Shown: one piece after another, positions 1 through 64,000 of the stretch | How positions within the stretch are numbered: the stretch's first letter is position 1 | Layout of the letters: each line of letters opens with the position of its first letter | Assembly: GCF_013122565.1 (NCBI RefSeq) | Contig: NZ_CP053258.1 | Reading direction: 5' to 3' (one strand) | Source of the DNA: Escherichia coli | GTDB taxonomy: Bacteria > Pseudomonadota > Gammaproteobacteria > Enterobacterales > Enterobacteriaceae | Length of the DNA: 64,000 nucleotides | Program-made: the position numbers and the translations under genes | The notes under the pieces: model-generated | Told to the model about the DNA's origin: nothing | The model's input: only the letters and a program-made list of their open reading frames with translations | Databases searched by the model: none

Positions 1-73
1 TCAAGTGGTTATAAATTATCTGTCGAGATCGTGAACTACGGCACACTTTGCGCTACCATCAGGACGCGACAAA

Positions 74-922
74 ATGGGGAAAGAAGTGATGGGAAAAAAA
101 GAGAACGAGATGGCGCAGGAAAAAGAGCGTCCAGCCGGAAGCCAGAGTCTGTTTCGCGGGTTGATGCTGATTGAGATTTTGAGCAACTATCCAAACGGTT
201 GTCCGTTGGCGCATCTTTCGGAGCTGGCTGGTTTAAATAAGAGTACCGTCCATCGCTTATTGCAGGGATTACAGTCCTGCGGCTATGTGACCACCGCGCC
301 CGCCGCAGGGAGTTACCGCCTGACTACCAAATTTATTGCCGTCGGGCAGAAGGCGCTGTCTTCGCTGAATATCATTCATATCGCCGCTCCGCATCTTGAG
401 GCACTGAACATCGCCACTGGTGAAACCATTAACTTCTCCAGCCGCGAAGACGATCACGCTATTTTGATTTATAAGCTGGAGCCCACAACCGGGATGCTGC
501 GAACCCGTGCCTATATTGGCCAGCATATGCCGCTCTACTGTTCCGCAATGGGCAAGATCTACATGGCGTTTGGTCACCCGGACTACGTGAAGTCATACTG
601 GGAAAGCCATCAGCATGAGATCCAGCCGTTAACCCGCAATACCATTACCGAGCTGCCCGCGATGTTCGACGAACTGGCGCACATTCGTGAAAGCGGAGCG
701 GCGATGGACAGAGAAGAAAACGAACTCGGCGTCTCCTGTATTGCTGTTCCGGTGTTTGATATTCATGGGCGGGTGCCGTACGCCGTGTCGATTTCGCTTT
801 CGACATCACGTCTGAAACAGGTGGGGGAGAAAAATCTCCTGAAACCACTGCGTGAAACCGCGCAGGCTATTTCTAATGAACTGGGATTTACTGTCAGGGA
901 CGACCAGGGCGCGATCACATAA
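74..922 (+). CDS. yiaJ: IclR-family transcriptional repressor YiaJ
   Basis: 282-aa ORF; N-terminal HTH region and IclR-type effector domain; matches E. coli YiaJ from memory. Confidence 0.9.
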   Translation: MGKEVMGKKENEMAQEKERPAGSQSLFRGLMLIEILSNYPNGCPLAHLSELAGLNKSTVHRLLQGLQSCGYVTTAPAAGSYRLTTKFIAVGQKALSSLNIIHIAAPHLEALNIATGETINFSSREDDHAILIYKLEPTTGMLRTRAYIGQHMPLYCSAMGKIYMAFGHPDYVKSYWESHQHEIQPLTRNTITELPAMFDELAHIRESGAAMDREENELGVSCIAVPVFDIHGRVPYAVSISLSTSRLKQVGEKNLLKPLRETAQAISNELGFTVRDDQGAIT

Positions 923-1023
923 CGCTTTGGACAAGTGCCAAAACTTTAACATTTCCTTCGTTGGATCAAAGCAGTAGGGACGCGCTCTCTGGCACTCTGC
1001 TGTTTTAGTGCAAAGGAGTGATC

Positions 1024-1497
1024 ATGAACCGGTTTATTATTGCGGATGCGACGAAATGTATCGGTTGCCGTACCTGTGAAGTGGCTTGCGCAGTGTCGCA
1101 TCAGGAGAATCAGGATTGCGCTGCGTTGCTACCAGACGAGTTTATTTCCCGTATTCGTGTCATTAAAGACCACACCTGGACCACGGCAGTAGCCTGTCAT
1201 CAGTGTGAAGATGCACCGTGCGCGAATGTCTGCCCTGTTGACGCGATAAGCCGCGAACATGGGCATATTTTCGTTGAACAATCACGTTGTATTGGCTGTA
1301 AAAGCTGTATGCTGGCTTGTCCGTTTGGTGCGATGGAGGTCGTTTCTTCGCGCAAAAAGGCGAGGGCGATTAAGTGCGATCTGTGCTGGCATCGGGCGAC
1401 GGGACCGGCCTGTGTTGAAGCCTGTCCGACAAAGGCGTTGCAGTGCATGGATGTCGAGAAAGTGCAGCGGCATCGGCTACGGCAGCAGCCTGTTTGA
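1024..1497 (+). CDS. ysaA: 4Fe-4S ferredoxin-type protein YsaA
   Basis: Multiple CxxCxxCxxxCP motifs; start placed at MNRFIIADATK (third codon of track ORF 1018-1497). Confidence 0.85.
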   Translation: MNRFIIADATKCIGCRTCEVACAVSHQENQDCAALLPDEFISRIRVIKDHTWTTAVACHQCEDAPCANVCPVDAISREHGHIFVEQSRCIGCKSCMLACPFGAMEVVSSRKKARAIKCDLCWHRATGPACVEACPTKALQCMDVEKVQRHRLRQQPV

Positions 1498-1543
1498 AAC
1501 GTTTTTCCGGCGTTTCTCAACGCAGGGATAGTGCGCTTTGTTT

Positions 1544-1645
1544 ATGCCGGATGCGGCTAAAACGCCTTATCCGGCCTACAAATTCTACCAAATTCAATAT
1601 ATTGCAGAAATCATGTAGGCCTGATAAGCGTAGCGCATCAGGCAA
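1544..1645. repeat. REP/BIME-like palindromic elements between convergent ysaA and avtA
   Basis: gccggatgcggc...gccttatccggcctaca and gtaggcctgataagcgtagcgcatcaggc, typical REP consensus. Confidence 0.6.
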
Positions 1646-1648
1646 TTT

Positions 1649-2902
1649 TTAGTGACTTTCAGCCCAGGCTCTTTCTATCTCTTCTGCCAGAATCTTCACA
1701 CCCGCCTCAATTTTATCCGGCTCCGGCACGTAGTTCATGCGCATACATTGATGCGTATGCGGCCACGGTTTATCCAGTCCCGGGAAGAAGTTGTGCCCCG
1801 GCACCATCAGCACGCCGCGTGCTTTCAGGCGCTGATAGAGCTGCTCGGTCGTAATGGGCAAATCCTTAAACCATAGCCAGAGGAAAATGGCTCCTTCCGG
1901 TTTATGAATCAGGCAGCGATTTTCCGGTAAATAGCGGCGAATGATGGCGATAGTTTCCTGAACACGCTGGTAGTAAAACGGTTTGATGACTGTTTCAGAC
2001 AGGCGCAGCAGATCGTTACGCTTAATCATTTCACACATCATCGCCGGACCAATACCGCCAGGTGCCAGGCTGATAATGCCGTTCATATTGGTGATGGCGG
2101 TGATGATTTTTTCATTGGCGATGATAATGCCGCAGCGGGAGCCTGGTAGACCCAGCTTGGAAAGACTCATGCACAGTACGATATTCGGATTCCACAGCGG
2201 GCGCGCTTCGCTGAAGATGATACCCGGGAACGGGACGCCATAAGCGTTATCAATCACCAGCGGAATGCCGTGTTGATTCGCCAGCGCGTCAAGCTTCAGC
2301 AACTCTTCGTCAGTAATCACATTGCCTGTTGGATTCGTCGGCCGGGAGACGCAAATCATCCCGGTTTCTTCGCCAATATGCAGATGCTCAAAATCGACGT
2401 GATATTTAAACTGGCCTTCCGGCAGCAGTTCAATATTCGGACGCGCAGAGACAAACAGATCTTCTTCCAGTCCGGCGTCAGCGTAGCCAATGTATTCCGG
2501 TGCCAGCGGGAACAGCACTTTTTTGACCCGACCATCGGCACGGCGTCCGGCAAACAGATTAAATAAGTAGAAAAACGCGCTCTGGCTGCCGTTTGTTAGT
2601 GCAATATTCTGTGCTTCGATATCCCAACCCAACTTCTCGCGCAGCATTCCGGCAAGCAGTGTGAGTAGCTCCGTTTTCCCCTGTGGACCGTCGTAATTGC
2701 ACAGTGCATCAGTCGCTTTGCCACTTTCCAGCATGTCGGTCAGTAGCGTCTGGAAGTAGTCCTGCATTTCCGGGATCTGCGCCGGATTACCGCCGCCGAG
2801 CATAATCGCGCCAGGCGTGCGTAAACCGTCGTTCAGATCTTCCATCAGCAGCGTAATGCCGGAGTGGCGGGTAAATTTGTCACCAAAAAGGGAGAATGTC
2901 AT
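1649..2902 (-). CDS. avtA: valine-pyruvate aminotransferase
   Basis: 417-aa class I aminotransferase; start at MTFSLFGDKF (codon 36 of track ORF 1649-3007). Confidence 0.9.
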   Translation of the reverse strand: MTFSLFGDKFTRHSGITLLMEDLNDGLRTPGAIMLGGGNPAQIPEMQDYFQTLLTDMLESGKATDALCNYDGPQGKTELLTLLAGMLREKLGWDIEAQNIALTNGSQSAFFYLFNLFAGRRADGRVKKVLFPLAPEYIGYADAGLEEDLFVSARPNIELLPEGQFKYHVDFEHLHIGEETGMICVSRPTNPTGNVITDEELLKLDALANQHGIPLVIDNAYGVPFPGIIFSEARPLWNPNIVLCMSLSKLGLPGSRCGIIIANEKIITAITNMNGIISLAPGGIGPAMMCEMIKRNDLLRLSETVIKPFYYQRVQETIAIIRRYLPENRCLIHKPEGAIFLWLWFKDLPITTEQLYQRLKARGVLMVPGHNFFPGLDKPWPHTHQCMRMNYVPEPDKIEAGVKILAEEIERAWAESH

Positions 2903-3079
2903 AGCGGGATATCTGTCGAACTCTGTAGCAAGGAAGGTAACAATAACGCTACATTTGCTGGGGTGCAAATCGGTCTGTTGAAGAGTGAGCGGTGCTTTAT
3001 CCTGCAACGCTGATTAGGGCTGACATTTTATCCTGGTTGGTGGCTTCCCGAGGTCCTGACGAACGGGAAGCCGGAAAAG

Positions 3080-5110
3080 TCACTGTTGCCCAGCCCAGAT
3101 GACCAGCACTTTATCGTCGCCATGCTCACGAACAAAGCCGTAGCCCTGCTTCAGCGAAAGTGTCGTTTGTTTGCCCGCGCCAATTGCGGGATGGCGGGCG
3201 CGGAACTGGCTGATTTTCTGCCAGTGCGCGACGCTGGCGGCAGATTTACCGCTAACATCCTGCCAGTTCATATCCGAACGTGTACCTTGCAGCGGATCAG
3301 AACCGGTAGGACCGAACGGACGCGAGGATTCATCACCATAAAAGATTTGTACCGCGCCTGGCGCTAATAGTAATAACTCTGCTGCTTTGTCGCCCCCTTC
3401 ACGGAACAGGCGGGTATCATGCGACGAGAGGTAGCTCAACACGTTGAAACCCTGCAATTTCTCCGCCATTTGCTGCCAGGTCGTATCCATCTGCGCCAGA
3501 CAATCGACTGCTTTCGCCGCCTGCTCCTGATAATCGAAATTGATCATCGCATCGAAGCCGTGGCGATAGTAGTCACTTTGCATCACGCCGTGGCCCCAGG
3601 CTTCACCGGTCATCCAGAAAGGTTTGTCATCTAATGCTTTGTCGGGGTTAGCTTTTTTCCATTCGCGAAGCGCGGCGCTGGCTTCGGTTTTCAGTTGCTG
3701 CCAGGCGGGCAACTCAACATGTTTGGCGGTATCGACCCGAAAACCATCAATCCCATAGTCGCGGACCCACTGACTTAACCAGTGGGTTAAGTAATCGCGA
3801 GGTGTAAAGCCTTCGATGACTTTAGCGTGAGTATCCGTTTTGTTTTTATAGAACACCGGCAGACCAGAAGCGGTAGTTGATTCGGTTTTGATATCCGGCA
3901 AAAAGGCCAGCGACATAGTGAGATCGTCAAACCCAGGATTGTCGTAATCGCCGATATCCGTTCTGATCCAGTTTTTTCCCCACCATTTATCCCAGCCTGT
4001 TTTGTCGCTGAAATTAATGTAATCGTTAAAGCTATGCCAGGTTTGCCCGGCGGCAGGTTTCCAGTCGCTCCAGCGTTCACCCAGCGTTTTTTTCACTTCG
4101 TCACCAGAAAGATATAACGCGCCAAACTGATACTCCTGCATATCCGCCAGCGTGGCATAGCCGGTGTGGTTCATCACGACATCAAAGAGAATACGAATAC
4201 CGCGCTGATGTGCGCTATCAACCAGCGTCCGTAGATCGGCTTCGTTGCCCATATTGGCATCAAGATTCGTCCAGTCCTGTGTGTAATAACCGTGGTAGGC
4301 ATAATGCGGGAAATCACCTTTTGTACCGCCGCCGACCCAGCCGTGAATTTGCTCAAATGGGGCGCTTATCCATAAAGCATTGATGCCCAGCTGCTGGAGA
4401 TAATCCAGTTTGTTGGTCAGGCCGCGTAAATCGCCGCCGTGAAAAGTACCAATTTCTGCCATACCGTCTTTATGACGTCCGTAACTCTGGTCATTACTGG
4501 GATCGCCGTTTTCGAAACGATCTGTCAGCACAAAGTAAACCGTGGCGTTATGCCAGTCGAAAGGGGCAGGGGCGTCAGTTTCTGCCCGTTCCAGCAGGAG
4601 TAAACCGTTGCTGGTGGCAGCGGGTTGTAACGTTATTTGACCGTTCTTCACTATCGCAATTTGCTGGCTGTAATAATCCCGTACGGCGGCTCCTTCCGGA
4701 AAAGTGGCGCTGACATCCAGCGTGAGCGGTAATCCATCCCATTTCGGGCATACACGGACCTGGCTTGCTACCGGTTCGGCGGCGTTCTGGATGGAAATCA
4801 TCAATGTTGGCGTGCCGGAGCGGGTGTCTATTTGCAGCGTATATTCGCCGTCCCTGAACAATCGCCATTGCGGCGGCGTGTTGCTACAAGGTTGCAGGGA
4901 AAGCATCTGATTGAGTTTTATCGCATCCGCAGGCTGCCAGCACTGTTGGTCAAAATTTAGCGTTAGTGGACGCGTACCTTTGGGCAACTGTGCGTGGCTG
5001 ACAAATGTTCCCGTTCCCTGTTCGCTAAAGGCGGGAAAGCCCGGAGAAGTCCAGCTGGCGGCAACGGCGAAGCCAGGAAGGAGTGTCAGAAAACAGGCGG
5101 CGAGTTTCAT
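3080..5110 (-). CDS. malS: periplasmic alpha-amylase
   Basis: 676-aa ORF with signal peptide and GH13 motifs (DVVMNH, GFRVDTAKH); matches MalS. Confidence 0.9.
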   Translation of the reverse strand: MKLAACFLTLLPGFAVAASWTSPGFPAFSEQGTGTFVSHAQLPKGTRPLTLNFDQQCWQPADAIKLNQMLSLQPCSNTPPQWRLFRDGEYTLQIDTRSGTPTLMISIQNAAEPVASQVRVCPKWDGLPLTLDVSATFPEGAAVRDYYSQQIAIVKNGQITLQPAATSNGLLLLERAETDAPAPFDWHNATVYFVLTDRFENGDPSNDQSYGRHKDGMAEIGTFHGGDLRGLTNKLDYLQQLGINALWISAPFEQIHGWVGGGTKGDFPHYAYHGYYTQDWTNLDANMGNEADLRTLVDSAHQRGIRILFDVVMNHTGYATLADMQEYQFGALYLSGDEVKKTLGERWSDWKPAAGQTWHSFNDYINFSDKTGWDKWWGKNWIRTDIGDYDNPGFDDLTMSLAFLPDIKTESTTASGLPVFYKNKTDTHAKVIEGFTPRDYLTHWLSQWVRDYGIDGFRVDTAKHVELPAWQQLKTEASAALREWKKANPDKALDDKPFWMTGEAWGHGVMQSDYYRHGFDAMINFDYQEQAAKAVDCLAQMDTTWQQMAEKLQGFNVLSYLSSHDTRLFREGGDKAAELLLLAPGAVQIFYGDESSRPFGPTGSDPLQGTRSDMNWQDVSGKSAASVAHWQKISQFRARHPAIGAGKQTTLSLKQGYGFVREHGDDKVLVIWAGQQ

Positions 5111-5171
5111 GGCGGATGAGTCCTTATTGCTGCGATTTCAGACAGTTTGCCAGCGATAAGCCAGACAAAAC

Positions 5172-5201
5172 TCATCCCTGAGCGGTAAGTCCACAGGATG
5201 A
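5172..5201. promoter_or_regulatory. putative MalT boxes in malS promoter region
   Basis: Inverted tcatcc (5172-5177) and ggatga (5196-5201), matching the MalT box GGA(T/G)GA; malS is a MalT regulon member. Confidence 0.4.
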
Positions 5202-5429
5202 GAAGCAAGGGTGAGCGATCTCGCGCAAAAAACGGCTGAATTTTGCGATAAACCCCACATTTTCTGCGATTTAGCGCCAATCTGAATCGTTAACACGTGA
5301 CATAGTTTCAGATTTGGACTATTCCTTGGGGTGCTCTTGACAGCTATTTTTGATATGATTTGAGATTCAACTCTCAAATTTGTGAAAAATATAAGGTGTT
5401 GGAATGATTAAATCCGACCAGGAGACCTG

Positions 5430-6254
5430 ATGATTTTGACTCCCATACGACGATATGGGGCGATGATTCTTATGTTACTCACTCTGGTGTTTTCGAGTGA
5501 GGTGTTAGCGAAGACGCACACAACAACAGCGAGTCAAAAGTCCCACTTAACTAAAGCTAGTAATAAACAGGTAAGCAGTAAACAAGAGTATTCTCGCAAT
5601 AGTGCAAAGAGTAGTTCACTTCCTGATTTGCGAAAATACCCTTCCGGAACACCAAGGAAAAAGGCGTTTCTCCGGACCGTAATGCCTTACATTACCAGCC
5701 AAAATGCAGCCATTACTGCAGAACGTAACTGGCTGATTTCAAAACAGTATCAGGGCCAATGGTCACCTGCTGAGCGTGCGCGTCTGAAAGACATCGCCAA
5801 ACGCTACAAGGTGAAGTGGTCTGGTAATACGCGAAAAATCCCGTGGAATACCTTGCTTGAACGCGTAGACATTATCCCCACCAGTATGGTGGCGACGATG
5901 GCTGCAGCAGAAAGCGGTTGGGGAACGTCAAAGCTGGCGCGCAACAACAACAATCTTTTCGGCATGAAATGCATGAAAGGACGTTGTACCAATGCGCCGG
6001 GTAAAGTGAAAGGGTACTCACAGTTTAGTTCTGTCAAAGAATCGGTGAGCGCCTATGTCACTAACCTCAATACGCATCCGGCTTACTCTTCGTTCCGTAA
6101 ATCGCGTGCACAGCTGCGTAAAGCGGATCAGGAAGTGACTGCCACAGCGATGATTCACAAGCTGAAGGGCTACTCGACCAAAGGGAAGAGTTATAACAAC
6201 TACCTGTTCGCAATGTACCAGGATAACCAACGGTTAATCGCGGCGCATATGTAA
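5430..6254 (+). CDS. bax: Bax protein (putative glucosaminidase)
   Basis: 274-aa ORF matching E. coli Bax; located between malS and xylR as in E. coli. Confidence 0.85.
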   Translation: MILTPIRRYGAMILMLLTLVFSSEVLAKTHTTTASQKSHLTKASNKQVSSKQEYSRNSAKSSSLPDLRKYPSGTPRKKAFLRTVMPYITSQNAAITAERNWLISKQYQGQWSPAERARLKDIAKRYKVKWSGNTRKIPWNTLLERVDIIPTSMVATMAAAESGWGTSKLARNNNNLFGMKCMKGRCTNAPGKVKGYSQFSSVKESVSAYVTNLNTHPAYSSFRKSRAQLRKADQEVTATAMIHKLKGYSTKGKSYNNYLFAMYQDNQRLIAAHM

Positions 6255-6265
6255 TTGTATTTCCT

Positions 6266-6352
6266 CGAGCCTTATCCGAATTGTCGGTCGGATAAGGCTT
6301 TTGATCGCATCAGGTGGTTGTGCTGAGTTACCTGATGCGACGCCGACAATTC
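6266..6352. repeat. REP-like hairpins / terminator region between bax and xylR
   Basis: Palindromes gccttatccgaattgtcggtcggataaggc and catcaggt...acctgatg. Confidence 0.5.
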
Positions 6353-6361
6353 TCATCATCG

Positions 6362-7540
6362 CTACAACATGACCTCGCTATTTACATCGCGATACTCTTT
6401 TGGCGTCGTGTCATATGCTTTTTTAAAAACAGAGTAGAAATATTGCAGCGATGGATAACCGCACATTTGCGATATCTCATTGATCGACAAGGTGGTTGAA
6501 ATCAGCAGACTGCGCGCTTTCTCCAGCTTCTCGGCATGAATCATGGCATGGATGGTTTCACCCACCTCTTCTTTAAAACGCTTCTCAAGATTGGAGCGCG
6601 AGATCCCGACCGCATCGAGTACCTGATCCACTTTAATCCCTTTACAGGCGTGATTACGAATGTAATGCATGGCCTGAATAACGGCGGGATCGGTCAGCGA
6701 ACGGTAATCTGTTGAGCGCCGTTCAATGACGCGAACTGGAGGGACCAAAATCCGCTGTAGCGGCATTTCTTCTTTATCTAATAATCGATGCAACAGTTTT
6801 GCCGCCTGATAGCCCATTTGCCGCGCGCCCTGAGCGACCGAAGAAAGGGCGACACGCGACAGATAGCGGGTCAGTTCTTCGTTGTCGATGCCAATCACGC
6901 ATAATTTTTCCGGTACGGGAATGTGTAGATGTTCACATACTTGCAGAATATGCCGCGCCCGGGCGTCAGTAACGGCAATAATCCCGGTTTGCGGTGGCAG
7001 CGTTTGTAGCCAGTCTGCCAGCCGATTTTGCGCGTGTTGCCAGTTCTCTGGTGCGGTTTCTAACCCCTGATAAACCACTCCGCGATACTTTTCTTCGGCG
7101 ACAAGCTGACGAAATGCATATTCGCGTTCAGTGGCCCAACGTTTGCCGCTTGATTCCGGAAGACCATAAAAAGCAAAGCGGTTAACGCCTTTCTCTTTTA
7201 AATGCAAAAATGCGCTTTCAACCAGCGCATAGTTATCGGTGGCAATGTAATGAACGGGTGGGTAACTTTCTGCAAGGTGATACGAGCCGCCAACCCCAAC
7301 AATGGGGACGTCGACATCAGCCAGCGCTTGCTCGATTTGTTTGTCGTCGAAGTCGGCAATGACGCCATCTCCTAACCAGTCCTTGATTTTATCAATGCGG
7401 GCGCGGAAATCTTCTTCAATGAAAATATCCCATTCTGATTGTGATGCCTGTAAATATTCCCCTACGCCTTCTACTACCTGCCGGTCATAGGCTTTATTGG
7501 CATTGAACAGTAATGTGATGCGGTGACGTTTAGTAAACAT
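6362..7540 (-). CDS. xylR: xylose operon activator XylR (AraC family)
   Basis: 392-aa ORF; periplasmic-binding-like N domain plus C-terminal AraC HTH; adjacent to xylFGH. Confidence 0.9.
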   Translation of the reverse strand: MFTKRHRITLLFNANKAYDRQVVEGVGEYLQASQSEWDIFIEEDFRARIDKIKDWLGDGVIADFDDKQIEQALADVDVPIVGVGGSYHLAESYPPVHYIATDNYALVESAFLHLKEKGVNRFAFYGLPESSGKRWATEREYAFRQLVAEEKYRGVVYQGLETAPENWQHAQNRLADWLQTLPPQTGIIAVTDARARHILQVCEHLHIPVPEKLCVIGIDNEELTRYLSRVALSSVAQGARQMGYQAAKLLHRLLDKEEMPLQRILVPPVRVIERRSTDYRSLTDPAVIQAMHYIRNHACKGIKVDQVLDAVGISRSNLEKRFKEEVGETIHAMIHAEKLEKARSLLISTTLSINEISQMCGYPSLQYFYSVFKKAYDTTPKEYRDVNSEVML

Positions 7541-7617
7541 GGTTCTTTTCCTGCTGAATCATGCAAAAACTCAAAACCGGTAATACGTAACCGGCTTTGA
7601 GAAAATTTTTATCAAAA

Positions 7618-8799
7618 TCAAGAACGGCGTTTGGTTGCGGAGTCCATCCATACTGCCAGCAACAGAATCGCACCTTTAACGATATACTGCCAGAAGGTCG
7701 GTACATCCATCATACTCATACCGTTATCCAGTGAAGCCATGATGAATGCCCCCATTACCGCTCCAGCCACGCTCCCGACGCCGCCTGCCAGACTGGTGCC
7801 GCCAATCACGCATGCTGCAATTGCGTCCAGCTCGGCGATATTCCCCGCAGAAGGTGAACCAGCGCCAAGTCGAGAACTGAGGATTAATCCGGCGATGGCT
7901 ACCATTAATCCGTTAATAGCGAACACGGCAAGTTTGGTGCGTTCAACGTTAATGCCGGAGAGACGTGCTGCTTCCAGATTGCCGCCGATGGCATAAATGC
8001 GTCGTCCAAATGCCGTCCGCGTTGCCATAAACATTCCGCCGAGTAACAGCAACGTCAGCAGCAGAACAGGAGTGGGAACGCCACGATAATCATTCAACAG
8101 CCAGATTGCGCCTAATACGATGATAGCGGTTAAAGCCTGGCGACCGACTACTGCGGTAGAGGCCGGAGACTGCAAACCCAAAGCCTGACGGCGCATTCTT
8201 CCGCGCCATTGCCAGCCAACAAAAGCCATTAAGCCAAGCGCGCCAATGATGAAGCCGGTGCTGGCAGGTAGATAGCTTTGCCCAATTTGTGACATCGCGG
8301 CGCTGGTGGGGGAAACAGTCGTGCCGTTGGTAATGCCAATGAGTATGCCGCGAAATGCCAACATGCCCGCGAGGGTGACAATAAATGAAGGGACTTTGCG
8401 GTACGCGACCCACCATCCGTTCCAGGCACCGAGAAGCAGTCCCAGAACCAGCGTTACAATGATGGTAAGTGGCAAAGGCCAGCCTAACCAGACGTCGCAA
8501 ATCGCCGCGACGCCACCTAACAGCCCCATCATTGAGCCGACGGAAAGGTCGATTTCAGCAGAAATTATGACGAACACCATTCCTACCGCGAGGATGCCGG
8601 TAATCGCGGTCTGGCGTAACAGGTTGGAGACGTTACGGGCGCTTAAGTAGGCACCCTCGGTGGTCCAGGTAAAGAACAGCATGATTGCGATGATAGCTGC
8701 AATCATCACGAAGACCTGCAAATTTAGTGACTTCAGCCCGGAAAAGCCACCGGATGTCGGTACGGCCAATTTCACTTCAGACGGATTGCTTTTCGACAT
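7618..8799 (-). CDS. xylH: xylose ABC transporter permease
   Basis: 393-aa polytopic membrane protein; matches XylH. Confidence 0.9.
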
Positions 8800-10318
8800 G
8801 ATGTTCGCTCCTCAATGCGGCTTCCATCACCTGCTCCTGAGTCAGGTTATGATTTATCAGGTTGGCTTTTAGTTTCCCTTCATGCATCACCAGTACACGA
8901 TCGCTAAGGCCGAGCACTTCAGGTAATTCGGAAGAGATGACAATAACGGCAATACCCTGCTGGACGAGTTGGTTAATTAATTTGTAGATCTCATATTTCG
9001 CGCCAATATCAATACCCCTGGTAGGTTCATCAAGAATGAGAATGCGCGGGTTGAGTAACAGACAGCGGGCGAGGATCGCTTTTTGCTGATTGCCGCCGCT
9101 CAAACGTCCAATAGCAAGGTCGGGGGACGACGTTTTAACTTTGAGTTGCTGGATTGATTCCAGAATACATTTTTGCTCTGCCGCGTCATCAAGCTGGCTA
9201 ATGCCACCGGTAAATTTATTGAGTGCGGCGAGGGTAATATTTTTACCAACCGCCATTACCGGAACGATGCCGTCGCGCTTTCTGTCTTCGGGGACCATCG
9301 CAATCCCCTGGGCGATGGCTTGCTGACAGTTACGAATATCTACCTGTTTGCCATCAATATAAATTTTTCCTTCCCATTGTCCGGGCCACACACCAAACAG
9401 GCACTGAATGGTCTCGGTACGTCCGGCACCAACGAGTCCGGCAATACCCAGTATTTCGCCACGTTTCAGGGAAAACGAGACATCATTAACTCGTTTAATA
9501 TGACGATTAACCGGATGCCATGCCGTCAGATGTTCAATACGTAATATTTCATCTCCGGTGGTATGTGGTTCATTAGGGTAAAGCGCGGTTAACTCTCGCC
9601 CGACCATCATGGTGATAATATCGTCTTCACTCATTCCGGCAGCATCACGCGTACCAATGTGCTGTCCGTCGCGAATAACGCAAATCGTATCGGAAATCGC
9701 TTTGACTTCGTTGAGTTTGTGCGAAATATAAATACAGGCGATACCGTGCTGTTGTAGATCGCGAATAATATCCAGTAAAACCGACGTTTCCTGCTCAGTT
9801 AATGAGGCTGTCGGTTCATCGAGAATTAACAAGCGCACCTGTTTATTAAGTGCCTTGGCTATTTCAACCAGTTGTTGTTGCCCAAGCCCTAAATCTCCCA
9901 CGCGGGTATCTGGTGAAATGGATAAACTGACCTGTGCGAGCAGCTTCTGACAGCGTAGCGTCATCAGGTCATAATCCATAATACCATTGTGGGTTATTTC
10001 GTTACCCAGGAAGATATTTTCCAGTACGGTCAATTCTTTCACCAGGGCCAATTCCTGGTGAATGATGGCGATACCTTTGCGTTCGGTATCGCGGATGTGA
10101 CTCGCCTGAATCTCTTCTCCCGCAAAAATAATTTCGCCTTCGTAGGAGCCATGGGGATAAATACCACACAGCACTTTCATCAGCGTTGATTTACCAGACC
10201 CATTTTCCCCACAGAGTGAGACGATTTCGCCAGCATTCAACCGCAAGCTGACGTTATCAATCGCCTTCACACTGCCGAAGGTTTTGGTAATGTTCTTCAT
10301 TTCAAGTAGATAAGGCAT
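8777..10318 (-). CDS. xylG: xylose ABC transporter ATP-binding protein
   Basis: 513-aa, two ABC cassettes (GENGSGKST Walker A, LSGGNQQK signature); overlaps xylH start by 23 nt. Confidence 0.9.
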
Positions 10319-10395
10319 AACGACTCCACCTAAGCCAATTCATTCACGCGGCATGGAGAGAAATCACGCCCCCGCTCCTCGCCGGGGCGTAACGC

Positions 10396-11388
10396 TTACA
10401 GCTCGCTCTCTTTGTGGAATCCGTCTTTGACTACCGTATCTTTGATGTTGTTTTTATTCACATCGATCGGTGTCAGCAGGCGGGAGGGAACATCTTTCAG
10501 GCCATTATTCAGTGTGGTATCTGCTTTTGGTTCCTGACCATTGCCCAACTCAACGGCAATTTCTGCGGCAGTATTTGCCAGCAATGTAATAGGTTTATAC
10601 ACCGTCATAGTTTGCGTACCGGCAGCAATACGTTTAATACCTGCGAGATCCGCATCCTGGCCAGAAATTGCTACTTTCCCTGATAAACCTTGCGCGCTTA
10701 ATGCCTGAATTGCCCCACCTGCGGTGGCATCATTTGAGGCAACTACAGCATCAATTTTGTTATTATTGGCGGTTAGCGCGTTTTCCATAATTTTCAATGC
10801 GTTTTCCGGTAACCAGCCATCAACCCATTGGTCACCAACGACTTTAATTTTTCCGGAATCAACGTAAGGTTGTAACACTTTCATTTGTCCGGCGCGGAAC
10901 AGCTTGGCGTTGTTATCTACCGGAGAGCCGCCCATCAGGAAGTAATTACCTTGTGGAACAATATCGACCAGGGCTTTTGCCTGCAGTTCACCGACTTTTT
11001 CGTTATCGAAAGAAATATAAAAATCGATATCCGCATCGTTAATCATACGGTCGTAAGCTAATACTTTAATACCTTCTTGTTTGGCTTCTTTTACAACGTT
11101 ACTTAATACCTGACCGTTATACGGAATAATGACAAGAACATCGACACCCCGGTTAATCATGTTTTCAATCTGCGACATTTGTGTTTCTTCATTGCCATTT
11201 GCAGACTGTACAAATACTTTCGCGCCGAGAGATTCTGCCTTTTTCACAAAGATATCTCGATCTTTTTGCCAGCGTTCAAGACGGAGATCATCAATCGCCA
11301 TACCTATTTTGACTTCTTTGGCGTGTGCCGCAACGTTGGTAAGCAGAAGTGAGGTGCAAAGGGTGAGTAGAATGTTCTTTATTTTCAT
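10396..11388 (-). CDS. xylF: D-xylose-binding periplasmic protein
   Basis: Start at MKIKNILLTL signal peptide (codon 27 of track ORF 10396-11466); 330 aa. Confidence 0.9.
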   Translation of the reverse strand: MKIKNILLTLCTSLLLTNVAAHAKEVKIGMAIDDLRLERWQKDRDIFVKKAESLGAKVFVQSANGNEETQMSQIENMINRGVDVLVIIPYNGQVLSNVVKEAKQEGIKVLAYDRMINDADIDFYISFDNEKVGELQAKALVDIVPQGNYFLMGGSPVDNNAKLFRAGQMKVLQPYVDSGKIKVVGDQWVDGWLPENALKIMENALTANNNKIDAVVASNDATAGGAIQALSAQGLSGKVAISGQDADLAGIKRIAAGTQTMTVYKPITLLANTAAEIAVELGNGQEPKADTTLNNGLKDVPSRLLTPIDVNKNNIKDTVVKDGFHKESEL

Positions 11389-11753
11389 GGTGTAGGGCCT
11401 TCTGTAGTTAGAGGACAGCTTTAATAAGTAACAATCACCGCGATAAACGTAACCAATTTTTAGCAACTAAACAGGGGAAAACAATTACAGATTTTTATCT
11501 TTCGATTACGATTTTTGGTTTATTTCTTGATTTATGACCGAGATCTTACTTTTGTTGCGCAATTGTACTTATTGCATTTTTCTCTTCGAGGAATTACCCA
11601 GTTTCATCATTCCATTTTATTTTGCGAGCGAGCGCACACTTGTGAATTATCTCAATAGCAGTGTGAAATAACATAATTGAGCAACTGAAAGGGAGTGCCC
11701 AATATTACAACATCATCCATCACCCGCGGCATTACCTGATTATGGAGTTCAAT
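11389..11753. promoter_or_regulatory. divergent xylF / xylA promoter region (expected XylR and CRP sites)
   Basis: AT-rich 365-bp spacer between divergent xylF and xylA; individual operator sites not mapped. Confidence 0.55.
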
Positions 11754-13076
11754 ATGCAAGCCTATTTTGACCAGCTCGATCGCGTTCGTTATGAAGGCTC
11801 AAAATCCTCAAACCCGTTAGCATTCCGTCACTACAATCCCGACGAACTGGTGTTGGGCAAGCGTATGGAAGAGCACTTGCGTTTTGCCGCCTGCTACTGG
11901 CACACCTTCTGCTGGAACGGGGCGGATATGTTTGGTGTGGGGGCGTTTAATCGTCCGTGGCAGCAGCCTGGTGAGGCACTGGCGTTGGCGAAGCGTAAAG
12001 CAGATGTCGCATTTGAGTTTTTCCACAAGTTACATGTGCCATTTTATTGCTTCCACGATGTGGATGTTTCCCCTGAGGGCGCGTCGTTAAAAGAGTACAT
12101 CAATAATTTTGCGCAAATGGTTGATGTCCTGGCAGGCAAGCAAGAAGAGAGCGGCGTGAAGCTGCTGTGGGGAACCGCTAACTGCTTTACAAACCCTCGC
12201 TATGGCGCGGGTGCGGCGACGAACCCAGATCCTGAAGTCTTCAGTTGGGCGGCAACGCAAGTTGTTACAGCGATGGAAGCAACCCATAAATTGGGCGGTG
12301 AAAACTATGTCCTGTGGGGCGGTCGTGAAGGTTACGAAACTCTGTTAAATACCGACCTGCGTCAGGAGCGTGAACAACTGGGCCGCTTTATGCAAATGGT
12401 GGTTGAGCATAAACATAAAATCGGCTTCCAGGGCACGTTGCTTATCGAACCGAAACCGCAAGAACCGACCAAACATCAATATGATTACGATGCTGCGACA
12501 GTCTATGGCTTCCTGAAACAGTTTGGTCTGGAAAAAGAGATTAAACTGAACATTGAAGCTAACCATGCGACGCTGGCAGGTCACTCTTTCCATCATGAAA
12601 TAGCCACCGCCATTGCGCTTGGCCTGTTCGGTTCTGTCGACGCCAACCGTGGTGATGCACAACTGGGCTGGGACACCGACCAGTTCCCGAACAGTGTGGA
12701 AGAGAATGCGCTGGTGATGTATGAAATTCTCAAAGCAGGCGGTTTCACCACCGGCGGTCTGAACTTCGATGCCAAAGTACGTCGTCAAAGTACTGATAAA
12801 TATGATCTGTTTTACGGTCATATCGGCGCGATGGATACGATGGCACTGGCGCTGAAAATTGCAGCGCGCATGATTGAAGATGGCGAGCTGGATAAACGCA
12901 TCGCGCAGCGTTATTCCGGCTGGAATAGCGAATTAGGCCAGCAAATCCTGAAAGGCCAAATGTCACTGGCAGATTTAGCCAAATATGCTCAGGAACATAA
13001 TTTGTCTCCGGTGCATCAGAGTGGTCGCCAGGAACAACTGGAAAATCTGGTAAATCATTATCTGTTCGACAAATAA
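11754..13076 (+). CDS. xylA: xylose isomerase
   Basis: Start at [15 protein letters not shown]; 440 aa; matches XylA. Confidence 0.95.
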
Positions 13077-13147
13077 CGGCTAACTGTGCAGTCCGTTGGC
13101 CCGGTTATCGGTAGCGATACCGGGCATTTTTTTAAGGAACGATCGAT

Positions 13148-14602
13148 ATGTATATCGGGATAGATCTTGGCACCTCGGGCGTAAAAGTTATTTTGCTCAA
13201 CGAGCAGGGTGAGGTGGTTGCTGCGCAAACGGAAAAGCTGACCGTTTCGCGCCCGCATCCACTCTGGTCGGAACAAGACCCGGAACAGTGGTGGCAGGCA
13301 ACTGATCGCGCAATGAAAGCTCTGGGCGATCAGCATTCTCTGCAGGACGTTAAAGCATTGGGTATTGCCGGCCAGATGCACGGAGCAACCTTACTGGATG
13401 CTCAACAACGGGTATTGCGCCCTGCCATTTTGTGGAACGACGGGCGCTGTGCGCAAGAGTGCGCTTTGCTGGAAGCGCGAGTTCCGCAATCGCGGGTGAT
13501 TACCGGTAACCTGATGATGCCCGGATTTACTGCGCCTAAATTGCTATGGATTCAGCGGCATGAGCCGGAGATATTCCGTCAAATCGACAAAGTATTATTA
13601 CCGAAAGATTACTTGCGTCTGCGTATGACGGGGGAGTTTGCCAGCGATATGTCTGACGCAGCTGGCACCATGTGGCTGGATGTCGCAAAGCGTGACTGGA
13701 GTGACGTCATGCTGCAGGCTTGCAACTTATCTCGTGACCAGATGCCCGCATTATACGAAGGCAGCGAAATTACTGGTGCTTTGTTACCTGAAGTTGCGAA
13801 AGCGTGGGGTATGGCGACGGTGCCAGTTGTCGCAGGCGGTGGCGATAATGCAGCTGGTGCGGTTGGTGTGGGAATGGTTGATGCTAATCAGGCAATGTTA
13901 TCGCTGGGGACGTCGGGGGTCTATTTTGCTGTCAGCGAAGGGTTCTTAAGCAAGCCAGAAAGCGCCGTACATAGCTTTTGCCATGCGCTACCGCAACGTT
14001 GGCATTTAATGTCTGTGATGCTGAGTGCAGCGTCGTGTCTGGATTGGGCCGCGAAATTAACCGGCCTGAGCAATGTCCCAGCTTTAATCGCTGCAGCTCA
14101 ACAGGCTGATGAAAGTGCCGAGCCAGTTTGGTTTCTGCCTTATCTTTCCGGCGAGCGTACGCCACACAATAATCCCCAGGCGAAGGGGGTTTTCTTTGGT
14201 TTGACTCATCAACATGGCCCCAATGAACTGGCGCGAGCAGTGCTGGAAGGCGTGGGTTATGCGCTGGCAGATGGCATGGATGTCGTGCATGCCTGCGGTA
14301 TTAAACCGCAAAGTGTTACGTTGATTGGGGGCGGGGCGCGTAGTGAGTACTGGCGTCAGATGCTGGCGGATATCAGCGGTCAGCAGCTCGATTACCGTAC
14401 GGGGGGGGATGTGGGGCCAGCACTGGGCGCAGCAAGGCTGGCGCAGATTGCGGCGAATCCAGAGAGAGCGCTCATTGAGTTGTTGCCGCAACTACCGTTA
14501 GAACAGTCGCATCTACCAGATGCGCAGCGTTATGCCGCTTATCAGCCACGACGTGAAACGTTCCGTCGCCTCTATCAGCAACTTCTGCCATTAATGGCGT
14601 AA
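13148..14602 (+). CDS. xylB: xylulokinase
   Basis: 484-aa FGGY-family kinase immediately downstream of xylA. Confidence 0.95.
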   Translation: MYIGIDLGTSGVKVILLNEQGEVVAAQTEKLTVSRPHPLWSEQDPEQWWQATDRAMKALGDQHSLQDVKALGIAGQMHGATLLDAQQRVLRPAILWNDGRCAQECALLEARVPQSRVITGNLMMPGFTAPKLLWIQRHEPEIFRQIDKVLLPKDYLRLRMTGEFASDMSDAAGTMWLDVAKRDWSDVMLQACNLSRDQMPALYEGSEITGALLPEVAKAWGMATVPVVAGGGDNAAGAVGVGMVDANQAMLSLGTSGVYFAVSEGFLSKPESAVHSFCHALPQRWHLMSVMLSAASCLDWAAKLTGLSNVPALIAAAQQADESAEPVWFLPYLSGERTPHNNPQAKGVFFGLTHQHGPNELARAVLEGVGYALADGMDVVHACGIKPQSVTLIGGGARSEYWRQMLADISGQQLDYRTGGDVGPALGAARLAQIAANPERALIELLPQLPLEQSHLPDAQRYAAYQPRRETFRRLYQQLLPLMA

Positions 14603-14770
14603 ACGTTATCCCCTGCCTGACCGGGTGGGGGATAATTCGCATCTATATATATCGGTAATTAATTAATATTTAGTATGAATTTATTCTGAAAATCATTTGT
14701 TAATGGCATTTTTCAGTTTTGTCTTTCGTTGGTTACTCGTAATGTATCGCTGGTAGATATGGAGATCGTT

Positions 14771-15112
14771 ATGAAAACCTCAAAGACTGTGGCAAAACTA
14801 TTATTTGTTGTCGGGGCGCTGGTTTATCTGGTTGGGCTATGGATCTCATGCCCATTGTTAAGTGGAAAAGGCTATTTTCTTGGCGTGTTAATGACAGCAA
14901 CTTTTGGCAACTATGCATATCTTCGCGCAGAAAAACTTGGGCAACTGGATGATTTTTTTATCCGCGTCTGCCAGTTGCTAGCGTTAATCACTATCGGTCT
15001 CTTGTTTATCGGTGTTTTAAACGCACCTATCAATGCTTATGAAATGGTGATCTACCCCATCGCCTTTTTTGTCTGCTTGTTTGGTGAAATGCGTTTGTTT
15101 CGCTCGGCATGA
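14771..15112 (+). CDS. yiaB: inner membrane protein YiaB
   Basis: 113-aa hydrophobic protein; start at MKTSKTVAKL with ggag SD upstream. Confidence 0.75.
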   Translation: MKTSKTVAKLLFVVGALVYLVGLWISCPLLSGKGYFLGVLMTATFGNYAYLRAEKLGQLDDFFIRVCQLLALITIGLLFIGVLNAPINAYEMVIYPIAFFVCLFGEMRLFRSA

Positions 15113-15154
15113 GCAACATAAAGCTCTTACACATTCAGGAATGAAAGGAATACT

Positions 15155-15595
15155 GTGATGGACAACAAAATATCAACCTATTCTCCGGCATTCAGTATTG
15201 TGTCATGGATAGCTCTCGTTGGTGGTATCGTTACCTATCTGTTAGGGCTATGGAATGCAGAGATGCAGTTAAATGAAAAAGGGTATTATTTTGCCGTACT
15301 GGTGTTAGGACTGTTTTCTGCGGCGTCTTATCAAAAGACCGTTCGGGACAAGTATGAAGGCATACCGACCACCTCCATTTATTATATGACCTGCCTGACT
15401 GTCTTTATTATCTCTGTTGCATTACTGATGGTAGGTCTGTGGAATGCGACATTATTACTCAGCGAAAAAGGTTTTTATGGACTGGCTTTCTTCTTAAGCT
15501 TGTTTGGAGCAGTAGCGGTGCAGAAGAATATTCGTGATGCCGGAATAAACCCACCAAAAGAAACACAGGTTACCCAGGAAGAATACAGCGAATAA
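15155..15595 (+). CDS. yiaA: inner membrane protein YiaA
   Basis: 145/146-aa membrane protein paralogous to YiaB; start may be the second ATG at 15158. Confidence 0.75.
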
Positions 15596-15599
15596 TTCA

Positions 15600-15636
15600 C
15601 GTAAGCCCGGTCAGTCCAATGTGACCGGGCTTTTAC
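15600..15636. terminator. bidirectional rho-independent terminator between yiaA and wecH
   Basis: Hairpin agcccggtcagtccaatgtgaccgggct flanked by T/A runs. Confidence 0.6.
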
Positions 15637-16632
15637 TTAACTCACTAATCTGTTTCTGTCGATTCGTTGTACCAACATAGAAAGTAACAAACTCGCTGCC
15701 AACGTCGCGCAAAATATCCAAATAATATCCAGTATTGGCCAGTTTTTAAGCTCAATCCCCCGGGTGCGCAGCGCATGGATAATCAAGGCGTGGAATCCGT
15801 ATATACCCAACGAATGGCGTGAGATTAAGCCAAGTCCGCGAATGGTACACGTATCCAGCGTGTTTTTAACCAGAGTCAATAGCGCGATTGCGCAGATAAA
15901 AACCATCGGCCCACAGTAAAGATACCAGGTGTCGGCAAAATTTCCGCGCCACTGCAATTCATATAATGTCCCGCGAGAGATAATAAAAACACCCGTCGCA
16001 AACAGTGCGGCACTCACCCACGACAGTGCTTTATGCTGTGTGTCCATCATCCCTATAGCGCGGCCCAACATGCCATACAGGATGTAGTAAAAAGTATCGC
16101 CATTGATATATAAGTTAATTGGCAGCCATTCAAAACCGTCGATTTTCTGCGGCACGGTGTTTGGGTTAGCGATGATACCAATCACCACCATTAGCACCAG
16201 CAACATTTTTCCGCCGACGTTCTTCACCTGAATCAGCGGTGAAACCAGATAAATCACCGCAATCGCGAAGAAAAACCATAGGTGGTAAAACACTGGCTTT
16301 TGCAGCAGGTTTTTCAGCGCTAACTCCACATTAATGGAGGTAAACAGTGCAATGTAGAGCAGCGCGATTGCGCTATAAAAAAACAGACATAAGCCGATAC
16401 GCAAGAAATGGCGCGGCTGGGCGCTGCGTTCGCCAAAAAAGAGATAGCCGGAAATCATGAAAAATAGCGGCACGCTGACACGAGAGGCAGAGTTCAGAAT
16501 ATTGGCGATATCCCAGGTGACGGGGCTAACACTATGAGCATTGGTCACATACCAGGTAGTAGTGTGAATCATCACCACCATTAAACACGCTATCCCTCGC
16601 AGGTTATCAATCCAGTAAATTTTGGGCTGCAT
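15637..16632 (-). CDS. wecH: O-acetyltransferase WecH (acyltransferase-3 family)
   Basis: 331-aa polytopic membrane acyltransferase; matches WecH (YiaH). Confidence 0.85.
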
Positions 16633-16806
16633 CTGTGTCTCTGTATCTGGTTAAAAAAAGTCTGACCGATAAATCATTCAGTTGGCGCACTGGAATAATC
16701 TGAGTTTTATCACTACAGCTTATAGAGGCTTAAGGAAATTCGTAAGATATCAGCCACTATACCGATATAAATAATAAGACTCACCTGCAAACCAGACGGT
16801 AATTTA

Positions 16807-17106
16807 ATGATGATGAACTCTTTCTTTCCGGCAATGGCACTTATGGTGCTAGTAGGTTGTTCAACACCGCCACCCGTGCAGAAAGCACAACGGGTAAAGG
16901 TTGATCCTCTGCGTTCGTTGAATATGGAAGCGTTATGCAAGGATCAGGCGGCAAAACGTTATAACACCGGCGAACAAAAAATCGACGTCACCGCCTTCGA
17001 ACAGTTCCAGGGAAGCTATGAAATGCGCGGTTATACCTTCCGTAAAGAGCAGTTTGTCTGTTCTTTTGACGCAGATGGCCATTTTTTGCATCTTTCCATG
17101 CGTTAA
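16807..17106 (+). CDS. ysaB: lipoprotein YsaB
   Basis: 99-aa ORF with lipobox LVGCS; upstream of glyQ. Confidence 0.8.
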   Translation: MMMNSFFPAMALMVLVGCSTPPPVQKAQRVKVDPLRSLNMEALCKDQAAKRYNTGEQKIDVTAFEQFQGSYEMRGYTFRKEQFVCSFDADGHFLHLSMR

Positions 17107-17200
17107 GCCCTGCTTTTTCCCGTTTCATACTGTATATCTTCCATCCAGCGGGTATACTGATCCCTTCCTTTAAATCCACACGTATCCAGCACGAAATAAT

Positions 17201-18112
17201 ATGCAAAAGTTTGATACCAGGACCTTCCAGGGCTTGATCCTGACCTTACAGGATTACTGGGCTCGCCAGGGCTGCACCATTGTTCAACCATTGGACATGG
17301 AAGTCGGCGCGGGAACCTCTCACCCAATGACCTGTCTGCGCGCGCTGGGGCCAGAACCGATGGCGGCTGCTTATGTTCAGCCTTCTCGTCGCCCGACCGA
17401 TGGTCGCTACGGCGAAAACCCCAACCGTTTACAGCACTACTATCAGTTCCAGGTGGTCATTAAGCCATCGCCGGACAATATTCAGGAGCTGTACCTCGGT
17501 TCTCTGAAAGAGCTGGGCATGGACCCGACTATTCACGACATCCGTTTCGTGGAAGATAACTGGGAAAACCCGACGCTGGGTGCCTGGGGGCTGGGCTGGG
17601 AAGTGTGGCTGAACGGCATGGAAGTGACGCAGTTCACTTACTTCCAGCAGGTTGGTGGTCTGGAGTGTAAACCGGTTACCGGCGAGATCACCTACGGTCT
17701 GGAACGTCTGGCCATGTACATTCAGGGCGTAGACAGCGTTTACGACCTGGTCTGGAGCGACGGCCCGCTGGGTAAAACCACCTATGGCGACGTGTTCCAT
17801 CAGAACGAAGTGGAGCAGTCCACTTACAACTTTGAGTACGCGGATGTGGACTTCCTGTTCACCTGCTTTGAGCAGTACGAGAAAGAAGCGCAGCAGCTGC
17901 TGGCGCTGGAAAATCCGCTGCCGCTGCCAGCCTACGAGCGTATTCTGAAAGCCGCCCACAGCTTCAACCTGCTGGATGCGCGTAAAGCCATCTCCGTCAC
18001 CGAGCGTCAGCGCTACATTCTGCGCATTCGCACCCTGACCAAAGCAGTGGCAGAAGCATACTACGCTTCCCGTGAAGCCCTCGGCTTCCCGATGTGCAAC
18101 AAAGATAAGTAA
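17201..18112 (+). CDS. glyQ: glycine--tRNA ligase alpha subunit
   Basis: 303-aa ORF matching GlyQ. Confidence 0.95.
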
Positions 18113-18121
18113 GAGGCGGCC

Positions 18122-20191
18122 ATGTCTGAGAAAACTTTTCTGGTGGAAATCGGCACTGAAGAGCTGCCACCAAAAGCACTGCGCAGCCTGGCAGAGTCCT
18201 TTGCTGCGAACTTTACTGCGGAGCTGGATAACGCCGGCCTCGCACACGGCACCGTTCAATGGTTTGCTGCTCCGCGTCGTCTGGCGCTGAAAGTAGCTAA
18301 CCTGGCGGAAGCGCAACCGGATCGTGAAATCGAAAAACGCGGCCCGGCGATTGCCCAGGCGTTCGACGCTGAAGGCAAACCGAGCAAAGCGGCAGAAGGT
18401 TGGGCGCGTGGTTGCGGTATTACCGTTGACCAGGCTGAGCGTCTGACTACCGATAAAGGCGAATGGCTGCTGTATCGCGCCCATGTGAAGGGCGAAAGCA
18501 CTGAAGCACTGCTGCCGAATATGGTTGCGACTTCGCTGGCGAAGCTGCCGATCCCGAAACTGATGCGTTGGGGCGCAAGCGACGTGCACTTCGTGCGTCC
18601 GGTGCACACCGTGACCCTGCTGCTGGGCGACAAAGTCATTCCGGCAACCATTCTGGGCATTCAGTCCGATCGCGTGATTCGCGGCCACCGCTTTATGGGC
18701 GAGCCGGAATTCACCATCGATAACGCCGATCAGTATCCGGAAATTCTGCGTGAGCGCGGGAAAGTCATCGCCGATTACGAAGAACGTAAGGCGAAGATTA
18801 AAGCCGATGCCGAAGAAGCAGCACGGAAGATTGGCGGTAACGCTGACTTAAGCGAAAGTCTGCTGGAAGAAGTGGCTTCGCTGGTGGAGTGGCCGGTTGT
18901 GCTGACCGCAAAATTCGAAGAGAAATTCCTCGCGGTGCCGTCTGAAGCGCTGGTTTACACCATGAAAGGTGACCAGAAATACTTCCCGGTGTATGCGAAC
19001 GATGGCAAACTGCTGCCGAACTTCATCTTCGTTGCCAACATCGAATCGAAAGATCCGCAGCAAATTATCTCTGGTAACGAGAAAGTCGTTCGTCCACGTC
19101 TGGCGGATGCCGAGTTCTTCTTCAATACCGACCGTAAAAAACGTCTGGAAGATAACCTGCCGCGCCTGCAAACCGTGCTGTTCCAGCAACAGCTGGGTAC
19201 GCTGCGTGACAAAACTGACCGCATCCAGGCGCTGGCTGGCTGGATTGCTGAACAGATTGGCGCTGACGTTAACCACGCAACCCGTGCGGGCCTGCTGTCT
19301 AAGTGTGACCTGATGACCAACATGGTCTTCGAGTTCACCGACACCCAAGGCGTTATGGGGATGCACTACGCGCGTCACGATGGCGAAGCGGAAGATGTCG
19401 CGGTGGCGCTGAATGAGCAGTATCAGCCGCGCTTTGCCGGTGATGACCTGCCGTCCAACCCGGTAGCTTGTGCGCTGGCGATTGCTGATAAGATGGATAC
19501 TCTGGCGGGTATCTTCGGTATCGGTCAGCATCCGAAAGGCGACAAAGACCCGTTTGCGTTGCGTCGTGCCGCACTTGGCGTACTGCGTATTATCGTTGAG
19601 AAGAACCTCAACCTTGATCTGCAAACGCTGACCGAAGAAGCAGTGCGTCTGTATGGCGATAAGCTGACTAATGCCAACGTGGTTGATGATGTTATCGACT
19701 TTATGCTCGGTCGCTTCCGCGCCTGGTATCAGGACGAAGGTTACACCGTTGATACCATCCAGGCGGTACTGGCGCGTCGTCCGACTCGTCCGGCTGATTT
19801 CGATGCCCGTATGAAAGCGGTATCGCACTTCCGTACCCTGGAAGCAGCTGCAGCACTGGCGGCGGCGAACAAACGTGTATCTAACATCCTGGCGAAATCT
19901 GACGAAGTGCTGAGCGATCGCGTGAATGCCTCTACTCTGAAAGAGCCAGAAGAAATTAAACTGGCGATGCAGGTTGTGGTGCTACGTGACAAGCTGGAGC
20001 CGTACTTTGCGGAAGGTCGTTACCAGGATGCGCTGGTCGAACTGGCAGAGCTGCGTGAGCCGGTTGATGCTTTCTTCGATAAAGTGATGGTCATGGTTGA
20101 TGACAAAGAATTGCGAATCAACCGTCTTACCATGCTGGAGAAACTGCGCGAATTATTCCTGCGCGTTGCAGATATTTCGCTGTTGCAGTAA
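18122..20191 (+). CDS. glyS: glycine--tRNA ligase beta subunit
   Basis: 689-aa ORF matching GlyS; 9 nt after glyQ. Confidence 0.95.
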
Positions 20192-20206
20192 TCGATAAGT
20201 AATGGA

Positions 20207-20241
20207 AAAACCGACATTCATTTTGGGTGTCGGTTTTTTTT
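20207..20241 (+). terminator. glyQS rho-independent terminator
   Basis: Hairpin aaccgacattcattttgggtgtcggtt followed by an 8-T run. Confidence 0.8.
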
Positions 20242-20259
20242 AATCTTAAGGAATGAGAT

Positions 20260-20619
20260 TTGGCAAAGTTACGAAAGATAGTGGTGGCTGGTCGCACCTG
20301 GTTTTGGGTTTATCGTTACTACTATGCAGATGAGCGAGATTGTTATTTAAGGATAATAAGCGAAGATAAAAAAGCACAGTTTGTAATCTATTTCAGAACT
20401 CCTACTTACCATTACGGTTGTCACCCATTAAATGATGGCCTGCCAGCTTTATACAATAATGTAAAAATCAATATTAATTTGAATCAACCTCGCTTTGTGG
20501 CTCAGTTACTGACTTATGTGTTGGAGAATATTCTTCAAGGTACACCATCAGATGTAATCGAGTACGAGAACGGTAATGAGATGTTACAGCAGCTTGGGTA
20601 TGAGTTTGATTATAAATAA
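20260..20619 (+). CDS. hypothetical protein (orphan ORF, TTG start, no recognisable domain)
   Basis: 119-codon ORF in AT-rich DNA; taaggaa SD 6 nt before TTG at 20260; no in-frame ATG until codon 108; Tyr/Asn/Lys-rich. Confidence 0.35.
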   Translation: MAKLRKIVVAGRTWFWVYRYYYADERDCYLRIISEDKKAQFVIYFRTPTYHYGCHPLNDGLPALYNNVKININLNQPRFVAQLLTYVLENILQGTPSDVIEYENGNEMLQQLGYEFDYK

Positions 20620-20729
20620 TAAAATCCTCATGCCCCATAAATCCTGGTTAATACGATTGTGTTTAATAATCACCTGTTGAATATAATATTATTTATCTAT
20701 TCATTAAGTGAAATTTTTTTTCGGAATTT

Positions 20730-20847
20730 ATCAACAAGAGTGAAATCAGAATTTACGCTAGAATAGCTGCGGGTGCTTGAGACTGTTTGTCTCAGGTATT
20801 CACCGAAAGGCAGACAGAGAAAAGCCCCACCTGACTATAAATCAAAG
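20730..20847 (+). promoter_or_regulatory. hok-type promoter and 5' leader, truncated by IS150
   Basis: -10 tagaat at 20759-20764; leader gggtgcttgagactgtttgtctcagg resembles the 5' end of plasmid R1 hok mRNA; IS150 interrupts it at 20848. Confidence 0.45.
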
Positions 20848-20894
20848 TGTACTGCACCCATTTTGTTGGACGATGAAATGGAATAGCCCCTGAT

Positions 20895-21416
20895 ATGTCA
20901 AAGCCAAAATACCCTTTTGAAAAGCGCCTTGAAGTCGTGAATCACTACTTCACTACTGATGATGGTTACAGGATCATCTCGGCACGTTTTGGTGTCCCCC
21001 GAACCCAGGTCAGGACATGGGTTGCCCTCTATGAAAAACATGGAGAAAAAGGTTTAATTCCCAAACCTAAAGGTGTTAGTGCTGATCCAGAGTTGCGTAT
21101 TAAGGTCGTGAAAGCTGTGATCGAGCAGCACATGTCCCTTAATCAGGCTGCTGCTCACTTTATGCTTGCTGGTAGTGGTTCTGTAGCCAGGTGGCTGAAG
21201 GTTTATGAAGAGCGCGGAGAAGCTGGTTTACGCGCGCTCAAGATTGGCACCAAAAGAAACATTGCAATATCAGTTGATCCAGAAAAAGCGGCATCAGCAT
21301 TGGAGCTGTCAAAAGACCGACGCATTGAGGATCTTGAAAGGCAAGTTCGATTTCTTGAAACGCGGCTTGTGTATCTAAAAAAGCTGAAAGCCTTAGCTCA
21401 TCCCACGAAAAAGTGA
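20895..21416 (+). CDS. insJ: IS150 OrfA (InsJ), HTH transposase subunit
   Basis: 173-aa ORF matching IS150 InsJ; A AAA AAG slippery heptamer at 21377-21383 near its 3' end. Confidence 0.95.
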   Translation: MSKPKYPFEKRLEVVNHYFTTDDGYRIISARFGVPRTQVRTWVALYEKHGEKGLIPKPKGVSADPELRIKVVKAVIEQHMSLNQAAAHFMLAGSGSVARWLKVYEERGEAGLRALKIGTKRNIAISVDPEKAASALELSKDRRIEDLERQVRFLETRLVYLKKLKALAHPTKK

Positions 21417-22264
21417 AAGTACTCAACGAGCTAAGGCAGTTTTATCCTCTTGATGAGCTTCTCAGGGCTGCGGAGATACCGCGCAGTACGTTTTATTACC
21501 ATCTAAAGGCTCTCAGCAAGCCTGACAAGTATGCGGACGTTAAAAAGCGTATTGGTGAGATTTATCATGAGAATAGAGGCCGATACGGATACCGTAGGGT
21601 AACGCTGTCTCTTCATCGAGAAGGGAAACAGATTAACCATAAAGCTGTTCAGCGCCTGATGGGAACCCTCTCACTTAAGGCAGCGATTAAGGTCAAGCGA
21701 TACCGCTCTTACAGAGGAGAGGTAGGGCAAACCGCCCCCAATGTTCTCCAAAGAGATTTCAAGGCTACGCGGCCAAACGAGAAGTGGGTTACCGATGTTA
21801 CTGAATTTGCAGTCAATGGGCGCAAGCTGTATTTGTCTCCAGTAATAGATCTCTTCAACAATGAAGTTATTTCTTACAGCCTTTCGGAAAGACCTGTGAT
21901 GAACATGGTTGAGAATATGCTCGATCAGGCATTCAAAAAGCTTAATCCTCACGAGCATCCTGTTCTGCACTCTGACCAGGGATGGCAGTATCGTATGAGA
22001 AGATATCAAAATATCCTTAAAGAACATGGTATTAAACAAAGCATGTCCAGAAAAGGCAATTGTCTGGATAATGCTGTGGTGGAGTGTTTCTTTGGAACCT
22101 TAAAGTCGGAGTGTTTTTATCTTGATGAGTTCAGTAATATAAGCGAACTGAAGGATGCTGTTACGGAATATATTGAATACTACAACAGAAGAAGAATTAG
22201 CCTGAAATTAAAAGGTCTGACTCCAATTGAATATCGGAATCAGACCTATATGCCTCGTGTTTAA
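21413..22264 (+). CDS. insK: IS150 OrfB (InsK), DDE transposase catalytic domain
   Basis: 283-aa ORF in the -1 frame relative to insJ, overlapping by 4 nt; expressed as OrfAB fusion by -1 frameshifting. Confidence 0.95.
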
Positions 22265-22366
22265 CTGTCCAACTTTTTGGGGTCAGTACAAAGTGAGGCT
22301 GCCTCTATGCTTCAACAACATAAGGTTAGCCTCTTACTCGTTGGAAATCAACACAGGAGGCTGGGA

Positions 22367-22520
22367 ATGCCGCAGAAATACGGATTACTATTCGTTAATA
22401 GTGATTTGTTTCACGCTTTTATTTTTCACCTGGATGATAAGAGATTCACTGTGTGAATTGCATATTAAACAGGAGAGTTATGAGCTGGCGGCGTTTTTAG
22501 CCTGCAAATTGAAAGAGTAA
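22367..22520 (+). pseudogene. hokA: hokA toxin gene, apparently frameshifted
   Basis: ATG at 22367 behind aggagg SD gives MPQKY (HokA N-terminus), but the HokA body SLIVICFTLLFFTWMIRDSLCELHIKQESYELAAFLACKLKE lies in another frame; one extra T near 22391 relative to the sequence implied by the 50-aa HokA. Confidence 0.6.
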
Positions 22521-22526
22521 GAGTCT

Positions 22527-22555
22527 TCGGCGGGAAATTATTCCCGCCTTTCTTA
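22527..22555 (+). terminator. hok 3' stem-loop (fbi/terminator-like)
   Basis: Hairpin ggcgggaaattattcccgcc followed by tttctt, just after the hokA stop. Confidence 0.5.
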
Positions 22556-22679
22556 CGGTGTTGGGTATTCTCAATGCACCCTAATTTATTTCTTTAATGA
22601 ATGTTTTTTTTAAAAAATACGCATGGATTTGGCTATTAGATAAGTTTTTAATCGGGAACAGGAATGGTTCGGAGCCTTC

Positions 22680-23051
22680 ATGAATAAACTGCTTTTACTG
22701 TTGATAATGCTTTATCAACGACATCTTTCTCCTCGCAAAGGATACCGCTGTGCTTACAGTGTGTTGTACCAAACGCAGGGATGTTCGGGAGCAGTCAAAG
22801 AGATTATTCAACAGAAAGGTGTTATTGCAGGCTGGGGCGATATACGTCAGCGTTTTGCAGATTGCCGACTTGCGGCAAAGACAATCAGGCAGAAGCAACA
22901 CCTGAACGAGGTAATACGTAAAAAGAAGAATAATGATTGTGATTGTTCCGGGTGTGATGGTGCGGTCTGTCGTGATTGCGACATTCCGGTGCCGGATCTG
23001 GATTGTTCCTGGGACTGTTCTTCTCTACATTTAAAGCGGTTTTTCCAATAA
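22680..23051 (+). CDS. YidD-like (haemolytic-domain family) small protein with Cys-rich C-terminal region
   Basis: 123-aa ORF, ggag SD 4-9 nt upstream; YQRHLSP, GVIAGWG and DIPVPD motifs parallel YidD YQRLISP / GVIKGSW / DDPVPP; 7 Cys in the last 40 residues. Confidence 0.5.
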   Translation: MNKLLLLLIMLYQRHLSPRKGYRCAYSVLYQTQGCSGAVKEIIQQKGVIAGWGDIRQRFADCRLAAKTIRQKQHLNEVIRKKKNNDCDCSGCDGAVCRDCDIPVPDLDCSWDCSSLHLKRFFQ

Positions 23052-23080
23052 AAAAATCCCCGCCAAATGGCAGGGATCTT
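23049..23080 (-). terminator. cspA rho-independent terminator (probably bidirectional)
   Basis: Hairpin atccccgccaaatggcagggat flanked by A-run on + strand and T-run on - strand; matches the cspA terminator as I recall it. Confidence 0.7.
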
Positions 23081-23104
23081 AGATTCTGTGCTTTTAAGCA
23101 GAGA

Positions 23105-23317
23105 TTACAGGCTGGTTACGTTACCAGCTGCCGGGCCTTTAGCGCCGCTTTCGATGGTGAAGGACACTTTCTGACCTTCGTCCAGAGATTTGTAACCATC
23201 GTTCTGGATAGCAGAGAAGTGTACAAACACGTCTTTAGAGCCATCGTCAGGAGTGATGAAGCCGAAGCCTTTGTCAGCGTTGAACCATTTTACGATACCA
23301 GTCATTTTACCGGACAT
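23105..23317 (-). CDS. cspA: major cold-shock protein CspA
   Basis: 70-aa [73 protein letters not shown], exact CspA. Confidence 0.97.
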
Positions 23318-23476
23318 AGTGTATTACCTTTAATAATTAATTGTGCCTTTCGGCGATATGGCGTGCTTTACAGATTTTTGAAGCGTTAAAGGAAATGCAC
23401 TACGAGGGGTATCAACGATAACTCTTGAAGAGGACTTGCCTTACTACACTGCTTTAATGGTCTGTACGTCAAACCG
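23318..23476 (-). promoter_or_regulatory. cspA long 5' UTR (cold box / RNA thermosensor)
   Basis: Reverse complement begins acggtttgacgtacagacc..., the recalled 5' end of the ~159-nt cspA leader. Confidence 0.7.
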
Positions 23477-23545
23477 TTGATGTGCATTAAGCCACGCATT
23501 GGCGGGTGATGCAACAATTATTTTTCATATTTATGATTAATCGGT
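23477..23545 (-). promoter_or_regulatory. cspA promoter with AT-rich UP element
   Basis: On minus strand ttgcat (-35) and gcttaatg (-10 region) preceded by ataaatatgaaaaataattg. Confidence 0.55.
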
Positions 23546-23598
23546 TGGAAAACGGTCCTGTCATCAGGACCGTAAACAGCAATAAAGTGGATAAAAGT

Positions 23599-23889
23599 CT
23601 ATTCCATCAACTGCTTACTTAATGCCGGGTTGGCTTGAATCAAACGCATCAATTTTAGTTCGGCACTTGAAGGCTTCACGCGTCTGGATTCCCATTCCTT
23701 TACCATGGCGACGGATACGCCCAAAACCCGGGCGAAATCATCGATTTTTAATCCTGTCCCTTTTCGTAACTGCTCAATTTCGGTACAGGACGTTGTTCTG
23801 TGCGTCAGGGTAATTTTCTGCGTTTCATCTTTAAAAACAATCTGTTCCAGGCTGCTCAACAGCTCATGCATTGGATCTTTATATTCCAT
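23599..23889 (-). CDS. yiaG: HTH-type (Xre-like) transcriptional regulator YiaG
   Basis: 96-aa ORF with HTH segment; matches YiaG. Confidence 0.85.
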   Translation of the reverse strand: MEYKDPMHELLSSLEQIVFKDETQKITLTHRTTSCTEIEQLRKGTGLKIDDFARVLGVSVAMVKEWESRRVKPSSAELKLMRLIQANPALSKQLME

Positions 23890-24321
23890 TGAAAACTCCT
23901 CAAATCACACTGCGGGATCGTGAATTGCATCGAAGCTCATTAAGAATAGTCGGGAAAAGCAGACTCAGCGGGTGAAGTCAGGGCATGCTCTGGCTTTGAT
24001 TCGATTCAGCCTGTCATTTAGCGTGACTTATAGCCACCTAACGATCTGATAAATGCCGATATATCTCTTACCACTCCTGTTTTGTAAAGATTTCGAAAAT
24101 CTAACCTTCTGCGAAGGCGTAAATCGCTGGCTACAAAAAAGGCAACGGCAATATCATTTTTTAACAATGAAACAACAAATTAACCTTGTTTCATTTTCTC
24201 CATGATTTTACCAGGAAGATTACGTAGAAAGGGTATCCTGCAAGCCTGTCCTGGACTATCCTTGTCACGTCAGACACGCGTGTGTCGTTGTGCGCTTTTT
24301 TTGGGTGAAAGGAGTAAGAAA

Positions 24322-25032
24322 ATGGCGACAGGAAAGTCCTGCTCTCGCTGGTTTGCGCCTCTTGCGGCGTTATTAATGGTAGTTAGCCTGAGTGGGTGTT
24401 TTGATAAAGAAGGCGATCAGCGTAAAGCGTTTATCGACTTCCTGCAGAATACAGTGATGCGTAGCGGTGAACGTCTACCAACCCTGACTGCCGATCAGAA
24501 AAAACAGTTTGGTCCTTTTGTCTCTGATTACGCGATTCTGTATGGTTATTCTCAGCAGGTGAATCAGGCGATGGATTCCGGTCTGCGCCCGGTCGTAGAC
24601 AGCGTTAACGCAATTCGCGTACCGCAGGATTACGTTACGCAAAGCGGTCCGCTGCGTGAAATGAACGGTTCTCTGGGCGTACTGGCGCAACAGCTGCAAA
24701 ATGCGAAGTTGCAGGCCGATGCTGCGCACTCTGCGCTAAAACAGAGCGATGACCTGAAACCGGTCTTTGATCAGGCATTCACCAAAGTGGTGACGACGCC
24801 AGCTGATGCATTGCAACCGTTGATTCCGGCGGCACAAACTTTCACGCAACAACTGGTGATGGTTGGAGACTACATTGCTCAGCAAGGTACTCAGGTGAGC
24901 TTTGTAGCAAATGGCATCCAGTTCCCGACTTCACAGCAGGCAAGTGAATATAACAAACTGATTGCGCCATTACCGGCACAACATCAGGCGTTTAATCAGG
25001 CCTGGACTACAGCAGTTACTGCAACCCAATAA
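24322..25032 (+). CDS. yiaF: lipoprotein YiaF
   Basis: Start at MATGKSCSRW with ggag SD; signal peptide plus lipobox LSGCF; 236 aa. Confidence 0.8.
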   Translation: MATGKSCSRWFAPLAALLMVVSLSGCFDKEGDQRKAFIDFLQNTVMRSGERLPTLTADQKKQFGPFVSDYAILYGYSQQVNQAMDSGLRPVVDSVNAIRVPQDYVTQSGPLREMNGSLGVLAQQLQNAKLQADAAHSALKQSDDLKPVFDQAFTKVVTTPADALQPLIPAAQTFTQQLVMVGDYIAQQGTQVSFVANGIQFPTSQQASEYNKLIAPLPAQHQAFNQAWTTAVTATQ

Positions 25033-25033
25033 A

Positions 25034-25066
25034 GAGTAAAGCCCGAGCGATTATCGGGCTTTACTC
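25034..25066. terminator. bidirectional terminator between yiaF and ghrB
   Basis: Hairpin gagtaaagcccgagcgattatcgggctttactc. Confidence 0.6.
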
Positions 25067-25080
25067 CACGCAGTCGCGGC

Positions 25081-26055
25081 TTAGTCCGCGACGTGCGGAT
25101 TCACACAGTTCTTCTCAACCTTTCCTTGTAACGCTTCAATCAAATTATCCACGGCACAGGCGGCCATGCCATAACGCGTCTCATGGGTGGCAGATCCAAT
25201 ATGCGGTACTGCGACGACGTTGGCCATTGAGAGCAACGGCGAATCTACGGACAGTGGCTCTTGTTCGAAAACATCCAGCCCGGCGGCGTGAATTTCGCCT
25301 TTCTGCAATGCAGCAATCAGTGCATTTTCATCAACCACCGGGCCACGTCCGGCATTAATGAAAATGGCGGAGGATTTCATTTTGGCGAATTGTTCTGCGC
25401 CAAACAGATGATGCGTCTCATCCGTTAACGGCAGGATCAGGCAAACGAAATCTGACTCTTGTAACAGAGTATCCAAATCGCAGTAGCGGGCGTTGAAGCG
25501 TTCTTCGGCTTCTTTATGGTGGCGGCGCGCGTTATAGAGGATGGGCATGTTGAAGCCAAAGTGCGCACGTTGTGCCAGCGCCATACCGATCCGTCCCATC
25601 CCGACAATGCCCAGTGTTTTATGGTGAACGTCAGTGCCGTACCAGTCCGGGCCTATGCTCGCGGTCCATTCGCCTGCTTTTACCCGTTCTGCTACCTCCA
25701 CAACCCGACGAGCGGTAGACAACACCAACGCCATCAGCGTATCGGCGACGGTTTCTGTTAATATAGTTGGCGTGTGCATCAGCAGAATTTTTCGGGCGGT
25801 AAGCGCATCGACATCAAAATTGTCATAGCCGACGGAGATCGTTGATGTGGCACGCAGTTTAGGCATTTTTTCCAGCAATGCGGCATCAACATTCTCGTTT
25901 GAACCCAGTAAACCTTCAGCTTCTGCAAAAATTGCTGCATTTTGTTCGACGGTGTGTGGGCTGAGGTTTGCCACCTGGTGAACGGTGAAATGCTCTTGCA
26001 GGCGTTGCAGTAAATCATCAGGTAAGGCTTTGTAGAGGATAACGGACGGCTTCAT
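25081..26055 (-). CDS. ghrB: glyoxylate/hydroxypyruvate reductase B (2-ketoaldonate reductase)
   Basis: Start at [15 protein letters not shown]-isomer 2-hydroxyacid dehydrogenase with GxGxxG NAD site; 324 aa. Confidence 0.9.
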
Positions 26056-26158
26056 GCTTCTCTCCATTCACAGATAAGGCGATCACCTTAGCCTGAAATA
26101 TGATGAAGGAAAACTGAAGAATGCCAGGTGATTTCTGCATCACCTGGCATGAAAGGAA

Positions 26159-26818
26159 TTACAGCGGGCTTAAGGTAATTTCTACACGGCGGTTTTGCGC
26201 CTTACCTTCTGCGGTGCTGTTGCTGGCGATTGGGTTAGCCGGGCCAAGGCCCTGAGTACGGATGCGGCTGGCGTCCACGCCCTGGGTGATCAACGCGCTG
26301 GCAACGGAATCCGCACGTTGCTGGGAGAGACGCATGTTCAGGTCGTGACCACCCGTGCTGTCGGTATAACCAATCACGTTAACCGCCGTTTTCGGATACT
26401 CTTTCAGTACCATTGCCACGCCGGTCAGGGTGTTAGCGCCCGCCGGTTTCAGGGTCGCGCTGCTGCTGTCGAAGGTCACATTGTTCGGCATATTGAGGAT
26501 AATGTTATCCCCGCTGCGGGTTACGCTAACACCAGTGCCGCGCATTTTGTCACGCAGCTTCGCTTCCTGCACATCCATGTAATAACCCACGCCGCCGCCC
26601 AGAGCTGCACCTGCTGCTGCGCCAATCAGCGCGCCTTTACCGCGATCTTTCTTCGAAGAAGAGAGCGCACCAATACCCGCGCCCACGAGAGAGCCCAGAC
26701 CTGCGCCAATAGCAGATTTACCTGCTTCGCGTTCACCGGTGTAAGGGTTAGTTGTGCAGCCAGATACCGCCAGAGCGCCACTCACTACGGCGGCAATAAG
26801 ATAAACACGTTTCTTCAT
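26159..26818 (-). CDS. yiaD: OmpA-domain outer membrane lipoprotein YiaD
   Basis: 219-aa ORF with lipobox VSGCT, Gly-rich linker and C-terminal OmpA-like domain. Confidence 0.85.
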   Translation of the reverse strand: MKKRVYLIAAVVSGALAVSGCTTNPYTGEREAGKSAIGAGLGSLVGAGIGALSSSKKDRGKGALIGAAAGAALGGGVGYYMDVQEAKLRDKMRGTGVSVTRSGDNIILNMPNNVTFDSSSATLKPAGANTLTGVAMVLKEYPKTAVNVIGYTDSTGGHDLNMRLSQQRADSVASALITQGVDASRIRTQGLGPANPIASNSTAEGKAQNRRVEITLSPL

Positions 26819-26970
26819 TGTTAATCCTTAATAACCTTTTTATTCTTTGCCACGGGTTCCGTGGCGGCAGATTATGCCGCGTGAACATGAAGATTATTCC
26901 TGGGAATACTCGGAAATTTGTAAGTAATATTTAACTGCTCAATACATCTAACCTTTCAGGAGTCTTCGGT

Positions 26971-29304
26971 TTGGCCAACTCATCCTCACGATATTCCGTT
27001 CTGACTGCCGCCCACTGGGGGCCCATGCTGGTTGAAACCGACGGCGAAACCGTGTTTAGCTCACGTGGCGCGTTAGCCACAGGAATGGAAAATTCCTTGC
27101 AGAGCGCGGTTCGCGACCAGGTTCACAGCAATACGCGGGTACGATTTCCAATGGTGCGCAAAGGCTTTCTCGCGTCACCGGAAAACCCGCAAGGCATTCC
27201 TGGGCAGGATGAATTTGTTCGCGTGAGTTGGGATGAGGCGCTGGATCTTATTCACCAACAACATAAACGCATTCGTGAGGCTTATGGTCCGGCATCGATT
27301 TTTGCTGGTTCCTACGGCTGGCGTTCAAACGGCGTGCTGCATAAGGCCTCGACATTATTACAACGCTATATGGCGCTGGCAGGCGGTTATACCGGGCATC
27401 TGGGGGATTATTCGACCGGTGCGGCACAGGCGATCATGCCGTATGTCGTGGGTGGCAGCGAAGTTTATCAACAGCAAACCAGTTGGCCGCTGGTGCTGGA
27501 ACATAGCGATGTCGTGGTGTTGTGGAGTGCTAACCCACTCAATACGCTGAAAATTGCGTGGAATGCATCTGATGAGCAGGGGCTTTCTTACTTTTCCGCA
27601 CTGCGTGACAGCGGGAAAAAGCTGATCTGCATTGATCCAATGCGATCGGAAACCGTCGATTTCTTTGGCGATAAAATGGAGTGGGTGGCACCGCACATGG
27701 GCACCGATGTTGCGCTGATGCTGGGGATCGCCCATACGCTGGTGGAAAATGGTTGGCACGACGAAGCGTTTCTGGCGCGTTGCACCACGGGTTATGCCGT
27801 CTTCGCCTCTTATTTGCTGGGCGAGTGTGATGGAATAGCGAAAAACGCCGAATGGGCGGCAGGGATTTGTGGGGTTAACGCAGAGAAAATCCGCGAGCTG
27901 GCGGCTCTTTTCCACCAAAACACGACCATGCTGATGGCTGGCTGGGGAATGCAGCGCCAACAGTTTGGTGAGCAAAAACACTGGATGATCGTCACGCTGG
28001 CGGCAATGTTGGGGCAAATCGGCACACCCGGCGGCGGTTTTGGTCTTTCTTATCATTTTGCCAATGGTGGTAACCCCACGCGGCGTTCTGCAGTGCTCTC
28101 TTCCATGCAGGGCAGCTTGCCTGGCGGCACCGATGCGGTAGATAAAATCCCTGTTGCCCGCATTGTTGAAGCACTGGAAAACCCTGGTGGCGCATATCAA
28201 CACAACGGTATGAACCGACATTTCCCGGATATTCGTTTTATCTGGTGGGCGGGCGGTGCCAACTTTACTCATCATCAGGATACCAATCGCCTGATCCGTG
28301 CCTGGCAAAAACCGGAACTGGTGGTTATCTCCGAATGCTTCTGGACGGCGGCGGCAAAACACGCGGATATCGTTCTGCCTGCGACCACCTCGTTTGAGCG
28401 TAATGATCTCACCATGACCGGTGATTACAGTAATCAGCATCTGGTGCCGATGAAGCAAGTGGTGCCGCCACGCTATGAAGCGCGTAATGATTTTGATGTT
28501 TTTGCCGAGTTAAGTGAACGCTGGGAGAAGGGCGGTTATGCACGTTTTACGGAAGGAAAAAGTGAGCTGCAATGGCTGGAAACGTTTTATAACGTTGCCC
28601 GGCAGCGCGGGGCAAGCCTGCAGATTGAATTGCCGCCATTTACGGAGTTCTGGCAAGCCAACCAGTTAATTGAGATGCCGGAAAACCCGGACAGCGAGCG
28701 GTTTATTCGCTTCGCTGATTTTTGCCGGGATCCGCAGGCGCATCCATTAAAAACTGCCAGCGGTAAGATTGAAATCTTCTCGCAGCGTATTGCCGATTAC
28801 GCTTATCCGGATTGCCCGGGGCATCCAATGTGGCTGGAGCCGGACGAATGGCAGGGCAATGCCGAACCGGAACAGTTGCAGGTACTTTCTGCTCATCCGG
28901 CGCATCGTCTGCACAGCCAGCTGAATTACAGTTCTCTGCGCGAATTGTACGCGGTGGCAAATCGTGAGCCTGTCACCATTCATCCTGACGATGCCCAGGC
29001 GCGCGGCATACAAGATGGCGATACTGTTCGGCTGTGGAACTCACGCGGGCAAATTCTTGCCGGAGCGGTCATTAGTGAGGGAATTAAACCTGGCGTGATT
29101 TGCATTCACGAAGGGGCATGGCCGGATCTGGATTTAACCGCTGACGGTATTTGTAAAAACGGCGCAGTGAACGTGCTGACCAAAGATCTCCCCAGCTCGC
29201 GGCTGGGGAATGGCTGTGCGGGTAATACGGCGCTGGCATGGCTGGAAAAATACAACGGTCCGGAACTGACACTTACAGCGTTTGAACCACCGGCCAGCTC
29301 ATAA
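26971..29304 (+). CDS. bisC: biotin sulfoxide reductase (molybdopterin oxidoreductase)
   Basis: 777-aa ORF matching BisC; 3' end overlaps convergent yiaC by 32 nt. Confidence 0.9.
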
Positions 29305-29713
29305 TCCAGGTGGGTAGTTGGGTTTCATCCTGCCATGCACAATCGACAATGTGAAAACCCTGCGCCTGGTAAAAATCTATCGCCGGTTGATTTTTTTGAT
29401 AAACCTCCAGCATCAGATGGGGATGGCGCTGCTGCACATACTGCATCAGCGCCTTACCAATACCGCGCCTGACGGCCTTCGGTGCGACAAACATCGCTGC
29501 CAGAAATCGGCCTTCCATAATGCTGACAAAACCGAGAAGCTTACCGTCTTCTTCCCAGACCCAGTTTTGCGCGTTGGCAAGATAGGCATCCCGCACCAGT
29601 GGAATGCAATCGCGCCAGTAATGCGCTTTTATAAAGGGATGCCCCCAGGTTGTACTTTCCAGCCACAGTTCGAGGATCGCGGGGAGTTCTGAACGTTGCG
29701 CTTCCCGAATCAT
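29273..29713 (-). CDS. yiaC: GNAT-family N-acetyltransferase YiaC
   Basis: 146-aa ORF with GNAT core ([11 protein letters not shown]); overlaps tag stop by 4 nt. Confidence 0.85.
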
Positions 29714-30273
29714 GGTTTATTTCCCGGATAGCAACAGCAGCCAACCACATGATCATTCACCAGCCCACATGCCTGCATAAAGGAGTAACAGATTGTGGTA
29801 CCGACAAACTTAAAACCACGTTTTTTCAGTGCCTTAGATAGGGCGTCGGAGGCGGGCGTAGATGTGGGGATTTCGCTCAATGTTGTGGCTTGTGTCACCT
29901 GTGGCTGATGATTTACGAACGACCAGACAAAGTCGGCAAATGGTTCGCCGTTCCGTTCCATTTGCAGGTACGCCCGCGCATTACCAATAATTGCCTGAAT
30001 TTTCCCTCGATGGCGGATAATCCCGGCGTCCTGTACCAGTCTTTCGACATCCTCTTCCTGCATTGCTGCGACCTTCACCGGATCGAACTGATGAAAGCTG
30101 GCGCGATAGTTTTCGCGTTTTTTGAGAACGGTGATCCACGATAACCCAGCCTGCTGCCCTTCAAGGCAGATCATTTCGAACAGTTTTTTACTGTCAGTTT
30201 CAGGCACGCCCCATTCATTATCATGGTAGGCAATATAAAGCGGGTCCTGACTCACCCAGCCGCAACGTTCCAT
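29710..30273 (-). CDS. tag: DNA-3-methyladenine glycosylase I
   Basis: Start at MERCGWVSQDPLYIAYHDNEWGVP (codon 37 of track ORF 29710-30381); 187 aa. Confidence 0.9.
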   Translation of the reverse strand: MERCGWVSQDPLYIAYHDNEWGVPETDSKKLFEMICLEGQQAGLSWITVLKKRENYRASFHQFDPVKVAAMQEEDVERLVQDAGIIRHRGKIQAIIGNARAYLQMERNGEPFADFVWSFVNHQPQVTQATTLSEIPTSTPASDALSKALKKRGFKFVGTTICYSFMQACGLVNDHVVGCCCYPGNKP

Positions 30274-30429
30274 ACTTTCCCTCGCTATGTACCCGATCGT
30301 AAAAATTTCAGCCGCTTTTCTTGACGCATCGGTGAAAAAGTCAATATTTAATACAGGGCTACTATGCCCGATATCCTTCATACAATGACAATAATATTGC
30401 CGAATTCGGCTCTCCCTGGAGTCGTGTTA

Positions 30430-31128
30430 ATGATCATAAAAAAAAGCGGTGGTCGCTGGCAGCTAAGCCTGCTGGCGAGTGTGGTAATCAGTGCCTTTTT
30501 TCTCAACACAGCTTACGCCTGGCAACAAGAATATATCGTTGATACGCAACCCGGACATTCCACAGAGCGTTACACCTGGGATAGTGATCATCAACCTGAT
30601 TACAACGATATTTTGTCGCAACGTATTCAAAGTAGCCAAAGGGCGCTGGGACTGGAAGTCAATCTGGCGGAAGAAACCCCTGTGGATGTGACCAGCAGTA
30701 TGAGTATGGGCTGGAATTTTCCTTTATATGAGCAGGTTACAACCGGCCCGGTCGCGGCATTACATTACGATGGCACAACCACCTCGATGTATAACGAGTT
30801 TGGAGACAGTACTACCACGCTGACCGATCCGTTATGGCATGCCAGCGTGAGTACCTTAGGCTGGCGTGTTGACTCCCGGCTTGGCGATCTCCGTCCCTGG
30901 GCGCAAATTAGCTATAACCAGCAATTTGGCGAGAATATCTGGAAGGCGCAATCAGGCCTGAGCCGGATGACGGCGACAAACCAGAACGGCAACTGGCTGG
31001 ATGTCACCGTCGGCGCTGATATGTTGCTCAATCAAAATATTGCCGCCTATGCCGCGCTAACTCAGGCAGAAAATACCACTAACAATAGCGACTATCTGTA
31101 TACGATGGGGGTTAGTGCCAGATTTTAA
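30430..31128 (+). CDS. yhjY: uncharacterised outer-membrane-type protein YhjY
   Basis: Start at MIIKKSGGRWQLSLLASVV signal peptide; 232 aa; terminal F, consistent with beta-barrel. Confidence 0.75.
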   Translation: MIIKKSGGRWQLSLLASVVISAFFLNTAYAWQQEYIVDTQPGHSTERYTWDSDHQPDYNDILSQRIQSSQRALGLEVNLAEETPVDVTSSMSMGWNFPLYEQVTTGPVAALHYDGTTTSMYNEFGDSTTTLTDPLWHASVSTLGWRVDSRLGDLRPWAQISYNQQFGENIWKAQSGLSRMTATNQNGNWLDVTVGADMLLNQNIAAYAALTQAENTTNNSDYLYTMGVSARF

Positions 31129-31356
31129 CGTAACAATCACAATTGAAACCATTGAATAACAATAGTTATGGCGATAGTGGGTGCTAACTTACCAAATAAT
31201 AAATTTGGTGAATAATTGTCGCGTCATTCATTCCTGAACTAAGGCATTTCATTCCGTTCTGATGGCATTTCATGCCGTTTTTCCCCAGGCATAAAGTGCA
31301 CTTCGTTATGGTTGTCGGCAGAGATTTTTCCTTTTTATTACTGCAGGAATACTGCC

Positions 31357-32559
31357 ATGACACCTTCAAATTATCAGCGTACCCGCTGGCTGACACTCAT
31401 CGGTACTATCATTACCCAGTTTGCGCTGGGGTCGGTTTATACCTGGAGCCTGTTTAATGGCGCGCTTTCCGCCAAGCTGGATGCGCCGGTAAGCCAGGTC
31501 GCTTTCTCTTTCGGCTTGTTAAGTCTGGGGCTGGCAATTTCATCTTCTGTTGCGGGCAAATTACAGGAGCGTTTTGGCGTTAAACGCGTCACCATGGCTT
31601 CCGGCATTTTGCTGGGATTAGGCTTCTTCCTGACCGCGCATTCTGACAACCTGATGATGCTGTGGTTAAGCGCCGGTGTACTGGTCGGTCTGGCAGATGG
31701 CGCGGGTTACCTGCTGACGCTCTCTAACTGCGTGAAGTGGTTCCCGGAGCGTAAAGGTCTGATCTCCGCGTTCGCTATCGGTTCTTATGGTCTGGGTAGC
31801 CTGGGTTTCAAATTTATCGACACGCAGCTGCTGGAAACGGTCGGTCTGGAAAAAACCTTTGTGATTTGGGGAGCGATTGCGCTGGTGATGATTGTTTTCG
31901 GCGCAACGTTAATGAAAGACGCACCAAAACAGGAAGTGAAAACCAGCAATGGTGTGGTGGAGAAAGATTACACGCTGGCAGAGTCGATGCGTAAACCGCA
32001 GTATTGGATGTTAGCGGTAATGTTCCTGACCGCCTGCATGAGCGGCCTGTATGTGATTGGGGTAGCGAAAGATATCGCCCAAAGTCTGGCACACCTTGAT
32101 GTGGTTTCCGCAGCCAATGCAGTAACGGTTATTTCCATCGCTAACCTTTCAGGTCGTCTGGTGCTGGGCATTCTGTCTGACAAAATCGCCCGTATCCGTG
32201 TTATCACCATTGGTCAGGTGATTTCGCTGGTGGGTATGGCGGCCCTGCTGTTTGCACCATTAAATGCCGTGACGTTCTTTGCAGCGATTGCCTGCGTGGC
32301 ATTTAACTTTGGCGGCACTATTACCGTCTTTCCGTCACTGGTCAGTGAGTTCTTCGGCCTCAATAACCTGGCGAAAAACTACGGTGTGATTTACCTCGGT
32401 TTCGGTATCGGTAGCATTTGTGGTTCGATTATCGCCTCACTGTTTGGCGGCTTCTATGTGACCTTCTACGTGATTTTCGCCCTGCTGATTCTGTCATTGG
32501 CGCTTTCTACGACGATTCGTCAGCCAGAACAGAAAATGTTGCGTGAGGCGCATATTTAG
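31357..32559 (+). CDS. yhjX: MFS transporter YhjX (pyruvate-inducible)
   Basis: Start at MTPSNYQRTRW (codon 16 of track ORF 31312-32559); 12-TM MFS protein. Confidence 0.85.
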   Translation: MTPSNYQRTRWLTLIGTIITQFALGSVYTWSLFNGALSAKLDAPVSQVAFSFGLLSLGLAISSSVAGKLQERFGVKRVTMASGILLGLGFFLTAHSDNLMMLWLSAGVLVGLADGAGYLLTLSNCVKWFPERKGLISAFAIGSYGLGSLGFKFIDTQLLETVGLEKTFVIWGAIALVMIVFGATLMKDAPKQEVKTSNGVVEKDYTLAESMRKPQYWMLAVMFLTACMSGLYVIGVAKDIAQSLAHLDVVSAANAVTVISIANLSGRLVLGILSDKIARIRVITIGQVISLVGMAALLFAPLNAVTFFAAIACVAFNFGGTITVFPSLVSEFFGLNNLAKNYGVIYLGFGIGSICGSIIASLFGGFYVTFYVIFALLILSLALSTTIRQPEQKMLREAHI

Positions 32560-32589
32560 AAATATGGCGCTACTAAAATAAATGCGATG

Positions 32590-32617
32590 AGGGAGACTTC
32601 AAAGTCTCCTTTTTTAT
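32590..32617 (+). terminator. yhjX rho-independent terminator
   Basis: Hairpin ggagacttcaaagtctcc followed by a T-run. Confidence 0.7.
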
Positions 32618-32880
32618 GGACACATATTAAAAGAATAATATTATTCACGCATCAAATATATTTCATTTATTCATATATTACATAAATATAAATATATTCC
32701 TAAAAAAATGATCTCAGGAAGCGTTTCTATGTGCAATTAATTGAAGTTGAAGTACATTTTCACTTATTGCAAAAATTAATATTCAGTAAAAACAATTTTC
32801 TTTTATAGCACCATTTGTATAATCTGCGCCCTGTTGTATGAACAACATCAAGCATATTTATCTATATAAATGGAGTTTTA

Positions 32881-33408
32881 ATGAAAAAGGTTTTCTTTGC
32901 CTTATCTGCGCTTGCGCTGACCTCTACTTCCGTATTCGCAGCTGATGCGGGCGACGGTACTATCAAATTTACCGGTGAGATTGTTGATGCCGCTTGTGTT
33001 GTCTCTCCGGACTCTCAAAAACAAGAAGTTGTTCTGGGCCAGGTGAACAAGTCTGTGTTTACTGCTACCGGTGATAAATCCCCAGCAACGCCGTTCAAAA
33101 TCAAACTGGAAAACTGCGATATCTCCTCCACTGCCAAAAACGTGGAGATCAGCTTTAGCGGCGTTGGTGCTGCAGGCAACGAGGCACTGGTTTCTGTAAG
33201 CACAGAACCAGGTGCTGCAACTGGCGTTGGTATCGGTATTTATGATAACACCAATACGCTGGTTGACCTGAATACCGGTAAATCGGCTACCCTTCTGAAA
33301 GACGGCCAGACCGTTCTGTATTTCACCGCTAACTATGTCTCTATCAGCGATGTAGTAACCACGGGTTACGGTAACGCTGAAGTCGACTTCAACCTGACTT
33401 ACAACTAA
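32881..33408 (+). CDS. lpfA: long polar fimbriae major subunit
   Basis: 175-aa ORF with signal peptide and fimbrial-subunit C-terminus; closely resembles LpfA as I recall it. Confidence 0.85.
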   Translation: MKKVFFALSALALTSTSVFAADAGDGTIKFTGEIVDAACVVSPDSQKQEVVLGQVNKSVFTATGDKSPATPFKIKLENCDISSTAKNVEISFSGVGAAGNEALVSVSTEPGAATGVGIGIYDNTNTLVDLNTGKSATLLKDGQTVLYFTANYVSISDVVTTGYGNAEVDFNLTYN

Positions 33409-33491
33409 TCGATCCTGACGGGGCGATCATCTCTCAATGGCAACAGATTATCTGTTGCCATTATTCACACCAATGACTCAGGGACCGAATC

Positions 33492-34178
33492 ATGAAACGT
33501 ATTAGCCTTACCGTTCTGGCGCTTTTAATGACTGCACAACAGTGTCTTGCTGGTGGCGTAGCCCTAAGCACGACGCGTGTTATTTATGACGGCGGCAAGA
33601 AAGAAGCGTCGCTGACCGTTGAGAATCATAATAAAAATGAAGAATTTTTGATCCAGTCATGGATTGATGATGTGAATGGAAATAAAAAAACACCGTTTAT
33701 TATTACACCACCATTATTCAAACTTGATCCTGATAAAAATAACGTATTACGTATCGTCAATATTGAAGATACCTTACCTCAAGATCGTGAATCCGTTTAC
33801 TGGATTAATGTAAAAGCCATTCCTGCGAAAAGTGCTGAAAATGAAAATAAAAATGTCTTACAGATAGCCGTTCGCACCCGTCTGAAGTTGTTCTATCGTC
33901 CAAAAGGTTTGCCGGGAAGCAACCTCGAGGCCATGAAGCAGTTACGTTTCCAGCGTCAAAATAACCAAATTGTGGTTAATAACGACTCCGCTTATAACCT
34001 GACCTTTAATCAGTTTTCCATTAATGGACAAAAGATTGAACGGGCGGGAATGGTTCTCGCGAAAGGAAAGTTAAATATTAACCTTCCAGCCGGTACAGGC
34101 AACGCGCACGAAGTGAAATACAGCATTATTAATGATTTCGGTGTTGCTGGCGAAATGCTGACGAAGCCGATTAACTGA
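33492..34178 (+). CDS. lpfB: fimbrial periplasmic chaperone
   Basis: 228-aa PapD-like chaperone with signal peptide. Confidence 0.85.
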   Translation: MKRISLTVLALLMTAQQCLAGGVALSTTRVIYDGGKKEASLTVENHNKNEEFLIQSWIDDVNGNKKTPFIITPPLFKLDPDKNNVLRIVNIEDTLPQDRESVYWINVKAIPAKSAENENKNVLQIAVRTRLKLFYRPKGLPGSNLEAMKQLRFQRQNNQIVVNNDSAYNLTFNQFSINGQKIERAGMVLAKGKLNINLPAGTGNAHEVKYSIINDFGVAGEMLTKPIN

Positions 34179-34201
34179 TCCTTTTACAAGGCGCTTTTAC
34201 T

Positions 34202-36733
34202 ATGCATTGGATGCATTTACCTCTCTATCACTACAGAGCGCATTTTTCCTTCTCTCTGCTGGCATTAACGATTGCCAGCGCGTTACCTGCGTATGGCGGA
34301 AAATTTAACCCAAAATTTCTCGAAAACGTTCAGGGTATCGATCAACACGTCGACTTGTCGGTATACGACTCACCTGTCGGCCAGCAAATACCCGGTAAAT
34401 ACCGGGTTTCGGTGTTTGTAAACGAAGAAAAAATGGCTTCCCAGACGCTGGATTTTAGTACCGCCAGCGAAGCGAAACGCAAAGCCAGCGGTGAGTCGCT
34501 TATGCCTTGCCTTAGCCGGGTGCAACTGGAAGAAATGGGCGTACGCGTTGACAGCTTTCCGGCGCTGAAGATGTCGCCACCGGAAGCCTGCGTGGCATTT
34601 GATGAAATCATTCCTCAGGCTACCAGCCGCTTTGATTTTAATACTCAGACGCTGCATCTTTCCTTCCCTCAGGCGGCAATGATGATGACCGCGCGTGGCA
34701 CGGTTGATCCTTCTCGCTGGGACGAAGGAATACCGGCGCTGTTGCTTGATTACAGCTTTAGTGGCAGCAATGGACGCAATGAAGGTACAGGTTCATCTTC
34801 AGATTCGACCAGTGACAGTTATTACCTGAACCTGCGCAGCGGTTTGAACCTGGGGCCGTGGCGTTTACGGAATAACAGTATCTGGAACCGTACCGATGGC
34901 AAAAACCAATGGGATAACGTTGGTACATCATTAAACCGGGCGATTATCCCACTCAAGTCACAGATAACACTGGGTGATACCGCCACGCCTGGCGAGATTT
35001 TTGACAGCGTACAAATGCGTGGGGCATTACTGGCATCCGATGATGAAATGTTGCCGGATAGTCAGCGTGGCTTTGCTCCGGTGGTGCGGGGCATCGCCAA
35101 AAGCAACGCTGAAGTGAGTATCGAACAGAACGGATATGTTATTTATCGTACCTTTGTTCAGCCGGGCGCATTTGAGATTAACGATCTCTACGCAACCTCC
35201 GGCAGCGGCGACCTGACGGTGATCATTAAAGAAGCTGACGGAAGTGAGCAACGTTTTATCCAGCCGTTTTCGGCGGTGGCGATTTTCCAGCGTGAAGGGT
35301 ATCTGAAATACAGCCTGGCTGCCGGTGAGTATCGTGCGGGTAATTACGACAGCGATAAACCACGTTTCGGGCAGTTTACCGCCATGTACGGTTTACCGTG
35401 GGGGATGACCGCCTACGGTGGCGCATTGTTGTCGGCAGACTACAACGCTTTAGCTCTGGGGCTGGGGAAAAACTTCGGCACCATTGGCGCGGTGTCGGTG
35501 GATGTCACTCAGGCGAAAAGTCAGTTACGCAACAATGAAAAAGAGGAAGGCCAGTCTTATCGTTTCCTCTATTCGAAAAGTTTTGACGGCGGCACTGATC
35601 TGCGTCTGTTGGGCTACAAGTACTCAACCAGCGGCTACTACACTTTCCAGGAAGCGACCGATGTTCGCAGTGACGCCGACAGTGATTACCGTCGTTATCA
35701 CAAGCGTAGCCAGATACAGGGCAACATTACCCAGCAACTGGGAGACTACGGCTCTGTTTATTTCAATATGACGCAGCAGGATTACTGGAACGTTGGCGGT
35801 AAGGAAAATTCCTTAAGCGCCGGTTATCGCGGTCATATTGGTCGGGTGAATTACAGTGTTGCCTATACCTGGACGAGAAGCCCGGAATGGGAAGAGGACG
35901 ATCGCCTGTGGTCATTCAGTGTCTCGATCCCTCTGGGGAGTGCGTGGAGCAGTTATCGCATGACCACCGACCAGAATGGCAAGACGTCGCAACAGGCCTC
36001 TGTCAGCGGTACGTTACTGGAAGATCATAACCTGAACTATAACGTTCAGCAGGGTTACACCAGTAATGGTGTTGGCTACAGTGGTAGCGCCAGCATGGGG
36101 TATATGGGTGGTTCTGGCAACATTGACGTGGGCTATAACTATTCCAAAGATAACCAACAGGTTAACTATGGCGTGCGCGGCGGTGTCATCGTTCACAGTG
36201 AAGGTATAACGCTTTCGCAGCCTTTAGGCGAAAGTCTGGCGATTGTTTCTGCACCGGGCGCGCGTGGCGGACATGTGGTTAATAGCAGCGGCGTAGAAGT
36301 TGACTGGATGGGCAACGCCGTGGTGCCGTATCTCACGCCATATCGTGAAACCATTGTGGAATTGCGCAGCGATACGCTGGGGCAAAACGTTGAACTACAG
36401 GAAGCGTATCAGAAAGTCGTACCCACGCGTGGCGCGGTTGTGCGTTCCCGCTTTGATACTCGCGTCGGTTATCGTGTGCTGATGAGCTTAAAACAGGCGA
36501 ATGGCAACGCAGTACCGTTTGGTGCCACCGCAACTTTAATTGATGAGAGCAAACCTGCCAGCAGCATTGTGGGTGAAGAGGGGCAGCTTTATATCAGCGG
36601 GATGCCAGAAGAGGGCGAATTGCAGGTGAGCTGGGGGAACGAGCAGGCGCAACGTTGCCGTGTGCCATTCCGCTTGCCAGAGAACAAGGACAATGCGGCT
36701 ATCGTGATGGTTAATGCGGTATGCGAGAAATAA
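34202..36733 (+). CDS. lpfC: fimbrial outer-membrane usher
   Basis: 843-aa usher as one uninterrupted reading frame. Confidence 0.85.
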   Translation: MHWMHLPLYHYRAHFSFSLLALTIASALPAYGGKFNPKFLENVQGIDQHVDLSVYDSPVGQQIPGKYRVSVFVNEEKMASQTLDFSTASEAKRKASGESLMPCLSRVQLEEMGVRVDSFPALKMSPPEACVAFDEIIPQATSRFDFNTQTLHLSFPQAAMMMTARGTVDPSRWDEGIPALLLDYSFSGSNGRNEGTGSSSDSTSDSYYLNLRSGLNLGPWRLRNNSIWNRTDGKNQWDNVGTSLNRAIIPLKSQITLGDTATPGEIFDSVQMRGALLASDDEMLPDSQRGFAPVVRGIAKSNAEVSIEQNGYVIYRTFVQPGAFEINDLYATSGSGDLTVIIKEADGSEQRFIQPFSAVAIFQREGYLKYSLAAGEYRAGNYDSDKPRFGQFTAMYGLPWGMTAYGGALLSADYNALALGLGKNFGTIGAVSVDVTQAKSQLRNNEKEEGQSYRFLYSKSFDGGTDLRLLGYKYSTSGYYTFQEATDVRSDADSDYRRYHKRSQIQGNITQQLGDYGSVYFNMTQQDYWNVGGKENSLSAGYRGHIGRVNYSVAYTWTRSPEWEEDDRLWSFSVSIPLGSAWSSYRMTTDQNGKTSQQASVSGTLLEDHNLNYNVQQGYTSNGVGYSGSASMGYMGGSGNIDVGYNYSKDNQQVNYGVRGGVIVHSEGITLSQPLGESLAIVSAPGARGGHVVNSSGVEVDWMGNAVVPYLTPYRETIVELRSDTLGQNVELQEAYQKVVPTRGAVVRSRFDTRVGYRVLMSLKQANGNAVPFGATATLIDESKPASSIVGEEGQLYISGMPEEGELQVSWGNEQAQRCRVPFRLPENKDNAAIVMVNAVCEK

Positions 36734-36743
36734 GGATATTCAG

Positions 36744-37796
36744 ATGAAAATTAAAAATTTGTTGGCAGGTATGGTGCTGTTTGGGACGAGCACCTTTGCC
36801 GGGAATATATGGGCGGCGGATTGGGGGCCGTGCAGGACGGCAAGTGGTGATCCTTTTATTTTTACTACATCATTCACCAAAAATATTCAAAACCCGACGG
36901 ATAACGTTGCCGGGCAGACCTATACTGATTTTTACCAATGGGCGCTAGGTGATAAATATTCTGGTGTTTGTGAATGCCCATCACCGACACCGACAGAATC
37001 CCGACCAACGCTATATAAAGCTGAGTCAACACTACCTGCAGGGCATGACTCAACCTATTTTAAAATTACCAATAATCTTGAGGTTTCAAGCAAAGTATAT
37101 ATTGCCAACGTGGGCTATGTACAAGTTCCATTCGTTAATAGATCCAATGTACAGCCTGGGAAAGAGTGCGATCAACCCACTTCGGGGTGGACGACAGGAA
37201 GTAAGGGGCGGCTCTCACTTTATATCGCTAAACCGTTCGTTGGGGAACAAGACATTCCGCAAACCACGATAGTTTCTGTGTATGGTACAAAAGCAGCGAA
37301 TGTGTATGGTTCAGTTCCAATGTCTGAGGTGCTTCTTTCAGGAAAAGTAACCGTAACGCAAGGTTGTGAACTCGCCGCAGGTACTGCGCTGGATATTGAT
37401 TTCGGTGAATATCAGGCGCACGACTTTAAAGATCGCGTTGGCCAACCGCCGCAAAATGTTCGGAAGATACAAAAGGAGCTGACATTTAATTGCAACAATA
37501 TCTCTGATGGTGTCCATATTTACCTTAGCCTTGAAGGTTCATCAAATACGGCTTATCCCAGCGCAATTAACCTGGGTAATGCCGATGTCGGAGCCATTAT
37601 TGAAGATGGGAAAGGCAATATTCTGAAACCTAATGATGACAACTGCTTATTAGAAATGGATTCAGGAACACTGTATGAGGATGTTAAACGCACGGCGAAA
37701 ATCACGATAACGGCTTATCCCGTTAGCACGACAGGAAAATTGCCTACGGCCGGTGACTATGATGGCGTGGCAACAATGCATGTTGAACTGGAGTGA
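36744..37796 (+). CDS. lpfD: fimbrial tip adhesin-like subunit
   Basis: Start at MKIKNLLAGMVLFGTSTFAG (codon 11 of track ORF 36714-37796); ~350 aa. Confidence 0.75.
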   Translation: MKIKNLLAGMVLFGTSTFAGNIWAADWGPCRTASGDPFIFTTSFTKNIQNPTDNVAGQTYTDFYQWALGDKYSGVCECPSPTPTESRPTLYKAESTLPAGHDSTYFKITNNLEVSSKVYIANVGYVQVPFVNRSNVQPGKECDQPTSGWTTGSKGRLSLYIAKPFVGEQDIPQTTIVSVYGTKAANVYGSVPMSEVLLSGKVTVTQGCELAAGTALDIDFGEYQAHDFKDRVGQPPQNVRKIQKELTFNCNNISDGVHIYLSLEGSSNTAYPSAINLGNADVGAIIEDGKGNILKPNDDNCLLEMDSGTLYEDVKRTAKITITAYPVSTTGKLPTAGDYDGVATMHVELE

Positions 37797-37801
37797 CGGT
37801 C

Positions 37802-38326
37802 ATGAAACAAATCGTGATTATGTTGTGCTTACTATCTTGTGCCTTTTCGCCACTGGCGGCAATTACGGATTTAGGGCCGAAAGGAACATTGAAATTCACC
37901 CTTAAAATCAGTCAGGGGGCCTGCGAACTGGTAAAAGACAGTGTTGAAGTTGACATGGGCACCGCAGTTCTCAAGAAGCCGGTAAGAATCGGAACGGAAC
38001 TGAACCCTACCGCTTTTTCAATTGGATTAAAAAACTGTAGTGAAGTGGTCAGAGTCTACGTCACTATGGATGGTACGCCAAATGCGGATGACCCCAATTT
38101 GTTTGCGTTAGATGCGGGTGGCGCTACAGGCGTTGGGCTGAAAATCAAAACCGCCGCGGGCGTACAACAGCTCCCCGAAAATACAACGCCGACACCGATT
38201 GAGTTCGCGATTAATGGTGATGGCGCGCATCAACTAAACTATATCGCCAGCTACGTGCCACTTCGCGCCGATGCAACCATTGGTCGCGCGGATGCAACGG
38301 TCGATTTTACTGTACAGTACGAATAA
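37802..38326 (+). CDS. lpfE: fimbrial minor subunit
   Basis: Start at MKQIVIMLCLL (track ORF begins at GTG 37793); fimbrial subunit fold. Confidence 0.75.
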   Translation: MKQIVIMLCLLSCAFSPLAAITDLGPKGTLKFTLKISQGACELVKDSVEVDMGTAVLKKPVRIGTELNPTAFSIGLKNCSEVVRVYVTMDGTPNADDPNLFALDAGGATGVGLKIKTAAGVQQLPENTTPTPIEFAINGDGAHQLNYIASYVPLRADATIGRADATVDFTVQYE

Positions 38327-38334
38327 TTTCACAT

Positions 38335-38362
38335 CTTAGGGGCCAGTTAACTGGCCCTTTTT
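38335..38362 (+). terminator. lpf operon rho-independent terminator
   Basis: Hairpin ggggccagttaactggccc followed by tttttact. Confidence 0.7.
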
Positions 38363-38577
38363 ACTGCTTTTTGTAACGCCAAGTCTCTTTTCAAACTTGC
38401 ATTTTTGTAAATTTGTGCTTCATGCACACTCTTTCCCCACACTTTTTCCCTTTGCTGTGGTCTACTTATTCGCGCGTGTAGATTTTACTTATCTGACTAC
38501 CTCCGCACTTTTCCCCTGCCGGGCCTGAAAAGCCGCTTAGCAGGGTGTTATCACCTGTTTGTCCAGGGTTTGTTTGC

Positions 38578-40269
38578 ATGAGATACATCAAATCGATTAC
38601 ACAGCAGAAGCTGAGCTTTTTGCTTGCAATCTATATTGGCCTTTTTATGAATGGCGCGGTTTTTTACCGCCGCTTCGGCAGCTATGCGCACGATTTTACC
38701 GTCTGGAAAGGCATTTCTGCTGTTGTTGAACTGGTCGCCACCGTACTGGTGACCTTCTTTCTACTGCGTCTTCTTTCGCTGTTTGGCCGCCGCAGCTGGC
38801 GTATTCTGGCATCATTGGTGGTGCTCTTTTCCGCCGGTGCCAGCTATTACATGACCTTCCTTAATGTGGTTATTGGTTATGGCATCATCGCTTCCGTCAT
38901 GACCACCGATATCGACCTGTCAAAAGAAGTTGTTGGTCTGAACTTTATTCTCTGGTTAATCGCCGTTAGCGCATTGCCTCTTATCCTTATCTGGAATAAC
39001 CGCTGTCGCTATACCTTGCTCCGACAACTGCGAACCCCAGGGCAGCGTATTCGCAGCCTGGCAGTCGTCGTACTGGCGGGTATTATGGTTTGGGCACCGA
39101 TTCGTTTTCTGGATATCCAGCAGAAGAAAGTGGAGAGGGCGACCGGCGTTGATTTGCCGAGTTATGGCGGCGTCGTAGCGAACTCTTATCTGCCATCAAA
39201 CTGGCTTTCGGCATTGGGGCTGTACGCCTGGGCGCGGGTCGATGAATCTTCCGATAATAATTCATTGCTTAATCCGGCGAAGAAATTCACTTATCAGGCA
39301 CCGCAAAATGTTGATGACACTTATGTCGTGTTTATCATCGGTGAAACCACGCGTTGGGACCATATGGGCATTTTCGGCTATGAACGTAACACCACGCCGA
39401 AGCTGGCCCAGGAGAAAAATCTGGCGGCGTTCCGTGGTTACTCCTGTGATACCGCAACCAAACTCTCACTGCGTTGCATGTTTGTACGTCAGGGGGGCGC
39501 GGAAGATAATCCGCAGCGCACATTAAAAGAACAGAATATTTTCGCGGTGCTGAAGCAGTTAGGATTCAGTTCTGACCTCTACGCTATGCAAAGCGAAATG
39601 TGGTTCTACAGCAATACGATGGCGGACAACATTGCTTATCGTGAGCAGATTGGTGCGGAGCCACGTAACCGTGGCAAGCCGGTAGATGATATGCTGCTGG
39701 TAGACGAAATGCAGCAATCGCTGGGGCGCAACCCGGATGGTAAGCATCTGATCATTCTGCATACCAAAGGTTCGCACTTTAACTACACCCAGCGTTACCC
39801 GCGCAGCTTCGCGCAGTGGAAGCCGGAATGTATTGGTGTTGATAGCGGCTGTACCAAAGCGCAGATGATCAACTCCTACGACAACTCGGTGACCTATGTG
39901 GATCATTTTATTTCCAGCGTGATTGATCAGGTTCGCGATAAGAAAGCGATTGTGTTCTATGCAGCTGACCACGGTGAGTCAATTAACGAACGCGAGCACC
40001 TGCACGGCACGCCGCGTGAACTGGCACCGCCGGAGCAGTTCCGCGTGCCGATGATGGTCTGGATGTCAGATAAATATCTGGAAAATCCGGCCAATGCGCA
40101 GGCATTTGCGCAGCTGAAAAAAGAAGCCGACATGAAAGTGCCACGCCGTCACGTAGAGCTGTACGACACCATCATGGGTTGTCTTGGCTATACTTCACCG
40201 GATGGTGGAATTAACGAAAACAACAACTGGTGTCACATCCCGCAGGCAAAAGAGGCAGCGGCTAACTAA
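38578..40269 (+). CDS. eptB: Kdo2-lipid A phosphoethanolamine transferase
   Basis: Start at [21 protein letters not shown] (codon 12 of track ORF); 563 aa; N-terminal TM region plus sulfatase-like domain. Confidence 0.85.
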
Positions 40270-40319
40270 GAGGCCTGCTGACTTTCTCGCCGATCAAAAG
40301 GCATTTTGCTATTAAGGGA

Positions 40320-40348
40320 TTGACGAGGGCGTATCTGCGCAGTAAGAT
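40320..40348 (+). promoter_or_regulatory. proK promoter
   Basis: -35 ttgacg (40320-40325), 17-bp spacer, -10 taagat (40343-40348), GC-rich discriminator gcgccccgc. Confidence 0.55.
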
Positions 40349-40360
40349 GCGCCCCGCATT

Positions 40361-40437
<77 letters not shown>

Positions 40438-40442
40438 ATTTA

Positions 40443-40470
40443 GAAAAACCAGCCTACGGGCTGGTTTTTT
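40443..40470 (+). terminator. proK rho-independent terminator
   Basis: Hairpin ccagcctacgggctgg followed by ttttttgc. Confidence 0.7.
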
Positions 40471-40524
40471 GCTTTCTGCGGCCTGAAGAGGATGAGAACC
40501 TCCGGGGGCTGGGAGGTTCGACTC

Positions 40525-40612
40525 GACGTAGGCCTGATAAGACGCGCCAGCGTCGCATCAGGCAAATGTGCCGGCCCATTGTCGGATGCAGCGTACCCGT
40601 CTTATCCGACCT
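40525..40612. repeat. REP elements between proK and dppA
   Basis: gtaggcctgataagacgcgccagcgtcgcatcaggc and gtcggatgcagcgtacccgtcttatccgacc. Confidence 0.6.
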
Positions 40613-41049
40613 AAACGGCAGCACACCACACATTTCCCTGCCAAATTTGCGCCCCATATCTCACTATCCATTAACGGATTTGTGACAGAAACCATTGTCT
40701 TTTTTTATATTTGCTTAAATCTTTTTTTGCGTTACTTATGGCTGGCGCTGGCATTTTCCGCTGTGCGTTTTAGCGTTCATGGTATTAATCGCTCAGATAT
40801 CCACCTTTTCCTCAGATTTTTTTCATTAAATGCATAAAACTTAATCACCAAATGTTGCTAAATATTAAGCTGATTGTTCTGGTCATGTTGGAGTAGCACA
40901 AATTTCTCTGCTGCAAATAGCTGTTTGAAGTTTTTTTAATCTTTGTTTGTGGATTCTCACCGTTGGTGTAAATCCTGGTTGGCTGTATTGACGTTTTCAC
41001 ATTCTGTTGACAGATTGTAGGTCACGAGGGGCATTTTATGGAGGATCCG

Positions 41050-41188
41050 CACTGTTACACTGATGTTAATTAGTACGGCATCCCCACCTCATAACGTTGA
41101 CCCGACCGGGCAAAAAACAAAAAAGGTCAGGCAGCGACAACCCACTGCAAAGGGTTAAAACAACAAACATCACAATTGGAGCAGAATA
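41050..41188 (+). promoter_or_regulatory. dppA 5' leader with CA-rich stretch (likely GcvB sRNA target region)
   Basis: caaaaaacaaaaaagg...aaaacaacaaacatcacaa just upstream of the RBS. Confidence 0.4.
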
Positions 41189-42796
41189 ATGCGTATTTCC
41201 TTGAAAAAGTCAGGGATGCTGAAGCTTGGTCTCAGCCTGGTGGCTATGACCGTCGCAGCAAGTGTTCAGGCTAAAACTCTGGTTTATTGCTCAGAAGGAT
41301 CTCCGGAAGGGTTTAACCCGCAGCTGTTTACCTCCGGTACCACCTATGACGCCTCTTCCGTACCGCTTTATAACCGCCTGGTTGAATTTAAAATCGGCAC
41401 CACCGAAGTGATCCCGGGCCTCGCTGAAAAGTGGGAAGTCAGCGAAGACGGTAAAACCTATACCTTCCATCTGCGTAAAGGTGTGAAGTGGCACGACAAT
41501 AAAGAATTCAAACCGACGCGCGAAATGAATGCCGATGACGTGGTGTTCTCGTTCGATCGTCAGAAAAACGCGCAAAACCCGTACCATAAAGTTTCTGGCG
41601 GCAGCTACGAATACTTCGAAGGCATGGGCTTGCCGGAGCTGATCAGCGAAGTGAAAAAGGTGGACGACAACACAGTTCAGTTTGTGCTGACTCGCCCAGA
41701 AGCGCCGTTCCTCGCTGACCTGGCAATGGACTTCGCCTCTATTCTGTCAAAAGAATATGCTGACGCGATGATGAAAGCCGGTACACCGGAAAAACTGGAC
41801 CTCAACCCAATCGGCACCGGTCCGTTCCAGTTACAGCAGTACCAAAAAGATTCCCGTATCCGCTACAAAGCGTTTGATGGCTACTGGGGCACCAAACCGC
41901 AGATCGATACGCTGGTCTTCTCTATTACCCCTGACGCTTCCGTGCGTTACGCTAAATTGCAGAAAAATGAATGCCAGGTGATGCCGTACCCGAACCCGGC
42001 AGATATCGCTCGCATGAAGCAGGATAAATCCATCAATCTGATGGAAATGCCGGGGCTGAACGTCGGTTATCTCTCGTATAACGTGCAGAAAAAACCACTC
42101 GATGACGTGAAAGTTCGCCAGGCTCTGACCTACGCGGTGAACAAAGACGCGATCATCAAAGCGGTTTATCAGGGCGCGGGTGTATCAGCGAAAAACCTGA
42201 TCCCGCCAACCATGTGGGGCTATAACGACGACGTTCAGGACTACACCTACGATCCTGAAAAAGCGAAAGCCTTGCTGAAAGAAGCGGGTCTGGAAAAAGG
42301 TTTCTCCATCGACCTGTGGGCGATGCCGGTACAACGTCCGTATAACCCGAACGCTCGCCGCATGGCGGAGATGATTCAGGCTGACTGGGCGAAAGTCGGC
42401 GTGCAGGCCAAAATTGTCACCTACGAATGGGGTGAGTACCTCAAGCGTGCGAAAGATGGCGAGCACCAGACGGTAATGATGGGCTGGACTGGCGATAACG
42501 GGGATCCGGATAACTTCTTCGCCACCCTGTTCAGCTGCGCCGCCTCTGAACAAGGCTCCAACTACTCAAAATGGTGCTACAAACCGTTTGAAGATCTGAT
42601 TCAACCGGCGCGTGCTACCGACGACCACAACAAACGCGTTGAACTGTACAAGCAAGCGCAGGTGGTGATGCACGATCAGGCTCCGGCACTGATCATCGCT
42701 CACTCCACCGTGTTTGAGCCTGTACGCAAAGAAGTTAAAGGCTATGTGGTTGATCCATTAGGCAAACATCACTTCGAAAACGTCTCTATCGAATAA
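41189..42796 (+). CDS. dppA: dipeptide ABC transporter periplasmic binding protein
   Basis: 535-aa ORF with signal peptide; matches DppA. Confidence 0.95.
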   Translation: MRISLKKSGMLKLGLSLVAMTVAASVQAKTLVYCSEGSPEGFNPQLFTSGTTYDASSVPLYNRLVEFKIGTTEVIPGLAEKWEVSEDGKTYTFHLRKGVKWHDNKEFKPTREMNADDVVFSFDRQKNAQNPYHKVSGGSYEYFEGMGLPELISEVKKVDDNTVQFVLTRPEAPFLADLAMDFASILSKEYADAMMKAGTPEKLDLNPIGTGPFQLQQYQKDSRIRYKAFDGYWGTKPQIDTLVFSITPDASVRYAKLQKNECQVMPYPNPADIARMKQDKSINLMEMPGLNVGYLSYNVQKKPLDDVKVRQALTYAVNKDAIIKAVYQGAGVSAKNLIPPTMWGYNDDVQDYTYDPEKAKALLKEAGLEKGFSIDLWAMPVQRPYNPNARRMAEMIQADWAKVGVQAKIVTYEWGEYLKRAKDGEHQTVMMGWTGDNGDPDNFFATLFSCAASEQGSNYSKWCYKPFEDLIQPARATDDHNKRVELYKQAQVVMHDQAPALIIAHSTVFEPVRKEVKGYVVDPLGKHHFENVSIE

Positions 42797-42946
42797 TTAA
42801 AAGCCATACCCGGTGGCGCTGTGCCTCTGCGTGCAGCGCCATCCGGCAGCAATACTTCATTCCCTGCCCGACCTGGGCGGGAATTGATTTGTGAGCAATA
42901 CAGACACGCAGTTCCAGGCTGCGGGTCACTACAGAGAATCCGGGTT

Positions 42947-43966
42947 ATGTTGCAGTTTATTCTCCGACGTTTGGGACTCGTCATCCCCACGTTTATCGGT
43001 ATTACCCTTCTCACATTTGCCTTTGTCCACATGATCCCGGGCGATCCGGTGATGATCATGGCGGGCGAACGTGGGATCTCCCCAGAGCGTCACGCGCAGC
43101 TGCTGGCTGAACTCGGCTTAGATAAACCGATGTGGCAGCAGTATCTCCATTACATTTGGGGCGTTATGCATGGCGATCTAGGCATTTCAATGAAAAGCCG
43201 CATCCCTGTTTGGGAAGAGTTCGTGCCGCGCTTCCAGGCCACGCTGGAACTTGGTGTCTGCGCGATGATTTTTGCTACGGCAGTCGGTATTCCGGTTGGT
43301 GTGCTGGCTGCGGTTAAACGCGGTTCCATTTTCGATCACACGGCGGTTGGTCTGGCACTGACCGGCTACTCGATGCCGATCTTCTGGTGGGGCATGATGC
43401 TGATCATGCTGGTTTCAGTACACTGGAACCTGACGCCCGTCTCCGGTCGCGTGAGCGACATGGTGTTCCTCGATGACTCCAATCCGTTAACCGGTTTTAT
43501 GCTGATCGACACCGCCATCTGGGGTGAAGATGGCAACTTTATCGATGCCGTTGCCCATATGATCCTGCCCGCCATTGTGCTGGGTACTATTCCGCTGGCG
43601 GTCATTGTGCGTATGACACGCTCCTCGATGCTGGAAGTGCTGGGTGAAGATTACATCCGCACCGCGCGCGCCAAAGGGCTAACCCGCATGCGGGTGATTA
43701 TCGTCCATGCGCTGCGTAACGCGATGCTGCCGGTAGTGACCGTTATCGGCCTCCAGGTGGGAACATTGCTGGCGGGGGCGATTCTGACCGAAACCATCTT
43801 CTCGTGGCCCGGTCTGGGGCGCTGGTTGATTGACGCACTGCAACGCCGCGACTATCCGGTAGTGCAGGGCGGCGTATTGCTGGTGGCGACGATGATTATC
43901 CTCGTCAACTTGCTGGTCGATCTGCTGTACGGCGTGGTGAACCCGCGTATTCGTCATAAGAAGTAA
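42947..43966 (+). CDS. dppB: dipeptide ABC transporter permease
   Basis: Start at MLQFILRRLGLVIPTFIG (codon 43 of track ORF); 339 aa. Confidence 0.9.
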   Translation: MLQFILRRLGLVIPTFIGITLLTFAFVHMIPGDPVMIMAGERGISPERHAQLLAELGLDKPMWQQYLHYIWGVMHGDLGISMKSRIPVWEEFVPRFQATLELGVCAMIFATAVGIPVGVLAAVKRGSIFDHTAVGLALTGYSMPIFWWGMMLIMLVSVHWNLTPVSGRVSDMVFLDDSNPLTGFMLIDTAIWGEDGNFIDAVAHMILPAIVLGTIPLAVIVRMTRSSMLEVLGEDYIRTARAKGLTRMRVIIVHALRNAMLPVVTVIGLQVGTLLAGAILTETIFSWPGLGRWLIDALQRRDYPVVQGGVLLVATMIILVNLLVDLLYGVVNPRIRHKK

Positions 43967-43975
43967 GGGGACATC

Positions 43976-44878
43976 ATGTCACAGGTTACTGAAAATAAAG
44001 TGATTAGCGCACCGGTGCCGATGACCCCGTTACAGGAGTTCTGGCACTATTTTAAACGCAACAAAGGCGCGGTCGTCGGGCTGGTTTACGTCGTCATCGT
44101 GCTGTTTATCGCGATCTTTGCCAACTGGATTGCACCCTATAACCCGGCGGAACAGTTCCGCGATGCACTGCTCGCCCCGCCAGCCTGGCAGGAAGGCGGC
44201 AGCATGGCGCACTTGCTGGGCACCGATGACGTCGGTCGTGATGTGCTGTCGCGCCTGATGTACGGTGCGCGATTGTCACTGCTGGTTGGCTGTCTGGTGG
44301 TGGTGTTATCGCTGATTATGGGCGTTATTCTCGGCCTGATCGCCGGTTACTTCGGCGGCCTGGTCGATAACATCATCATGCGCGTGGTCGATATCATGCT
44401 GGCGCTGCCAAGTCTGCTGTTGGCACTGGTGCTGGTGGCGATTTTCGGCCCGTCGATTGGTAACGCCGCGCTGGCGCTGACCTTCGTTGCCTTGCCGCAC
44501 TATGTGCGCTTAACACGCGCCGCCGTGCTGGTGGAGGTGAATCGCGATTACGTTACCGCGTCTCGCGTGGCAGGTGCCGGGGCGATGCGTCAGATGTTTA
44601 TTAACATCTTCCCGAACTGCCTTGCGCCTCTGATTGTTCAGGCGTCGCTCGGTTTCTCTAACGCCATTCTCGATATGGCTGCTCTTGGTTTCCTCGGCAT
44701 GGGGGCACAGCCGCCAACGCCTGAGTGGGGCACCATGCTCTCCGACGTGTTGCAGTTCGCGCAAAGCGCCTGGTGGGTCGTGACCTTCCCTGGTCTGGCG
44801 ATCCTGCTGACGGTGCTGGCATTTAACCTGATGGGTGACGGTCTGCGTGACGCGCTCGATCCCAAACTGAAGCAGTAA
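43976..44878 (+). CDS. dppC: dipeptide ABC transporter permease
   Basis: 300-aa permease matching DppC. Confidence 0.9.
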
Positions 44879-44888
44879 GAGGTTCGAG

Positions 44889-45872
44889 ATGGCGTTATTA
44901 AATGTAGATAAATTATCGGTGCATTTCGGCGACGAAAGCGCACCGTTCCGCGCCGTAGACCGCATCAGCTACAGCGTAAAACAGGGCGAAGTGGTCGGAA
45001 TTGTGGGTGAGTCTGGCTCCGGTAAGTCGGTCAGTTCACTGGCTATTATGGGGCTGATTGATTATCCGGGCCGCGTAATGGCGGAAAAGCTGGAGTTTAA
45101 CGGTCAGGATTTACAGCGTATCTCAGAAAAAGAGCGCCGCAACCTGGTGGGTGCCGAAGTGGCGATGATCTTCCAGGACCCGATGACCAGCCTTAACCCG
45201 TGCTACACAGTGGGTTTCCAGATTATGGAAGCGATTAAGGTGCATCAGGGCGGTAATAAGAGCACTCGTCGTCAGCGGGCGATTGACCTGCTGAATCAGG
45301 TCGGTATTCCCGATCCGGCATCGCGTCTGGATGTTTACCCGCATCAGCTTTCCGGCGGCATGAGCCAGCGCGTGATGATCGCCATGGCGATTGCCTGTCG
45401 GCCAAAACTGCTGATTGCCGATGAACCAACCACTGCGCTGGACGTGACCATTCAGGCGCAAATCATTGAACTACTGCTGGAGCTACAGCAGAAAGAGAAC
45501 ATGGCGCTGGTGTTAATTACCCATGACCTGGCGCTGGTGGCGGAAGCGGCGCATAAAATTATCGTGATGTATGCCGGCCAGGTGGTGGAAACGGGCGATG
45601 CGCACGCCATCTTCCATGCGCCGCGTCACCCGTATACCCAGGCATTGCTGCGTGCGCTGCCGGAATTTGCTCAGGATAAAGAACGTCTGGCGTCGTTGCC
45701 AGGTGTTGTTCCCGGCAAGTATGACCGTCCGAACGGCTGCCTGCTTAACCCGCGCTGCCCCTATGCCACTGACAGATGCCGCGCTGAAGAACCGGCGTTG
45801 AATATGCTCGCTGACGGGCGTCAGTCCAAATGCCATTACCCACTTGATGATGCCGGGAGGCCGACACTATGA
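44889..45872 (+). CDS. dppD: dipeptide ABC transporter ATP-binding protein
   Basis: 327-aa ORF; Walker A GESGSGKS, signature LSGGMSQR. Confidence 0.9.
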
Positions 45873-46873
45873 GTACGCATGAGGCCACCTCGCAACAACC
45901 GCTGTTGCAGGCTATCGACCTGAAAAAACATTATCCGGTGAAGAAAGGTTTGTTCGCACCGGAACGTCTGGTGAAGGCGCTGGATGGCGTTTCGTTTAAC
46001 CTTGAACGTGGCAAAACGCTGGCGGTAGTAGGTGAATCTGGCTGCGGTAAATCGACCCTCGGTCGGTTGCTGACGATGATTGAAACGCCCACCGGCGGCG
46101 AGCTGTATTACCAGGGGCAGGATCTGCTCAAGCACGATCCGCAGGCGCAGAAGTTGCGTCGGCAGAAAATCCAGATTGTCTTCCAGAACCCTTACGGTTC
46201 GCTGAATCCACGTAAAAAAGTCGGGCAAATTCTTGAGGAGCCGCTGCTGATTAATACCAGCTTAAGCAAAGAACAGCGTAGGGAAAAAGCCCTGTCGATG
46301 ATGGCGAAAGTCGGCCTGAAAACCGAGCACTATGACCGCTATCCGCATATGTTCTCCGGCGGTCAGCGTCAGCGTATCGCCATCGCCCGTGGTCTGATGC
46401 TCGACCCGGATGTGGTGATTGCCGATGAGCCGGTTTCCGCGCTGGACGTCTCAGTGCGTGCGCAGGTGCTCAACCTGATGATGGATTTGCAGCAGGAACT
46501 GGGGCTTTCTTATGTCTTTATCTCGCACGACCTGTCGGTTGTGGAGCACATTGCTGATGAAGTGATGGTGATGTACCTGGGCCGCTGCGTGGAGAAAGGG
46601 ACGAAGGACCAAATCTTCAATAACCCGCGCCACCCGTACACTCAGGCGCTGCTCTCCGCCACACCACGCCTGAACCCGGACGATCGTCGCGAACGCATCA
46701 AACTCACCGGTGAACTGCCAAGCCCGCTCAATCCACCGCCGGGTTGCGCCTTCAACGCCCGCTGTCGTCGGCGCTTCGGCCCCTGCACTCAGTTACAGCC
46801 ACCGCTGAAAGATTACGGCGGTCAACTGGTGGCCTGCTTTGCCGTTGATCAGGATGAAAATCCGCAGCGTTAA
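45869..46873 (+). CDS. dppF: dipeptide ABC transporter ATP-binding protein
   Basis: 334-aa ORF; Walker A GESGCGKS; overlaps dppD stop by 4 nt. Confidence 0.9.
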
Positions 46874-46902
46874 CTCACAAAACCGGGGCCATGCGCTCCG
46901 GT

Positions 46903-48174
46903 TTACTCAATCAGCTTCAACAGTGGCGACAAGCATAGCAAAATGCCGTACAGCAGAATTAGCCAGGCTTTAAACCCGCGAAGTTTTTCCAGTTGTGCGA
47001 CTTTATAGATCAGGAAAAACGGAATGAGGCACGACACAATGCCATATAACGGGCTTCCCAACTGAAAGAACACCAGCACCGATACACGAAACGAAACCCA
47101 AATCGTCAACGTAATGACGATAAAAGCGCAGATCGCCAGAGTCAGTACGCGTGAGTTAATTTTCTTGGTATCAATAATTCGGCTTAACAGATTGAGAATA
47201 ATGCCTTTAATGGCCTCGTGGAAACCGAGATAAATGCCAAAGAATGCGGTGAGTACGGCAAAGATATTCAGCACCGTAGAGGTGATATGAATGATATGCC
47301 CAGGGATCACCTGCGCGGCCAGCGCCAGTGCCGAGATATTTTGTTCAAAGGCAGAAACGGCTTCTTCGTGGCTAATTGAGAAGGTAAACGAAAAAGCAAA
47401 AAACAGGATCACCGCGATGAGCGTGACATAACTAATTCGGTGGGTACGCAGCGCGAGCCGGGTTGCCAGTACTTTATCCGCTTCCCGTTTACGATAGGCA
47501 ATATTCATTGGGTTAAGTACCTGAATAAATACTGCAGAAAAGAAGCAAAATGGAATGGTAAGCAGGACATCGCGGAAAAAGACGGAGGCTTGTGGGAAGG
47601 CGGTTATATTGGCGAAATTCCAGTGCGGGATCATCGCAAAACCGAACACGACAATAATCCCTACTTTGACCACCACCATTGGCCCAGAAATCTTAAACAG
47701 TAATCGTTCACCACCAGACGCAATCGCCACCAGTACGGCGAAAATGGCGACTTTATAAAGTAGAGATTGTGAAAGATCGGCATCGGTTAAACCGAAGGTT
47801 TTCAGGTACGAGGCGCTGTCGAAAACCACGGAGAGAGAGTAGATAAAAATCCCGTGGATAATCATCAAAAAGTAGATAACTCCGAGGAAAATTCCCCAGT
47901 TCTTCCCCAGGTAATGACTGATAATATCGGTGTAGTCATTACAGGAATCGCTTTCAGAAAGGGTTTTTAAATAAATGTCCTGTACTACCCAGGTGGCAGG
48001 ATAAGCAATGATCGCTGCGGTAATAAATACCCAAATTCCCTTCAAGCCAATTTGTACTGGCATCAGCACGGTTCCGGCACCAATCGCCATGCCTATGCAT
48101 AATAAAACCCAGCCGAAGTCGTAGCGTGTAAACGGCAATTTCTGATCGTGTTTCGGTAGTGTGTTGTGCTGCAT
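46903..48174 (-). CDS. yhjV: amino acid transporter family membrane protein YhjV
   Basis: Start at [20 protein letters not shown] (codon 22 of track ORF 46903-48237); 423 aa. Confidence 0.85.
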
Positions 48175-48534
48175 AAAGTCCTGTCCAGAAAGAAGTCGGC
48201 CTCGCAAAAATGAATAAACCCAGTTTCTCTTGCGCAACAGGTGGAGAAGTCGAATACGCAGTATGTAAAAAATGAGGCAACAGATTCACTGGGGAGGTCG
48301 CGAGGAGGCGCAATTCTACAAAATTGCGCATTTCACTACCAGTCTGGAGTCAGCCCGGATATGAACTGCAACTATTGCAAATAAAGAAATTAAGCTGGAA
48401 GGCATCACGCAATGAGGAAGATTGTCGGGTGCTGAGGGTAAAAAGCAATCGTAAAATCAGCGGCAAGCCGGAAGGGTTCCGGTGAGGCGCAATGTTGCGG
48501 GGGCTTTATCCCTGGTGGCATTGGTTGCTGGAGA

Positions 48535-48601
48535 GAGAAAACCCCCGCACGTTGCAGGTATGCACCTGACAACACCACGGGGGCTAATCTTGACTCTAGA
48601 C
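48535..48601 (-). ncRNA. rdlD: Rdl antisense RNA, copy 1
   Basis: Minus strand reads gtctagagtcaagattagcccccgtggtgttgtcaggtgcatacctgcaacgtgcgggggttttctc, matching Rdl as recalled (terminal hairpin plus U tail). Confidence 0.55.
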
Positions 48602-48649
48602 CACTCAAGAATAGCCGCGAAACGTTGTCATTACAACACAGGCGGCTAT

Positions 48650-48757
48650 ATGACGCTCGCAGAGCTGGGCATGGCCTTCTGGCATGATTTAGCGGCTCCG
48701 GTCATTGCTGGCATTCTTGCCAGTATGATCGTGAACTGGCTGAATAAGCGGAAGTAA
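48650..48757 (+). CDS. ldrD: LdrD type I toxin peptide, copy 1
   Basis: 35-aa MTLAELGMAFWHDLAAPVIAGILASMIVNWLNKRK. Confidence 0.85.
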   Translation: MTLAELGMAFWHDLAAPVIAGILASMIVNWLNKRK

Positions 48758-48807
48758 CGTGTCATGCGGGCGTCAGGCTGCCGTAATGGCAATTTGCGCC
48801 CGGACCA

Positions 48808-48838
48808 GGCCGCAGGGGTGAAACTCTGCGGCCTTTTT
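48808..48838 (+). terminator. ldr terminator, copy 1
   Basis: Hairpin ggccgcaggggtgaaactctgcggcc followed by tttttc. Confidence 0.65.
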
Positions 48839-49017
48839 CGTAAGAAAAATGCAACGGTTGCAAGCGGATAATATTCTGCGGAATGCGCAGCACAGAGTGA
48901 AGACGTGACGGATTTCGGAACAGAAAAACAGTCGTAGAATCAGCGGCAAGCCGGAAAGGTTCCGGTGAGGCGCAATGTTGCGGGGGCTTTATCCCTGGTG
49001 GCATTGGTTGCTGGAGA

Positions 49018-49084
49018 GAGAAAACCCCCGCACGTTGCAGGTATGCACCTGACAACATTACGGGGGCTAATCTTGAACCCAAAC
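49018..49084 (-). ncRNA. rdlD: Rdl antisense RNA, copy 2
   Basis: Same position within unit 2; 3' hairpin conserved, 5' portion differs from copy 1. Confidence 0.5.
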
Positions 49085-49132
49085 AACTCAAGAATAGCCG
49101 CGAAACGTTGTCATTACAACACAGGCGGCTAT

Positions 49133-49240
49133 ATGACGCTCGCAGAACTGGGCATGGCCTTCTGGCATGATTTAGCGGCTCCGGTCATTGCTGGCATTCT
49201 TGCCAGTATGATCGTGAACTGGCTGAACAAGCGGAAGTAA
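49133..49240 (+). CDS. ldrD: LdrD type I toxin peptide, copy 2
   Basis: Identical 35-aa peptide; synonymous differences only. Confidence 0.85.
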   Translation: MTLAELGMAFWHDLAAPVIAGILASMIVNWLNKRK

Positions 49241-49290
49241 CGTGTCATGCGGGCGTCAGGCTGCCGTAATGGCAATTTGCGCCCGGACCA

Positions 49291-49321
49291 GGCCGCAGGG
49301 GTGAAACTCTGCGGCCTTTTT
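49291..49321 (+). terminator. ldr terminator, copy 2
   Basis: Same hairpin as copy 1. Confidence 0.65.
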
Positions 49322-49500
49322 CGTAAGAAAAATGCAACGATTGCAAGCGGATAATATTCTGCGGAATGCGCAGCACAGAGTGAAGACGTGACGGATTCCG
49401 GAGCAGAAAAACAGTCGTAGAATCAGCGGCAAGCCGGAAAGGTTCCGGTGAGGCGCAATGTTGCGGGGGCTTAATCCCTGGTGGCATTGGTTGCTGGAGA

Positions 49501-49567
49501 GAGAAAACCCCCGCACGTTGCAGGTATGCACCTGACAACATCACGGGGGCCATTCTTGAACCTGAAC
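49501..49567 (-). ncRNA. rdlD: Rdl antisense RNA, copy 3
   Basis: Same position within unit 3; 5' portion differs from copies 1 and 2. Confidence 0.5.
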
Positions 49568-49615
49568 AACTCAAGAATAGCCGCGAAACGTTGTCATTAC
49601 AACACAGGCGGCTAT

Positions 49616-49723
49616 ATGACGCTCGCAGAACTGGGCATGGCCTTCTGGCACGATTTAGCGGCTCCGGTCATTGCTGGCATTCTTGCCAGTATGATTGTGA
49701 ACTGGCTGAATAAGCGGAAGTAA
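49616..49723 (+). CDS. ldrD: LdrD type I toxin peptide, copy 3
   Basis: Identical 35-aa peptide; synonymous differences only. Confidence 0.85.
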   Translation: MTLAELGMAFWHDLAAPVIAGILASMIVNWLNKRK

Positions 49724-49773
49724 CGTGTCATGCGGGCGTCAGGCTGCCGTAATGGCAATTTGCGCCCGGATCA

Positions 49774-49804
49774 GGCCGCAGGGGGTAAACTCTGCGGCCT
49801 TTTT
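49774..49804. terminator. ldr terminator, copy 3 (also convergent bcsG terminator)
   Basis: Hairpin ggccgcagggggtaaactctgcggcc followed by tttttcg; 5 nt from the bcsG stop. Confidence 0.65.
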
Positions 49805-49809
49805 CGTTC

Positions 49810-51489
49810 TTACTGCGGGTAAGGCACCCAGTCGCCGCCGTTCAGGCGAACGTACGGTTTATCCTGGTATTGAATAACTACTGCATTTGAGTTCTCGGAG
49901 ACCGGTGCTGTTTGTGGCAACCCACTGGTGAGTTTTTTCCAGTCAACATTGTCTTCGGTGAAAATCTTGCCATCAAGAACGCGAACCACCAGATCGGAGA
50001 TAGCCAGGAAGCTGCTCGGTTGGTCGATAACAATCGGTGCCCCCTGATGTGGTGCCTTCATGCCGAAGAATTTCACCCCAACGGGGACGTCGGTGATAGA
50101 CGGGCTAGGGATATCACGTAGGCCAGATACCTGCATTCTGTCGCCCTTCAGCGCGCCGCCGTGTTCCGGCACCACGACCACCATCACTTTACGACCCGAT
50201 TTCTCCAGTTCAGTAAAGAAGGCGTCCAGTTCATCAAAGAATTTCTGCGCCCGCGCTTTGTAATCCGCTGTTTTGCTGACGCCCGGATAATGGTTGCCGT
50301 CATGCAGTGGAAGTGTGTTGTAGAACGTGGCACTACGGCTGTTTTTATCTTTTTCGGTAACGTCCAGCCAGCGGTTAAGCACGGCGGTATCGTCATAAAC
50401 CGGCGAACCATCAAAGCCCAGCAAAATAATCGGCAGATTTGTTTGATCCATCAATTCAGTCTGCATGCCGCCATTTTCGCGAACTTCTTTCAAAAAACCG
50501 CCGAACTGGCCGTTATGTCCCATCATCAGGTGCTGGGTAAAGCCCAGTTTCGACAGGTTATCAAATAGATAGCAGTCGTTATTTGCCGGTTGATACAGAT
50601 TAGTGTGCGAAGTCTGCCCGCAGCTGGCGCGCAGTAAACGGATCGCCGCCGGGCCACTGTAGGAGGTGGCGGAGTTAAAGTTCTTGAACTCAATATCGAA
50701 ATGCGACCACAGCGGATGCGACATCAACCCGGCGGCTTCTATATCCGACCAGGAAAGCGAACAGATATTAATCACCAGTAGTTCAAATGGCTGAGCATCA
50801 GCGGGCAGCGAAGACGGGAAGGTCGATTTACGTTTCGCCTCCGCGTTATAGAAATTATTCAGCCAGGCGTTAAGGTTCGCCGTTGTTGGCGGTGCAGTTT
50901 GTGCGGGCATATCACCCACTACCGGTGCGCCACCCGTCGCCGCAACGGTTGCCGCTGCGTTACCACCCGTCGTTGTTACAGTGGTCGTCGGTTGTCCGGC
51001 TGGCCACAAGGAGAAACTTGGTCCCGCCAGGGTAAGTACGTTCAGCCATAGCAGTATGGCAACCACAAAAACGGTAATGCGAATCCATTGTGACAGGAAT
51101 AACCAGGCCACTAATAAAACAAAAATGGCCCCAATCATCTGCCAGTTAATAAAGCGTGTGACAAGGTCGATTAAATAATCGGTACTGAACCCCGCCACCT
51201 GCGAACCCTGGCTCATTATGCTTTCCGGGCCAGGCAACCAGGTGTCATGCCAGAACAAAGCAAAGCCGATCGGCAGGGCAATCCAGTGGCGCAAGCGATG
51301 CAGGCTGTAACGCGGAATGGGCATCAGCAGAAACGCGGCAAACACCAAATTGAGGAGCGGATGGAAGTTAAGATATCCCGCCCACAACAGGCCGAACTTA
51401 ACCAGAAAATAGAAGTTCCAGCCGGAAAGGCCGCGCCAGTATTGCCAGAGGGAAGAAGGCATGGCGGTATTATGCGTAAATTGAGTCAT
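49810..51489 (-). CDS. bcsG: cellulose biosynthesis protein BcsG
   Basis: 559-aa membrane protein matching BcsG (YhjU). Confidence 0.9.
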
Positions 51490-51677
51490 TTTTTGGTTGC
51501 CCTGGCTTTTTCCGTGCGGCGTAACGTCCCGGCCGGTTTAACATAACGAGGTTTAGCAAAGAACAAACGTAAGGTGTCGCGAATGCGTCGCAAAGAGTGC
51601 CGCGCCAGATAGCCCAGCGGGAAAAATATCAGTGCGCAAACGACAATAATTTCAATGATATCGCTGATGGTCATCAT
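51486..51677 (-). CDS. bcsF: cellulose biosynthesis protein BcsF
   Basis: 63-aa single-TM protein; overlaps bcsG and bcsE by 4 nt each. Confidence 0.8.
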
Positions 51678-53245
51678 GATGAGCGCTCCACAGCATCATC
51701 TAACAGTCGCATGGGTTCTGGTATTCGTCGCCAGTGGCGACCATCGTGCTCGGCATTGATGACCGGTTTAGAACTTTGCGTTAAAGGCAGCGGCATGCCC
51801 CATTGTTCTGGGGCAAGCAGGCGCATCTGCACCAGCTCGGCACTGATTTGATCATCTTCAAACCAGACCATACGGTTTGAGAAAATGTCGCCAGTAGGCA
51901 ATGGGAAAATATGATTCAACGCGGTATCCAGATCGTTAATCCGACAGAATGAGAGAAACAGCACCAGCCGATTACCGCCAATGGTCATGATATCGCCGGT
52001 ACGGTTAGGGCGACATAGCGTCAGGGCTTGCTCAACGCGGATACCCGGTACCGGACGTAGGGCAACCAGAACGCCTTTACCGTGGGCTGGCAGGAGAGGG
52101 TTATTCATCATGTTGTTGACGGCATTACAGAACACATCCCACTTCTGGAAACCACGCAGTTTGAGCGGCTGGGTCATTGACAGCAAGGTAGTGATATCTT
52201 CCGGCACATAGCGACTAAACTTCTGCCCTTGCACGCTTTCGATCATCGTCAGACAGCGGGAGAGTGGCGCATTCCACGGGATAACCATATTTGCACCGCA
52301 GGCTAATAACAAACGTTCATCGGTGGCGCGCAGGCTAGCGGTATTTTCCCGTACGAGGATTTTCATCGCACTACCGCGCTGGCGACGCAGAGTATGAATG
52401 CTGCGGGCCAGTGGCTCGATTTGTGCATTTTGCTGTAAAGAAAAGACTACCGTCGCCGCCTGAGCGGTACGGGCTTCATTGAACAGGACTTCGTTATTGT
52501 TGAACAGTTGCCAGTGTTCCGATAGCGGCGGCGCACCTTCCAGTACAGCAACATTACTCAGAATGCGTTTTTCGTCGCTGCGTGGTTGGATCTCCGCCTC
52601 TTCGCTTTGAACTAATGTCCAGATACCATTTTGTTGCTGAACGCTAAGCTGCTGACGGGCGCTGACCCCTTTTTCGTTGCACCAGAAGGCAATATCCAGC
52701 AAATGTTGGTCGCCCTGAAAACGCAAACTGGCAAGACCAAAAAGTGAACGGTATTCCTCAAGCAACAATGAAAATTGTTTATCGTTATTATTTCCGGGAT
52801 TAATTACCAAAAGCGAACAATGGTTTAACCTGCTCCATTTATTCAATTTATCCAACCATGAGCGAAGCCGCTCGGCAGGAATGTTTTGCCATGCGTTATT
52901 TGCGCAAACAAGAATAAAAAGGTAATTATGGGGATCAATAGAACACTGCAAATCACGGGCCAAATAGTATAGACCTTTTTCATGATTTAGCATCGAAAAT
53001 AATTTAATTTTTTCCGGCCCTTGAGAATCATCTAATTGAAAGATTTTCTCCGGATCGCTGTCCATGCTAATGACCGCGACGTGTGCGGTTTCAGCCTGGG
53101 ATGCAATTGTTTGATTCGCCAGACTGATAGCATCTTCATGGCGATCGACGTTAAACCACCAGACGCCGCCTGCTGGCATATGTCGCAGCTCATCCCATAA
53201 TGATGAGATACCGATAGAGAATACAGGGTCCACAATGTCCCTCAT
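51674..53245 (-). CDS. bcsE: cellulose biosynthesis protein BcsE (c-di-GMP binding)
   Basis: 523-aa ORF matching BcsE (YhjS). Confidence 0.9.
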
Positions 53246-53517
53246 GTCACCATTTTGTCTGATTATCAGTTTACTAGCGAAAGCTAAGAAATAAACCTAC
53301 CATTGAAATTAAAACTTATCAGATTTAGCATGTGAATCAATTTAGCAGGTCATAAGACGTGTGATTTTAGTCTTTTCGTTTTTAACTTTTTCTGTTGCGT
53401 AACGGAAAGTCAAAAAGTGAGCAAATTCCCGTCTCGCCGTAAACAATAAACCGGCGAAATGCTCACGGTTAGAATTGTCTTATGAATGGTGCAGTTATTT
53501 CATAGGGATCAAGCAAA
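53246..53517. promoter_or_regulatory. divergent bcsEFG / bcsRQABZC promoter region
   Basis: 272-bp AT-rich spacer between divergent operons; sites not mapped. Confidence 0.45.
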
Positions 53518-53706
53518 ATGAATAACAATGAACCAGATAATCTGCCTGATCCCGCGATAGGCTATATCTTCCAGAATGATATTTTGGCGTTAAAGCAGGC
53601 ATTTTCACTGCCTGATATTGATTATGCCGATATTTCCCAACGCGAACAGTTGGCCGCGGCATTAAAACGCTGGCCGTTGCTGGCAGAGTTTGCGCAACAA
53701 AAGTAG
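53518..53706 (+). CDS. bcsR: cellulose biosynthesis protein BcsR
   Basis: 62-aa ORF matching BcsR (YhjR). Confidence 0.8.
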   Translation: MNNNEPDNLPDPAIGYIFQNDILALKQAFSLPDIDYADISQREQLAAALKRWPLLAEFAQQK

Positions 53707-53717
53707 GGGATTGGTGA

Positions 53718-54470
53718 ATGGCCGTACTGGGATTGCAGGGGGTGCGGGGAGGCGTGGGGACAACAACCATCACCGCCGCATTAGCCTGGTCATTACAAAT
53801 GTTGGGAGAAAATGTCCTGGTGGTCGATGCCTGCCCGGACAATTTGTTGCGCCTGTCATTTAATGTTGATTTTATCCACCGTCAGGGCTGGGCCAGAGCT
53901 ATGCTGGATGGTCAGGACTGGCGTGACGCTGGGTTGCGCTACACCTCGCAGCTCGATTTGCTGCCTTTTGGTCAGTTATCCATTGAAGAACAAGAAAATC
54001 CACATCACTGGCAAACCCGGTTGAGCGATATTTGCTCCGGCTTACAGCAACTAAAATCCAGCGGGCGTTACCAGTGGATTTTAATCGACTTACCGCGTGA
54101 TGCCTCGCAGATAACCCACCAGCTGCTGAGTTTGTGCGATCACTCGCTGGCAATCGTCAATGTGGATGCCAACTGCCATATCCGACTGCATCAGCAAGCA
54201 CTGCCGGATGGCGCACATATTTTGATTAATGACTTCTGTATTGGCAGTCAGGTTCAGGACGATATTTACCAGCTTTGGTTGCAAAGCCAGCGCCGATTAC
54301 TGCCGATGCTCATTCATCGTGATGAAGCGATGGCTGAATGCCTGGCGGCTAAGCAACCAGTCGGTGAATACCGCAGTGATTCGCTGGCGGCTGAAGAGAT
54401 ACTGACGCTGGCGAACTGGTGCCTGTTGAACTATTCCGGGCTGAAAACGCCAGTCGGGAGTAAATCATGA
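53718..54470 (+). CDS. bcsQ: cellulose biosynthesis protein BcsQ (MinD/ParA-like ATPase), intact
   Basis: 250-aa ORF with deviant Walker A GVRGGVGTT; codon 6 is TTG (53733-53735). Confidence 0.9.
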   Translation: MAVLGLQGVRGGVGTTTITAALAWSLQMLGENVLVVDACPDNLLRLSFNVDFIHRQGWARAMLDGQDWRDAGLRYTSQLDLLPFGQLSIEEQENPHHWQTRLSDICSGLQQLKSSGRYQWILIDLPRDASQITHQLLSLCDHSLAIVNVDANCHIRLHQQALPDGAHILINDFCIGSQVQDDIYQLWLQSQRRLLPMLIHRDEAMAECLAAKQPVGEYRSDSLAAEEILTLANWCLLNYSGLKTPVGSKS

Positions 54471-57085
54471 GTATCCTGACCCGGTGGTTGCTTATCCCGC
54501 CGGTCAACGCGCGGCTTATCGGGCGTTATCGCGATTATCGTCGTCACGGTGCGTCGGCTTTCAGCGCGACGCTCGGCTGTTTCTGGATGATCCTGGCCTG
54601 GATTTTTATTCCGCTGGAGCACCCGCGCTGGCAGCGTATTCGCGCAGAACATAAAAACCTGTATCCGCATATCAACGCCTCGCGTCCGCGTCCGCTGGAC
54701 CCGGTCCGTTATCTCATTCAAACATGCTGGTTACTGATCGGTGCATCGCGCAAAGAAACGCCGAAACCGCGCAGGCGGGCATTTTCAGGTCTGCAGAATA
54801 TTCGTGGACGTTACCATCAATGGATGAACGAGCTGCCTGAGCGCGTTAGCCATAAAACACAGCATCTTGATGAGAAAAAAGAGCTCGGCCATTTGAGTGC
54901 CGGGGCGCGGCGGTTGATCCTCGGTATCATCGTCACCTTCTCGCTGATTCTGGCGTTAATCTGCGTTACTCAGCCGTTTAACCCGCTGGCGCAGTTTATC
55001 TTCCTGATGCTGCTGTGGGGGGTAGCGCTGATCGTACGGCGGATGCCGGGGCGCTTCTCGGCGCTAATGTTGATTGTGCTGTCGCTGACCGTTTCTTGCC
55101 GTTATATCTGGTGGCGCTACACCTCTACGCTGAACTGGGATGATCCGGTTAGCCTGGTGTGCGGGCTTATTCTGCTCTTCGCCGAAACGTACGCGTGGAT
55201 TGTGCTGGTGCTCGGCTACTTCCAGGTAGTATGGCCGCTGAATCGTCAGCCGGTGCCATTGCCGAAAGATATGTCGCTGTGGCCGTCGGTGGATATCTTT
55301 GTCCCGACTTACAACGAAGATCTCAACGTGGTGAAAAATACCATTTACGCCTCGCTGGGTATCGACTGGCCGAAAGACAAGCTGAACATCTGGATCCTTG
55401 ATGACGGCGGCAGGGAAGAGTTTCGCCAGTTTGCGCAAAACGTGGGGGTGAAATATATCGCCCGTACTACTCATGAACATGCGAAAGCGGGCAACATCAA
55501 CAATGCGCTGAAATATGCCAAAGGCGAGTTCGTGTCGATTTTCGACTGCGACCACGTACCAACGCGATCGTTCCTGCAAATGACCATGGGCTGGTTCCTG
55601 AAAGAAAAACAACTGGCGATGATGCAGACGCCGCACCACTTCTTCTCGCCGGACCCGTTTGAACGCAACCTGGGGCGTTTTCGTAAAACACCGAACGAAG
55701 GCACGCTGTTCTATGGTTTGGTGCAGGATGGCAACGATATGTGGGACGCCACTTTCTTCTGCGGTTCCTGTGCGGTGATTCGCCGTAAGCCGCTGGATGA
55801 AATTGGCGGCATTGCTGTCGAAACCGTGACTGAAGATGCGCATACTTCTTTGCGTTTGCACCGTCGTGGCTATACCTCCGCGTATATGCGTATTCCGCAG
55901 GCGGCGGGGCTGGCGACCGAAAGTCTGTCGGCGCATATCGGTCAGCGTATTCGCTGGGCGCGCGGGATGGTACAAATCTTCCGTCTCGATAACCCGCTTA
56001 CCGGTAAAGGGCTGAAGTTTGCTCAGCGGCTATGTTACGTCAACGCCATGTTCCACTTCTTGTCGGGCATTCCACGGCTGATCTTCCTGACTGCGCCGCT
56101 GGCGTTCCTGCTGCTTCATGCCTACATCATCTACGCGCCTGCATTGATGATCGCCCTGTTTGTGCTGCCGCATATGATTCATGCCAGCCTGACTAACTCG
56201 AAGATCCAGGGCAAATATCGCCACTCGTTCTGGAGTGAAATCTACGAAACGGTTCTGGCGTGGTATATCGCACCACCGACGCTGGTGGCGCTGATTAACC
56301 CGCACAAAGGCAAATTTAACGTCACCGCCAAAGGTGGACTGGTGGAAGAAGAGTACGTCGACTGGGTGATCTCGCGGCCCTACATCTTCCTTGTTCTGCT
56401 CAACCTGGTGGGCGTTGCGGTAGGCATCTGGCGCTACTTCTATGGCCCGCCAACCGAGATGCTCACCGTGGTCGTCAGTATGGTGTGGGTATTCTACAAC
56501 CTGATTGTTCTTGGCGGCGCAGTTGCGGTATCGGTAGAAAGCAAACAGGTACGCCGATCGCACCGCGTGGAGATGACGATGCCCGCGGCAATTGCCCGCG
56601 AAGATGGTCACCTCTTCTCGTGTACCGTTCAGGATTTCTCCGACGGTGGTTTGGGGATCAAGATCAACGGTCAGGCGCAGATTCTGGAAGGGCAGAAAGT
56701 GAATCTGTTGCTTAAACGTGGTCAGCAGGAATACGTCTTCCCGACCCAGGTGGCGCGCGTGATGGGTAATGAAGTTGGGCTGAAATTAATGCCGCTCACC
56801 ACCCAGCAACATATCGATTTTGTGCAGTGTACGTTTGCCCGTGCGGATACATGGGCGCTCTGGCAGGACAGCTATCCGGAAGATAAGCCGCTGGAAAGTC
56901 TGCTGGATATTCTGAAGCTCGGCTTCCGTGGCTACCGCCATCTGGCGGAGTTTGCGCCTTCTTCGGTGAAGGGCATATTCCGTGTGCTGACTTCTCTGGT
57001 TTCCTGGGTTGTATCGTTTATTCCGCGCCGCCCGGAGCGGAGCGAAACGGCACAACCATCGGATCAGGCTTTGGCTCAACAATGA
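54467..57085 (+). CDS. bcsA: cellulose synthase catalytic subunit (c-di-GMP activated)
   Basis: 872-aa GT-2 protein with QxxRW (QRIRWARG) and C-terminal PilZ region; overlaps bcsQ stop by 4 nt. Confidence 0.95.
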   Translation: MSILTRWLLIPPVNARLIGRYRDYRRHGASAFSATLGCFWMILAWIFIPLEHPRWQRIRAEHKNLYPHINASRPRPLDPVRYLIQTCWLLIGASRKETPKPRRRAFSGLQNIRGRYHQWMNELPERVSHKTQHLDEKKELGHLSAGARRLILGIIVTFSLILALICVTQPFNPLAQFIFLMLLWGVALIVRRMPGRFSALMLIVLSLTVSCRYIWWRYTSTLNWDDPVSLVCGLILLFAETYAWIVLVLGYFQVVWPLNRQPVPLPKDMSLWPSVDIFVPTYNEDLNVVKNTIYASLGIDWPKDKLNIWILDDGGREEFRQFAQNVGVKYIARTTHEHAKAGNINNALKYAKGEFVSIFDCDHVPTRSFLQMTMGWFLKEKQLAMMQTPHHFFSPDPFERNLGRFRKTPNEGTLFYGLVQDGNDMWDATFFCGSCAVIRRKPLDEIGGIAVETVTEDAHTSLRLHRRGYTSAYMRIPQAAGLATESLSAHIGQRIRWARGMVQIFRLDNPLTGKGLKFAQRLCYVNAMFHFLSGIPRLIFLTAPLAFLLLHAYIIYAPALMIALFVLPHMIHASLTNSKIQGKYRHSFWSEIYETVLAWYIAPPTLVALINPHKGKFNVTAKGGLVEEEYVDWVISRPYIFLVLLNLVGVAVGIWRYFYGPPTEMLTVVVSMVWVFYNLIVLGGAVAVSVESKQVRRSHRVEMTMPAAIAREDGHLFSCTVQDFSDGGLGIKINGQAQILEGQKVNLLLKRGQQEYVFPTQVARVMGNEVGLKLMPLTTQQHIDFVQCTFARADTWALWQDSYPEDKPLESLLDILKLGFRGYRHLAEFAPSSVKGIFRVLTSLVSWVVSFIPRRPERSETAQPSDQALAQQ

Positions 57086-57095
57086 TGATAACGCG

Positions 57096-59435
57096 ATGAA
57101 AAGAAAACTATTCTGGATTTGTGCAGTGGCTATGGGGATGAGTGCGTTCCCCTCTTTCATGACGCAGGCGACGCCAGCAACGCAACCACTGATCAATGCT
57201 GAGCCAGCTGTAGCCGCCCAGACGGAACAGAATCCGCAGGTTGGGCAAGTGATGCCGGGCGTGCAGGGCGCTGATGCGCCAGTCGTGGCGCAGAACGGTC
57301 CTTCGCGTGATGTGAAGCTGACCTTTGCGCAAATTGCGCCGCCGCCGGGAAGCATGGTGCTACGTGGCATTAACCCGAACGGCAGCATTGAGTTTGGTAT
57401 GCGCAGCGATGAAGTGGTGACGAAGGCGATGCTCAACCTCGAATACACGCCATCGCCATCGTTACTGCCTGTCCAGTCGCAGTTAAAGGTTTATCTCAAT
57501 GATGAACTGATGGGCGTGTTGCCAGTGACCAAAGAACAGTTGGGTAAAAAAACGCTGGCGCAAATGCCCATTAACCCACTGTTTATTACCGACTTCAACC
57601 GTGTGCGGCTGGAGTTTGTCGGCCATTATCAGGACGTGTGCGAAAACCCGGCCAGCACCACGCTTTGGCTGGATGTTGGGCGGAGCAGTGGACTGGATTT
57701 GACCTATCAGACCCTGAATGTGAAGAATGACCTGTCACACTTCCCGGTACCATTCTTTGATCCGCGTGATAACCGTACTAACACCTTGCCGATGGTCTTT
57801 GCGGGTGCGCCGGATGTCGGGCTGCAACAAGCATCTGCCATTGTCGCCTCGTGGTTTGGTTCGCGTTCTGGCTGGCGTGGGCAGAACTTCCCGGTGCTCT
57901 ATAACCAGCTGCCGGATCGCAATGCCATTGTTTTTGCCACTAATGACAAACGCCCGGACTTCCTGCGCGATCATCCGGCGGTAAAAGCCCCGGTGATTGA
58001 GATGATCAACCATCCGCAGAATCCTTATGTCAAACTGCTGGTGGTGTTTGGTCGTGACGACAAAGACCTGTTGCAGGCAGCGAAAGGTATCGCTCAGGGT
58101 AACATTCTGTTCCGTGGTGAAAGCGTGGTAGTGAATGAAGTGAAACCGCTGCTACCGCGTAAGCCGTACGATGCGCCGAACTGGGTGCGTACCGATCGTC
58201 CGGTCACCTTTGGTGAACTGAAAACCTATGAAGAACAGTTACAATCCAGCGGTCTTGAGCCGGCAGCGATTAACGTTTCGCTAAACCTGCCACCGGATCT
58301 CTACCTGATGCGCAGTACCGGCATTGATATGGATATCAACTATCGCTACACCATGCCGCCGGTGAAAGACAGTTCGCGGATGGATATCAGCCTGAATAAC
58401 CAGTTCCTGCAATCTTTCAACCTGAGCAGCAAACAGGAGGCGAACCGCCTGCTGCTGCGGATTCCGGTATTACAAGGTTTGCTGGATGGCAAAACGGATG
58501 TCTCTATTCCGGCGCTGAAACTGGGCGCGACCAACCAGCTGCGCTTCGACTTTGAGTATATGAACCCGATGCCGGGCGGTTCGGTGGATAACTGTATTAC
58601 CTTCCAGCCGGTGCAGAATCATGTGGTGATTGGTGACGATTCCACCATCGACTTCTCGAAGTATTACCACTTCATCCCGATGCCGGATCTACGCGCCTTT
58701 GCTAACGCGGGCTTCCCGTTCAGCCGGATGGCGGATCTGTCGCAAACCATCACCGTGATGCCGAAAACGCCTAACGAAGCACAGATGGAAACGTTGCTGA
58801 ATACTGTTGGTTTTATCGGCGCACAGACGGGCTTCCCGGCGATTAATCTGACGGTGACCGATGATGGCAGCACCATTCAGGGCAAAGATGCCGACATCAT
58901 GATCATCGGTGGTATTCCGGACAAATTAAAAGACGATAAGCAAATCGACCTGTTGGTGCAGGCGACCGAAAGCTGGGTGAAAACACCGATGCGCCAGACC
59001 CCGTTCCCCGGCATTGTGCCGGACGAGAGCGATCGCGCGGCAGAAACCCAGTCAACGCTGACCTCTTCCGGTGCGATGGCGGCGGTGATTGGCTTCCAGT
59101 CGCCGTATAACGACCAGCGCAGCGTGATTGCGCTGCTGGCAGATAGCCCACGCGGTTATGAAATGCTTAACGATGCGGTGAACGATAGCGGCAAACGCGC
59201 CACCATGTTCGGTTCGGTCGCGGTGATCCGCGAGTCCGGTATCAACAGCCTACGTGTTGGCGACGTTTATTACGTAGGTCATCTGCCGTGGTTCGAGCGC
59301 TTGTGGTATGCGCTGGCAAACCATCCGATTCTGCTGGCGGTGCTGGCGGCTATCAGTGTGATATTGCTGGCATGGGTACTGTGGCGTCTGCTGCGTATTA
59401 TTAGTCGTCGTCGTCTTAACCCGGATAACGAGTAA
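57096..59435 (+). CDS. bcsB: cellulose synthase periplasmic subunit BcsB
   Basis: Start at MKRKLFWICAVAMGMSAF signal peptide (codon 30 of track ORF); 779 aa. Confidence 0.9.
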   Translation: MKRKLFWICAVAMGMSAFPSFMTQATPATQPLINAEPAVAAQTEQNPQVGQVMPGVQGADAPVVAQNGPSRDVKLTFAQIAPPPGSMVLRGINPNGSIEFGMRSDEVVTKAMLNLEYTPSPSLLPVQSQLKVYLNDELMGVLPVTKEQLGKKTLAQMPINPLFITDFNRVRLEFVGHYQDVCENPASTTLWLDVGRSSGLDLTYQTLNVKNDLSHFPVPFFDPRDNRTNTLPMVFAGAPDVGLQQASAIVASWFGSRSGWRGQNFPVLYNQLPDRNAIVFATNDKRPDFLRDHPAVKAPVIEMINHPQNPYVKLLVVFGRDDKDLLQAAKGIAQGNILFRGESVVVNEVKPLLPRKPYDAPNWVRTDRPVTFGELKTYEEQLQSSGLEPAAINVSLNLPPDLYLMRSTGIDMDINYRYTMPPVKDSSRMDISLNNQFLQSFNLSSKQEANRLLLRIPVLQGLLDGKTDVSIPALKLGATNQLRFDFEYMNPMPGGSVDNCITFQPVQNHVVIGDDSTIDFSKYYHFIPMPDLRAFANAGFPFSRMADLSQTITVMPKTPNEAQMETLLNTVGFIGAQTGFPAINLTVTDDGSTIQGKDADIMIIGGIPDKLKDDKQIDLLVQATESWVKTPMRQTPFPGIVPDESDRAAETQSTLTSSGAMAAVIGFQSPYNDQRSVIALLADSPRGYEMLNDAVNDSGKRATMFGSVAVIRESGINSLRVGDVYYVGHLPWFERLWYALANHPILLAVLAAISVILLAWVLWRLLRIISRRRLNPDNE

Positions 59436-60548
59436 TTGAAGATGAATGTGTTGCGTAGTGGACTCGTGACGATGCTGCTGCTGGCTGCCTTTAGTGTTCA
59501 GGCAGCCTGTACCTGGCCTGCCTGGGAGCAGTTTAAAAAGGATTACATCAGTCAGGAAGGGCGCGTCATCGACCCCAGCGACGCGCGCAAAATCACCACC
59601 TCCGAAGGGCAAAGTTACGGTATGTTCTTTGCCCTGGCGGCTAACGACCGTGCAGCTTTCGATAATATTCTCGACTGGACGCAGAACAATCTCGCTCAGG
59701 GTTCTTTAAAAGAACGTTTGCCCGCCTGGCTGTGGGGCAAGAAAGAGAACAGTAAGTGGGAAGTGCTGGACAGCAATTCGGCCTCCGATGGTGATGTCTG
59801 GATGGCCTGGTCGTTGCTGGAGGCGGGGCGTTTGTGGAAAGAGCAGCGTTATACCGACATCGGCAGCGCGTTGCTAAAACGTATTGCGCGGGAGGAAGTG
59901 GTGACGGTGCCTGGGCTGGGTTCCATGTTGTTACCGGGCAAAGTGGGTTTTGCTGAGGATAACAGCTGGCGTTTTAACCCCAGCTACCTGCCGCCGACGC
60001 TGGCGCAGTATTTCACCCGCTTTGGCGCGCCGTGGACTACGCTGCGCGAAACCAATCAACGTTTATTGCTGGAAACCGCCCCGAAAGGCTTTTCGCCAGA
60101 CTGGGTGCGCTATGAGAAAGACAAAGGCTGGCAGCTAAAAGCCGAAAAAACATTGATCAGCAGCTACGACGCTATCCGCGTTTACATGTGGGTAGGCATG
60201 ATGCCTGACAGCGATCCGCAGAAAGCGCGGATGCTCAACCGGTTTAAACCGATGGCGACATTCACTGAGAAAAACGGTTATCCGCCGGAAAAAGTGGATG
60301 TGGCTACGGGGAAAGCGCAGGGTAAAGGACCGGTCGGTTTTTCTGCCGCCATGCTGCCCTTTTTACAAAACCGCGATGCGCAGGCCGTTCAGCGCCAGCG
60401 CGTGGCCGATAACTTTCCCGGCAGCGATGCCTATTACAACTATGTGCTGACCCTGTTTGGACAAGGCTGGGATCAACACCGTTTCCGCTTCTCGACAAAA
60501 GGTGAGTTATTACCTGACTGGGGCCAGGAATGCGCAAATTCACACTAA
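59436..60548 (+). CDS. bcsZ: endo-1,4-beta-glucanase (GH8)
   Basis: 370-aa ORF with signal peptide; matches BcsZ; true start may be the ATG at 59442. Confidence 0.9.
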
Positions 60549-63500
60549 ACATATTCACGCTTTCCCTCGGTCTGGCCGTCATGCCGATGGTCGAGGCAGC
60601 ACCAACCGCTCAGCAACAGTTGCTGGAGCAAGTTCGGTTAGGCGAAGCGACCCATCGTGAAGATCTGGTGCAACAGTCGTTATATCGGCTGGAACTTATT
60701 GATCCGAATAACCCGGACGTCGTTGCCGCCCGTTTCCGTTCTTTGTTACGTCAGGGCGATATTGATGGCGCGCAAAAACAGCTCGATCGGCTGTCGCAGT
60801 TAGCGCCGAGTTCAAATGCGTATAAATCGTCGCGGACTACGATGCTGCTTTCCACGCCAGATGGTCGTCAGGCACTGCAACAGGCAAGATTGCAGGCGAC
60901 GACTGGTCATGCAGAAGAAGCTGTGGCGAGTTACAACAAACTGTTCAACGGTGCGCCGCCGGAAGGTGACATTGCCGTCGAGTACTGGAGTACGGTGGCG
61001 AAAATTCCGGCTCGCCGTGGCGAAGCGATTAATCAGCTAAAACGCATTAATGCGGATACGCCGGGCAATACGGGCTTGCAAAACAATCTGGCGCTATTGC
61101 TGTTTAGTAGCGATCGCCGTGACGAAGGTTTTGCCGTCCTGGAACAGATGGCGAAATCGAACGCCGGGCGCGAAGGGGCCTCTAAAATCTGGTACGGGCA
61201 GATTAAAGACATGCCCGTCAGTGATGCCAGTGTGTCGGCGCTGAAAAAATATCTTTCGATCTTTAGTGATGGCGATAGCGTGGCGGCTGCGCAATCGCAA
61301 CTGGCAGAACAGCAAAAACAGCTGGCCGATCCTGCTTTCCGCGCTCGTGCGCAAGGTTTAGCGGCGGTGGACTCTGGTATGGCGGGTAAAGCCATTCCCG
61401 AACTACAACAGGCGGTGCGGGCGAACCCGAAAGACAGTGAGGCTCTGGGGGCGCTGGGCCAGGCGTATTCTCAGAAAGGCGATCGCGCCAATGCAGTGGC
61501 GAATCTGGAAAAAGCCCTCGCACTGGATCCGCACAGCAGCAACAACGACAAATGGAACAGTCTGCTGAAAGTAAACCGCTACTGGCTGGCGATCCAGCAG
61601 GGCGATGCTGCGCTGAAAGCCAATAATCCTGACCGGGCAGAACGCCTGTTCCAGCAGGCGCGTAATGTCGATAACACCGACAGTTATGCAGTGCTGGGGC
61701 TGGGCGATGTGGCGATGGCGCGAAAAGATTATCCCGCCGCCGAACGTTATTATCAGCAGACCTTGCGTATGGACAGCGGCAACACTAACGCCGTGCGCGG
61801 GCTGGCAAATATTTACCGCCAGCAATCGCCAGAAAAAGCTGCAGCGTTTATCGCCTCGCTCTCTGCCAGTCAGCGGCGTAGCATTGATGATATCGAACGC
61901 AGCCTGCAAAACGACCGTCTGGCACAGCAGGCAGAGGCACTGGAAAACCAGGGCAAATGGGCGCAGGCGGCAGCACTTCAGCGGCAACGACTGGCGCTGG
62001 ACCCCGGCAGTGTATGGATTACTTACCGACTTTCGCAGGATCTCTGGCAGGCCGGACAACGCAGCCAGGCTGATACGTTAATGCGCAATCTGGCGCAGCA
62101 GAAGCCGAACGACCCGGAGCAGGTTTACGCTTACGGGCTGTACCTCTCTGGTCATGACCAGGACAGAGCGGCGCTGGCGCATATCAACAGCCTGCCGCGT
62201 GCGCAGTGGAGCAGCAATATTCAGGAGCTGGTTAATCGACTGCAAAGCGATCAGGTGCTGGAAACCGCTAATCGCCTGCGAGAAAGCGGCAAAGCAGCTG
62301 AAGCGGAAGCGATGCTGCGTCAGCAACCACCTTCCACGCGTATTGACCTCACGCTGGCTGACTGGGCGCAGCAGCGACGTGATTACACCGCCGCCCGCGC
62401 TGCATATCAGAATGTCCTGACGCGGGAGCCAACTAACGCCGATGCCATTCTGGGGCTGACGGAAGTGGATATTGCTGCCGGTGACACAGCGGCGGCACGT
62501 AGCCAGCTGGCGAAACTGCCCGCTACCGATAACGCCTCGCTGAACACACAGCGGCGCGTGGCGCTGGCGCAGGCGCAGCTTGGCGATACCGCAGCGGCGC
62601 AGCAGACGTTTAATAAGTTGATCCCGCAGGCAAAATCTCAGCCACCGTCGATGGAAAGCGCGATGGTGCTGCGCGACGGTGCGAAGTTTGAAGCGCAGGC
62701 GGGCGATCCAAAGCAGGCGCTGGAAACCTACAAAGACGCCATGGTCGCATCCGGTGTGACTACGACGCGTCCGCAGGATAACGACACCTTTACCCGACTG
62801 ACCCGTAACGACGAGAAAGATGACTGGCTGAAACGCGGCGTGCGCAGCGATGCGGCGGACCTCTATCGCCAGCAGGATCTTAACGTCACCCTTGAGCATG
62901 ATTACTGGGGTTCGAGCGGCACCGGTGGTTACTCCGATCTGAAAGCCCACACTACCATGTTGCAGGTGGATGCGCCGTATTCTGACGGGCGGATGTTCTT
63001 TCGCAGTGATTTCGTCAATATGAATGTCGGCAGTTTCTCCACTAATGCCGATGGCAAATGGAATGACAACTGGGGCACCTGTACATTACAGGATTGTAGC
63101 GGCAACCGCAGCCAGTCGGATTCCGGTGCCAGCGTGGCGGTTGGCTGGCGCAACGACACCTGGAGCTGGGATATCGGCACCACGCCGATGGGCTTCAACG
63201 TGGTGGATGTGGTCGGCGGCATCAGTTACAGCGATGATATCGGGCCGCTGGGTTACACCGTTAACGCCCACCGTCGGCCCATCTCCAGTTCTTTGCTGGC
63301 CTTTGGCGGGCAAAAAGACTCCCCGAGCAATACCGGGAAAAAATGGGGCGGCGTGCGTGCCGACGGCGTGGGGCTAAGCCTGAGCTACGATAAAGGTGAA
63401 GCAAACGGCGTCTGGGCATCGCTTAGTGGCGACCAGTTAACCGGTAAAAATGTCGAAGATAACTGGCGTGTGCGCTGGATGACGGGCTATTACTATAAGG

Positions 63501-64000
63501 TCATCAACCAGAACAATCGCCGCGTCACAATCGGCCTGAACAACATGATCTGGCATTACGACAAAGACCTGAGTGGCTACTCACTAGGTCAGGGCGGTTA
63601 CTACAGCCCGCAGGAATACCTGTCGTTTGCCATACCGGTGATGTGGCGGGAGCGCACGGAAAACTGGTCGTGGGAGCTTGGGGCGTCTGGCTCGTGGTCG
63701 CATTCACGCACCAAAACCATGCCGCGTTATCCGCTGATGAATCTGATCCCGACCGACTGGCAGGAAGAAGCTGCGCGGCAATCCAACGATGGCGGCAGCA
63801 GTCAGGGCTTCGGCTACACGGCGCGGGCATTACTTGAACGACGTGTTACTTCCAACTGGTTTGTCGGCACGGCAATTGATATCCAGCAGGCGAAAGATTA
63901 CGCACCCAGCCATTTCCTGCTCTACGTACGTTATTCCGCCGCCGGATGGCAGGGTGACATGGATTTACCGCCGCAGCCGCTGATACCTTACGCCGACTGG
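60530..64000 (+). CDS. bcsC: cellulose synthase outer-membrane/TPR subunit BcsC, stop codon beyond window end
   Basis: Frame open from ATG 60530 ([23 protein letters not shown]) to the last base; final codons LIPYADW match the BcsC C-terminus; overlaps bcsZ by 19 nt. Confidence 0.9.

What the first reader, a model, noticed from the sequence alone, without database searches (positions are those of the whole stretch)
32560..38577. lpf-type fimbrial operon inserted between yhjX and eptB with AT-rich boundaries
Five genes (major subunit, chaperone, one-piece 843-aa usher, adhesin-like subunit, minor subunit) sit between the yhjX terminator and eptB, which are adjacent in K-12. The 260-bp region upstream of lpfA is extremely AT-rich, typical of a silenced horizontally acquired fimbrial promoter. 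All five frames are intact, so the operon is potentially functional.
Basis: partly seen in the sequence, partly recalled or inferred. Interest (0 to 1): 0.4.

Follow-up and report, generated by a model that had tools for sequence, protein, structure and literature searches.

The report
Known long polar fimbriae operon, rare allele
This is an intact, already annotated long polar fimbriae (lpfABCDE) adhesin operon of E. coli. It sits at a chromosomal site where related bacteria also carry it, so K-12 most likely lost it rather than this strain gaining it. Only its allele is unusual.

Summary
Five intact genes lie between yhjX and eptB: lpfA, lpfB, a one-piece 843-aa lpfC, lpfD and lpfE. All five score above NCBIfam's Lpf equivalog cut-offs. 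The 321 bp upstream of lpfA are 26% G+C and contain the most AT-rich stretch of the 64-kb window. The downstream boundary is not AT-rich.

The "inserted, horizontally acquired island" reading is not the best one.
- The order yhjY-yhjX-lpfABCDE-eptB recurs in E. albertii, three Enterobacter species and Pseudocitrobacter. Salmonella has it too, with yhjX reduced to a 3' remnant.
- The 400-aa YhjX ending of lpf-positive strains is shared with E. albertii.
- K-12 still carries the lpfE terminator behind yhjX.
- No integrase, tRNA or flanking repeats mark the segment.

K-12 therefore looks like a deletion, which agrees with Wurpel et al. 2013.

The operon is not the O157 OI-141 type (LpfC 68% identical). 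It is the LF82/B1 type (96-98%) and is closer to Salmonella Lpf (73%).

About 22% of 5,426 complete E. coli genomes carry one of three lpf lineages at this site. Here lpfA and lpfD are rare alleles, and the coding region is a recombination mosaic. This is ordinary biology and already annotated, so interest is low.

The parts
32554..38339 (+). Segment present here and absent from K-12 (5,786 bp; K-12 has 96 unrelated bp instead)
   Evidence: BLAST of the K-12 junction against the window. Homology ends at 32553, 6 nt before the yhjX stop, and resumes at 38340. All three E. coli lpf lineages share the same left junction.
32591..32616 (+). Terminator-like hairpin plus T-run behind yhjX, carried on the lpf-side sequence
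   Evidence: Folds to a stem GGAGACU/AGUCUCC followed by U6; -13.6 kcal/mol, z -3.55. A hairpin plus T-run occupies the same position in the other lpf-positive loci.
32620..32880 (+). AT-rich regulatory region upstream of lpfA (23.8% G+C)
   Evidence: Lowest-G+C stretch of the window. The sigma-70-like matches at 32617-32644 and 32670-32698 are no more frequent than in shuffled sequence. It holds one GATC site (32710) and no invertible-element repeats. It is 100% identical in sister genome L010.
32881..33408 (+). lpfA, major fimbrial subunit (175 aa)
   Evidence: NCBIfam LpfA 319.7 bits against a cut-off of 221, full length. Pfam Fimbrial. Exact match to QJU26444 / WP_171460176. It is the only member of its 90%-identity cluster. 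Related to FimA structures.
33436..33462 (+). Conserved stem-loop in the lpfA-lpfB spacer (12-bp stem)
   Evidence: Predicted fold. Found at the same place in all lpf lineages and genera examined; 6 of 10 pairs show compensatory changes.
33492..34178 (+). lpfB, periplasmic PapD-like chaperone (228 aa)
   Evidence: NCBIfam LpfB 471 bits against a cut-off of 360. Aligns from G22 with residue 1 of SfaE/FimC. The Arg in GVALSTTR and the Lys in RLKLFYRP are conserved in the aligned SfaE chaperone. dN/dS 0.05-0.09.
34202..36733 (+). lpfC, outer-membrane usher (843 aa, uninterrupted)
   Evidence: NCBIfam LpfC 1815 bits against a cut-off of 1271, positions 1-842 of 842. PapC_N/Usher/PapC_C domains. 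FimD structures match at E 5e-213. dN/dS 0.04-0.06.
36744..37796 (+). lpfD, two-domain tip adhesin (350 aa)
   Evidence: NCBIfam LpfD 484 bits against a cut-off of 412. Matches PDB 5AFO, labelled 'FIMBRIAE' in the PDB table and which I identify from memory as LF82 LpfD, at E 2e-192 from residue A25. Its 90%-identity cluster has 3 members. The next cluster is 85% identical.
37802..38326 (+). lpfE, minor fimbrial subunit (174 aa)
   Evidence: NCBIfam LpfE 298.9 bits against a cut-off of 169. Exact match to QJU26448.
38338..38362 (+). Terminator hairpin plus T-run behind lpfE; the same element follows yhjX in K-12
   Evidence: Fold -15.7 kcal/mol, z -3.09. K-12 homology resumes here. A recognisably homologous element follows lpfE in Salmonella and Enterobacter.
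38363..38577 (+). eptB upstream region, retained and unaffected
   Evidence: 98% identical to K-12 across the 450-bp alignment that includes it.

Best explanation
**What it is.** A complete lpfABCDE long polar fimbriae operon of the chaperone-usher pathway, related to type 1 fimbriae.

**How it works.**
- Shown by sequence: LpfB is a PapD-like chaperone with the conserved Arg/Lys subunit-binding pair. LpfC is a full-length usher. LpfA is the major pilin. LpfD is a two-domain tip adhesin. LpfE is a single minor subunit.
- Inferred from the family: subunits cross the inner membrane by Sec and are held by LpfB through donor-strand complementation. They are then polymerised at LpfC by donor-strand exchange, with LpfD first, LpfE probably as adaptor, then an LpfA rod.
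- Inferred from structure conservation: a covarying hairpin after lpfA probably attenuates or stabilises the transcript, so that pilin outnumbers the assembly proteins. The operon ends at a terminator that K-12 retains.
- Inferred from relatives: the AT-rich promoter is probably silenced by H-NS and induced in the gut. H-NS/Ler control is reported for O157 lpf, and bile-salt induction via FhlA for AIEC. The likely role is adhesion to M cells and follicle-associated epithelium, as shown for LF82.

**History.** The yhjX-eptB site is an old lpf locus of the Enterobacteriaceae. E. coli is polymorphic there: about 78% of genomes carry one shared deletion allele, and about 22% carry one of three deeply divergent lpf lineages. 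This window has the LF82/B1 lineage. It combines rare lpfA and lpfD alleles, assembled by recombination within the structural genes.
For: **Identity and integrity**
- Purifying selection on lpfB and lpfC (dN/dS 0.04-0.09) equals that on yhjX and eptB. lpfA and lpfD run up to 0.3.

**Lineage**
- LpfC is 96-98% identical to the LF82 and B1 strains, 73% to Salmonella and Enterobacter, and 68% to O157, O127:H6 and E. albertii.

**Old locus**
- Synteny is conserved in E. albertii, three Enterobacter species and Pseudocitrobacter. Salmonella keeps a yhjX 3' remnant.
- The YhjX ending ..EAHI* is shared by all lpf-positive E. coli and E. albertii. K-12's ..EAHGSL* is the odd one out.
- The lpfE terminator is retained in K-12.
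- No mobility signatures were found.
- PMC3559732 reached the same conclusion.

**Census of 5,426 complete genomes**
- 4,222 have the K-12-type empty junction, 696 this lineage, 422 the O157 type and 78 the O127:H6 type.

**Rarity**

**Mosaic**
- Sister genome L010 has 1 difference across 29843-32880 and none across 38327-42717.
- It has 146 differences confined to 32940-38215, and 143 of them are polymorphisms seen in other alleles.

**Function of the closest studied relative**
- LF82 lacking lpfA translocates less through human follicle-associated epithelium (PMC7008151).
- H-NS/Ler and bile-salt control are cited in PMC5357955.
Against: - Nothing here shows expression, fimbriae or binding. 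The promoter scan found no more sites than in shuffled sequence, and the H-NS motif scan was uninformative.
- The 96 bp that fill the empty site in K-12 match nothing in any lpf locus. The deletion was therefore not a clean excision, and its mechanism is unknown.
- Lineages differing by 30% and more in protein sequence, next to 98-99% identical flanks, cannot result from vertical descent within E. coli alone. Some import from other species by recombination through the flanks must have happened. 'Horizontal' is thus partly right at the allele level.
- One Enterobacter-like genome has lpf on the other side of eptB.
Confidence: 0.85

Rival explanations
1. One reading: a horizontally acquired genomic island was inserted into a K-12-like yhjX-eptB spacer. 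Its AT-rich promoter marks foreign DNA.
For: - It is absent from K-12 and from 78% of complete E. coli genomes.
- Operon G+C is 48.5%, against 50.8% for the window, with a 24-26% G+C upstream region.
- Three very divergent lineages occupy the site.
- Salmonella and Enterobacter LpfC are 95% identical despite 74% identical EptB, so inter-genus transfer of lpf does occur.
Against: - The same synteny is found in several genera.
- All three E. coli lineages share one left junction inside yhjX, and the lpf-side yhjX ending is the one shared with E. albertii.
- The terminator behind lpfE in the window type, Salmonella and Enterobacter is the one K-12 keeps.
- No integrase, IS element, adjacent tRNA or flanking direct repeats.
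- Published usher phylogeny and locus analysis call the locus ancient.
Confidence: 0.12
2. It is simply an allele of the O157:H7 lpf1 (OI-141) operon with an unbroken usher.
For: Same chromosomal site and gene order. The O157 lpfC is annotated as a pseudogene with an internal stop.
Against: - Protein identity to O157 is 71% (LpfA), 65% (LpfB), 68% (LpfC), 37% (LpfD) and 44% (LpfE). That is lower than to Salmonella for LpfB-E and about equal for LpfA.
- The right junctions differ.
- Megablast did not join the two operons.
- PGAP names the O157 and O127:H6 protein at the lpfD position only 'fimbrial protein', whereas the window's LpfD passes the LpfD model.
Confidence: 0.03
3. It is a cryptic, decaying operon that is never expressed and has no current role.
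For: - There is no expression evidence.
- The AT-rich upstream region is compatible with permanent silencing.
- The locus has been lost in most E. coli.
- It carries pseudogene annotations in O157 and in Shigella flexneri.
Against: - All five frames are intact and full length.
- lpfB and lpfC are under purifying selection as strong as the neighbouring housekeeping genes.
- Variation in lpfA and lpfD is reshuffled standing polymorphism, as expected for exposed, selected antigens.
- The LF82 relative is functional.
Confidence: 0.12

Closest known systems
lpf operon of adherent-invasive E. coli LF82 (and the lpfA1-2-type operons of B1 strains such as O26 and O103)
   Same: Same site, gene order and junction type. 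LpfB is 97-98%, LpfC 96-98% and LpfE 89-90% identical. LpfD is 85.7% identical to LF82's and matches PDB 5AFO at E 2e-192.
   Different: - LpfA is 87-90% identical and has a one-residue insertion.
- LpfD is only 62% identical to the B1-type adhesin.
- No complete E. coli genome exceeds 91% nucleotide identity over the upstream region plus lpfA, or 83% over lpfD-lpfE.
Salmonella enterica lpfABCDE (prototype long polar fimbriae)
   Same: Five genes in the same order next to eptB, with a homologous lpfA-lpfB hairpin and lpfE terminator. All five window proteins pass the LpfA-E equivalog models that NCBI uses to name these proteins.
   Different: Protein identity is 72, 69, 73, 47 and 53% for LpfA to LpfE. 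In Salmonella yhjX is reduced to a 3' remnant.
E. coli O157:H7 lpf1 (O-island 141) and EPEC O127:H6 lpf (lpfA1-3 and lpfA1-1)
   Same: Same chromosomal site, same left junction inside yhjX, same five-gene plan, AT-rich upstream region.
   Different: A separate lineage shared with E. albertii: LpfC is 68% and LpfD 37-38% identical. Their right junctions differ. The O157 usher has an internal stop.
Type 1 fimbriae (fimAICDFGH)
   Same: Same assembly machinery. LpfC matches FimD at E 5e-213, LpfB matches FimC/SfaE at E 1e-44 to 6e-46, and LpfA matches FimA.
   Different: No fimB/fimE recombinases and no invertible promoter repeats. One minor subunit instead of three. The adhesin is LpfD, not the mannose-binding FimH; it scores 85.7 bits against the FimH model's cut-off of 472.

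Membership tests
Long polar fimbriae operon (LpfABCDE, Salmonella-type, NCBIfam equivalogs) | Five genes in the order major subunit, chaperone, usher, adhesin, minor subunit | tested here: met
   ORFs and domains
Long polar fimbriae operon (LpfABCDE, Salmonella-type, NCBIfam equivalogs) | Each protein scores above the curated LpfA-E cut-off over its full length | tested here: met
   Scores against cut-offs: 319.7/221, 471/360, 1815/1271, 484/412 and 298.9/169 bits
Long polar fimbriae operon (LpfABCDE, Salmonella-type, NCBIfam equivalogs) | Position beside eptB, downstream of yhjX/yhjY | tested here: met
Long polar fimbriae operon (LpfABCDE, Salmonella-type, NCBIfam equivalogs) | Produces long, polar fimbriae that mediate adhesion to M cells or Peyer's patches | not testable with these tools
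   Known only for relatives, e.g. LF82 in PMC7008151
Chaperone-usher fimbriae, type 1-like (gamma-1) group | Usher with N-terminal, barrel/plug and C-terminal domains | tested here: met
   PapC_N, Usher and PapC_C domains; FimD structures match at E 5e-213
Chaperone-usher fimbriae, type 1-like (gamma-1) group | PapD-like chaperone with the conserved Arg8/Lys112-equivalent pair | tested here: met
   Alignment to SfaE from mature residue 1 shows both residues conserved. The residue numbering is from my own knowledge of FimC/PapD.
O157:H7 lpf1 / OI-141 allele group (lpfA1-3) | Close sequence identity to the O157 lpfA1 operon | tested here: not met
   37-71% protein identity; megablast does not join the two operons
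lpfA1-2 allele (EHEC2/EPEC2, LEE-negative STEC) | Match to the lpfA carried by O26/O103-type strains | tested here: inconclusive
   This is the nearest allele, but identity is only 90.9-91.0% over the upstream region plus lpfA and 90% in protein. The typing primers were not available to test.
Horizontally acquired genomic island | Integrase or transposase, tRNA or att-type target, flanking direct repeats | tested here: not met
   Only fimbrial ORFs are present. No boundary repeats. The nearest tRNA is 2 kb away, beyond eptB.
Horizontally acquired genomic island | Absent from the same site in related species | tested here: not met
   Present at this site in E. albertii, Salmonella, three Enterobacter species and Pseudocitrobacter

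The most novel reading that the evidence does not exclude
This little-sampled E. coli lineage may carry a previously unstudied antigenic and receptor variant of long polar fimbriae.
- Its LpfA is alone in its 90%-identity cluster, and its LpfD cluster has three members.
- Recombination confined to the structural genes produced the combination, while the promoter stayed 100% identical to the sister genome.
- The variant might have a different host or tissue tropism from LF82 Lpf.

Separately, the covarying lpfA-lpfB hairpin could be an undescribed conserved RNA element that sets subunit stoichiometry across the whole Lpf family.
Probability: 0.3. Interest if true: 0.3.

Novelty: already known. 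Interest (0 to 1): 0.15.

Why it matters
The main value is as a correction. 'Present here, absent in K-12' was read as an insertion, but the evidence points to an old locus that K-12 and most other E. coli have lost.

For typing, this operon would probably be missed or mis-assigned by schemes built on the O157, O127:H6 or O26 alleles. Its lpfA is at most 91% identical to any allele in 5,426 complete genomes, and its lpfD-lpfE region at most 83%.

The locus is also a clear small example of how surface adhesin genes evolve. Assembly genes stay conserved, while pilin and adhesin alleles are ancient, highly divergent and shuffled by recombination.

None of this changes what is known about Lpf biology.

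Tried and rejected
- **Promoter and terminator scan.** Promoter-like sites were no more frequent than in shuffled sequence. The scan missed both obvious terminators, probably because their stems extend into the loop. I folded them directly instead.
- **H-NS motif TCGATAAATT with up to 2 mismatches.** The window total equals chance. Two hits in the upstream region reflect only AT-richness.
- **Dam/Pap-like phase switch.** The upstream region has a single GATC.
- **fim-like invertible switch.** No inverted repeats bracket the promoter and no recombinase gene is present.
- **Boundary direct repeats.** None found.
- **Origin of K-12's 96-bp filler.** Nothing significant turned up in any lpf locus, in the outgroups, or in the yhjX-eptB spacer of an Enterobacter-like genome where lpf lies elsewhere.
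- **Rfam.** No family matches in the operon.
- **Literature.** Torres et al. 2002 (PMC128367) is not held, and searches pairing lpf with yhjX or yhjW found nothing useful. Statements about OI-141 therefore rest on the annotated O157 record and my own knowledge.
- **Species-representative genome scan with an LpfA alignment.** It returned only 12 loci, five of them informative, so it is not a census.
Full report
**1. The observation**

The interval 32560-38577 is exactly the space between the yhjX stop (32559) and the eptB start (38578). It holds five same-strand ORFs:

| Gene | Coordinates | Length |
|---|---|---|
| lpfA | 32881-33408 | 175 aa |
| lpfB | 33492-34178 | 228 aa |
| lpfC | 34202-36733 | 843 aa, uninterrupted |
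| lpfD | 36744-37796 | 350 aa |
| lpfE | 37802-38326 | 174 aa |

The mechanical ORF list starts lpfD at 36714 and lpfE at 37793. Annotated relatives place the starts at 36744 and 37802. With those starts both proteins match public entries QJU26447 and QJU26448 exactly.

Pfam finds Fimbrial, PapD_N/PapD_C and PapC_N/Usher/PapC_C domains. All five proteins pass NCBIfam's curated LpfA-E equivalog cut-offs essentially end to end. The 321 bp upstream of lpfA are 26.2% G+C. This is the only place in the 64 kb where a 261-bp window drops below 27%. In K-12 yhjX and eptB are adjacent, 323 bp apart.
- The downstream boundary is not AT-rich (45% G+C).
- The segment missing from K-12 is 32554-38339, not the whole spacer.

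**2. Which lpf operon it is**

O157 does carry an lpf operon at this site, with an internal stop in lpfC. It is a different lineage.

| Window protein | vs O157 | vs LF82 | vs B1-type strain 600468 | vs Salmonella |
|---|---|---|---|---|
| LpfA | 71% | 87% | 90% | 72% |
| LpfB | 65% | 97% | 98% | 69% |
| LpfC | 68% | 96% | 98% | 73% |
| LpfD | 37% | 86% | 62% | 47% |
| LpfE | 44% | 89% | 90% | 53% |

Three lineages emerge:
- **Type I:** the window, LF82 and B1 strains.
- **Type II:** O157, O127:H6 and E. albertii.
- **Type III:** Salmonella and Enterobacter.

For LpfB to LpfE, type I is closer to type III than to type II.

PMC3417533 assigns lpfA1-3 to O157, lpfA1-1 to O127:H6 and lpfA1-2 to EHEC2/EPEC2 and LEE-negative STEC. 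The window's best lpfA-region matches are O26/O103-type strains, at only 90.9-91.0%.

**3. Insertion or loss?**

*Synteny.* The order tag-yhjY-yhjX-lpfABCDE-eptB occurs in E. albertii, Enterobacter asburiae, E. quasihormaechei, E. sichuanensis and a Pseudocitrobacter genome. In Salmonella lpfABCDE sits between yhjY and eptB. The spacer before lpfA there still encodes a remnant of the last ~35 residues of YhjX.

*The yhjX ending.* All lpf-positive E. coli of all three lineages have a 400-aa YhjX ending ..EAHI*, as does E. albertii. Enterobacter also has 400 aa. K-12's 402-aa ..EAHGSL* is the exception. The left junction with K-12 is at the same nucleotide in all three lineages.

*The terminator.* K-12 homology resumes at the hairpin GGGCCAGTTAACTGGCCC-T5, 14 nt after the lpfE stop. 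A recognisably homologous hairpin and downstream sequence follow lpfE in Salmonella and Enterobacter. The terminator that follows yhjX in K-12 is therefore the lpfE terminator.

*No mobility signatures.* There is no integrase or IS and there are no boundary repeats. The nearest tRNA lies beyond eptB.

*Literature.* Wurpel et al. 2013 (PMC3559732) state that this fimbrial type clades with Salmonella Lpf by usher phylogeny. [quoted passage not shown]

I therefore read K-12 as a deletion derivative.

*Two caveats.*
- The 96 bp that replace the operon in K-12 match nothing I could find.
- Lineages 30% or more apart in protein, next to 98-99% identical flanks, cannot be vertical divergence within E. 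coli. Alleles must also move between species through the conserved flanks. Salmonella and Enterobacter LpfC are 94.8% identical although their EptB proteins are 73.8% identical.

**4. Census**

| State at the yhjX-eptB site | Complete genomes (of 5,426) | Source |
|---|---|---|
| K-12-type empty junction, at least 80% of a 296-bp probe | 4,222 | |
| Window-type operon | 696 | |
| O157 type | 422 | |
| O127:H6 type | 78 | |
| Total | 5,418 | |

A single empty allele is shared by all lpf-negative genomes, at 95-100% identity in the genomes listed.

**5. What is unusual here**

- The window's LpfA is the only member of its 90%-identity cluster in a 15-billion-protein collection. It is seen on two contigs.
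- Its LpfD cluster has three members. The next cluster, the LF82 type, is 85% identical.
- No complete genome exceeds 83% nucleotide identity over lpfD-lpfE.
- The host lineage is poorly sampled. A 20-kb dpp-bcs stretch is at best 98.4% identical to any complete genome.

A draft genome of the same lineage (L010, GCA_018578885) was compared with the window:

| Window interval | Differences from L010 |
|---|---|
| 29843-32880, promoter region included | 1 |
| 32940-38215, inside the coding region | 146 (including a 3-bp indel in lpfA) |
| 38327-42717 | 0 |

At 143 of the 146 sites, one or both states recur in other type I alleles. This is reshuffled standing variation, that is, recombination.

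| Gene(s) | dN/dS |
|---|---|
| lpfB, lpfC | 0.04-0.09 |
| yhjX, eptB (flanks) | 0.02-0.05 |
| lpfA | 0.26-0.34 |
| lpfD | 0.09-0.32 |

Synonymous divergence between the two lpfD classes within type I is saturated.

**6. Mechanism**

*Shown by sequence.*
- LpfB is a PapD-like chaperone. It aligns from mature residue 1 with SfaE/FimC, and its subunit-binding Arg and Lys are conserved.
- LpfC is a full-length FimD-like usher.
- LpfA is a FimA-like pilin.
- LpfD matches PDB 5AFO from residue A25. I identify 5AFO as LF82 LpfD from memory.

*Inferred from the family.* Assembly proceeds by donor-strand complementation and exchange, with LpfD at the tip, LpfE as adaptor and LpfA as shaft.

*Transcript architecture.*
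- A terminator-like hairpin lies behind yhjX (32591-32616) and another behind lpfE (38338-38362).
- A 12-bp hairpin sits in the lpfA-lpfB spacer (33436-33462).
- That hairpin occurs at the same place in all three lineages and five genera. Six of its ten pairs keep pairing through changes on both sides.
- In type III it is followed by a U-run. I infer a partial terminator or stabiliser that sets the pilin-to-machinery ratio, as described for other fimbrial operons (my own knowledge).

*Regulation and role are inferred from relatives.* H-NS/Ler control is reported for O157 lpf, and bile-salt induction via FhlA for AIEC (cited in PMC5357955). LF82 lacking lpfA shows reduced translocation through human follicle-associated epithelium and M-cell models (PMC7008151).

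**7. Verdict**

This is a real, intact and correctly recognised lpf operon, already annotated as LpfA-E in the public record. The 'island insertion' interpretation should be replaced by 'ancient polymorphic locus, lost in K-12'. The allele is rare but the biology is ordinary, so interest is low.

Noticed in passing
window 33436-33462; also L003, L004, L005, L007-L009, L013-L016 just after lpfA: A stem-loop in the lpfA-lpfB spacer is conserved in position across all lpf lineages and genera examined. Six of ten pairs show compensatory changes. No Rfam family covers it.
   Followed up: partly
L007 (Salmonella) compared with L009 (Enterobacter asburiae): LpfB and LpfC are 94.8% identical between the two genera, while the adjacent EptB is 73.8% and Tag 80.8% identical. 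This points to recent inter-genus exchange of the operon at the same locus.
   Followed up: partly
L001 3155-3250 (K-12 empty site): The 96 bp that replace the operon in K-12 and in 4,222 other complete genomes, including the last four yhjX codons, have no detectable homolog in any lpf locus or outgroup. Their origin is unexplained.
   Followed up: partly
L016 (Enterobacter sp. kpr-6) 5065-14467: Here lpfABCDE lies after eptB, in the order yhjX, an unannotated ~140-codon ORF, eptB, lpf, dppA. This is a rearranged version of the neighbourhood.
   Followed up: partly
L005 15243-15257 (E. coli O127:H6): The O127:H6-type operon replaces the eptB upstream region up to 15 nt before the start codon. 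That lineage should therefore have a different eptB promoter and 5' leader from K-12 and the window.
   Followed up: no
window 27741-46796 compared with L010: Outside the operon the two sister genomes alternate between identical stretches and patches of about 2% divergence: 27789-29842 in bisC/yiaC/tag, and from 42718 in dppA onwards. This is a patchwork of recombination tracts.
   Followed up: partly
window 41000-61000: The best identity of this 20-kb dpp-bcs core stretch to any of 5,426 complete RefSeq E. coli genomes is 98.4%. The source strain therefore belongs to a poorly sampled lineage.
   Followed up: no
L015 (Pseudocitrobacter MAG) 9001-14472: Its lpfA-lpfB hairpin has the O157-type stem (GGCGGCG/TGCCGCC), and its LpfD is only 36% identical to the window's. 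The O157/E. albertii-like lineage may therefore also exist outside Escherichia.
   Followed up: no
window 40361-40434 and 40531-40611: A tRNA lies just downstream of eptB, where the K-12 record annotates tRNA-Pro. A naRNA4 (REP-derived) element lies on the minus strand between it and dppA.
   Followed up: no

What the first reader, a model, noticed from the sequence alone, without database searches (positions are those of the whole stretch)
48400..49808. LDR-D type I toxin-antitoxin locus present as three tandem copies
Between yhjV and bcsG there are three units of about 483 bp, each with an Rdl-like antisense RNA, a 35-codon ldr ORF and a terminator. K-12 carries a single LDR-D unit here as far as I recall, its triplicated LDR locus being elsewhere. 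The array looks like an unequal-crossover expansion and is prone to collapse or expansion in assemblies.
Basis: partly seen in the sequence, partly recalled or inferred. Interest (0 to 1): 0.5.

Follow-up and report, generated by a model that had tools for sequence, protein, structure and literature searches.

The report
Three tandem Ldr/Rdl toxin-antitoxin units
The stretch between yhjV and bcsG holds three intact tandem copies of the known E. coli Ldr toxin / Rdl antisense-RNA module, and this is an ordinary allele carried by about a third of complete E. coli genomes.

Summary
Window 48441-49807 is a 2.8-copy, 483-bp tandem repeat. Each unit has a 35-codon ldr ORF that matches Pfam Ldr_toxin over its full length, an Rfam rdlD antisense RNA opposite the ldr leader, and an intrinsic terminator. 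The flanking genes are yhjV and bcsG.

The interpretation needs correcting in two places.

- **The allele is common.** Among 5,426 complete E. coli genomes, about 39% have one unit at this locus, 7% two, 37% three and 17.5% four. RefSeq already annotates them as Ldr family toxins.
- **The array is old.** The window's units differ from each other at 12-20 of 401 positions. Unit 1 differs from K-12 ldrD at only 5, and unit 2 differs from unit 2 of another strain at 1. The three window units never group together in bootstraps.

The constant 483-bp period across alleles fits unequal crossing-over as the way copy number changes. It does not show which state came first, and K-12's single unit may be a collapse. 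An assembly artefact is unlikely but cannot be tested without reads.

All three units look functional, with only synonymous differences in the ORF. This is already known and of low interest.

The parts
48441..49807 (.). Tandem array of 2.8 x 483 bp. Unit 1 is 48441-48923, unit 2 is 48924-49406, and unit 3 is 49407-49807 without a trailing spacer.
   Evidence: TRF; the repeat finder; alignment
48650..48757 (+). ldr ORF of unit 1, 35 codons plus stop
   Evidence: Pfam Ldr_toxin PF13940 E=1e-26, positions 1-35 of 35
49133..49240 (+). ldr ORF of unit 2, same peptide
49616..49723 (+). ldr ORF of unit 3, same peptide
48536..48601 (-). Rdl antisense RNA of unit 1, opposite the ldr 5' leader and 49 nt upstream of the ldr start codon
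   Evidence: Rfam RF01813 87.0 bits; stable stem-loop with a free 5' tail, z = -4.0
49019..49084 (-). Rdl antisense RNA of unit 2
   Evidence: Rfam RF01813 90.4 bits; fold z = -4.8
49502..49567 (-). Rdl antisense RNA of unit 3
   Evidence: Rfam RF01813 83.7 bits; fold z = -4.2
48807..48840 (+). Intrinsic terminator of ldr unit 1. The same element lies at 49290-49323 and 49773-49806.
   Evidence: helix 14 of the consensus fold has compensatory changes
48452..48457 (+). Predicted ldr -10 hexamer, TAAAAT in unit 1 and TAGAAT at 48935-48940 and 49418-49423. This is inferred; the transcription start was not mapped here.
   Evidence: The block CGTA(A/G)(A/T)AT is conserved between D-type and K-12 A/B/C-type units, inside otherwise divergent sequence
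48608..48636 (-). Predicted Rdl promoter: TTGTAA, 17 nt, TATTCT, then 6 nt to the Rdl 5' end. The same element lies at 49091-49119 and 49574-49602. Inferred.
   Evidence: Sequence read. It matches 8 of 12 consensus positions, below the threshold of the scan.
48492..48569 (+). 25-codon upstream ORF in the ldr leader with a GAGG Shine-Dalgarno sequence. Its 3' third is covered by Rdl. The same ORF lies at 48975-49052 and 49458-49535.
   Evidence: the start and stop are kept in K-12 LDR-A/B and in other genera
48842..48923 (.). 82-nt inter-unit spacer, repeated at 49325-49406. It is about 55% identical to the sequence upstream of unit 1 (48359-48440).
46903..48174 (-). yhjV, left flanking gene
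   Evidence: RefSeq annotation of matching genomes
49810..51489 (-). bcsG, right flanking gene

Best explanation
The region holds three paralogous, apparently intact copies of the LDR-D type Ldr/Rdl type I toxin-antitoxin module. They sit at the conserved yhjV-bcsG site as one common allele of an old copy-number polymorphism of one to four units. Each unit is predicted to make an ldr mRNA of about 380 nt with a leader of about 190 nt. In the predicted fold of that mRNA, the ldr Shine-Dalgarno sequence and start codon are paired with the 3' UTR. Each unit also makes a 66-nt Rdl RNA from the opposite strand, complementary to the leader. By analogy with K-12 ldrD/rdlD, Rdl pairing keeps translation of the 35-residue membrane toxin off. 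The proposed route is through a leader ORF, as in hok/mok/sok. Copy number changes by unequal recombination between the 483-bp units. Shown here: the sequence features, family matches, conserved fold, and population and phylogenetic distribution. Inferred: promoters, transcript ends, expression of all three units, and the way Rdl represses.
For: The repeat is established. The family matches are Rfam rdlD three times at 84-90 bits and Pfam Ldr_toxin over the full length at E=1e-26. The units are 95.5-98.1% identical to K-12 LDR-D and 79-82% identical to LDR-A/B/C. The peptide is identical to the one encoded at the ldr genes that RefSeq annotates as WP_001295224.1, 'type I toxin-antitoxin system toxin Ldr family protein'. 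All four ORF differences among the units are synonymous. The predicted mRNA is highly structured, z = -7.8. The consensus fold over 38 units from at least 8 genera has 98.4% of cells paired, against 36-51% when partners are slid. It has 13 pairs with compensatory changes against 6.5 +/- 1.8 in shuffles, and helices 9-11 pair the start region with the 3' UTR. For population frequency, 61% of genomes have at least 2 units, 17.5% have 4, and 22 of 60 sampled have 3. Unit 1 sequences of E. coli strains, K-12 included, cluster together with 75% bootstrap, and the window's three units never do (0 of 300). The yhjV-ldr-bcsG arrangement is shared with Salmonella and Citrobacter. The mechanism comes from the literature: LdrD is toxic and RdlD represses it; RdlD overlaps the leader rather than the ribosome-binding site; and a leader ORF, ldrX, has been proposed (PMC4147584, PMC8167048). 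Lineage-specific duplications of the LdrD group are described in PMC2887945.
Against: There are no expression data for this strain. The sigma-70 scan found no promoter at its threshold, and I could not find a convincing -35 for ldr. Units 2 and 3 have a different upstream spacer from unit 1, so they may be expressed differently. The leader ORF I found ends 80 nt before the ldr start, whereas reviews describe ldrX as overlapping the ldr start region, so the two may not be the same. The consensus structure was derived from the same alignment on which it was counted. NCBIfam returned no family for the peptide.
Confidence: 0.9

Rival explanations
1. Assembly artefact: the strain really has one or two units, and the assembler mis-inferred the copy number of a 483-bp repeat.
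For: Tandem repeats longer than short reads can be mis-counted. No read data are available here.
Against: The three units are distinguishable at 12-20 of 401 positions, which is not what a duplicated consensus looks like. The same three-unit arrangement aligns in one piece at 97-98.7% identity in about a third of complete E. coli genomes. The whole array is only 1.4 kb.
Confidence: 0.03
2. Recent, strain-specific expansion by unequal crossing-over from a single K-12-like LDR-D unit.
For: K-12 and about 39% of genomes have one unit. Salmonella and several Citrobacter species have one unit at the same site. Alleles with 2, 3 and 4 units share the 483-bp period.
Against: The window's units differ from each other by 3-5%, but from positional counterparts in other strains by 0.25-1.5%. 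The three window units never cluster together, in 0 of 300 bootstraps. Escherichia sp. E1V33 and a divergent E. coli-like genome also carry two units. The inter-unit spacer is only about 55% identical to the sequence upstream of unit 1, which points to an old duplication.
Confidence: 0.04
3. Only one unit is functional and the other two are decaying relics.
For: Units 2 and 3 have a different upstream region from unit 1. Unit 3's Rdl scores lowest, at 83.7 bits, and its leader ORF carries a Tyr-to-Asn change. Some chromosomal type I loci are known to degenerate (PMC2887945).
Against: All three ORFs are intact and encode the same peptide, with only synonymous differences. All three Rdl copies are far above the gathering score and fold stably. 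The terminators, the -10 block and the Rdl promoter are kept in each unit.
Confidence: 0.08

Closest known systems
E. coli K-12 LDR-D (ldrD/rdlD, b4453/b4454) between bcsG and yhjV
   Same: The chromosomal site is the same. Unit 1 is 98.1% identical over 483 nt and has an identical Rdl variable region. The layout is the same: Rdl opposite the leader, a 35-codon ORF, then a terminator.
   Different: K-12 has one unit and the window has three. The window peptide has Leu where K-12 LdrD has Phe at position 3. Units 2 and 3 have their own 82-nt upstream spacer.
E. coli K-12 LDR-A/B/C triplet (ldrABC/rdlABC) between kdsA and chaA
   Same: It is also a three-unit tandem array of the same module. The leader is highly conserved, including the 25-codon upstream ORF and the Rdl stem.
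   Different: It sits at a different locus and has a period of 535 bp rather than 483 bp. Nucleotide identity is only 79-82%. The peptides differ (MTLAQFAMIFWHDLAAPILAGIITAAIVSWWRNRK).
Three-unit LDR-D arrays annotated in RefSeq E. coli genomes, for example Z1322HEC0005, APEC O1 and MNCRE44
   Same: The locus, unit count and period are the same. The peptide is identical to the one at genes annotated WP_001295224.1. Identity over 3 kb is 97.7-98.7%.
   Different: The only difference is point substitutions. No genome in the collection is closer than 98.7% to the window at this locus.
hok/mok/sok and Ibs/Sib type I systems
   Same: The logic is shared: a small hydrophobic toxin, a cis-encoded antisense RNA, and an mRNA folded so that the start region is hidden. 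Ibs/Sib also occurs as tandem copies, with antisense specificity residing in variable regions (PMC2943612).
   Different: The toxin families are unrelated. Pfam finds only Ldr_toxin and Rfam finds only rdlD.

Membership tests
Ldr/Rdl (LDR) type I toxin-antitoxin | A 35-residue hydrophobic peptide of the Ldr family | tested here: met
   Pfam PF13940 Ldr_toxin, E=1e-26, positions 1-35 of 35. The peptide is identical in all three units. NCBIfam gave no hit.
Ldr/Rdl (LDR) type I toxin-antitoxin | [quoted passage not shown] | tested here: met
   Rfam RF01813 matches three times over its full length, at 84-90 bits against a gathering score of 50. Each match ends 49 nt upstream of the ldr start codon. 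Stable folds are shown.
Ldr/Rdl (LDR) type I toxin-antitoxin | A long structured ldr mRNA with an intrinsic terminator | tested here: met
   Terminators are found. The predicted 379-nt mRNA folds with z = -7.8. The fold is conserved over 38 units with compensatory changes. Transcript ends are predicted, not mapped.
Ldr/Rdl (LDR) type I toxin-antitoxin | The peptide is toxic when over-produced, and Rdl represses its synthesis | not testable with these tools
   This is known for K-12 LdrD/RdlD from the literature (PMC4147584). It needs experiments for these copies.
LDR-D subgroup (as opposed to LDR-A/B/C) | Located between yhjV and bcsG | tested here: met
LDR-D subgroup (as opposed to LDR-A/B/C) | Closer in sequence to K-12 LDR-D than to LDR-A/B/C | tested here: met
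   95.5-98.1% identity to LDR-D against 79-82% to LDR-A/B/C. The peptide differs from LdrD at 1 of 35 residues.
hok/sok type I toxin-antitoxin | A Hok/Gef family peptide and a Sok RNA | tested here: not met
   Pfam reports only Ldr_toxin. Rfam at gathering threshold reports only rdlD in 46000-52000.

The most novel reading that the evidence does not exclude
The three Rdl RNAs may have diverged at their target-recognition nucleotides, so that each represses only its own ldr mRNA, as Sib RNAs do with ibs mRNAs. The array would then be three insulated toxin-antitoxin modules rather than three redundant copies, and copy number (1-4) would set the number of independent switches. The Rdl copies differ at 5-7 of 66 positions. 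All of these lie in the 5' tail (3-8), at positions 15 and 17 near the base of the stem, or at positions 26-27, where the Rfam consensus has an internal loop. Variable sites among the window's units are enriched in the Rdl segment: 9 of 66 against 14 of 335, Fisher p = 0.006. The enrichment disappears when units from more divergent Escherichia are included (p = 0.73).
Probability: 0.25. Interest if true: 0.35.

Novelty: already known. Interest (0 to 1): 0.12.

Why it matters
It matters little beyond correct annotation. The Ldr/Rdl family, its tandem organisation and its lineage-specific duplications have been described (Kawano 2002 as cited in PMC4147584; Fozo 2010, PMC2887945). RefSeq already annotates two, three or four Ldr genes at this site in thousands of genomes. 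There are three practical points. K-12 is not representative of the species at this locus. Three Rdl genes should be annotated here alongside the three ldr ORFs. Short-read pipelines should expect one to four units at yhjV-bcsG.

Tried and rejected
- **Promoter scan.** The sigma-70 scan found no promoter in 48200-49900 at its threshold. I then read candidate -10 and -35 elements by eye and from conservation. I found no convincing ldr -35.
- **NCBIfam.** It returned no family for the 35-residue peptide. Pfam did.
- **In-frame upstream ATG.** I considered the ATG at 48561, inside the Rdl target, as a candidate for the proposed leader ORF ldrX. I rejected it because K-12 LDR-A/B/C lack it. The 25-codon ORF at 48492 is conserved instead, but it does not overlap the ldr start as reviews describe for ldrX.
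- **Ancestral state.** I tried to settle whether one or several units is ancestral with a neighbour-joining tree of units. Positional orthology within E. coli has 75% bootstrap, but across species only 22-28%, so the direction stays open.
- **Coverage as a measure of copy number.** I tried to read copy number from the coverage figure of the whole-locus search. That failed because overlapping pieces are joined, so even one-unit genomes show 95% coverage. I used the span in the record, a junction-specific query and inspected examples instead.
- **Kawano 2012.** The review (doi 10.4161/rna.22757) is not held.
- **Python scripts.** Searches failed because both K-12 loci are stored in one file. The ldrA/B/C pattern matched nothing. 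Both were redone.

Full report
**Observation**

The sequence between 48441 and 49807 is a tandem repeat with a 483-bp period. It has 2.8 copies, 96% matches, no indels and a TRF score of 2559. The repeat finder places three copies in register, spaced 483 and 483 bp. Aligning the three units together with the 82 nt upstream of each shows two things. The repeated body of 401 nt is about 95-97% identical between units (12-20 differences). Units 2 and 3 are preceded by an 82-nt spacer that is only about 55% identical to the sequence upstream of unit 1. The third unit runs directly into the bcsG flank after its terminator, which is why the count is 2.8 rather than 3.0.

**Content of each unit**

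- **Rdl.** Rfam at gathering threshold finds rdlD (RF01813) three times on the minus strand, each covering all 66 model positions. The matches are at 48536-48601 (87.0 bits), 49019-49084 (90.4) and 49502-49567 (83.7), against a gathering score of 50.
- **ldr ORF.** A 35-codon ORF on the plus strand begins 49 nt downstream of each Rdl segment, at 48650-48757, 49133-49240 and 49616-49723. All three encode MTLAELGMAFWHDLAAPVIAGILASMIVNWLNKRK. This matches Pfam Ldr_toxin over its whole length (E=1e-26). NCBIfam gave nothing.
- **Terminator.** Each ORF is followed by an 11-bp GC-rich stem and a T run.
- **Rdl fold.** Each Rdl folds into a stable stem-loop with a free 5' tail, z from -4.0 to -4.8.
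- **Flanks.** The genes on either side are yhjV and bcsG, named from the RefSeq annotation of matching genomes.

**Comparison with K-12**

MG1655 has one ldrD/rdlD between bcsG and yhjV, and ldrA/B/C with rdlA/B/C at a 535-bp period between kdsA and chaA. The window's units are 98.1%, 97.0% and 95.5% identical to K-12 LDR-D and 79-82% identical to LDR-A/B/C. All three are therefore D-type. The peptide differs from K-12 LdrD at one residue (Leu3 for Phe3). It is identical to the peptide encoded at the genes RefSeq annotates as WP_001295224.1 in other strains.

**How common the three-unit allele is**

I ran three searches against 5,426 complete E. coli genomes.

- **Junction query.** A 215-nt query spanning the end of one unit, the spacer and the start of the next is matched over at least 80% of its length in 3,304 genomes, or 61%. 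These have at least two tandem units. Another 2,106 genomes match only the unit ends.
- **Whole-locus query.** A 3-kb query has a best place below 80% coverage in 952 genomes, or 17.5%. All four examples of that class that I opened carry four units. One of them has an insertion-sequence remnant inside the array.
- **Systematic sample.** A sample of 60 records taken down the ranking, read from the span of the match and the number of annotated Ldr genes, gives 23 with one unit, 4 with two, 22 with three and 10 in the four-unit class.

The overall distribution is roughly 39% with one unit, 7% with two, 37% with three and 17% with four. Three units is about as common as one, and RefSeq already annotates these genes. 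The collection is not a random sample of the species, so these are frequencies among sequenced complete genomes only.

**Age of the array**

Over the 401-nt body, the window's units differ from each other at 14, 20 and 12 positions. In contrast:

- Unit 1 differs from K-12 LDR-D at 5 positions and from unit 1 of strain Z1322HEC0005 at 6.
- Unit 2 differs from units 2 and 3 of that strain at 1 and 2 positions.

In a neighbour-joining tree, the first units of four E. coli strains, K-12 included, form a clade with 75% bootstrap. The window's three units never group together (0 of 300). The array was therefore not generated recently in this strain from a single K-12-like unit.

A pattern scan of one genome per species finds the yhjV-ldr-bcsG arrangement well beyond E. 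coli:

- One unit in Salmonella enterica subsp. arizonae and diarizonae, in Citrobacter amalonaticus and C. sedlakii, and in Escherichia whittamii.
- Two units in Escherichia sp. E1V33 and in a divergent E. coli-like genome.
- Separate tandem arrays next to bcsG in Kluyvera and in the Klebsiella oxytoca group.

This suggests that a single unit at this site is ancient and that amplification arose more than once. Within E. coli, the multi-unit state appears older than the divergence among the strains compared. K-12's single unit is of the unit 1 type, so it could be a collapse. Cross-species positional orthology has only 22-28% bootstrap, so the direction is not settled. The constant 483-bp period in alleles with two, three and four units fits unequal recombination as the process that changes copy number.

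**Whether all three units are functional**

Several observations suggest they are.

- The four differences among the ORFs are all synonymous.
- Each unit keeps the block CGTA(A/G)AAT. This block is also conserved in K-12 LDR-A/B/C within otherwise divergent sequence, so it is the likely ldr -10.
- Each unit keeps a possible Rdl promoter (TTGTAA, 17 nt, TATTCT, 6 nt to the Rdl 5' end). It scores 8 of 12, below the threshold of the scan, which found no promoter.

No transcript data are available, so expression of each unit is inferred.

**Mechanism**

The literature establishes that LdrD over-production kills E. coli and that RdlD represses it. It also establishes that RdlD overlaps the leader rather than the ribosome-binding site. 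A leader ORF, ldrX, coupled to ldrD translation has been proposed but not proven (PMC4147584, PMC8167048).

My analysis adds the following.

- **Structured mRNA.** The predicted 379-nt ldr mRNA of unit 1 is far more structured than shuffles, z = -7.8.
- **Conserved fold.** A consensus fold over 38 units from at least eight genera has 98.4% of cells paired, against 36-51% when the partners are slid. It has 13 pairs with compensatory changes, against 6.5 +/- 1.8 in shuffles.
- **Hidden start region.** In that fold the ldr Shine-Dalgarno sequence and first codons pair with the 3' UTR (helices 9-11). This resembles fold-back inhibition in hok mRNA.
- **Caveat.** The structure was predicted on the same alignment on which it was counted.
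- **Leader ORF.** A 25-codon ORF with a GAGG Shine-Dalgarno sequence lies in each leader (48492-48569 in unit 1). Its start and stop are conserved in K-12 LDR-A/B and in other genera. It ends inside the Rdl target, 80 nt before the ldr start, so I cannot say it is the published ldrX.

**Variation among the Rdl copies**

The three Rdl RNAs differ at 5-7 positions. All of these lie in the 5' tail (3-8), at positions 15 and 17 near the base of the stem, or at positions 26-27, where the Rfam consensus has an internal loop. Variable sites among the window's units are enriched in the Rdl segment: 9 of 66 against 14 of 335, p = 0.006. The enrichment is not seen when units from more divergent Escherichia are added (p = 0.73).

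In the Ibs/Sib system, variable regions carry cognate specificity (PMC2943612). The same could hold here, but it is untested.

**Verdict**

This is a correctly recognised member of a known family at a known site, in a common allelic state. The implied rarity and the idea of a recent expansion are not supported. An assembly artefact is unlikely, because the units are distinguishable and the arrangement is widespread, but it cannot be excluded without reads. Novelty is "already known" and interest is low.

Noticed in passing
window 27667-64000, especially 32558-38395: No complete E. coli genome in the collection is nearly identical to the window. The best identities are 98.7% (47600-50600 and 52000-62000) and 93.4% over 30000-46000. 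The long polar fimbriae (lpf) operon segment, about 32558-38395, does not align by megablast to the closest strain. The host seems to belong to a poorly sampled lineage or carries a divergent lpf variant.
   Followed up: partly
window 48492-48569, 48975-49052, 49458-49535 (+): Each ldr leader holds a 25-codon upstream ORF (MLRGLYPWWHWLLERENPRTLQVCT) with a GAGG Shine-Dalgarno sequence. Its start and stop are conserved in K-12 LDR-A/B and in other genera. K-12 LDR-C has a 1-nt deletion in it, and unit 3 here has Tyr6Asn. Its relation to the proposed ldrX is unclear.
   Followed up: partly
window 48367-48379, 48850-48862, 49333-49345: A 13-bp palindrome, TGCAAnnnTTGCA, lies about 85 nt upstream of each predicted ldr -10. 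It is conserved although the surrounding spacer is only about 55% identical between unit 1 and units 2/3. It may be a regulator binding site.
   Followed up: no
window 48464-48842 and alignment A2: The ldr mRNA has a conserved long-range fold in which the Shine-Dalgarno and start region pairs with the 3' UTR. Compensatory changes support it across 38 units from Escherichia, Salmonella, Citrobacter, Pseudocitrobacter and Kluyvera.
   Followed up: yes
L047 (Kluyvera sichuanensis), L050 (K. ascorbata), L018/L044 (Klebsiella oxytoca group): Tandem LDR units next to bcsG also occur in other genera, with different periods of about 478-532 bp. This points to independent amplification at the same site.
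   Followed up: partly
L035 (NZ_JABWSY010000055.1, 503 bp): A 503-bp contig labelled Bacillus sp. carries an E. coli-type ldrD unit (MPFAELGMAFWHDLAAPVIAGILASMIVNWLNKRK). This is most likely contamination of that assembly.
   Followed up: no
L055 4512-5546 (E. coli O103:H2 strain 20151001): An insertion-sequence remnant, annotated as an integrase core domain pseudogene, sits inside a four-unit LDR-D array between units 2 and 3.
   Followed up: no

Follow-up and report, generated by a model that had tools for sequence, protein, structure and literature searches.

A three-unit Ldr/Rdl toxin-antitoxin array in Escherichia coli whose copies differ at bases predicted to start antisense pairing

Known type I modules and the identity of the array

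The closest described system is ldrD/rdlD of Escherichia coli K-12, in which LdrD is toxic and RdlD counteracts it post-transcriptionally (PMC4147584). In K-12, the ldrD-rdlD duplex RNA is found in vivo and is cut by RNase III (PMC7373196). In the Sib/Ibs family, the target-recognition domains lie in hypervariable regions and swapping these domains switches the target; SibD and ibsC anneal only after denaturation, and non-cognate full duplexes, although thermodynamically possible, are not formed natively (PMC2943612). In ZorO-OrzO/ZorP-OrzP of E. coli O157:H7, target choice lies in a single-stranded V1 region of 3 nt: OrzO represses zorO and OrzP does not (PMC3919570). The array described here touches on the question of why bacteria retain several adjacent copies of nearly the same type I toxin-antitoxin module.

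The window analysed is a stretch of 64,000 nucleotides of E. coli (NZ_CP053258.1). It contains a tandem repeat with a period of 483 bp (2.8 copies, 96% matches; repeat finding and TRF), the features of which are summarized in Table 1. The repeat has all the properties of Ldr/Rdl that can be checked from sequence: a hydrophobic peptide of 35 aa, a match to rdlD and a direct repeat of about 0.5 kb, often in tandem. Three full-length rdlD matches (Rfam gathering score 50) lie on the minus strand and end 49 nt upstream of each ldr ATG. A terminator-like stem is present at the 3' end of each Rdl and an intrinsic terminator behind each ldr ORF. Annotation of this locus in E. coli L725 and K-12 gives ldrD or Ldr family, between yhjV and bcsG. 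The array is an LdrD-type Ldr/Rdl type I toxin-antitoxin module at the K-12 ldrD/rdlD locus. A placement at the K-12 ldrABC locus (kdsA-chaA) is ruled out by the flanks, yhjV and bcsG. The Ldr/Rdl system is already known, and this is a correct reading of a known system with nothing new in kind; what our analysis adds is a target hairpin in the leader and a family-wide excess of loop diversity.

Table 1. Features of the Ldr/Rdl array and its flanks (positions in the window)
Feature	Position	Strand	Basis or remark
yhjV, amino-acid permease, flanking	46903..48237	-	Pfam Trp_Tyr_perm; yhjV annotation in matching E. coli loci
Three-unit LDR tandem array, yhjV-bcsG intergenic	48441..49807	+	Repeat finding, TRF; E. 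coli L725/K-12 annotation
Inferred ldr1 mRNA, ~375 nt	48464..48838	+	5' end inferred from -10 box TAAAAT (48452-48457), unmapped; units 2 and 3 at +483 and +966
Rdl copy 1, 5' end 48601	48536..48601	-	Rfam RF01813 rdlD, 87.0 bits; identical to annotated K-12 rdlD
Rdl copy 2, 5' GUUUGGGUUCAAG...	49019..49084	-	Rfam RF01813, 90.4 bits
Rdl copy 3, 5' GUUCAGGUUCAAGAAUGG...	49502..49567	-	Rfam RF01813, 83.7 bits
Two variable linker bases, CC/TT/TC	48575..48576	+	Rdl internal-loop nt 26-27; Rfam structure line
Target hairpin, ldr1 leader	48582..48616	+	Arms 48582-48593/48605-48616; 11-nt loop 48594-48604 (CUCUAGACCAC); whole-mRNA MFE fold
Target hairpin, ldr2 leader	49065..49099	+	Loop 49077-49087 (ACCCAAACAAC); MFE fold, covariation
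Target hairpin, ldr3 leader	49548..49582	+	Loop 49560-49570 (ACCUGAACAAC); MFE fold
Rdl promoter, copy 1	48608..48636	-	-35 TTGTAA (48636-48631), 17-nt spacer, -10 TATTCT (48613-48608); inferred by consensus
ldr ORF copy 1, 35 aa, LdrD-type	48650..48757	+	Pfam PF13940 Ldr_toxin, 93.2 bits, positions 1-35 of 35
ldr ORF copy 2, same peptide	49133..49240	+	Translation
ldr ORF copy 3, same peptide	49616..49723	+	Translation
ldr1 intrinsic terminator	48807..48834	+	Also 49290-49317 and 49773-49800
bcsG, flanking	49810..51489	-	Pfam CBP_BcsG, 783 bits; annotation in matching loci

K-12 carries a single unit at the yhjV-bcsG locus, and other E. coli genomes have 1, 3 or 4 units there, labelled as toxins of the Ldr family. 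Of the 5,426 complete E. coli genomes with which we compared the array and its flanks, many have 3-4 units in an array and none has the exact combination of three alleles; the best match to the array (48241-49900) is 98.3% identical. For the flank at 44000-48300 (dppC-yhjV), the best identity in the same set is 97.7%. Escherichia sp. E1V33 and E. whittamii are less similar to the window than the best E. coli genomes. Decay of individual toxin copies does occur: E. coli HUSEC2011 has four Ldr copies at the yhjV-bcsG locus, of which the first (643-749) is a frameshifted pseudogene with an intact Rdl region.

The array is like K-12 ldrD/rdlD in its locus, leader, promoter layout and terminators, and its first Rdl is rdlD itself. 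K-12 LdrD is one residue apart from the window peptide (F3L). The array is unlike K-12 in having three units rather than one, with other Rdl tail alleles on units 2 and 3. It shares with Sib/Ibs the arrangement of multi-copy, cis-encoded antisense/toxin pairs that are near-identical except in short, accessible, hypervariable segments; however, Sib overlaps the entire ibs ORF and Rdl only the 5' UTR, and the specificity of Sib, which gives cognate-only repression through two target-recognition domains, is experimental, whereas that of Rdl is predicted. Like Zor/Orz, it is a tandem type I duplicate whose choice of target would fall to a few unpaired bases close to the 5' end of the sRNA, but Orz is divergently encoded with 18 nt of complementarity, whereas Rdl is fully antisense over 66 nt. 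As in hok/sok, the antisense RNA begins with a single-stranded 5' tail that precedes one stem-loop, its target is the leader and not the toxin start codon, and the mRNA is long, with predicted 5'-3' pairing and a sequestered ribosome-binding site. A model of leader-ORF coupling as in hok/sok, with a putative leader ORF, has been proposed for Ldr (PMC4147584). On the sense strand, the ldr leaders (48499-48652, 48982-49135 and 49465-49618) score 24-32 bits against Rfam sok, below its gathering score of 59; these sub-threshold matches hint at a distant resemblance between ldr and hok leaders.

Distribution of the differences among the three units

All three ldr ORFs encode the same peptide, MTLAELGMAFWHDLAAPVIAGILASMIVNWLNKRK, for which an NCBIfam search gave no match. 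The ORFs differ at four positions (48664 GAG/GAA, 48685 CAT/CAC, 48730 ATC/ATT and 48745 AAT/AAC), all of them synonymous. The shared peptide and every codon pair listed in the earlier note are thus present, although the range given there, 48575-49580, omits the third ORF. The probability that four random substitutions in the ORF would all be synonymous is 0.0026, or 0.0098 with transitions only. This bears out the proposal of purifying selection on the peptide, in the sense of either purifying selection or concerted evolution.

The units were compared over the 401 columns that are common to them. Variable sites occupy 22 columns, and 10 of the 22 fall within the 28 nt at 48575-48602 (permutation scan, P = 2.5e-5; Fisher test against the other non-coding columns, P = 3e-7). 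Nine of these hot-spot sites are in the first 27 nt of Rdl and the tenth is position -1 of the Rdl promoter (48602). No variable site was found among the three units in the Rdl stem-loop (48536-48574), nor in 48603-48649, where the promoter of Rdl and the ribosome-binding region of ldr lie. The earlier observation of a divergent upstream segment, made up of the 5' part of Rdl and the ldr leader, holds: the 35-nt segments concerned, with the letters that the note quotes, lie at 48571-48605, 49054-49088 and 49537-49571, and the rdlD matches identify the divergent segment as the 5' part of Rdl. Purifying selection, combined with duplication in the recent past or with gene conversion, may account for the near-identity of the units in peptide, Rdl stem-loop, Rdl promoter, ribosome-binding region and 3' UTR.

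In copy 1, the inferred ldr -10 box reads TAAAAT; in copies 2 (48935-48940) and 3 (49418-49423), it reads TAGAAT. The sequence upstream of copy 1 is unique, and copies 2 and 3 draw on the inter-unit spacer. These promoter differences, at 48420-48457, lie outside the divergent segment, and toxin promoter strength may vary among copies through them. A sigma-70 promoter scan of 48200-49900 under a stricter rule found none, and both the Rdl and the ldr promoters were inferred by eye.

Leader hairpin and predicted antisense pairing

Each ldr leader is predicted to fold into a hairpin with an 11-nt loop. The hairpin is supported by covariation in 58 distinct Enterobacteriaceae family sequences: 87% of cells are paired, compared with at most 48% in slid controls, and there are 32 double-sided changes against 8.5 in shuffles, a number that was reached by none of 500 shuffles. 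Examples are a U-A pair replaced by C-G in Klebsiella and a G-C pair replaced by U-A in Kluyvera. RNAalifold recovered the same inner stem. The loop holds six of the variable sites (48594, 48595, 48597, 48598, 48599 and 48602) and the 5' arm two more (48585 and 48587, corresponding to Rdl nt 15 and 17). The last two, 48575 and 48576, lie in the linker that separates this hairpin from the previous one and forms the Rdl internal loop. In ldr3, a T>C and an A>T change in the 5' arm shift the internal mismatch of the hairpin. The 3' arm, which the Rdl -10 box overlaps, is invariant because of that overlap. Both folds predict that the ribosome-binding region is masked, by the ORF and 3' region in the MFE fold or by GCCGC at 48614-48618 in the family consensus. 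A YUNR U-turn motif in the target loop was considered and set aside: ldr1 has CUAG and ldr3 CUGA, and ldr2 has none.

The 5' end of Rdl falls inside the loop. Rdl nt 1-8 are complementary to 48594-48601 and nt 9-20 to the 5' arm, and the predicted cost of opening is about 0 kcal/mol for both the hairpin loop and Rdl nt 1-8. Of the 10 hot-spot sites, nine are in the Rdl tail or internal loop and six in the loop of the target hairpin. The differences are concentrated in bases predicted to be single-stranded in both Rdl and target, as expected of cognate-specific paralogues. Antisense pairing begins at accessible, unpaired bases. Since the differences among the units sit on such bases, the prediction for this three-unit array is that an Rdl nucleates efficiently on the mRNA of its own unit and on no other, a reading to which we give a probability of roughly 0.6.

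Predicted seed energies are consistent with it. For the 8-nt seed, the cognate combinations reach -10.5 (Rdl1 with ldr1), -10.3 (Rdl2 with ldr2) and -10.6 kcal/mol (Rdl3 with ldr3). Rdl1 gives +1.1 with ldr2 and -1.0 with ldr3, Rdl3 gives -1.4 with ldr1 and -2.5 with ldr2, and Rdl2 gives -4.9 with ldr1 and -7.1 with ldr3. With the 16-nt tail, and opening costs deducted, cognate values are -13 to -15 kcal/mol and non-cognate values +2.4 to -10 kcal/mol. Some promiscuity is predicted for Rdl2 (GUUUGGGU), whose G·U pairs accommodate the transitions: it can pair in this way with the ldr3 loop and weakly with that of ldr1. Each of the nine combinations gives a very stable full duplex (-117 to -141 kcal/mol) because 57 of the 66 nt are shared, and therefore any discrimination would have to be kinetic, at nucleation, as was found for SibD and ibsC (PMC2943612). 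The earlier note had suggested that each copy could have its own pairing specificity and had named equal predicted pairing as the outcome against it. The predictions for each Rdl against each ldr leader are unequal, and the suggestion is partly supported, with the qualifications that Rdl2 would cross-pair in part and that the full duplexes are all stable. On these energies, each ldr copy probably answers mainly to its own Rdl. A literature search that did not take in the primary LDR papers found no experiment on Rdl cross-reactivity.

We propose the following sequence of events. Each unit would produce an ldr mRNA from the plus strand, about 375 nt long and encoding the toxin, and from the minus strand a 66-nt Rdl complementary to its leader. 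The free 5' tail of Rdl would nucleate on the loop of the leader hairpin, and the loop and tail bases would choose which mRNA is captured. Pairing would then spread through the 5' arm and the stem-loop, which the copies share, and the duplex would be handled alike in every copy, with translation blocked and cleavage by RNase III. By analogy with Sib/Ibs and Zor/Orz, and with the support of the computations given here, it is plausible that loop and tail are the specificity determinant of Ldr/Rdl.

Loop variation across the Enterobacteriaceae

To place the window in a wider setting, we used 69 units, gathered by scanning species-representative genomes, together with seven additional E. coli arrays. 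Across genera, the leader at 48478-48555 is almost invariant, and the only variable parts are the apical loop of Rdl, its internal loop and the tail with its hairpin loop. Tandem arrays numbered 21 and came from up to six genera, including Escherichia, Klebsiella, Kluyvera, Atlantibacter and one unclassified Enterobacteriaceae genome. In these arrays, which are not all independent, several being from related E. coli strains, the loop has 0.39 segregating sites per site and synonymous sites 0.074, a difference of about five times, with the reservation that synonymous sites may be a poor neutral yardstick, since the predicted fold of the mRNA pairs much of the ldr ORF. Of the 20 informative arrays, 19 have more variation in the loop than at synonymous sites (sign test, P = 4e-5). 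Taken by itself, the window shows no significant excess of the hot spot over synonymous sites (10/28 vs 4/24, P = 0.21), and the contrast is significant only once many arrays are compared.

The same pattern is seen when divergence within arrays is expressed as a fraction of that between genera (23 within-array pairs, three genera). The loop reaches 81%, third codon positions 12% and the 3' UTR 9%. Moreover, the same loop 11-mers occur in genera whose ORFs are 15-38% apart; one of them, ACCTGAACAAC, is present in copy 3 of the window and in six Citrobacter species. The recurrence of loop 11-mers across genera implies that the loop is constrained and not drifting freely. On these comparisons, the loop is constrained and yet escapes the homogenisation that acts on the rest of the unit. 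We infer that selection, or the survival of mutually independent modules, maintains its diversity.

A simpler account is relaxed constraint only, in which bases unpaired in both RNAs drift and every Rdl represses every ldr mRNA through the shared 57 of 66 nt. The stability of all the full duplexes and the unremarkable contrast in the window alone agree with it, as do identical neighbouring tails, which are common. At the yhjV-bcsG locus, 5 of the 9 multi-copy arrays sampled from complete E. coli genomes have at least two identical or near-identical tails. Such neighbours are found in L725, ST131, Z1322HEC0005, 65COLEC and WI2, in K-12, where rdlB and rdlC are one internal-loop base apart, and in E. 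whittamii, whose two copies are identical; distinct tails are therefore not obligatory. Relaxed constraint does not, however, account for a loop that varies so much more per site than synonymous sites across arrays, nor for within-array loop divergence near the between-genus level (ratio 0.81) in units of which every other part is homogenised, and free drift would not be expected to yield identical loop alleles in genera with such divergent ORFs. We consider it unlikely as the whole explanation.

The differences could instead tune the output of Rdl. Sites at -1 and +3 to +8 might alter initiation or promoter escape and hence the level of antitoxin, not its target; one variable site is indeed at -1 and five are at +3 to +8. 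The earlier note had likewise offered promoter strength as a possible effect of the divergent segment. This option is poorly supported, as the -35 box, spacer and -10 box of the Rdl promoter are identical in the three copies (+483, +966) and only -1 and transcribed bases differ. Tuning also leaves unexplained the changes at +15, +17, +26 and +27 and the coincidence of the variable bases with the loop of a covarying target hairpin, and we regard it as improbable. Even less probable is coding variation, in which a leader frame starting at ATG 48560 or TTG 48590 would give leader peptides or N-terminally extended toxins that differ among copies. A leader ORF, 'ldrX', has been proposed (PMC4147584), and a frame that starts in the Rdl-covered region is open to the ldr start in 67 of the 69 family units. 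Yet the 10 substitutions change 7 codons in the leader frame, indicating no protein-level constraint, and neither the start codon nor the frame is conserved among the 69 units: ATG 48560 occurs in D-type units only, TTG 48590 is missing in Klebsiella, and the frame of K-12 ldrA-C is different. An assembly artefact, such as a collapsed or mis-phased repeat, might be suspected in 1.4 kb of 96% identical repeats. It is hardly credible here, since the copy 1 segment is identical to that of K-12, L725 and A34, and the copy 3 segment to that of L725, 65COLEC, A34, HUSEC2011, E2865 and Escherichia sp. E1V33; six independent assemblies share the copy 2 loop, and the Rdl 66-mer of copy 2, which has no exact match in the complete E. 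coli genomes, is one base (T 49059) from about 1,330 of them.

Kinetic discrimination at the loop thus remains our preferred reading of the array. Its extension to the family, in which tail and loop would form a hypervariable specificity cassette across the Enterobacteriaceae, kept different between neighbours while the rest of the unit is homogenised, is more tentative, and we put it at somewhat less than even odds. If the cassette reading is true, each unit relies on an antitoxin of its own and its loss could not be silent, which would explain the persistence of arrays that encode identical toxins. Copies whose loop and tail set specificity would be independent switches rather than redundant ones. 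Cross-talk between Ldr and Rdl in any enterobacterial genome could then be predicted by a simple rule based on 8 accessible bases, and Ldr/Rdl would be a third family under the principle established for Sib/Ibs and Zor/Orz.

Several minor observations concern the leader and its reading frames. D-type units have no stop between ldr and the in-frame codons ATG 48560 and TTG 48590 (48560-48757). In K-12 ldrA-C, a 1-nt deletion shifts the TTG frame, which ends at a TGA overlapping the ldr ATG (ATGA). The 5' half of the ldr leader (48478-48555; +483, +966) is conserved in six genera beyond the toxin ORF, wobble positions included. Within it, CCCCC at 48542-48546 pairs with the upstream GGGGG at 48498-48502 in the single-sequence MFE fold or with the downstream GGGGG at 48579-48583 in the family consensus; such alternative pairings, as modelled, would allow a structural switch. 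In Kluyvera (L027, L028 and L063), in Atlantibacter (L038, L042 and L043) and in one further case (L053), the conserved Rdl/leader module is joined to a different ORF of 30 aa, for example MTFKQAFWLAVLTSIIGPIVVALIRYFFSF or MTFREALVIAVVTSIIGPIVVALVCHFCNI. Neither the WHDLAAP motif nor the basic C-terminus is present in these peptides, and searches of Pfam and NCBIfam gave no match; the peptides may represent a divergent, unnamed Ldr/Fst-like toxin subfamily.

Follow-up and report, generated by a model that had tools for sequence, protein, structure and literature searches.

A bcsQ allele with a sense codon 6 in a complete cellulose secretion locus of Escherichia coli

Described BcsQ proteins and the K-12 allele

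BcsQ is a MinD/ParA-like ATPase of the SIMIBI class with a deviant Walker A motif, and it is essential for cellulose secretion. Its ATP-sandwich dimer is capped by BcsR to give an R2Q2 complex; the nucleotide is contacted by T16 and T17 in cis, by N152 and R156 in trans and, at the adenine, by N171, and a structural salt bridge is formed by R10 and D150 (PMC7840130). In the same crystal structure paper, R174 is assigned to a cluster of conserved residues, and the engineered substitutions R156E and C39D are described as stimulating cellulose secretion (PMC7840130). The BcsRQ complex supports BcsA at its PilZ domain, and a hairpin of BcsR is inserted into the glycosyltransferase domain (PMC11470070).

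The TTG/TAG polymorphism at codon 6 of bcsQ, its phenotype and its repair are already known, and have become textbook material for work on E. coli biofilms. According to PMC5944007 and PMC7397504, both of which cite Serra et al. 2013, the K-12 change 17T>A abolishes cellulose and the repair of TAG to TTG restores production (strain AR3110), so that the effect ascribed to the K-12 stop by an earlier, sequence-only reading of this DNA is indeed the reported one. Whether the stop acts through the loss of BcsQ or through polarity on neighbouring genes is left open in PMC5944007. The bcsQ gene of MG1655 (b3534, NC_000913.3) is annotated as a pseudogene, with a translation MAVLG*QGVRGG that places TAG at codon 6. 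On a wider scale, loss-of-function mutations in bcs genes have been described in 74 of 76 common sequence types, and E. coli has repeatedly evolved towards lost or attenuated cellulose production (PMC10881479).

The gene studied here lies in a 64-kb stretch of E. coli DNA, which is referred to as the window and was analysed over its whole length. With respect to the crystallised BcsQ (YhjQ) of strain 1094 (PDB 6YBU, 6YAR, 6YB3, 6YB5 and others), which is also 250 aa long, the alignment runs from end to end (residues 1-250 of 6YBU, E = 1.7e-165), and the Walker A motif, the ATP-contact and salt-bridge residues and the flanking bcsR and bcsA genes are all as in the window. Six residues differ, namely T53I, Q96H, A114S, N172D, R174C and A222S, residue 172 being D in both the window and K-12 and N in the crystallised sequence. 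The K-12 pseudogene (b3534, MG1655/W3110) resembles the window in locus, gene order and length (753 nt), with 97.9% nucleotide identity, but differs from it at codon 6, where the TAG of K-12 is replaced by the very sense codon engineered into AR3110, and at six further amino-acid positions. The K-12-type null allele (17T>A, TAG) is therefore absent from the window. The comparison of this codon with MG1655, which the sequence-only reading had proposed, gave TAG in that genome, and in the 71-mer 53699-53769 the codon-6 base is the sole mismatch to K-12.

The frequency of both versions was determined by exact matching of this 71-mer against 5426 complete E. coli genomes. The TTG version was present in 3544 of them and the TAG version in 348; nearly all TAG carriers among the 40 matches listed were recognisable K-12 laboratory derivatives (MG1655, C600, DH5alpha, J53, NEB 5-alpha and others). 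The remaining genomes mostly carry another SNP inside the 71-mer, as is the case of ST131, and in about 120 of the 5426 nothing matched the bcsR-bcsQ region. Most E. coli thus have an intact codon 6, which does not distinguish this strain. As a side observation, the RefSeq genome NZ_CP034595.1 has the TAG allele, yet its annotation shows bcsQ as an ordinary coding sequence of 729 nt (about 242 aa; 1544-2272 in the retrieved locus, L010), without a pseudogene label and with its start placed 24 nt 3' of the usual one; hence, screens based on annotation can miss the codon-6 stop.

Gene integrity and surroundings of the bcs locus

Direct reading of the sequence placed the ATG of bcsQ at 53718-53720 and its TGA at 54468-54470, and the translation starts MAVLGLQGVRGGVGTTT. 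The TTG at codon 6 and the frame open for 250 aa, on which the sequence-only reading had rested, were both borne out in this way. The product scored 535.9 bits against the NCBIfam equivalog NF007460 (cut-off 399; model positions 1-249 of 250) and 294.9 bits against TIGR03371 (cut-off 157.85), while Pfam PF06564 (CBP_BcsQ) is on record for the identical protein of L002, a draft assembly described below. The profile score, together with the match to the crystallised sequence, excludes a chance open reading frame. The deviant Walker A reads GVRGGVGTTT, and R10, T16, T17, C39, D41, D150, N152, R156, N171, R201 and E203 are all retained; T16, T17, N152, R156, N171, the R10-D150 pair and C39/D41 are invariant columns in an alignment of 14 BcsQ sequences. 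The gene context is also that of the family, with bcsR directly 5' and bcsA directly 3'. Profile, motif residues and context thus agree in assigning the predicted protein to the BcsQ family.

The integrity of the whole locus was assessed in the same manner. All nine bcs genes (bcsRQABZC and bcsEFG) gave gapless, full-length alignments to K-12 with zero internal stops, and all nine products scored above their respective NCBIfam cut-offs (Table 1), in agreement with the earlier statement that every bcs frame in the window is open, that of bcsC as far as the window edge. In fact, the 1157 sense codons of bcsC all lie inside the window and just its stop codon falls past the edge; in L002, the nearest relative found, the bcsC frame, which shows 2 synonymous differences, ends at the expected stop. 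In relatives, pdeK/hmsP is the next gene after bcsC, just past the window edge. The BcsA protein is the same as that of K-12 despite 37 synonymous differences, and BcsR carries the changes T8N and V23L. The operon junctions are canonical, either tight or overlapping, and the ATGA shared by bcsQ and bcsA would allow translational coupling of both genes. A disrupting mutation elsewhere in the bcs genes had been named beforehand as a finding that would speak against functional machinery; it was looked for, and the nine bcs genes and the bcsE-bcsR intergenic region all proved free of nonsense mutations, frameshifts and IS insertions, the intergenic region having no indels relative to K-12 either. 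Compared with the E. coli-like (type II) Bcs system, the window has all nine genes in the canonical divergent arrangement, with no structural difference and with differences at the allele level only. As judged from these reading frames, the strain holds every structural gene for phosphoethanolamine-cellulose. In this context, O157:H7 TR01, whose bcsQ is among the nearest to that of the window, has a bcsG annotated as frameshifted (6910-8590 in the retrieved locus, L005), a natural bcs disruption.

Table 1. Features of the bcs locus and of the adjacent ldr repeats in the window
Feature	Position	Strand	Product or content	Basis or comparison
ldr ORFs	48650-48757, 49133-49240, 49616-49723
rdlD RNAs	48536-48601, 49019-49084, 49502-49567	-
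bcsG	49810-51489	-	559 aa, phosphoethanolamine transferase modifying cellulose	TIGR03368, 817 bits
bcsF	51486-51677	-	63 aa	100% nucleotide identity to K-12; TIGR03493 match
bcsE	51674-53245	-	523 aa, c-di-GMP-binding regulator	NF011619, 1188 bits
bcsE-bcsR divergent intergenic (promoter) region	53246-53517		272 bp	K-12 length, 6 substitutions
bcsR (yhjR)	53518-53706	+	62 aa, partner/chaperone of BcsQ	NF040717, 75.8 bits (cut-off 46)
bcsQ	53718-54470	+	250 codons + TGA	ORF, translation, NF007460 profile, PDB 6YBU match
bcsQ codon 6	53733-53735	+	TTG (Leu6)	site of the K-12 TAG nonsense mutation
bcsQ codon 174	54237-54239	+	TGT (Cys)	CGT (Arg) in 6/6 comparison E. coli genomes
ATGA overlap	54467-54470	+	bcsQ stop/bcsA start	read from sequence
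bcsA	54467-57085	+	872 aa, cellulose synthase catalytic subunit	NF008558, 1794 bits
bcsB	57096-59435	+	779 aa	K-12 alignment, NCBIfam profile
bcsZ	59442-60548	+	368 aa, periplasmic endoglucanase	K-12 alignment, NCBIfam profile
bcsC	60530-64000	+	outer-membrane channel	NF008520, matched 1-1157/1157

As regards the lineage, the whole window reached 98.3-98.6% identity with the nearest of the 5426 complete E. coli genomes, which places it in an E. coli lineage with few sampled genomes. The draft assembly L002 (GCA_052983875.1) shares 99.5% identity with the window over 43720-64000 and hardly differs from it in the bcs genes. Unlike the bcs genes (49810-64000), dppC, dppD, dppF and yhjV (43720-49800) differ from L002 at 8-22 codons per gene, and this change from divergent to near-identical sequence suggests that a recombination breakpoint lies close to the ldr repeats. 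The dppF gene of the window is 94.2% identical to that of K-12, its neighbours being 97-99% identical. The repeats themselves (48441-49807; period 483 bp, 2.8 copies, 96% identity) consist of three tandem Ldr toxin/RdlD antitoxin units, where K-12 has the single LDR-D; three copies are also found in ST131 and Z1322HEC0005.

Two other regions of the window differ from K-12. Between yhjX and eptB (32881-38326) there is an apparently intact lpfABCDE operon for long polar fimbriae, encoding a major subunit of 175 aa, a chaperone of 228 aa, an usher of 843 aa, LpfD of 360 aa and LpfE of 177 aa, all five products being above the NCBIfam Lpf cut-offs; in K-12 the corresponding site is empty. In addition, the hokA/sokA locus (20662-22590) contains, as in K-12, an IS150 (20848-22292) with 99.1% identity to the K-12 copy. 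With respect to its flanks, this element has the opposite orientation to that of K-12, and it stands about 42 nt from the hokA remnant, which suggests an independent insertion or an inversion. The Rfam sok match (20771-20924, 86 bits) spans the IS150 boundary.

From open frames to cellulose output

The preferred reading, to which a probability of about 0.9 is assigned, is that of an ordinary wild-type bcsQ allele in a complete cellulose secretion locus of the E. coli type, with bcsRQABZC divergent from bcsEFG. Gene integrity, allele frequencies and family membership come from the present analysis, and the protein mechanism and the K-12 phenotype from published work. Ribosomes would read bcsQ through Leu6 and all 250 codons and end at the TGA which overlaps the bcsA start, so that full-length BcsQ could be made and the translation of bcsA kept coupled. 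The ATP-bound sandwich dimer would then combine with BcsR into R2Q2 and dock on the PilZ and glycosyltransferase domains of BcsA, as required for secretion. In K-12, translation halts after five residues at the codon-6 TAG, with the consequent loss of BcsQ, and bcsA expression is probably lowered too, since the coupling through ATGA makes polarity of this stop plausible.

Intact frames had also been taken by the sequence-only reading as a sign of likely functional machinery and of a cellulose-proficient strain. This is partly supported. The complete and intact structural gene set stands; the proficiency claim goes too far, since it needs regulators which lie off the window and since strains BL21 and H10407, which have no premature bcs stops, nevertheless give no calcofluor signal on LB-calcofluor (PMC5944007). 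In addition, the BcsQ allele is itself unusual. Open bcs frames are necessary, not sufficient, for cellulose. DgcC is specifically required for cellulose biosynthesis, the synthase needing its c-di-GMP (PMC7397504), and matrix synthesis requires CsgD and RpoS (PMC5014196); csgD, dgcC and rpoS are all located outside the 64-kb window. The actual cellulose output would therefore depend on c-di-GMP/CsgD regulation encoded elsewhere, as well as on the activity of the BcsQ variant.

It is possible, although on balance unlikely, that the locus and its proteins are competent and the strain is nonetheless cellulose-negative in standard conditions, due to regulation encoded off the window (csgD, dgcC, rpoS or a high phosphodiesterase activity being the candidates) or to changes 5' of bcsR. 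The regulatory requirements and the calcofluor-negative strains just mentioned are in favour of this explanation, as are four lineage-unique substitutions in the bcsE-bcsR intergenic region (53353, 53481, 53487 and 53491), which are common to L002 and absent from all six genomes used for comparison (K-12, O157:H7 TR01, UMNK88, an ST131, Z1322HEC0005 and an O80:H26), three of them lying close together 27-37 nt 5' of the bcsR start codon. The promoter scan of this region speaks neither for it nor against it, since it gave one consensus match (53303-53331), which is at chance level and is missed by the substitutions.

Amino-acid replacements in the BcsQ allele

The ordinary allele at codon 6 is found in a protein that is rare. 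In a collection of about 15 billion proteins, the exact BcsQ sequence (WP_171460186.1 / QJU26463.1) was present in 2 contigs and the exact BcsE and BcsG sequences in 3 contigs each, whereas those of BcsA, BcsB, BcsZ and BcsF were each present in at least 1000 contigs. In view of the modest identity of the window to complete E. coli genomes, Shigella or a cryptic Escherichia clade was considered as its source; this was rejected, since the rare BcsE, BcsG, BcsC, BcsR and BcsQ proteins of the window match exactly the E. coli records QJU26459-QJU26467. When compared with ten other BcsQ sequences of the E. coli cluster, the window alone shows T53I, Q96H, A114S, R174C and A222S. The replacement R174C also appears in two further independent assemblies, L002 and L003, and is thus not a sequencing error.

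Attention was focused on this last position. R174 is invariant in 13 other BcsQ sequences (Escherichia including E. albertii, Salmonella, Citrobacter and relatives) and is also present in the ten other members of the E. coli cluster, while in the window the R174/R201/E203 cluster at the dimer/vestibule face keeps R201 and E203 and has Cys at 174. A tentative and rather unlikely interpretation is that the rare allele (T53I, Q96H, R174C and A222S, with or without A114S) is a naturally occurring form of the BcsRQ ATP switch with altered function. With R174 gone from a cluster which is thought to lock the nucleotide, the retention or turnover of ATP would be altered, and the amount or timing of cellulose would shift in this lineage, be it attenuated or stimulated.

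An improbable version of events is that BcsQ has been weakened or inactivated, R174C together with T53I and Q96H weakening the ATP-locked dimer or its fit to BcsA/BcsE, with less secretion as a result. The invariance of R174 in close genera and within the E. coli cluster speaks for it, as does the recurrent loss or attenuation of cellulose described for the species. The wider family, however, speaks against it. Among 98 representatives, position 174 is D in 42, N in 16, S in 9, Q in 7, T in 4 and R in 4; Cys is found in 2 of the 39 closest homologs; and homologs at 52-62% identity which keep N152, R156, N171, R201 and E203 have T or Q at this position. In these alignments the R174/R201/E203 cluster is a feature of an enterobacterial subgroup and not of the whole family. 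Moreover, A222S matches the family consensus, and no report of R174 mutagenesis was found in the BcsQ literature searched, which also counts against a weakened protein. It should be borne in mind that N152 and R156 vary too in distant homologs, although they are experimentally important in E. coli, so that deep conservation neither condemns nor clears R174C; family-wide conservation was consequently dropped as an argument on this replacement.

The pattern of change along the lineage was examined by counting the codon changes unique to the window with respect to the six comparison genomes. In bcsQ, 5 non-synonymous and 4 synonymous changes were counted, compared with 9 and 62 in all other bcs genes together; bcsA (0:16) and bcsB (0:19) had no amino-acid change at all. 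The excess of replacements in bcsQ over the other bcs genes (Fisher p = 0.007) is based on small counts and becomes borderline after correction for nine genes. Similarly, the 5:4 ratio of the lineage departs from the 3:21 (non-synonymous:synonymous) that is polymorphic in bcsQ across the six comparison genomes (p = 0.02). Since bcsQ shows no increase in synonymous divergence, the import of the gene from a distant donor does not explain the excess. Between the window and L002, the bcs region shows 2 synonymous differences, too alike for dN/dS. The figures for bcsA and bcsB reflect purifying selection, from which it is argued that the secretion system has been in use.

These counts bear on a weakened BcsQ in two opposite ways, since the replacement excess in bcsQ would be in accordance with it, but the zero amino-acid change of bcsA and bcsB on the same branch is unexpected if an essential partner had long been dead. 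Adaptive tuning, with secretion raised or retimed and no decay, is very doubtful: the 5:4 versus 3:21 comparison, the bcsQ frame kept open in the window, L002 and L003, three assemblies independent of one another, and the ability of single substitutions such as R156E and C39D to stimulate secretion (PMC7840130) would agree with it, but the counts are small, the enrichment is borderline after the nine-gene correction and relaxed constraint fits the same numbers. On the whole, the ordinary wild-type allele in a complete locus continues to be preferred, and the BcsQ allele is probably tolerated.

As for the significance of these results, which goes little further than annotation, bcs loss-of-function is common in many sequence types (PMC10881479), which makes a complete bcs locus worth recording and a fully open one mildly informative, yet about genotype and not phenotype; open reading frames are not to be equated with cellulose proficiency. 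The R174C allele offers an inexpensive natural means to probe a conserved residue of BcsQ. If it should turn out to be a functional variant, the replacement excess confined to bcsQ would mark a lineage-specific selection on the regulator of cellulose secretion, with the synthase being conserved.
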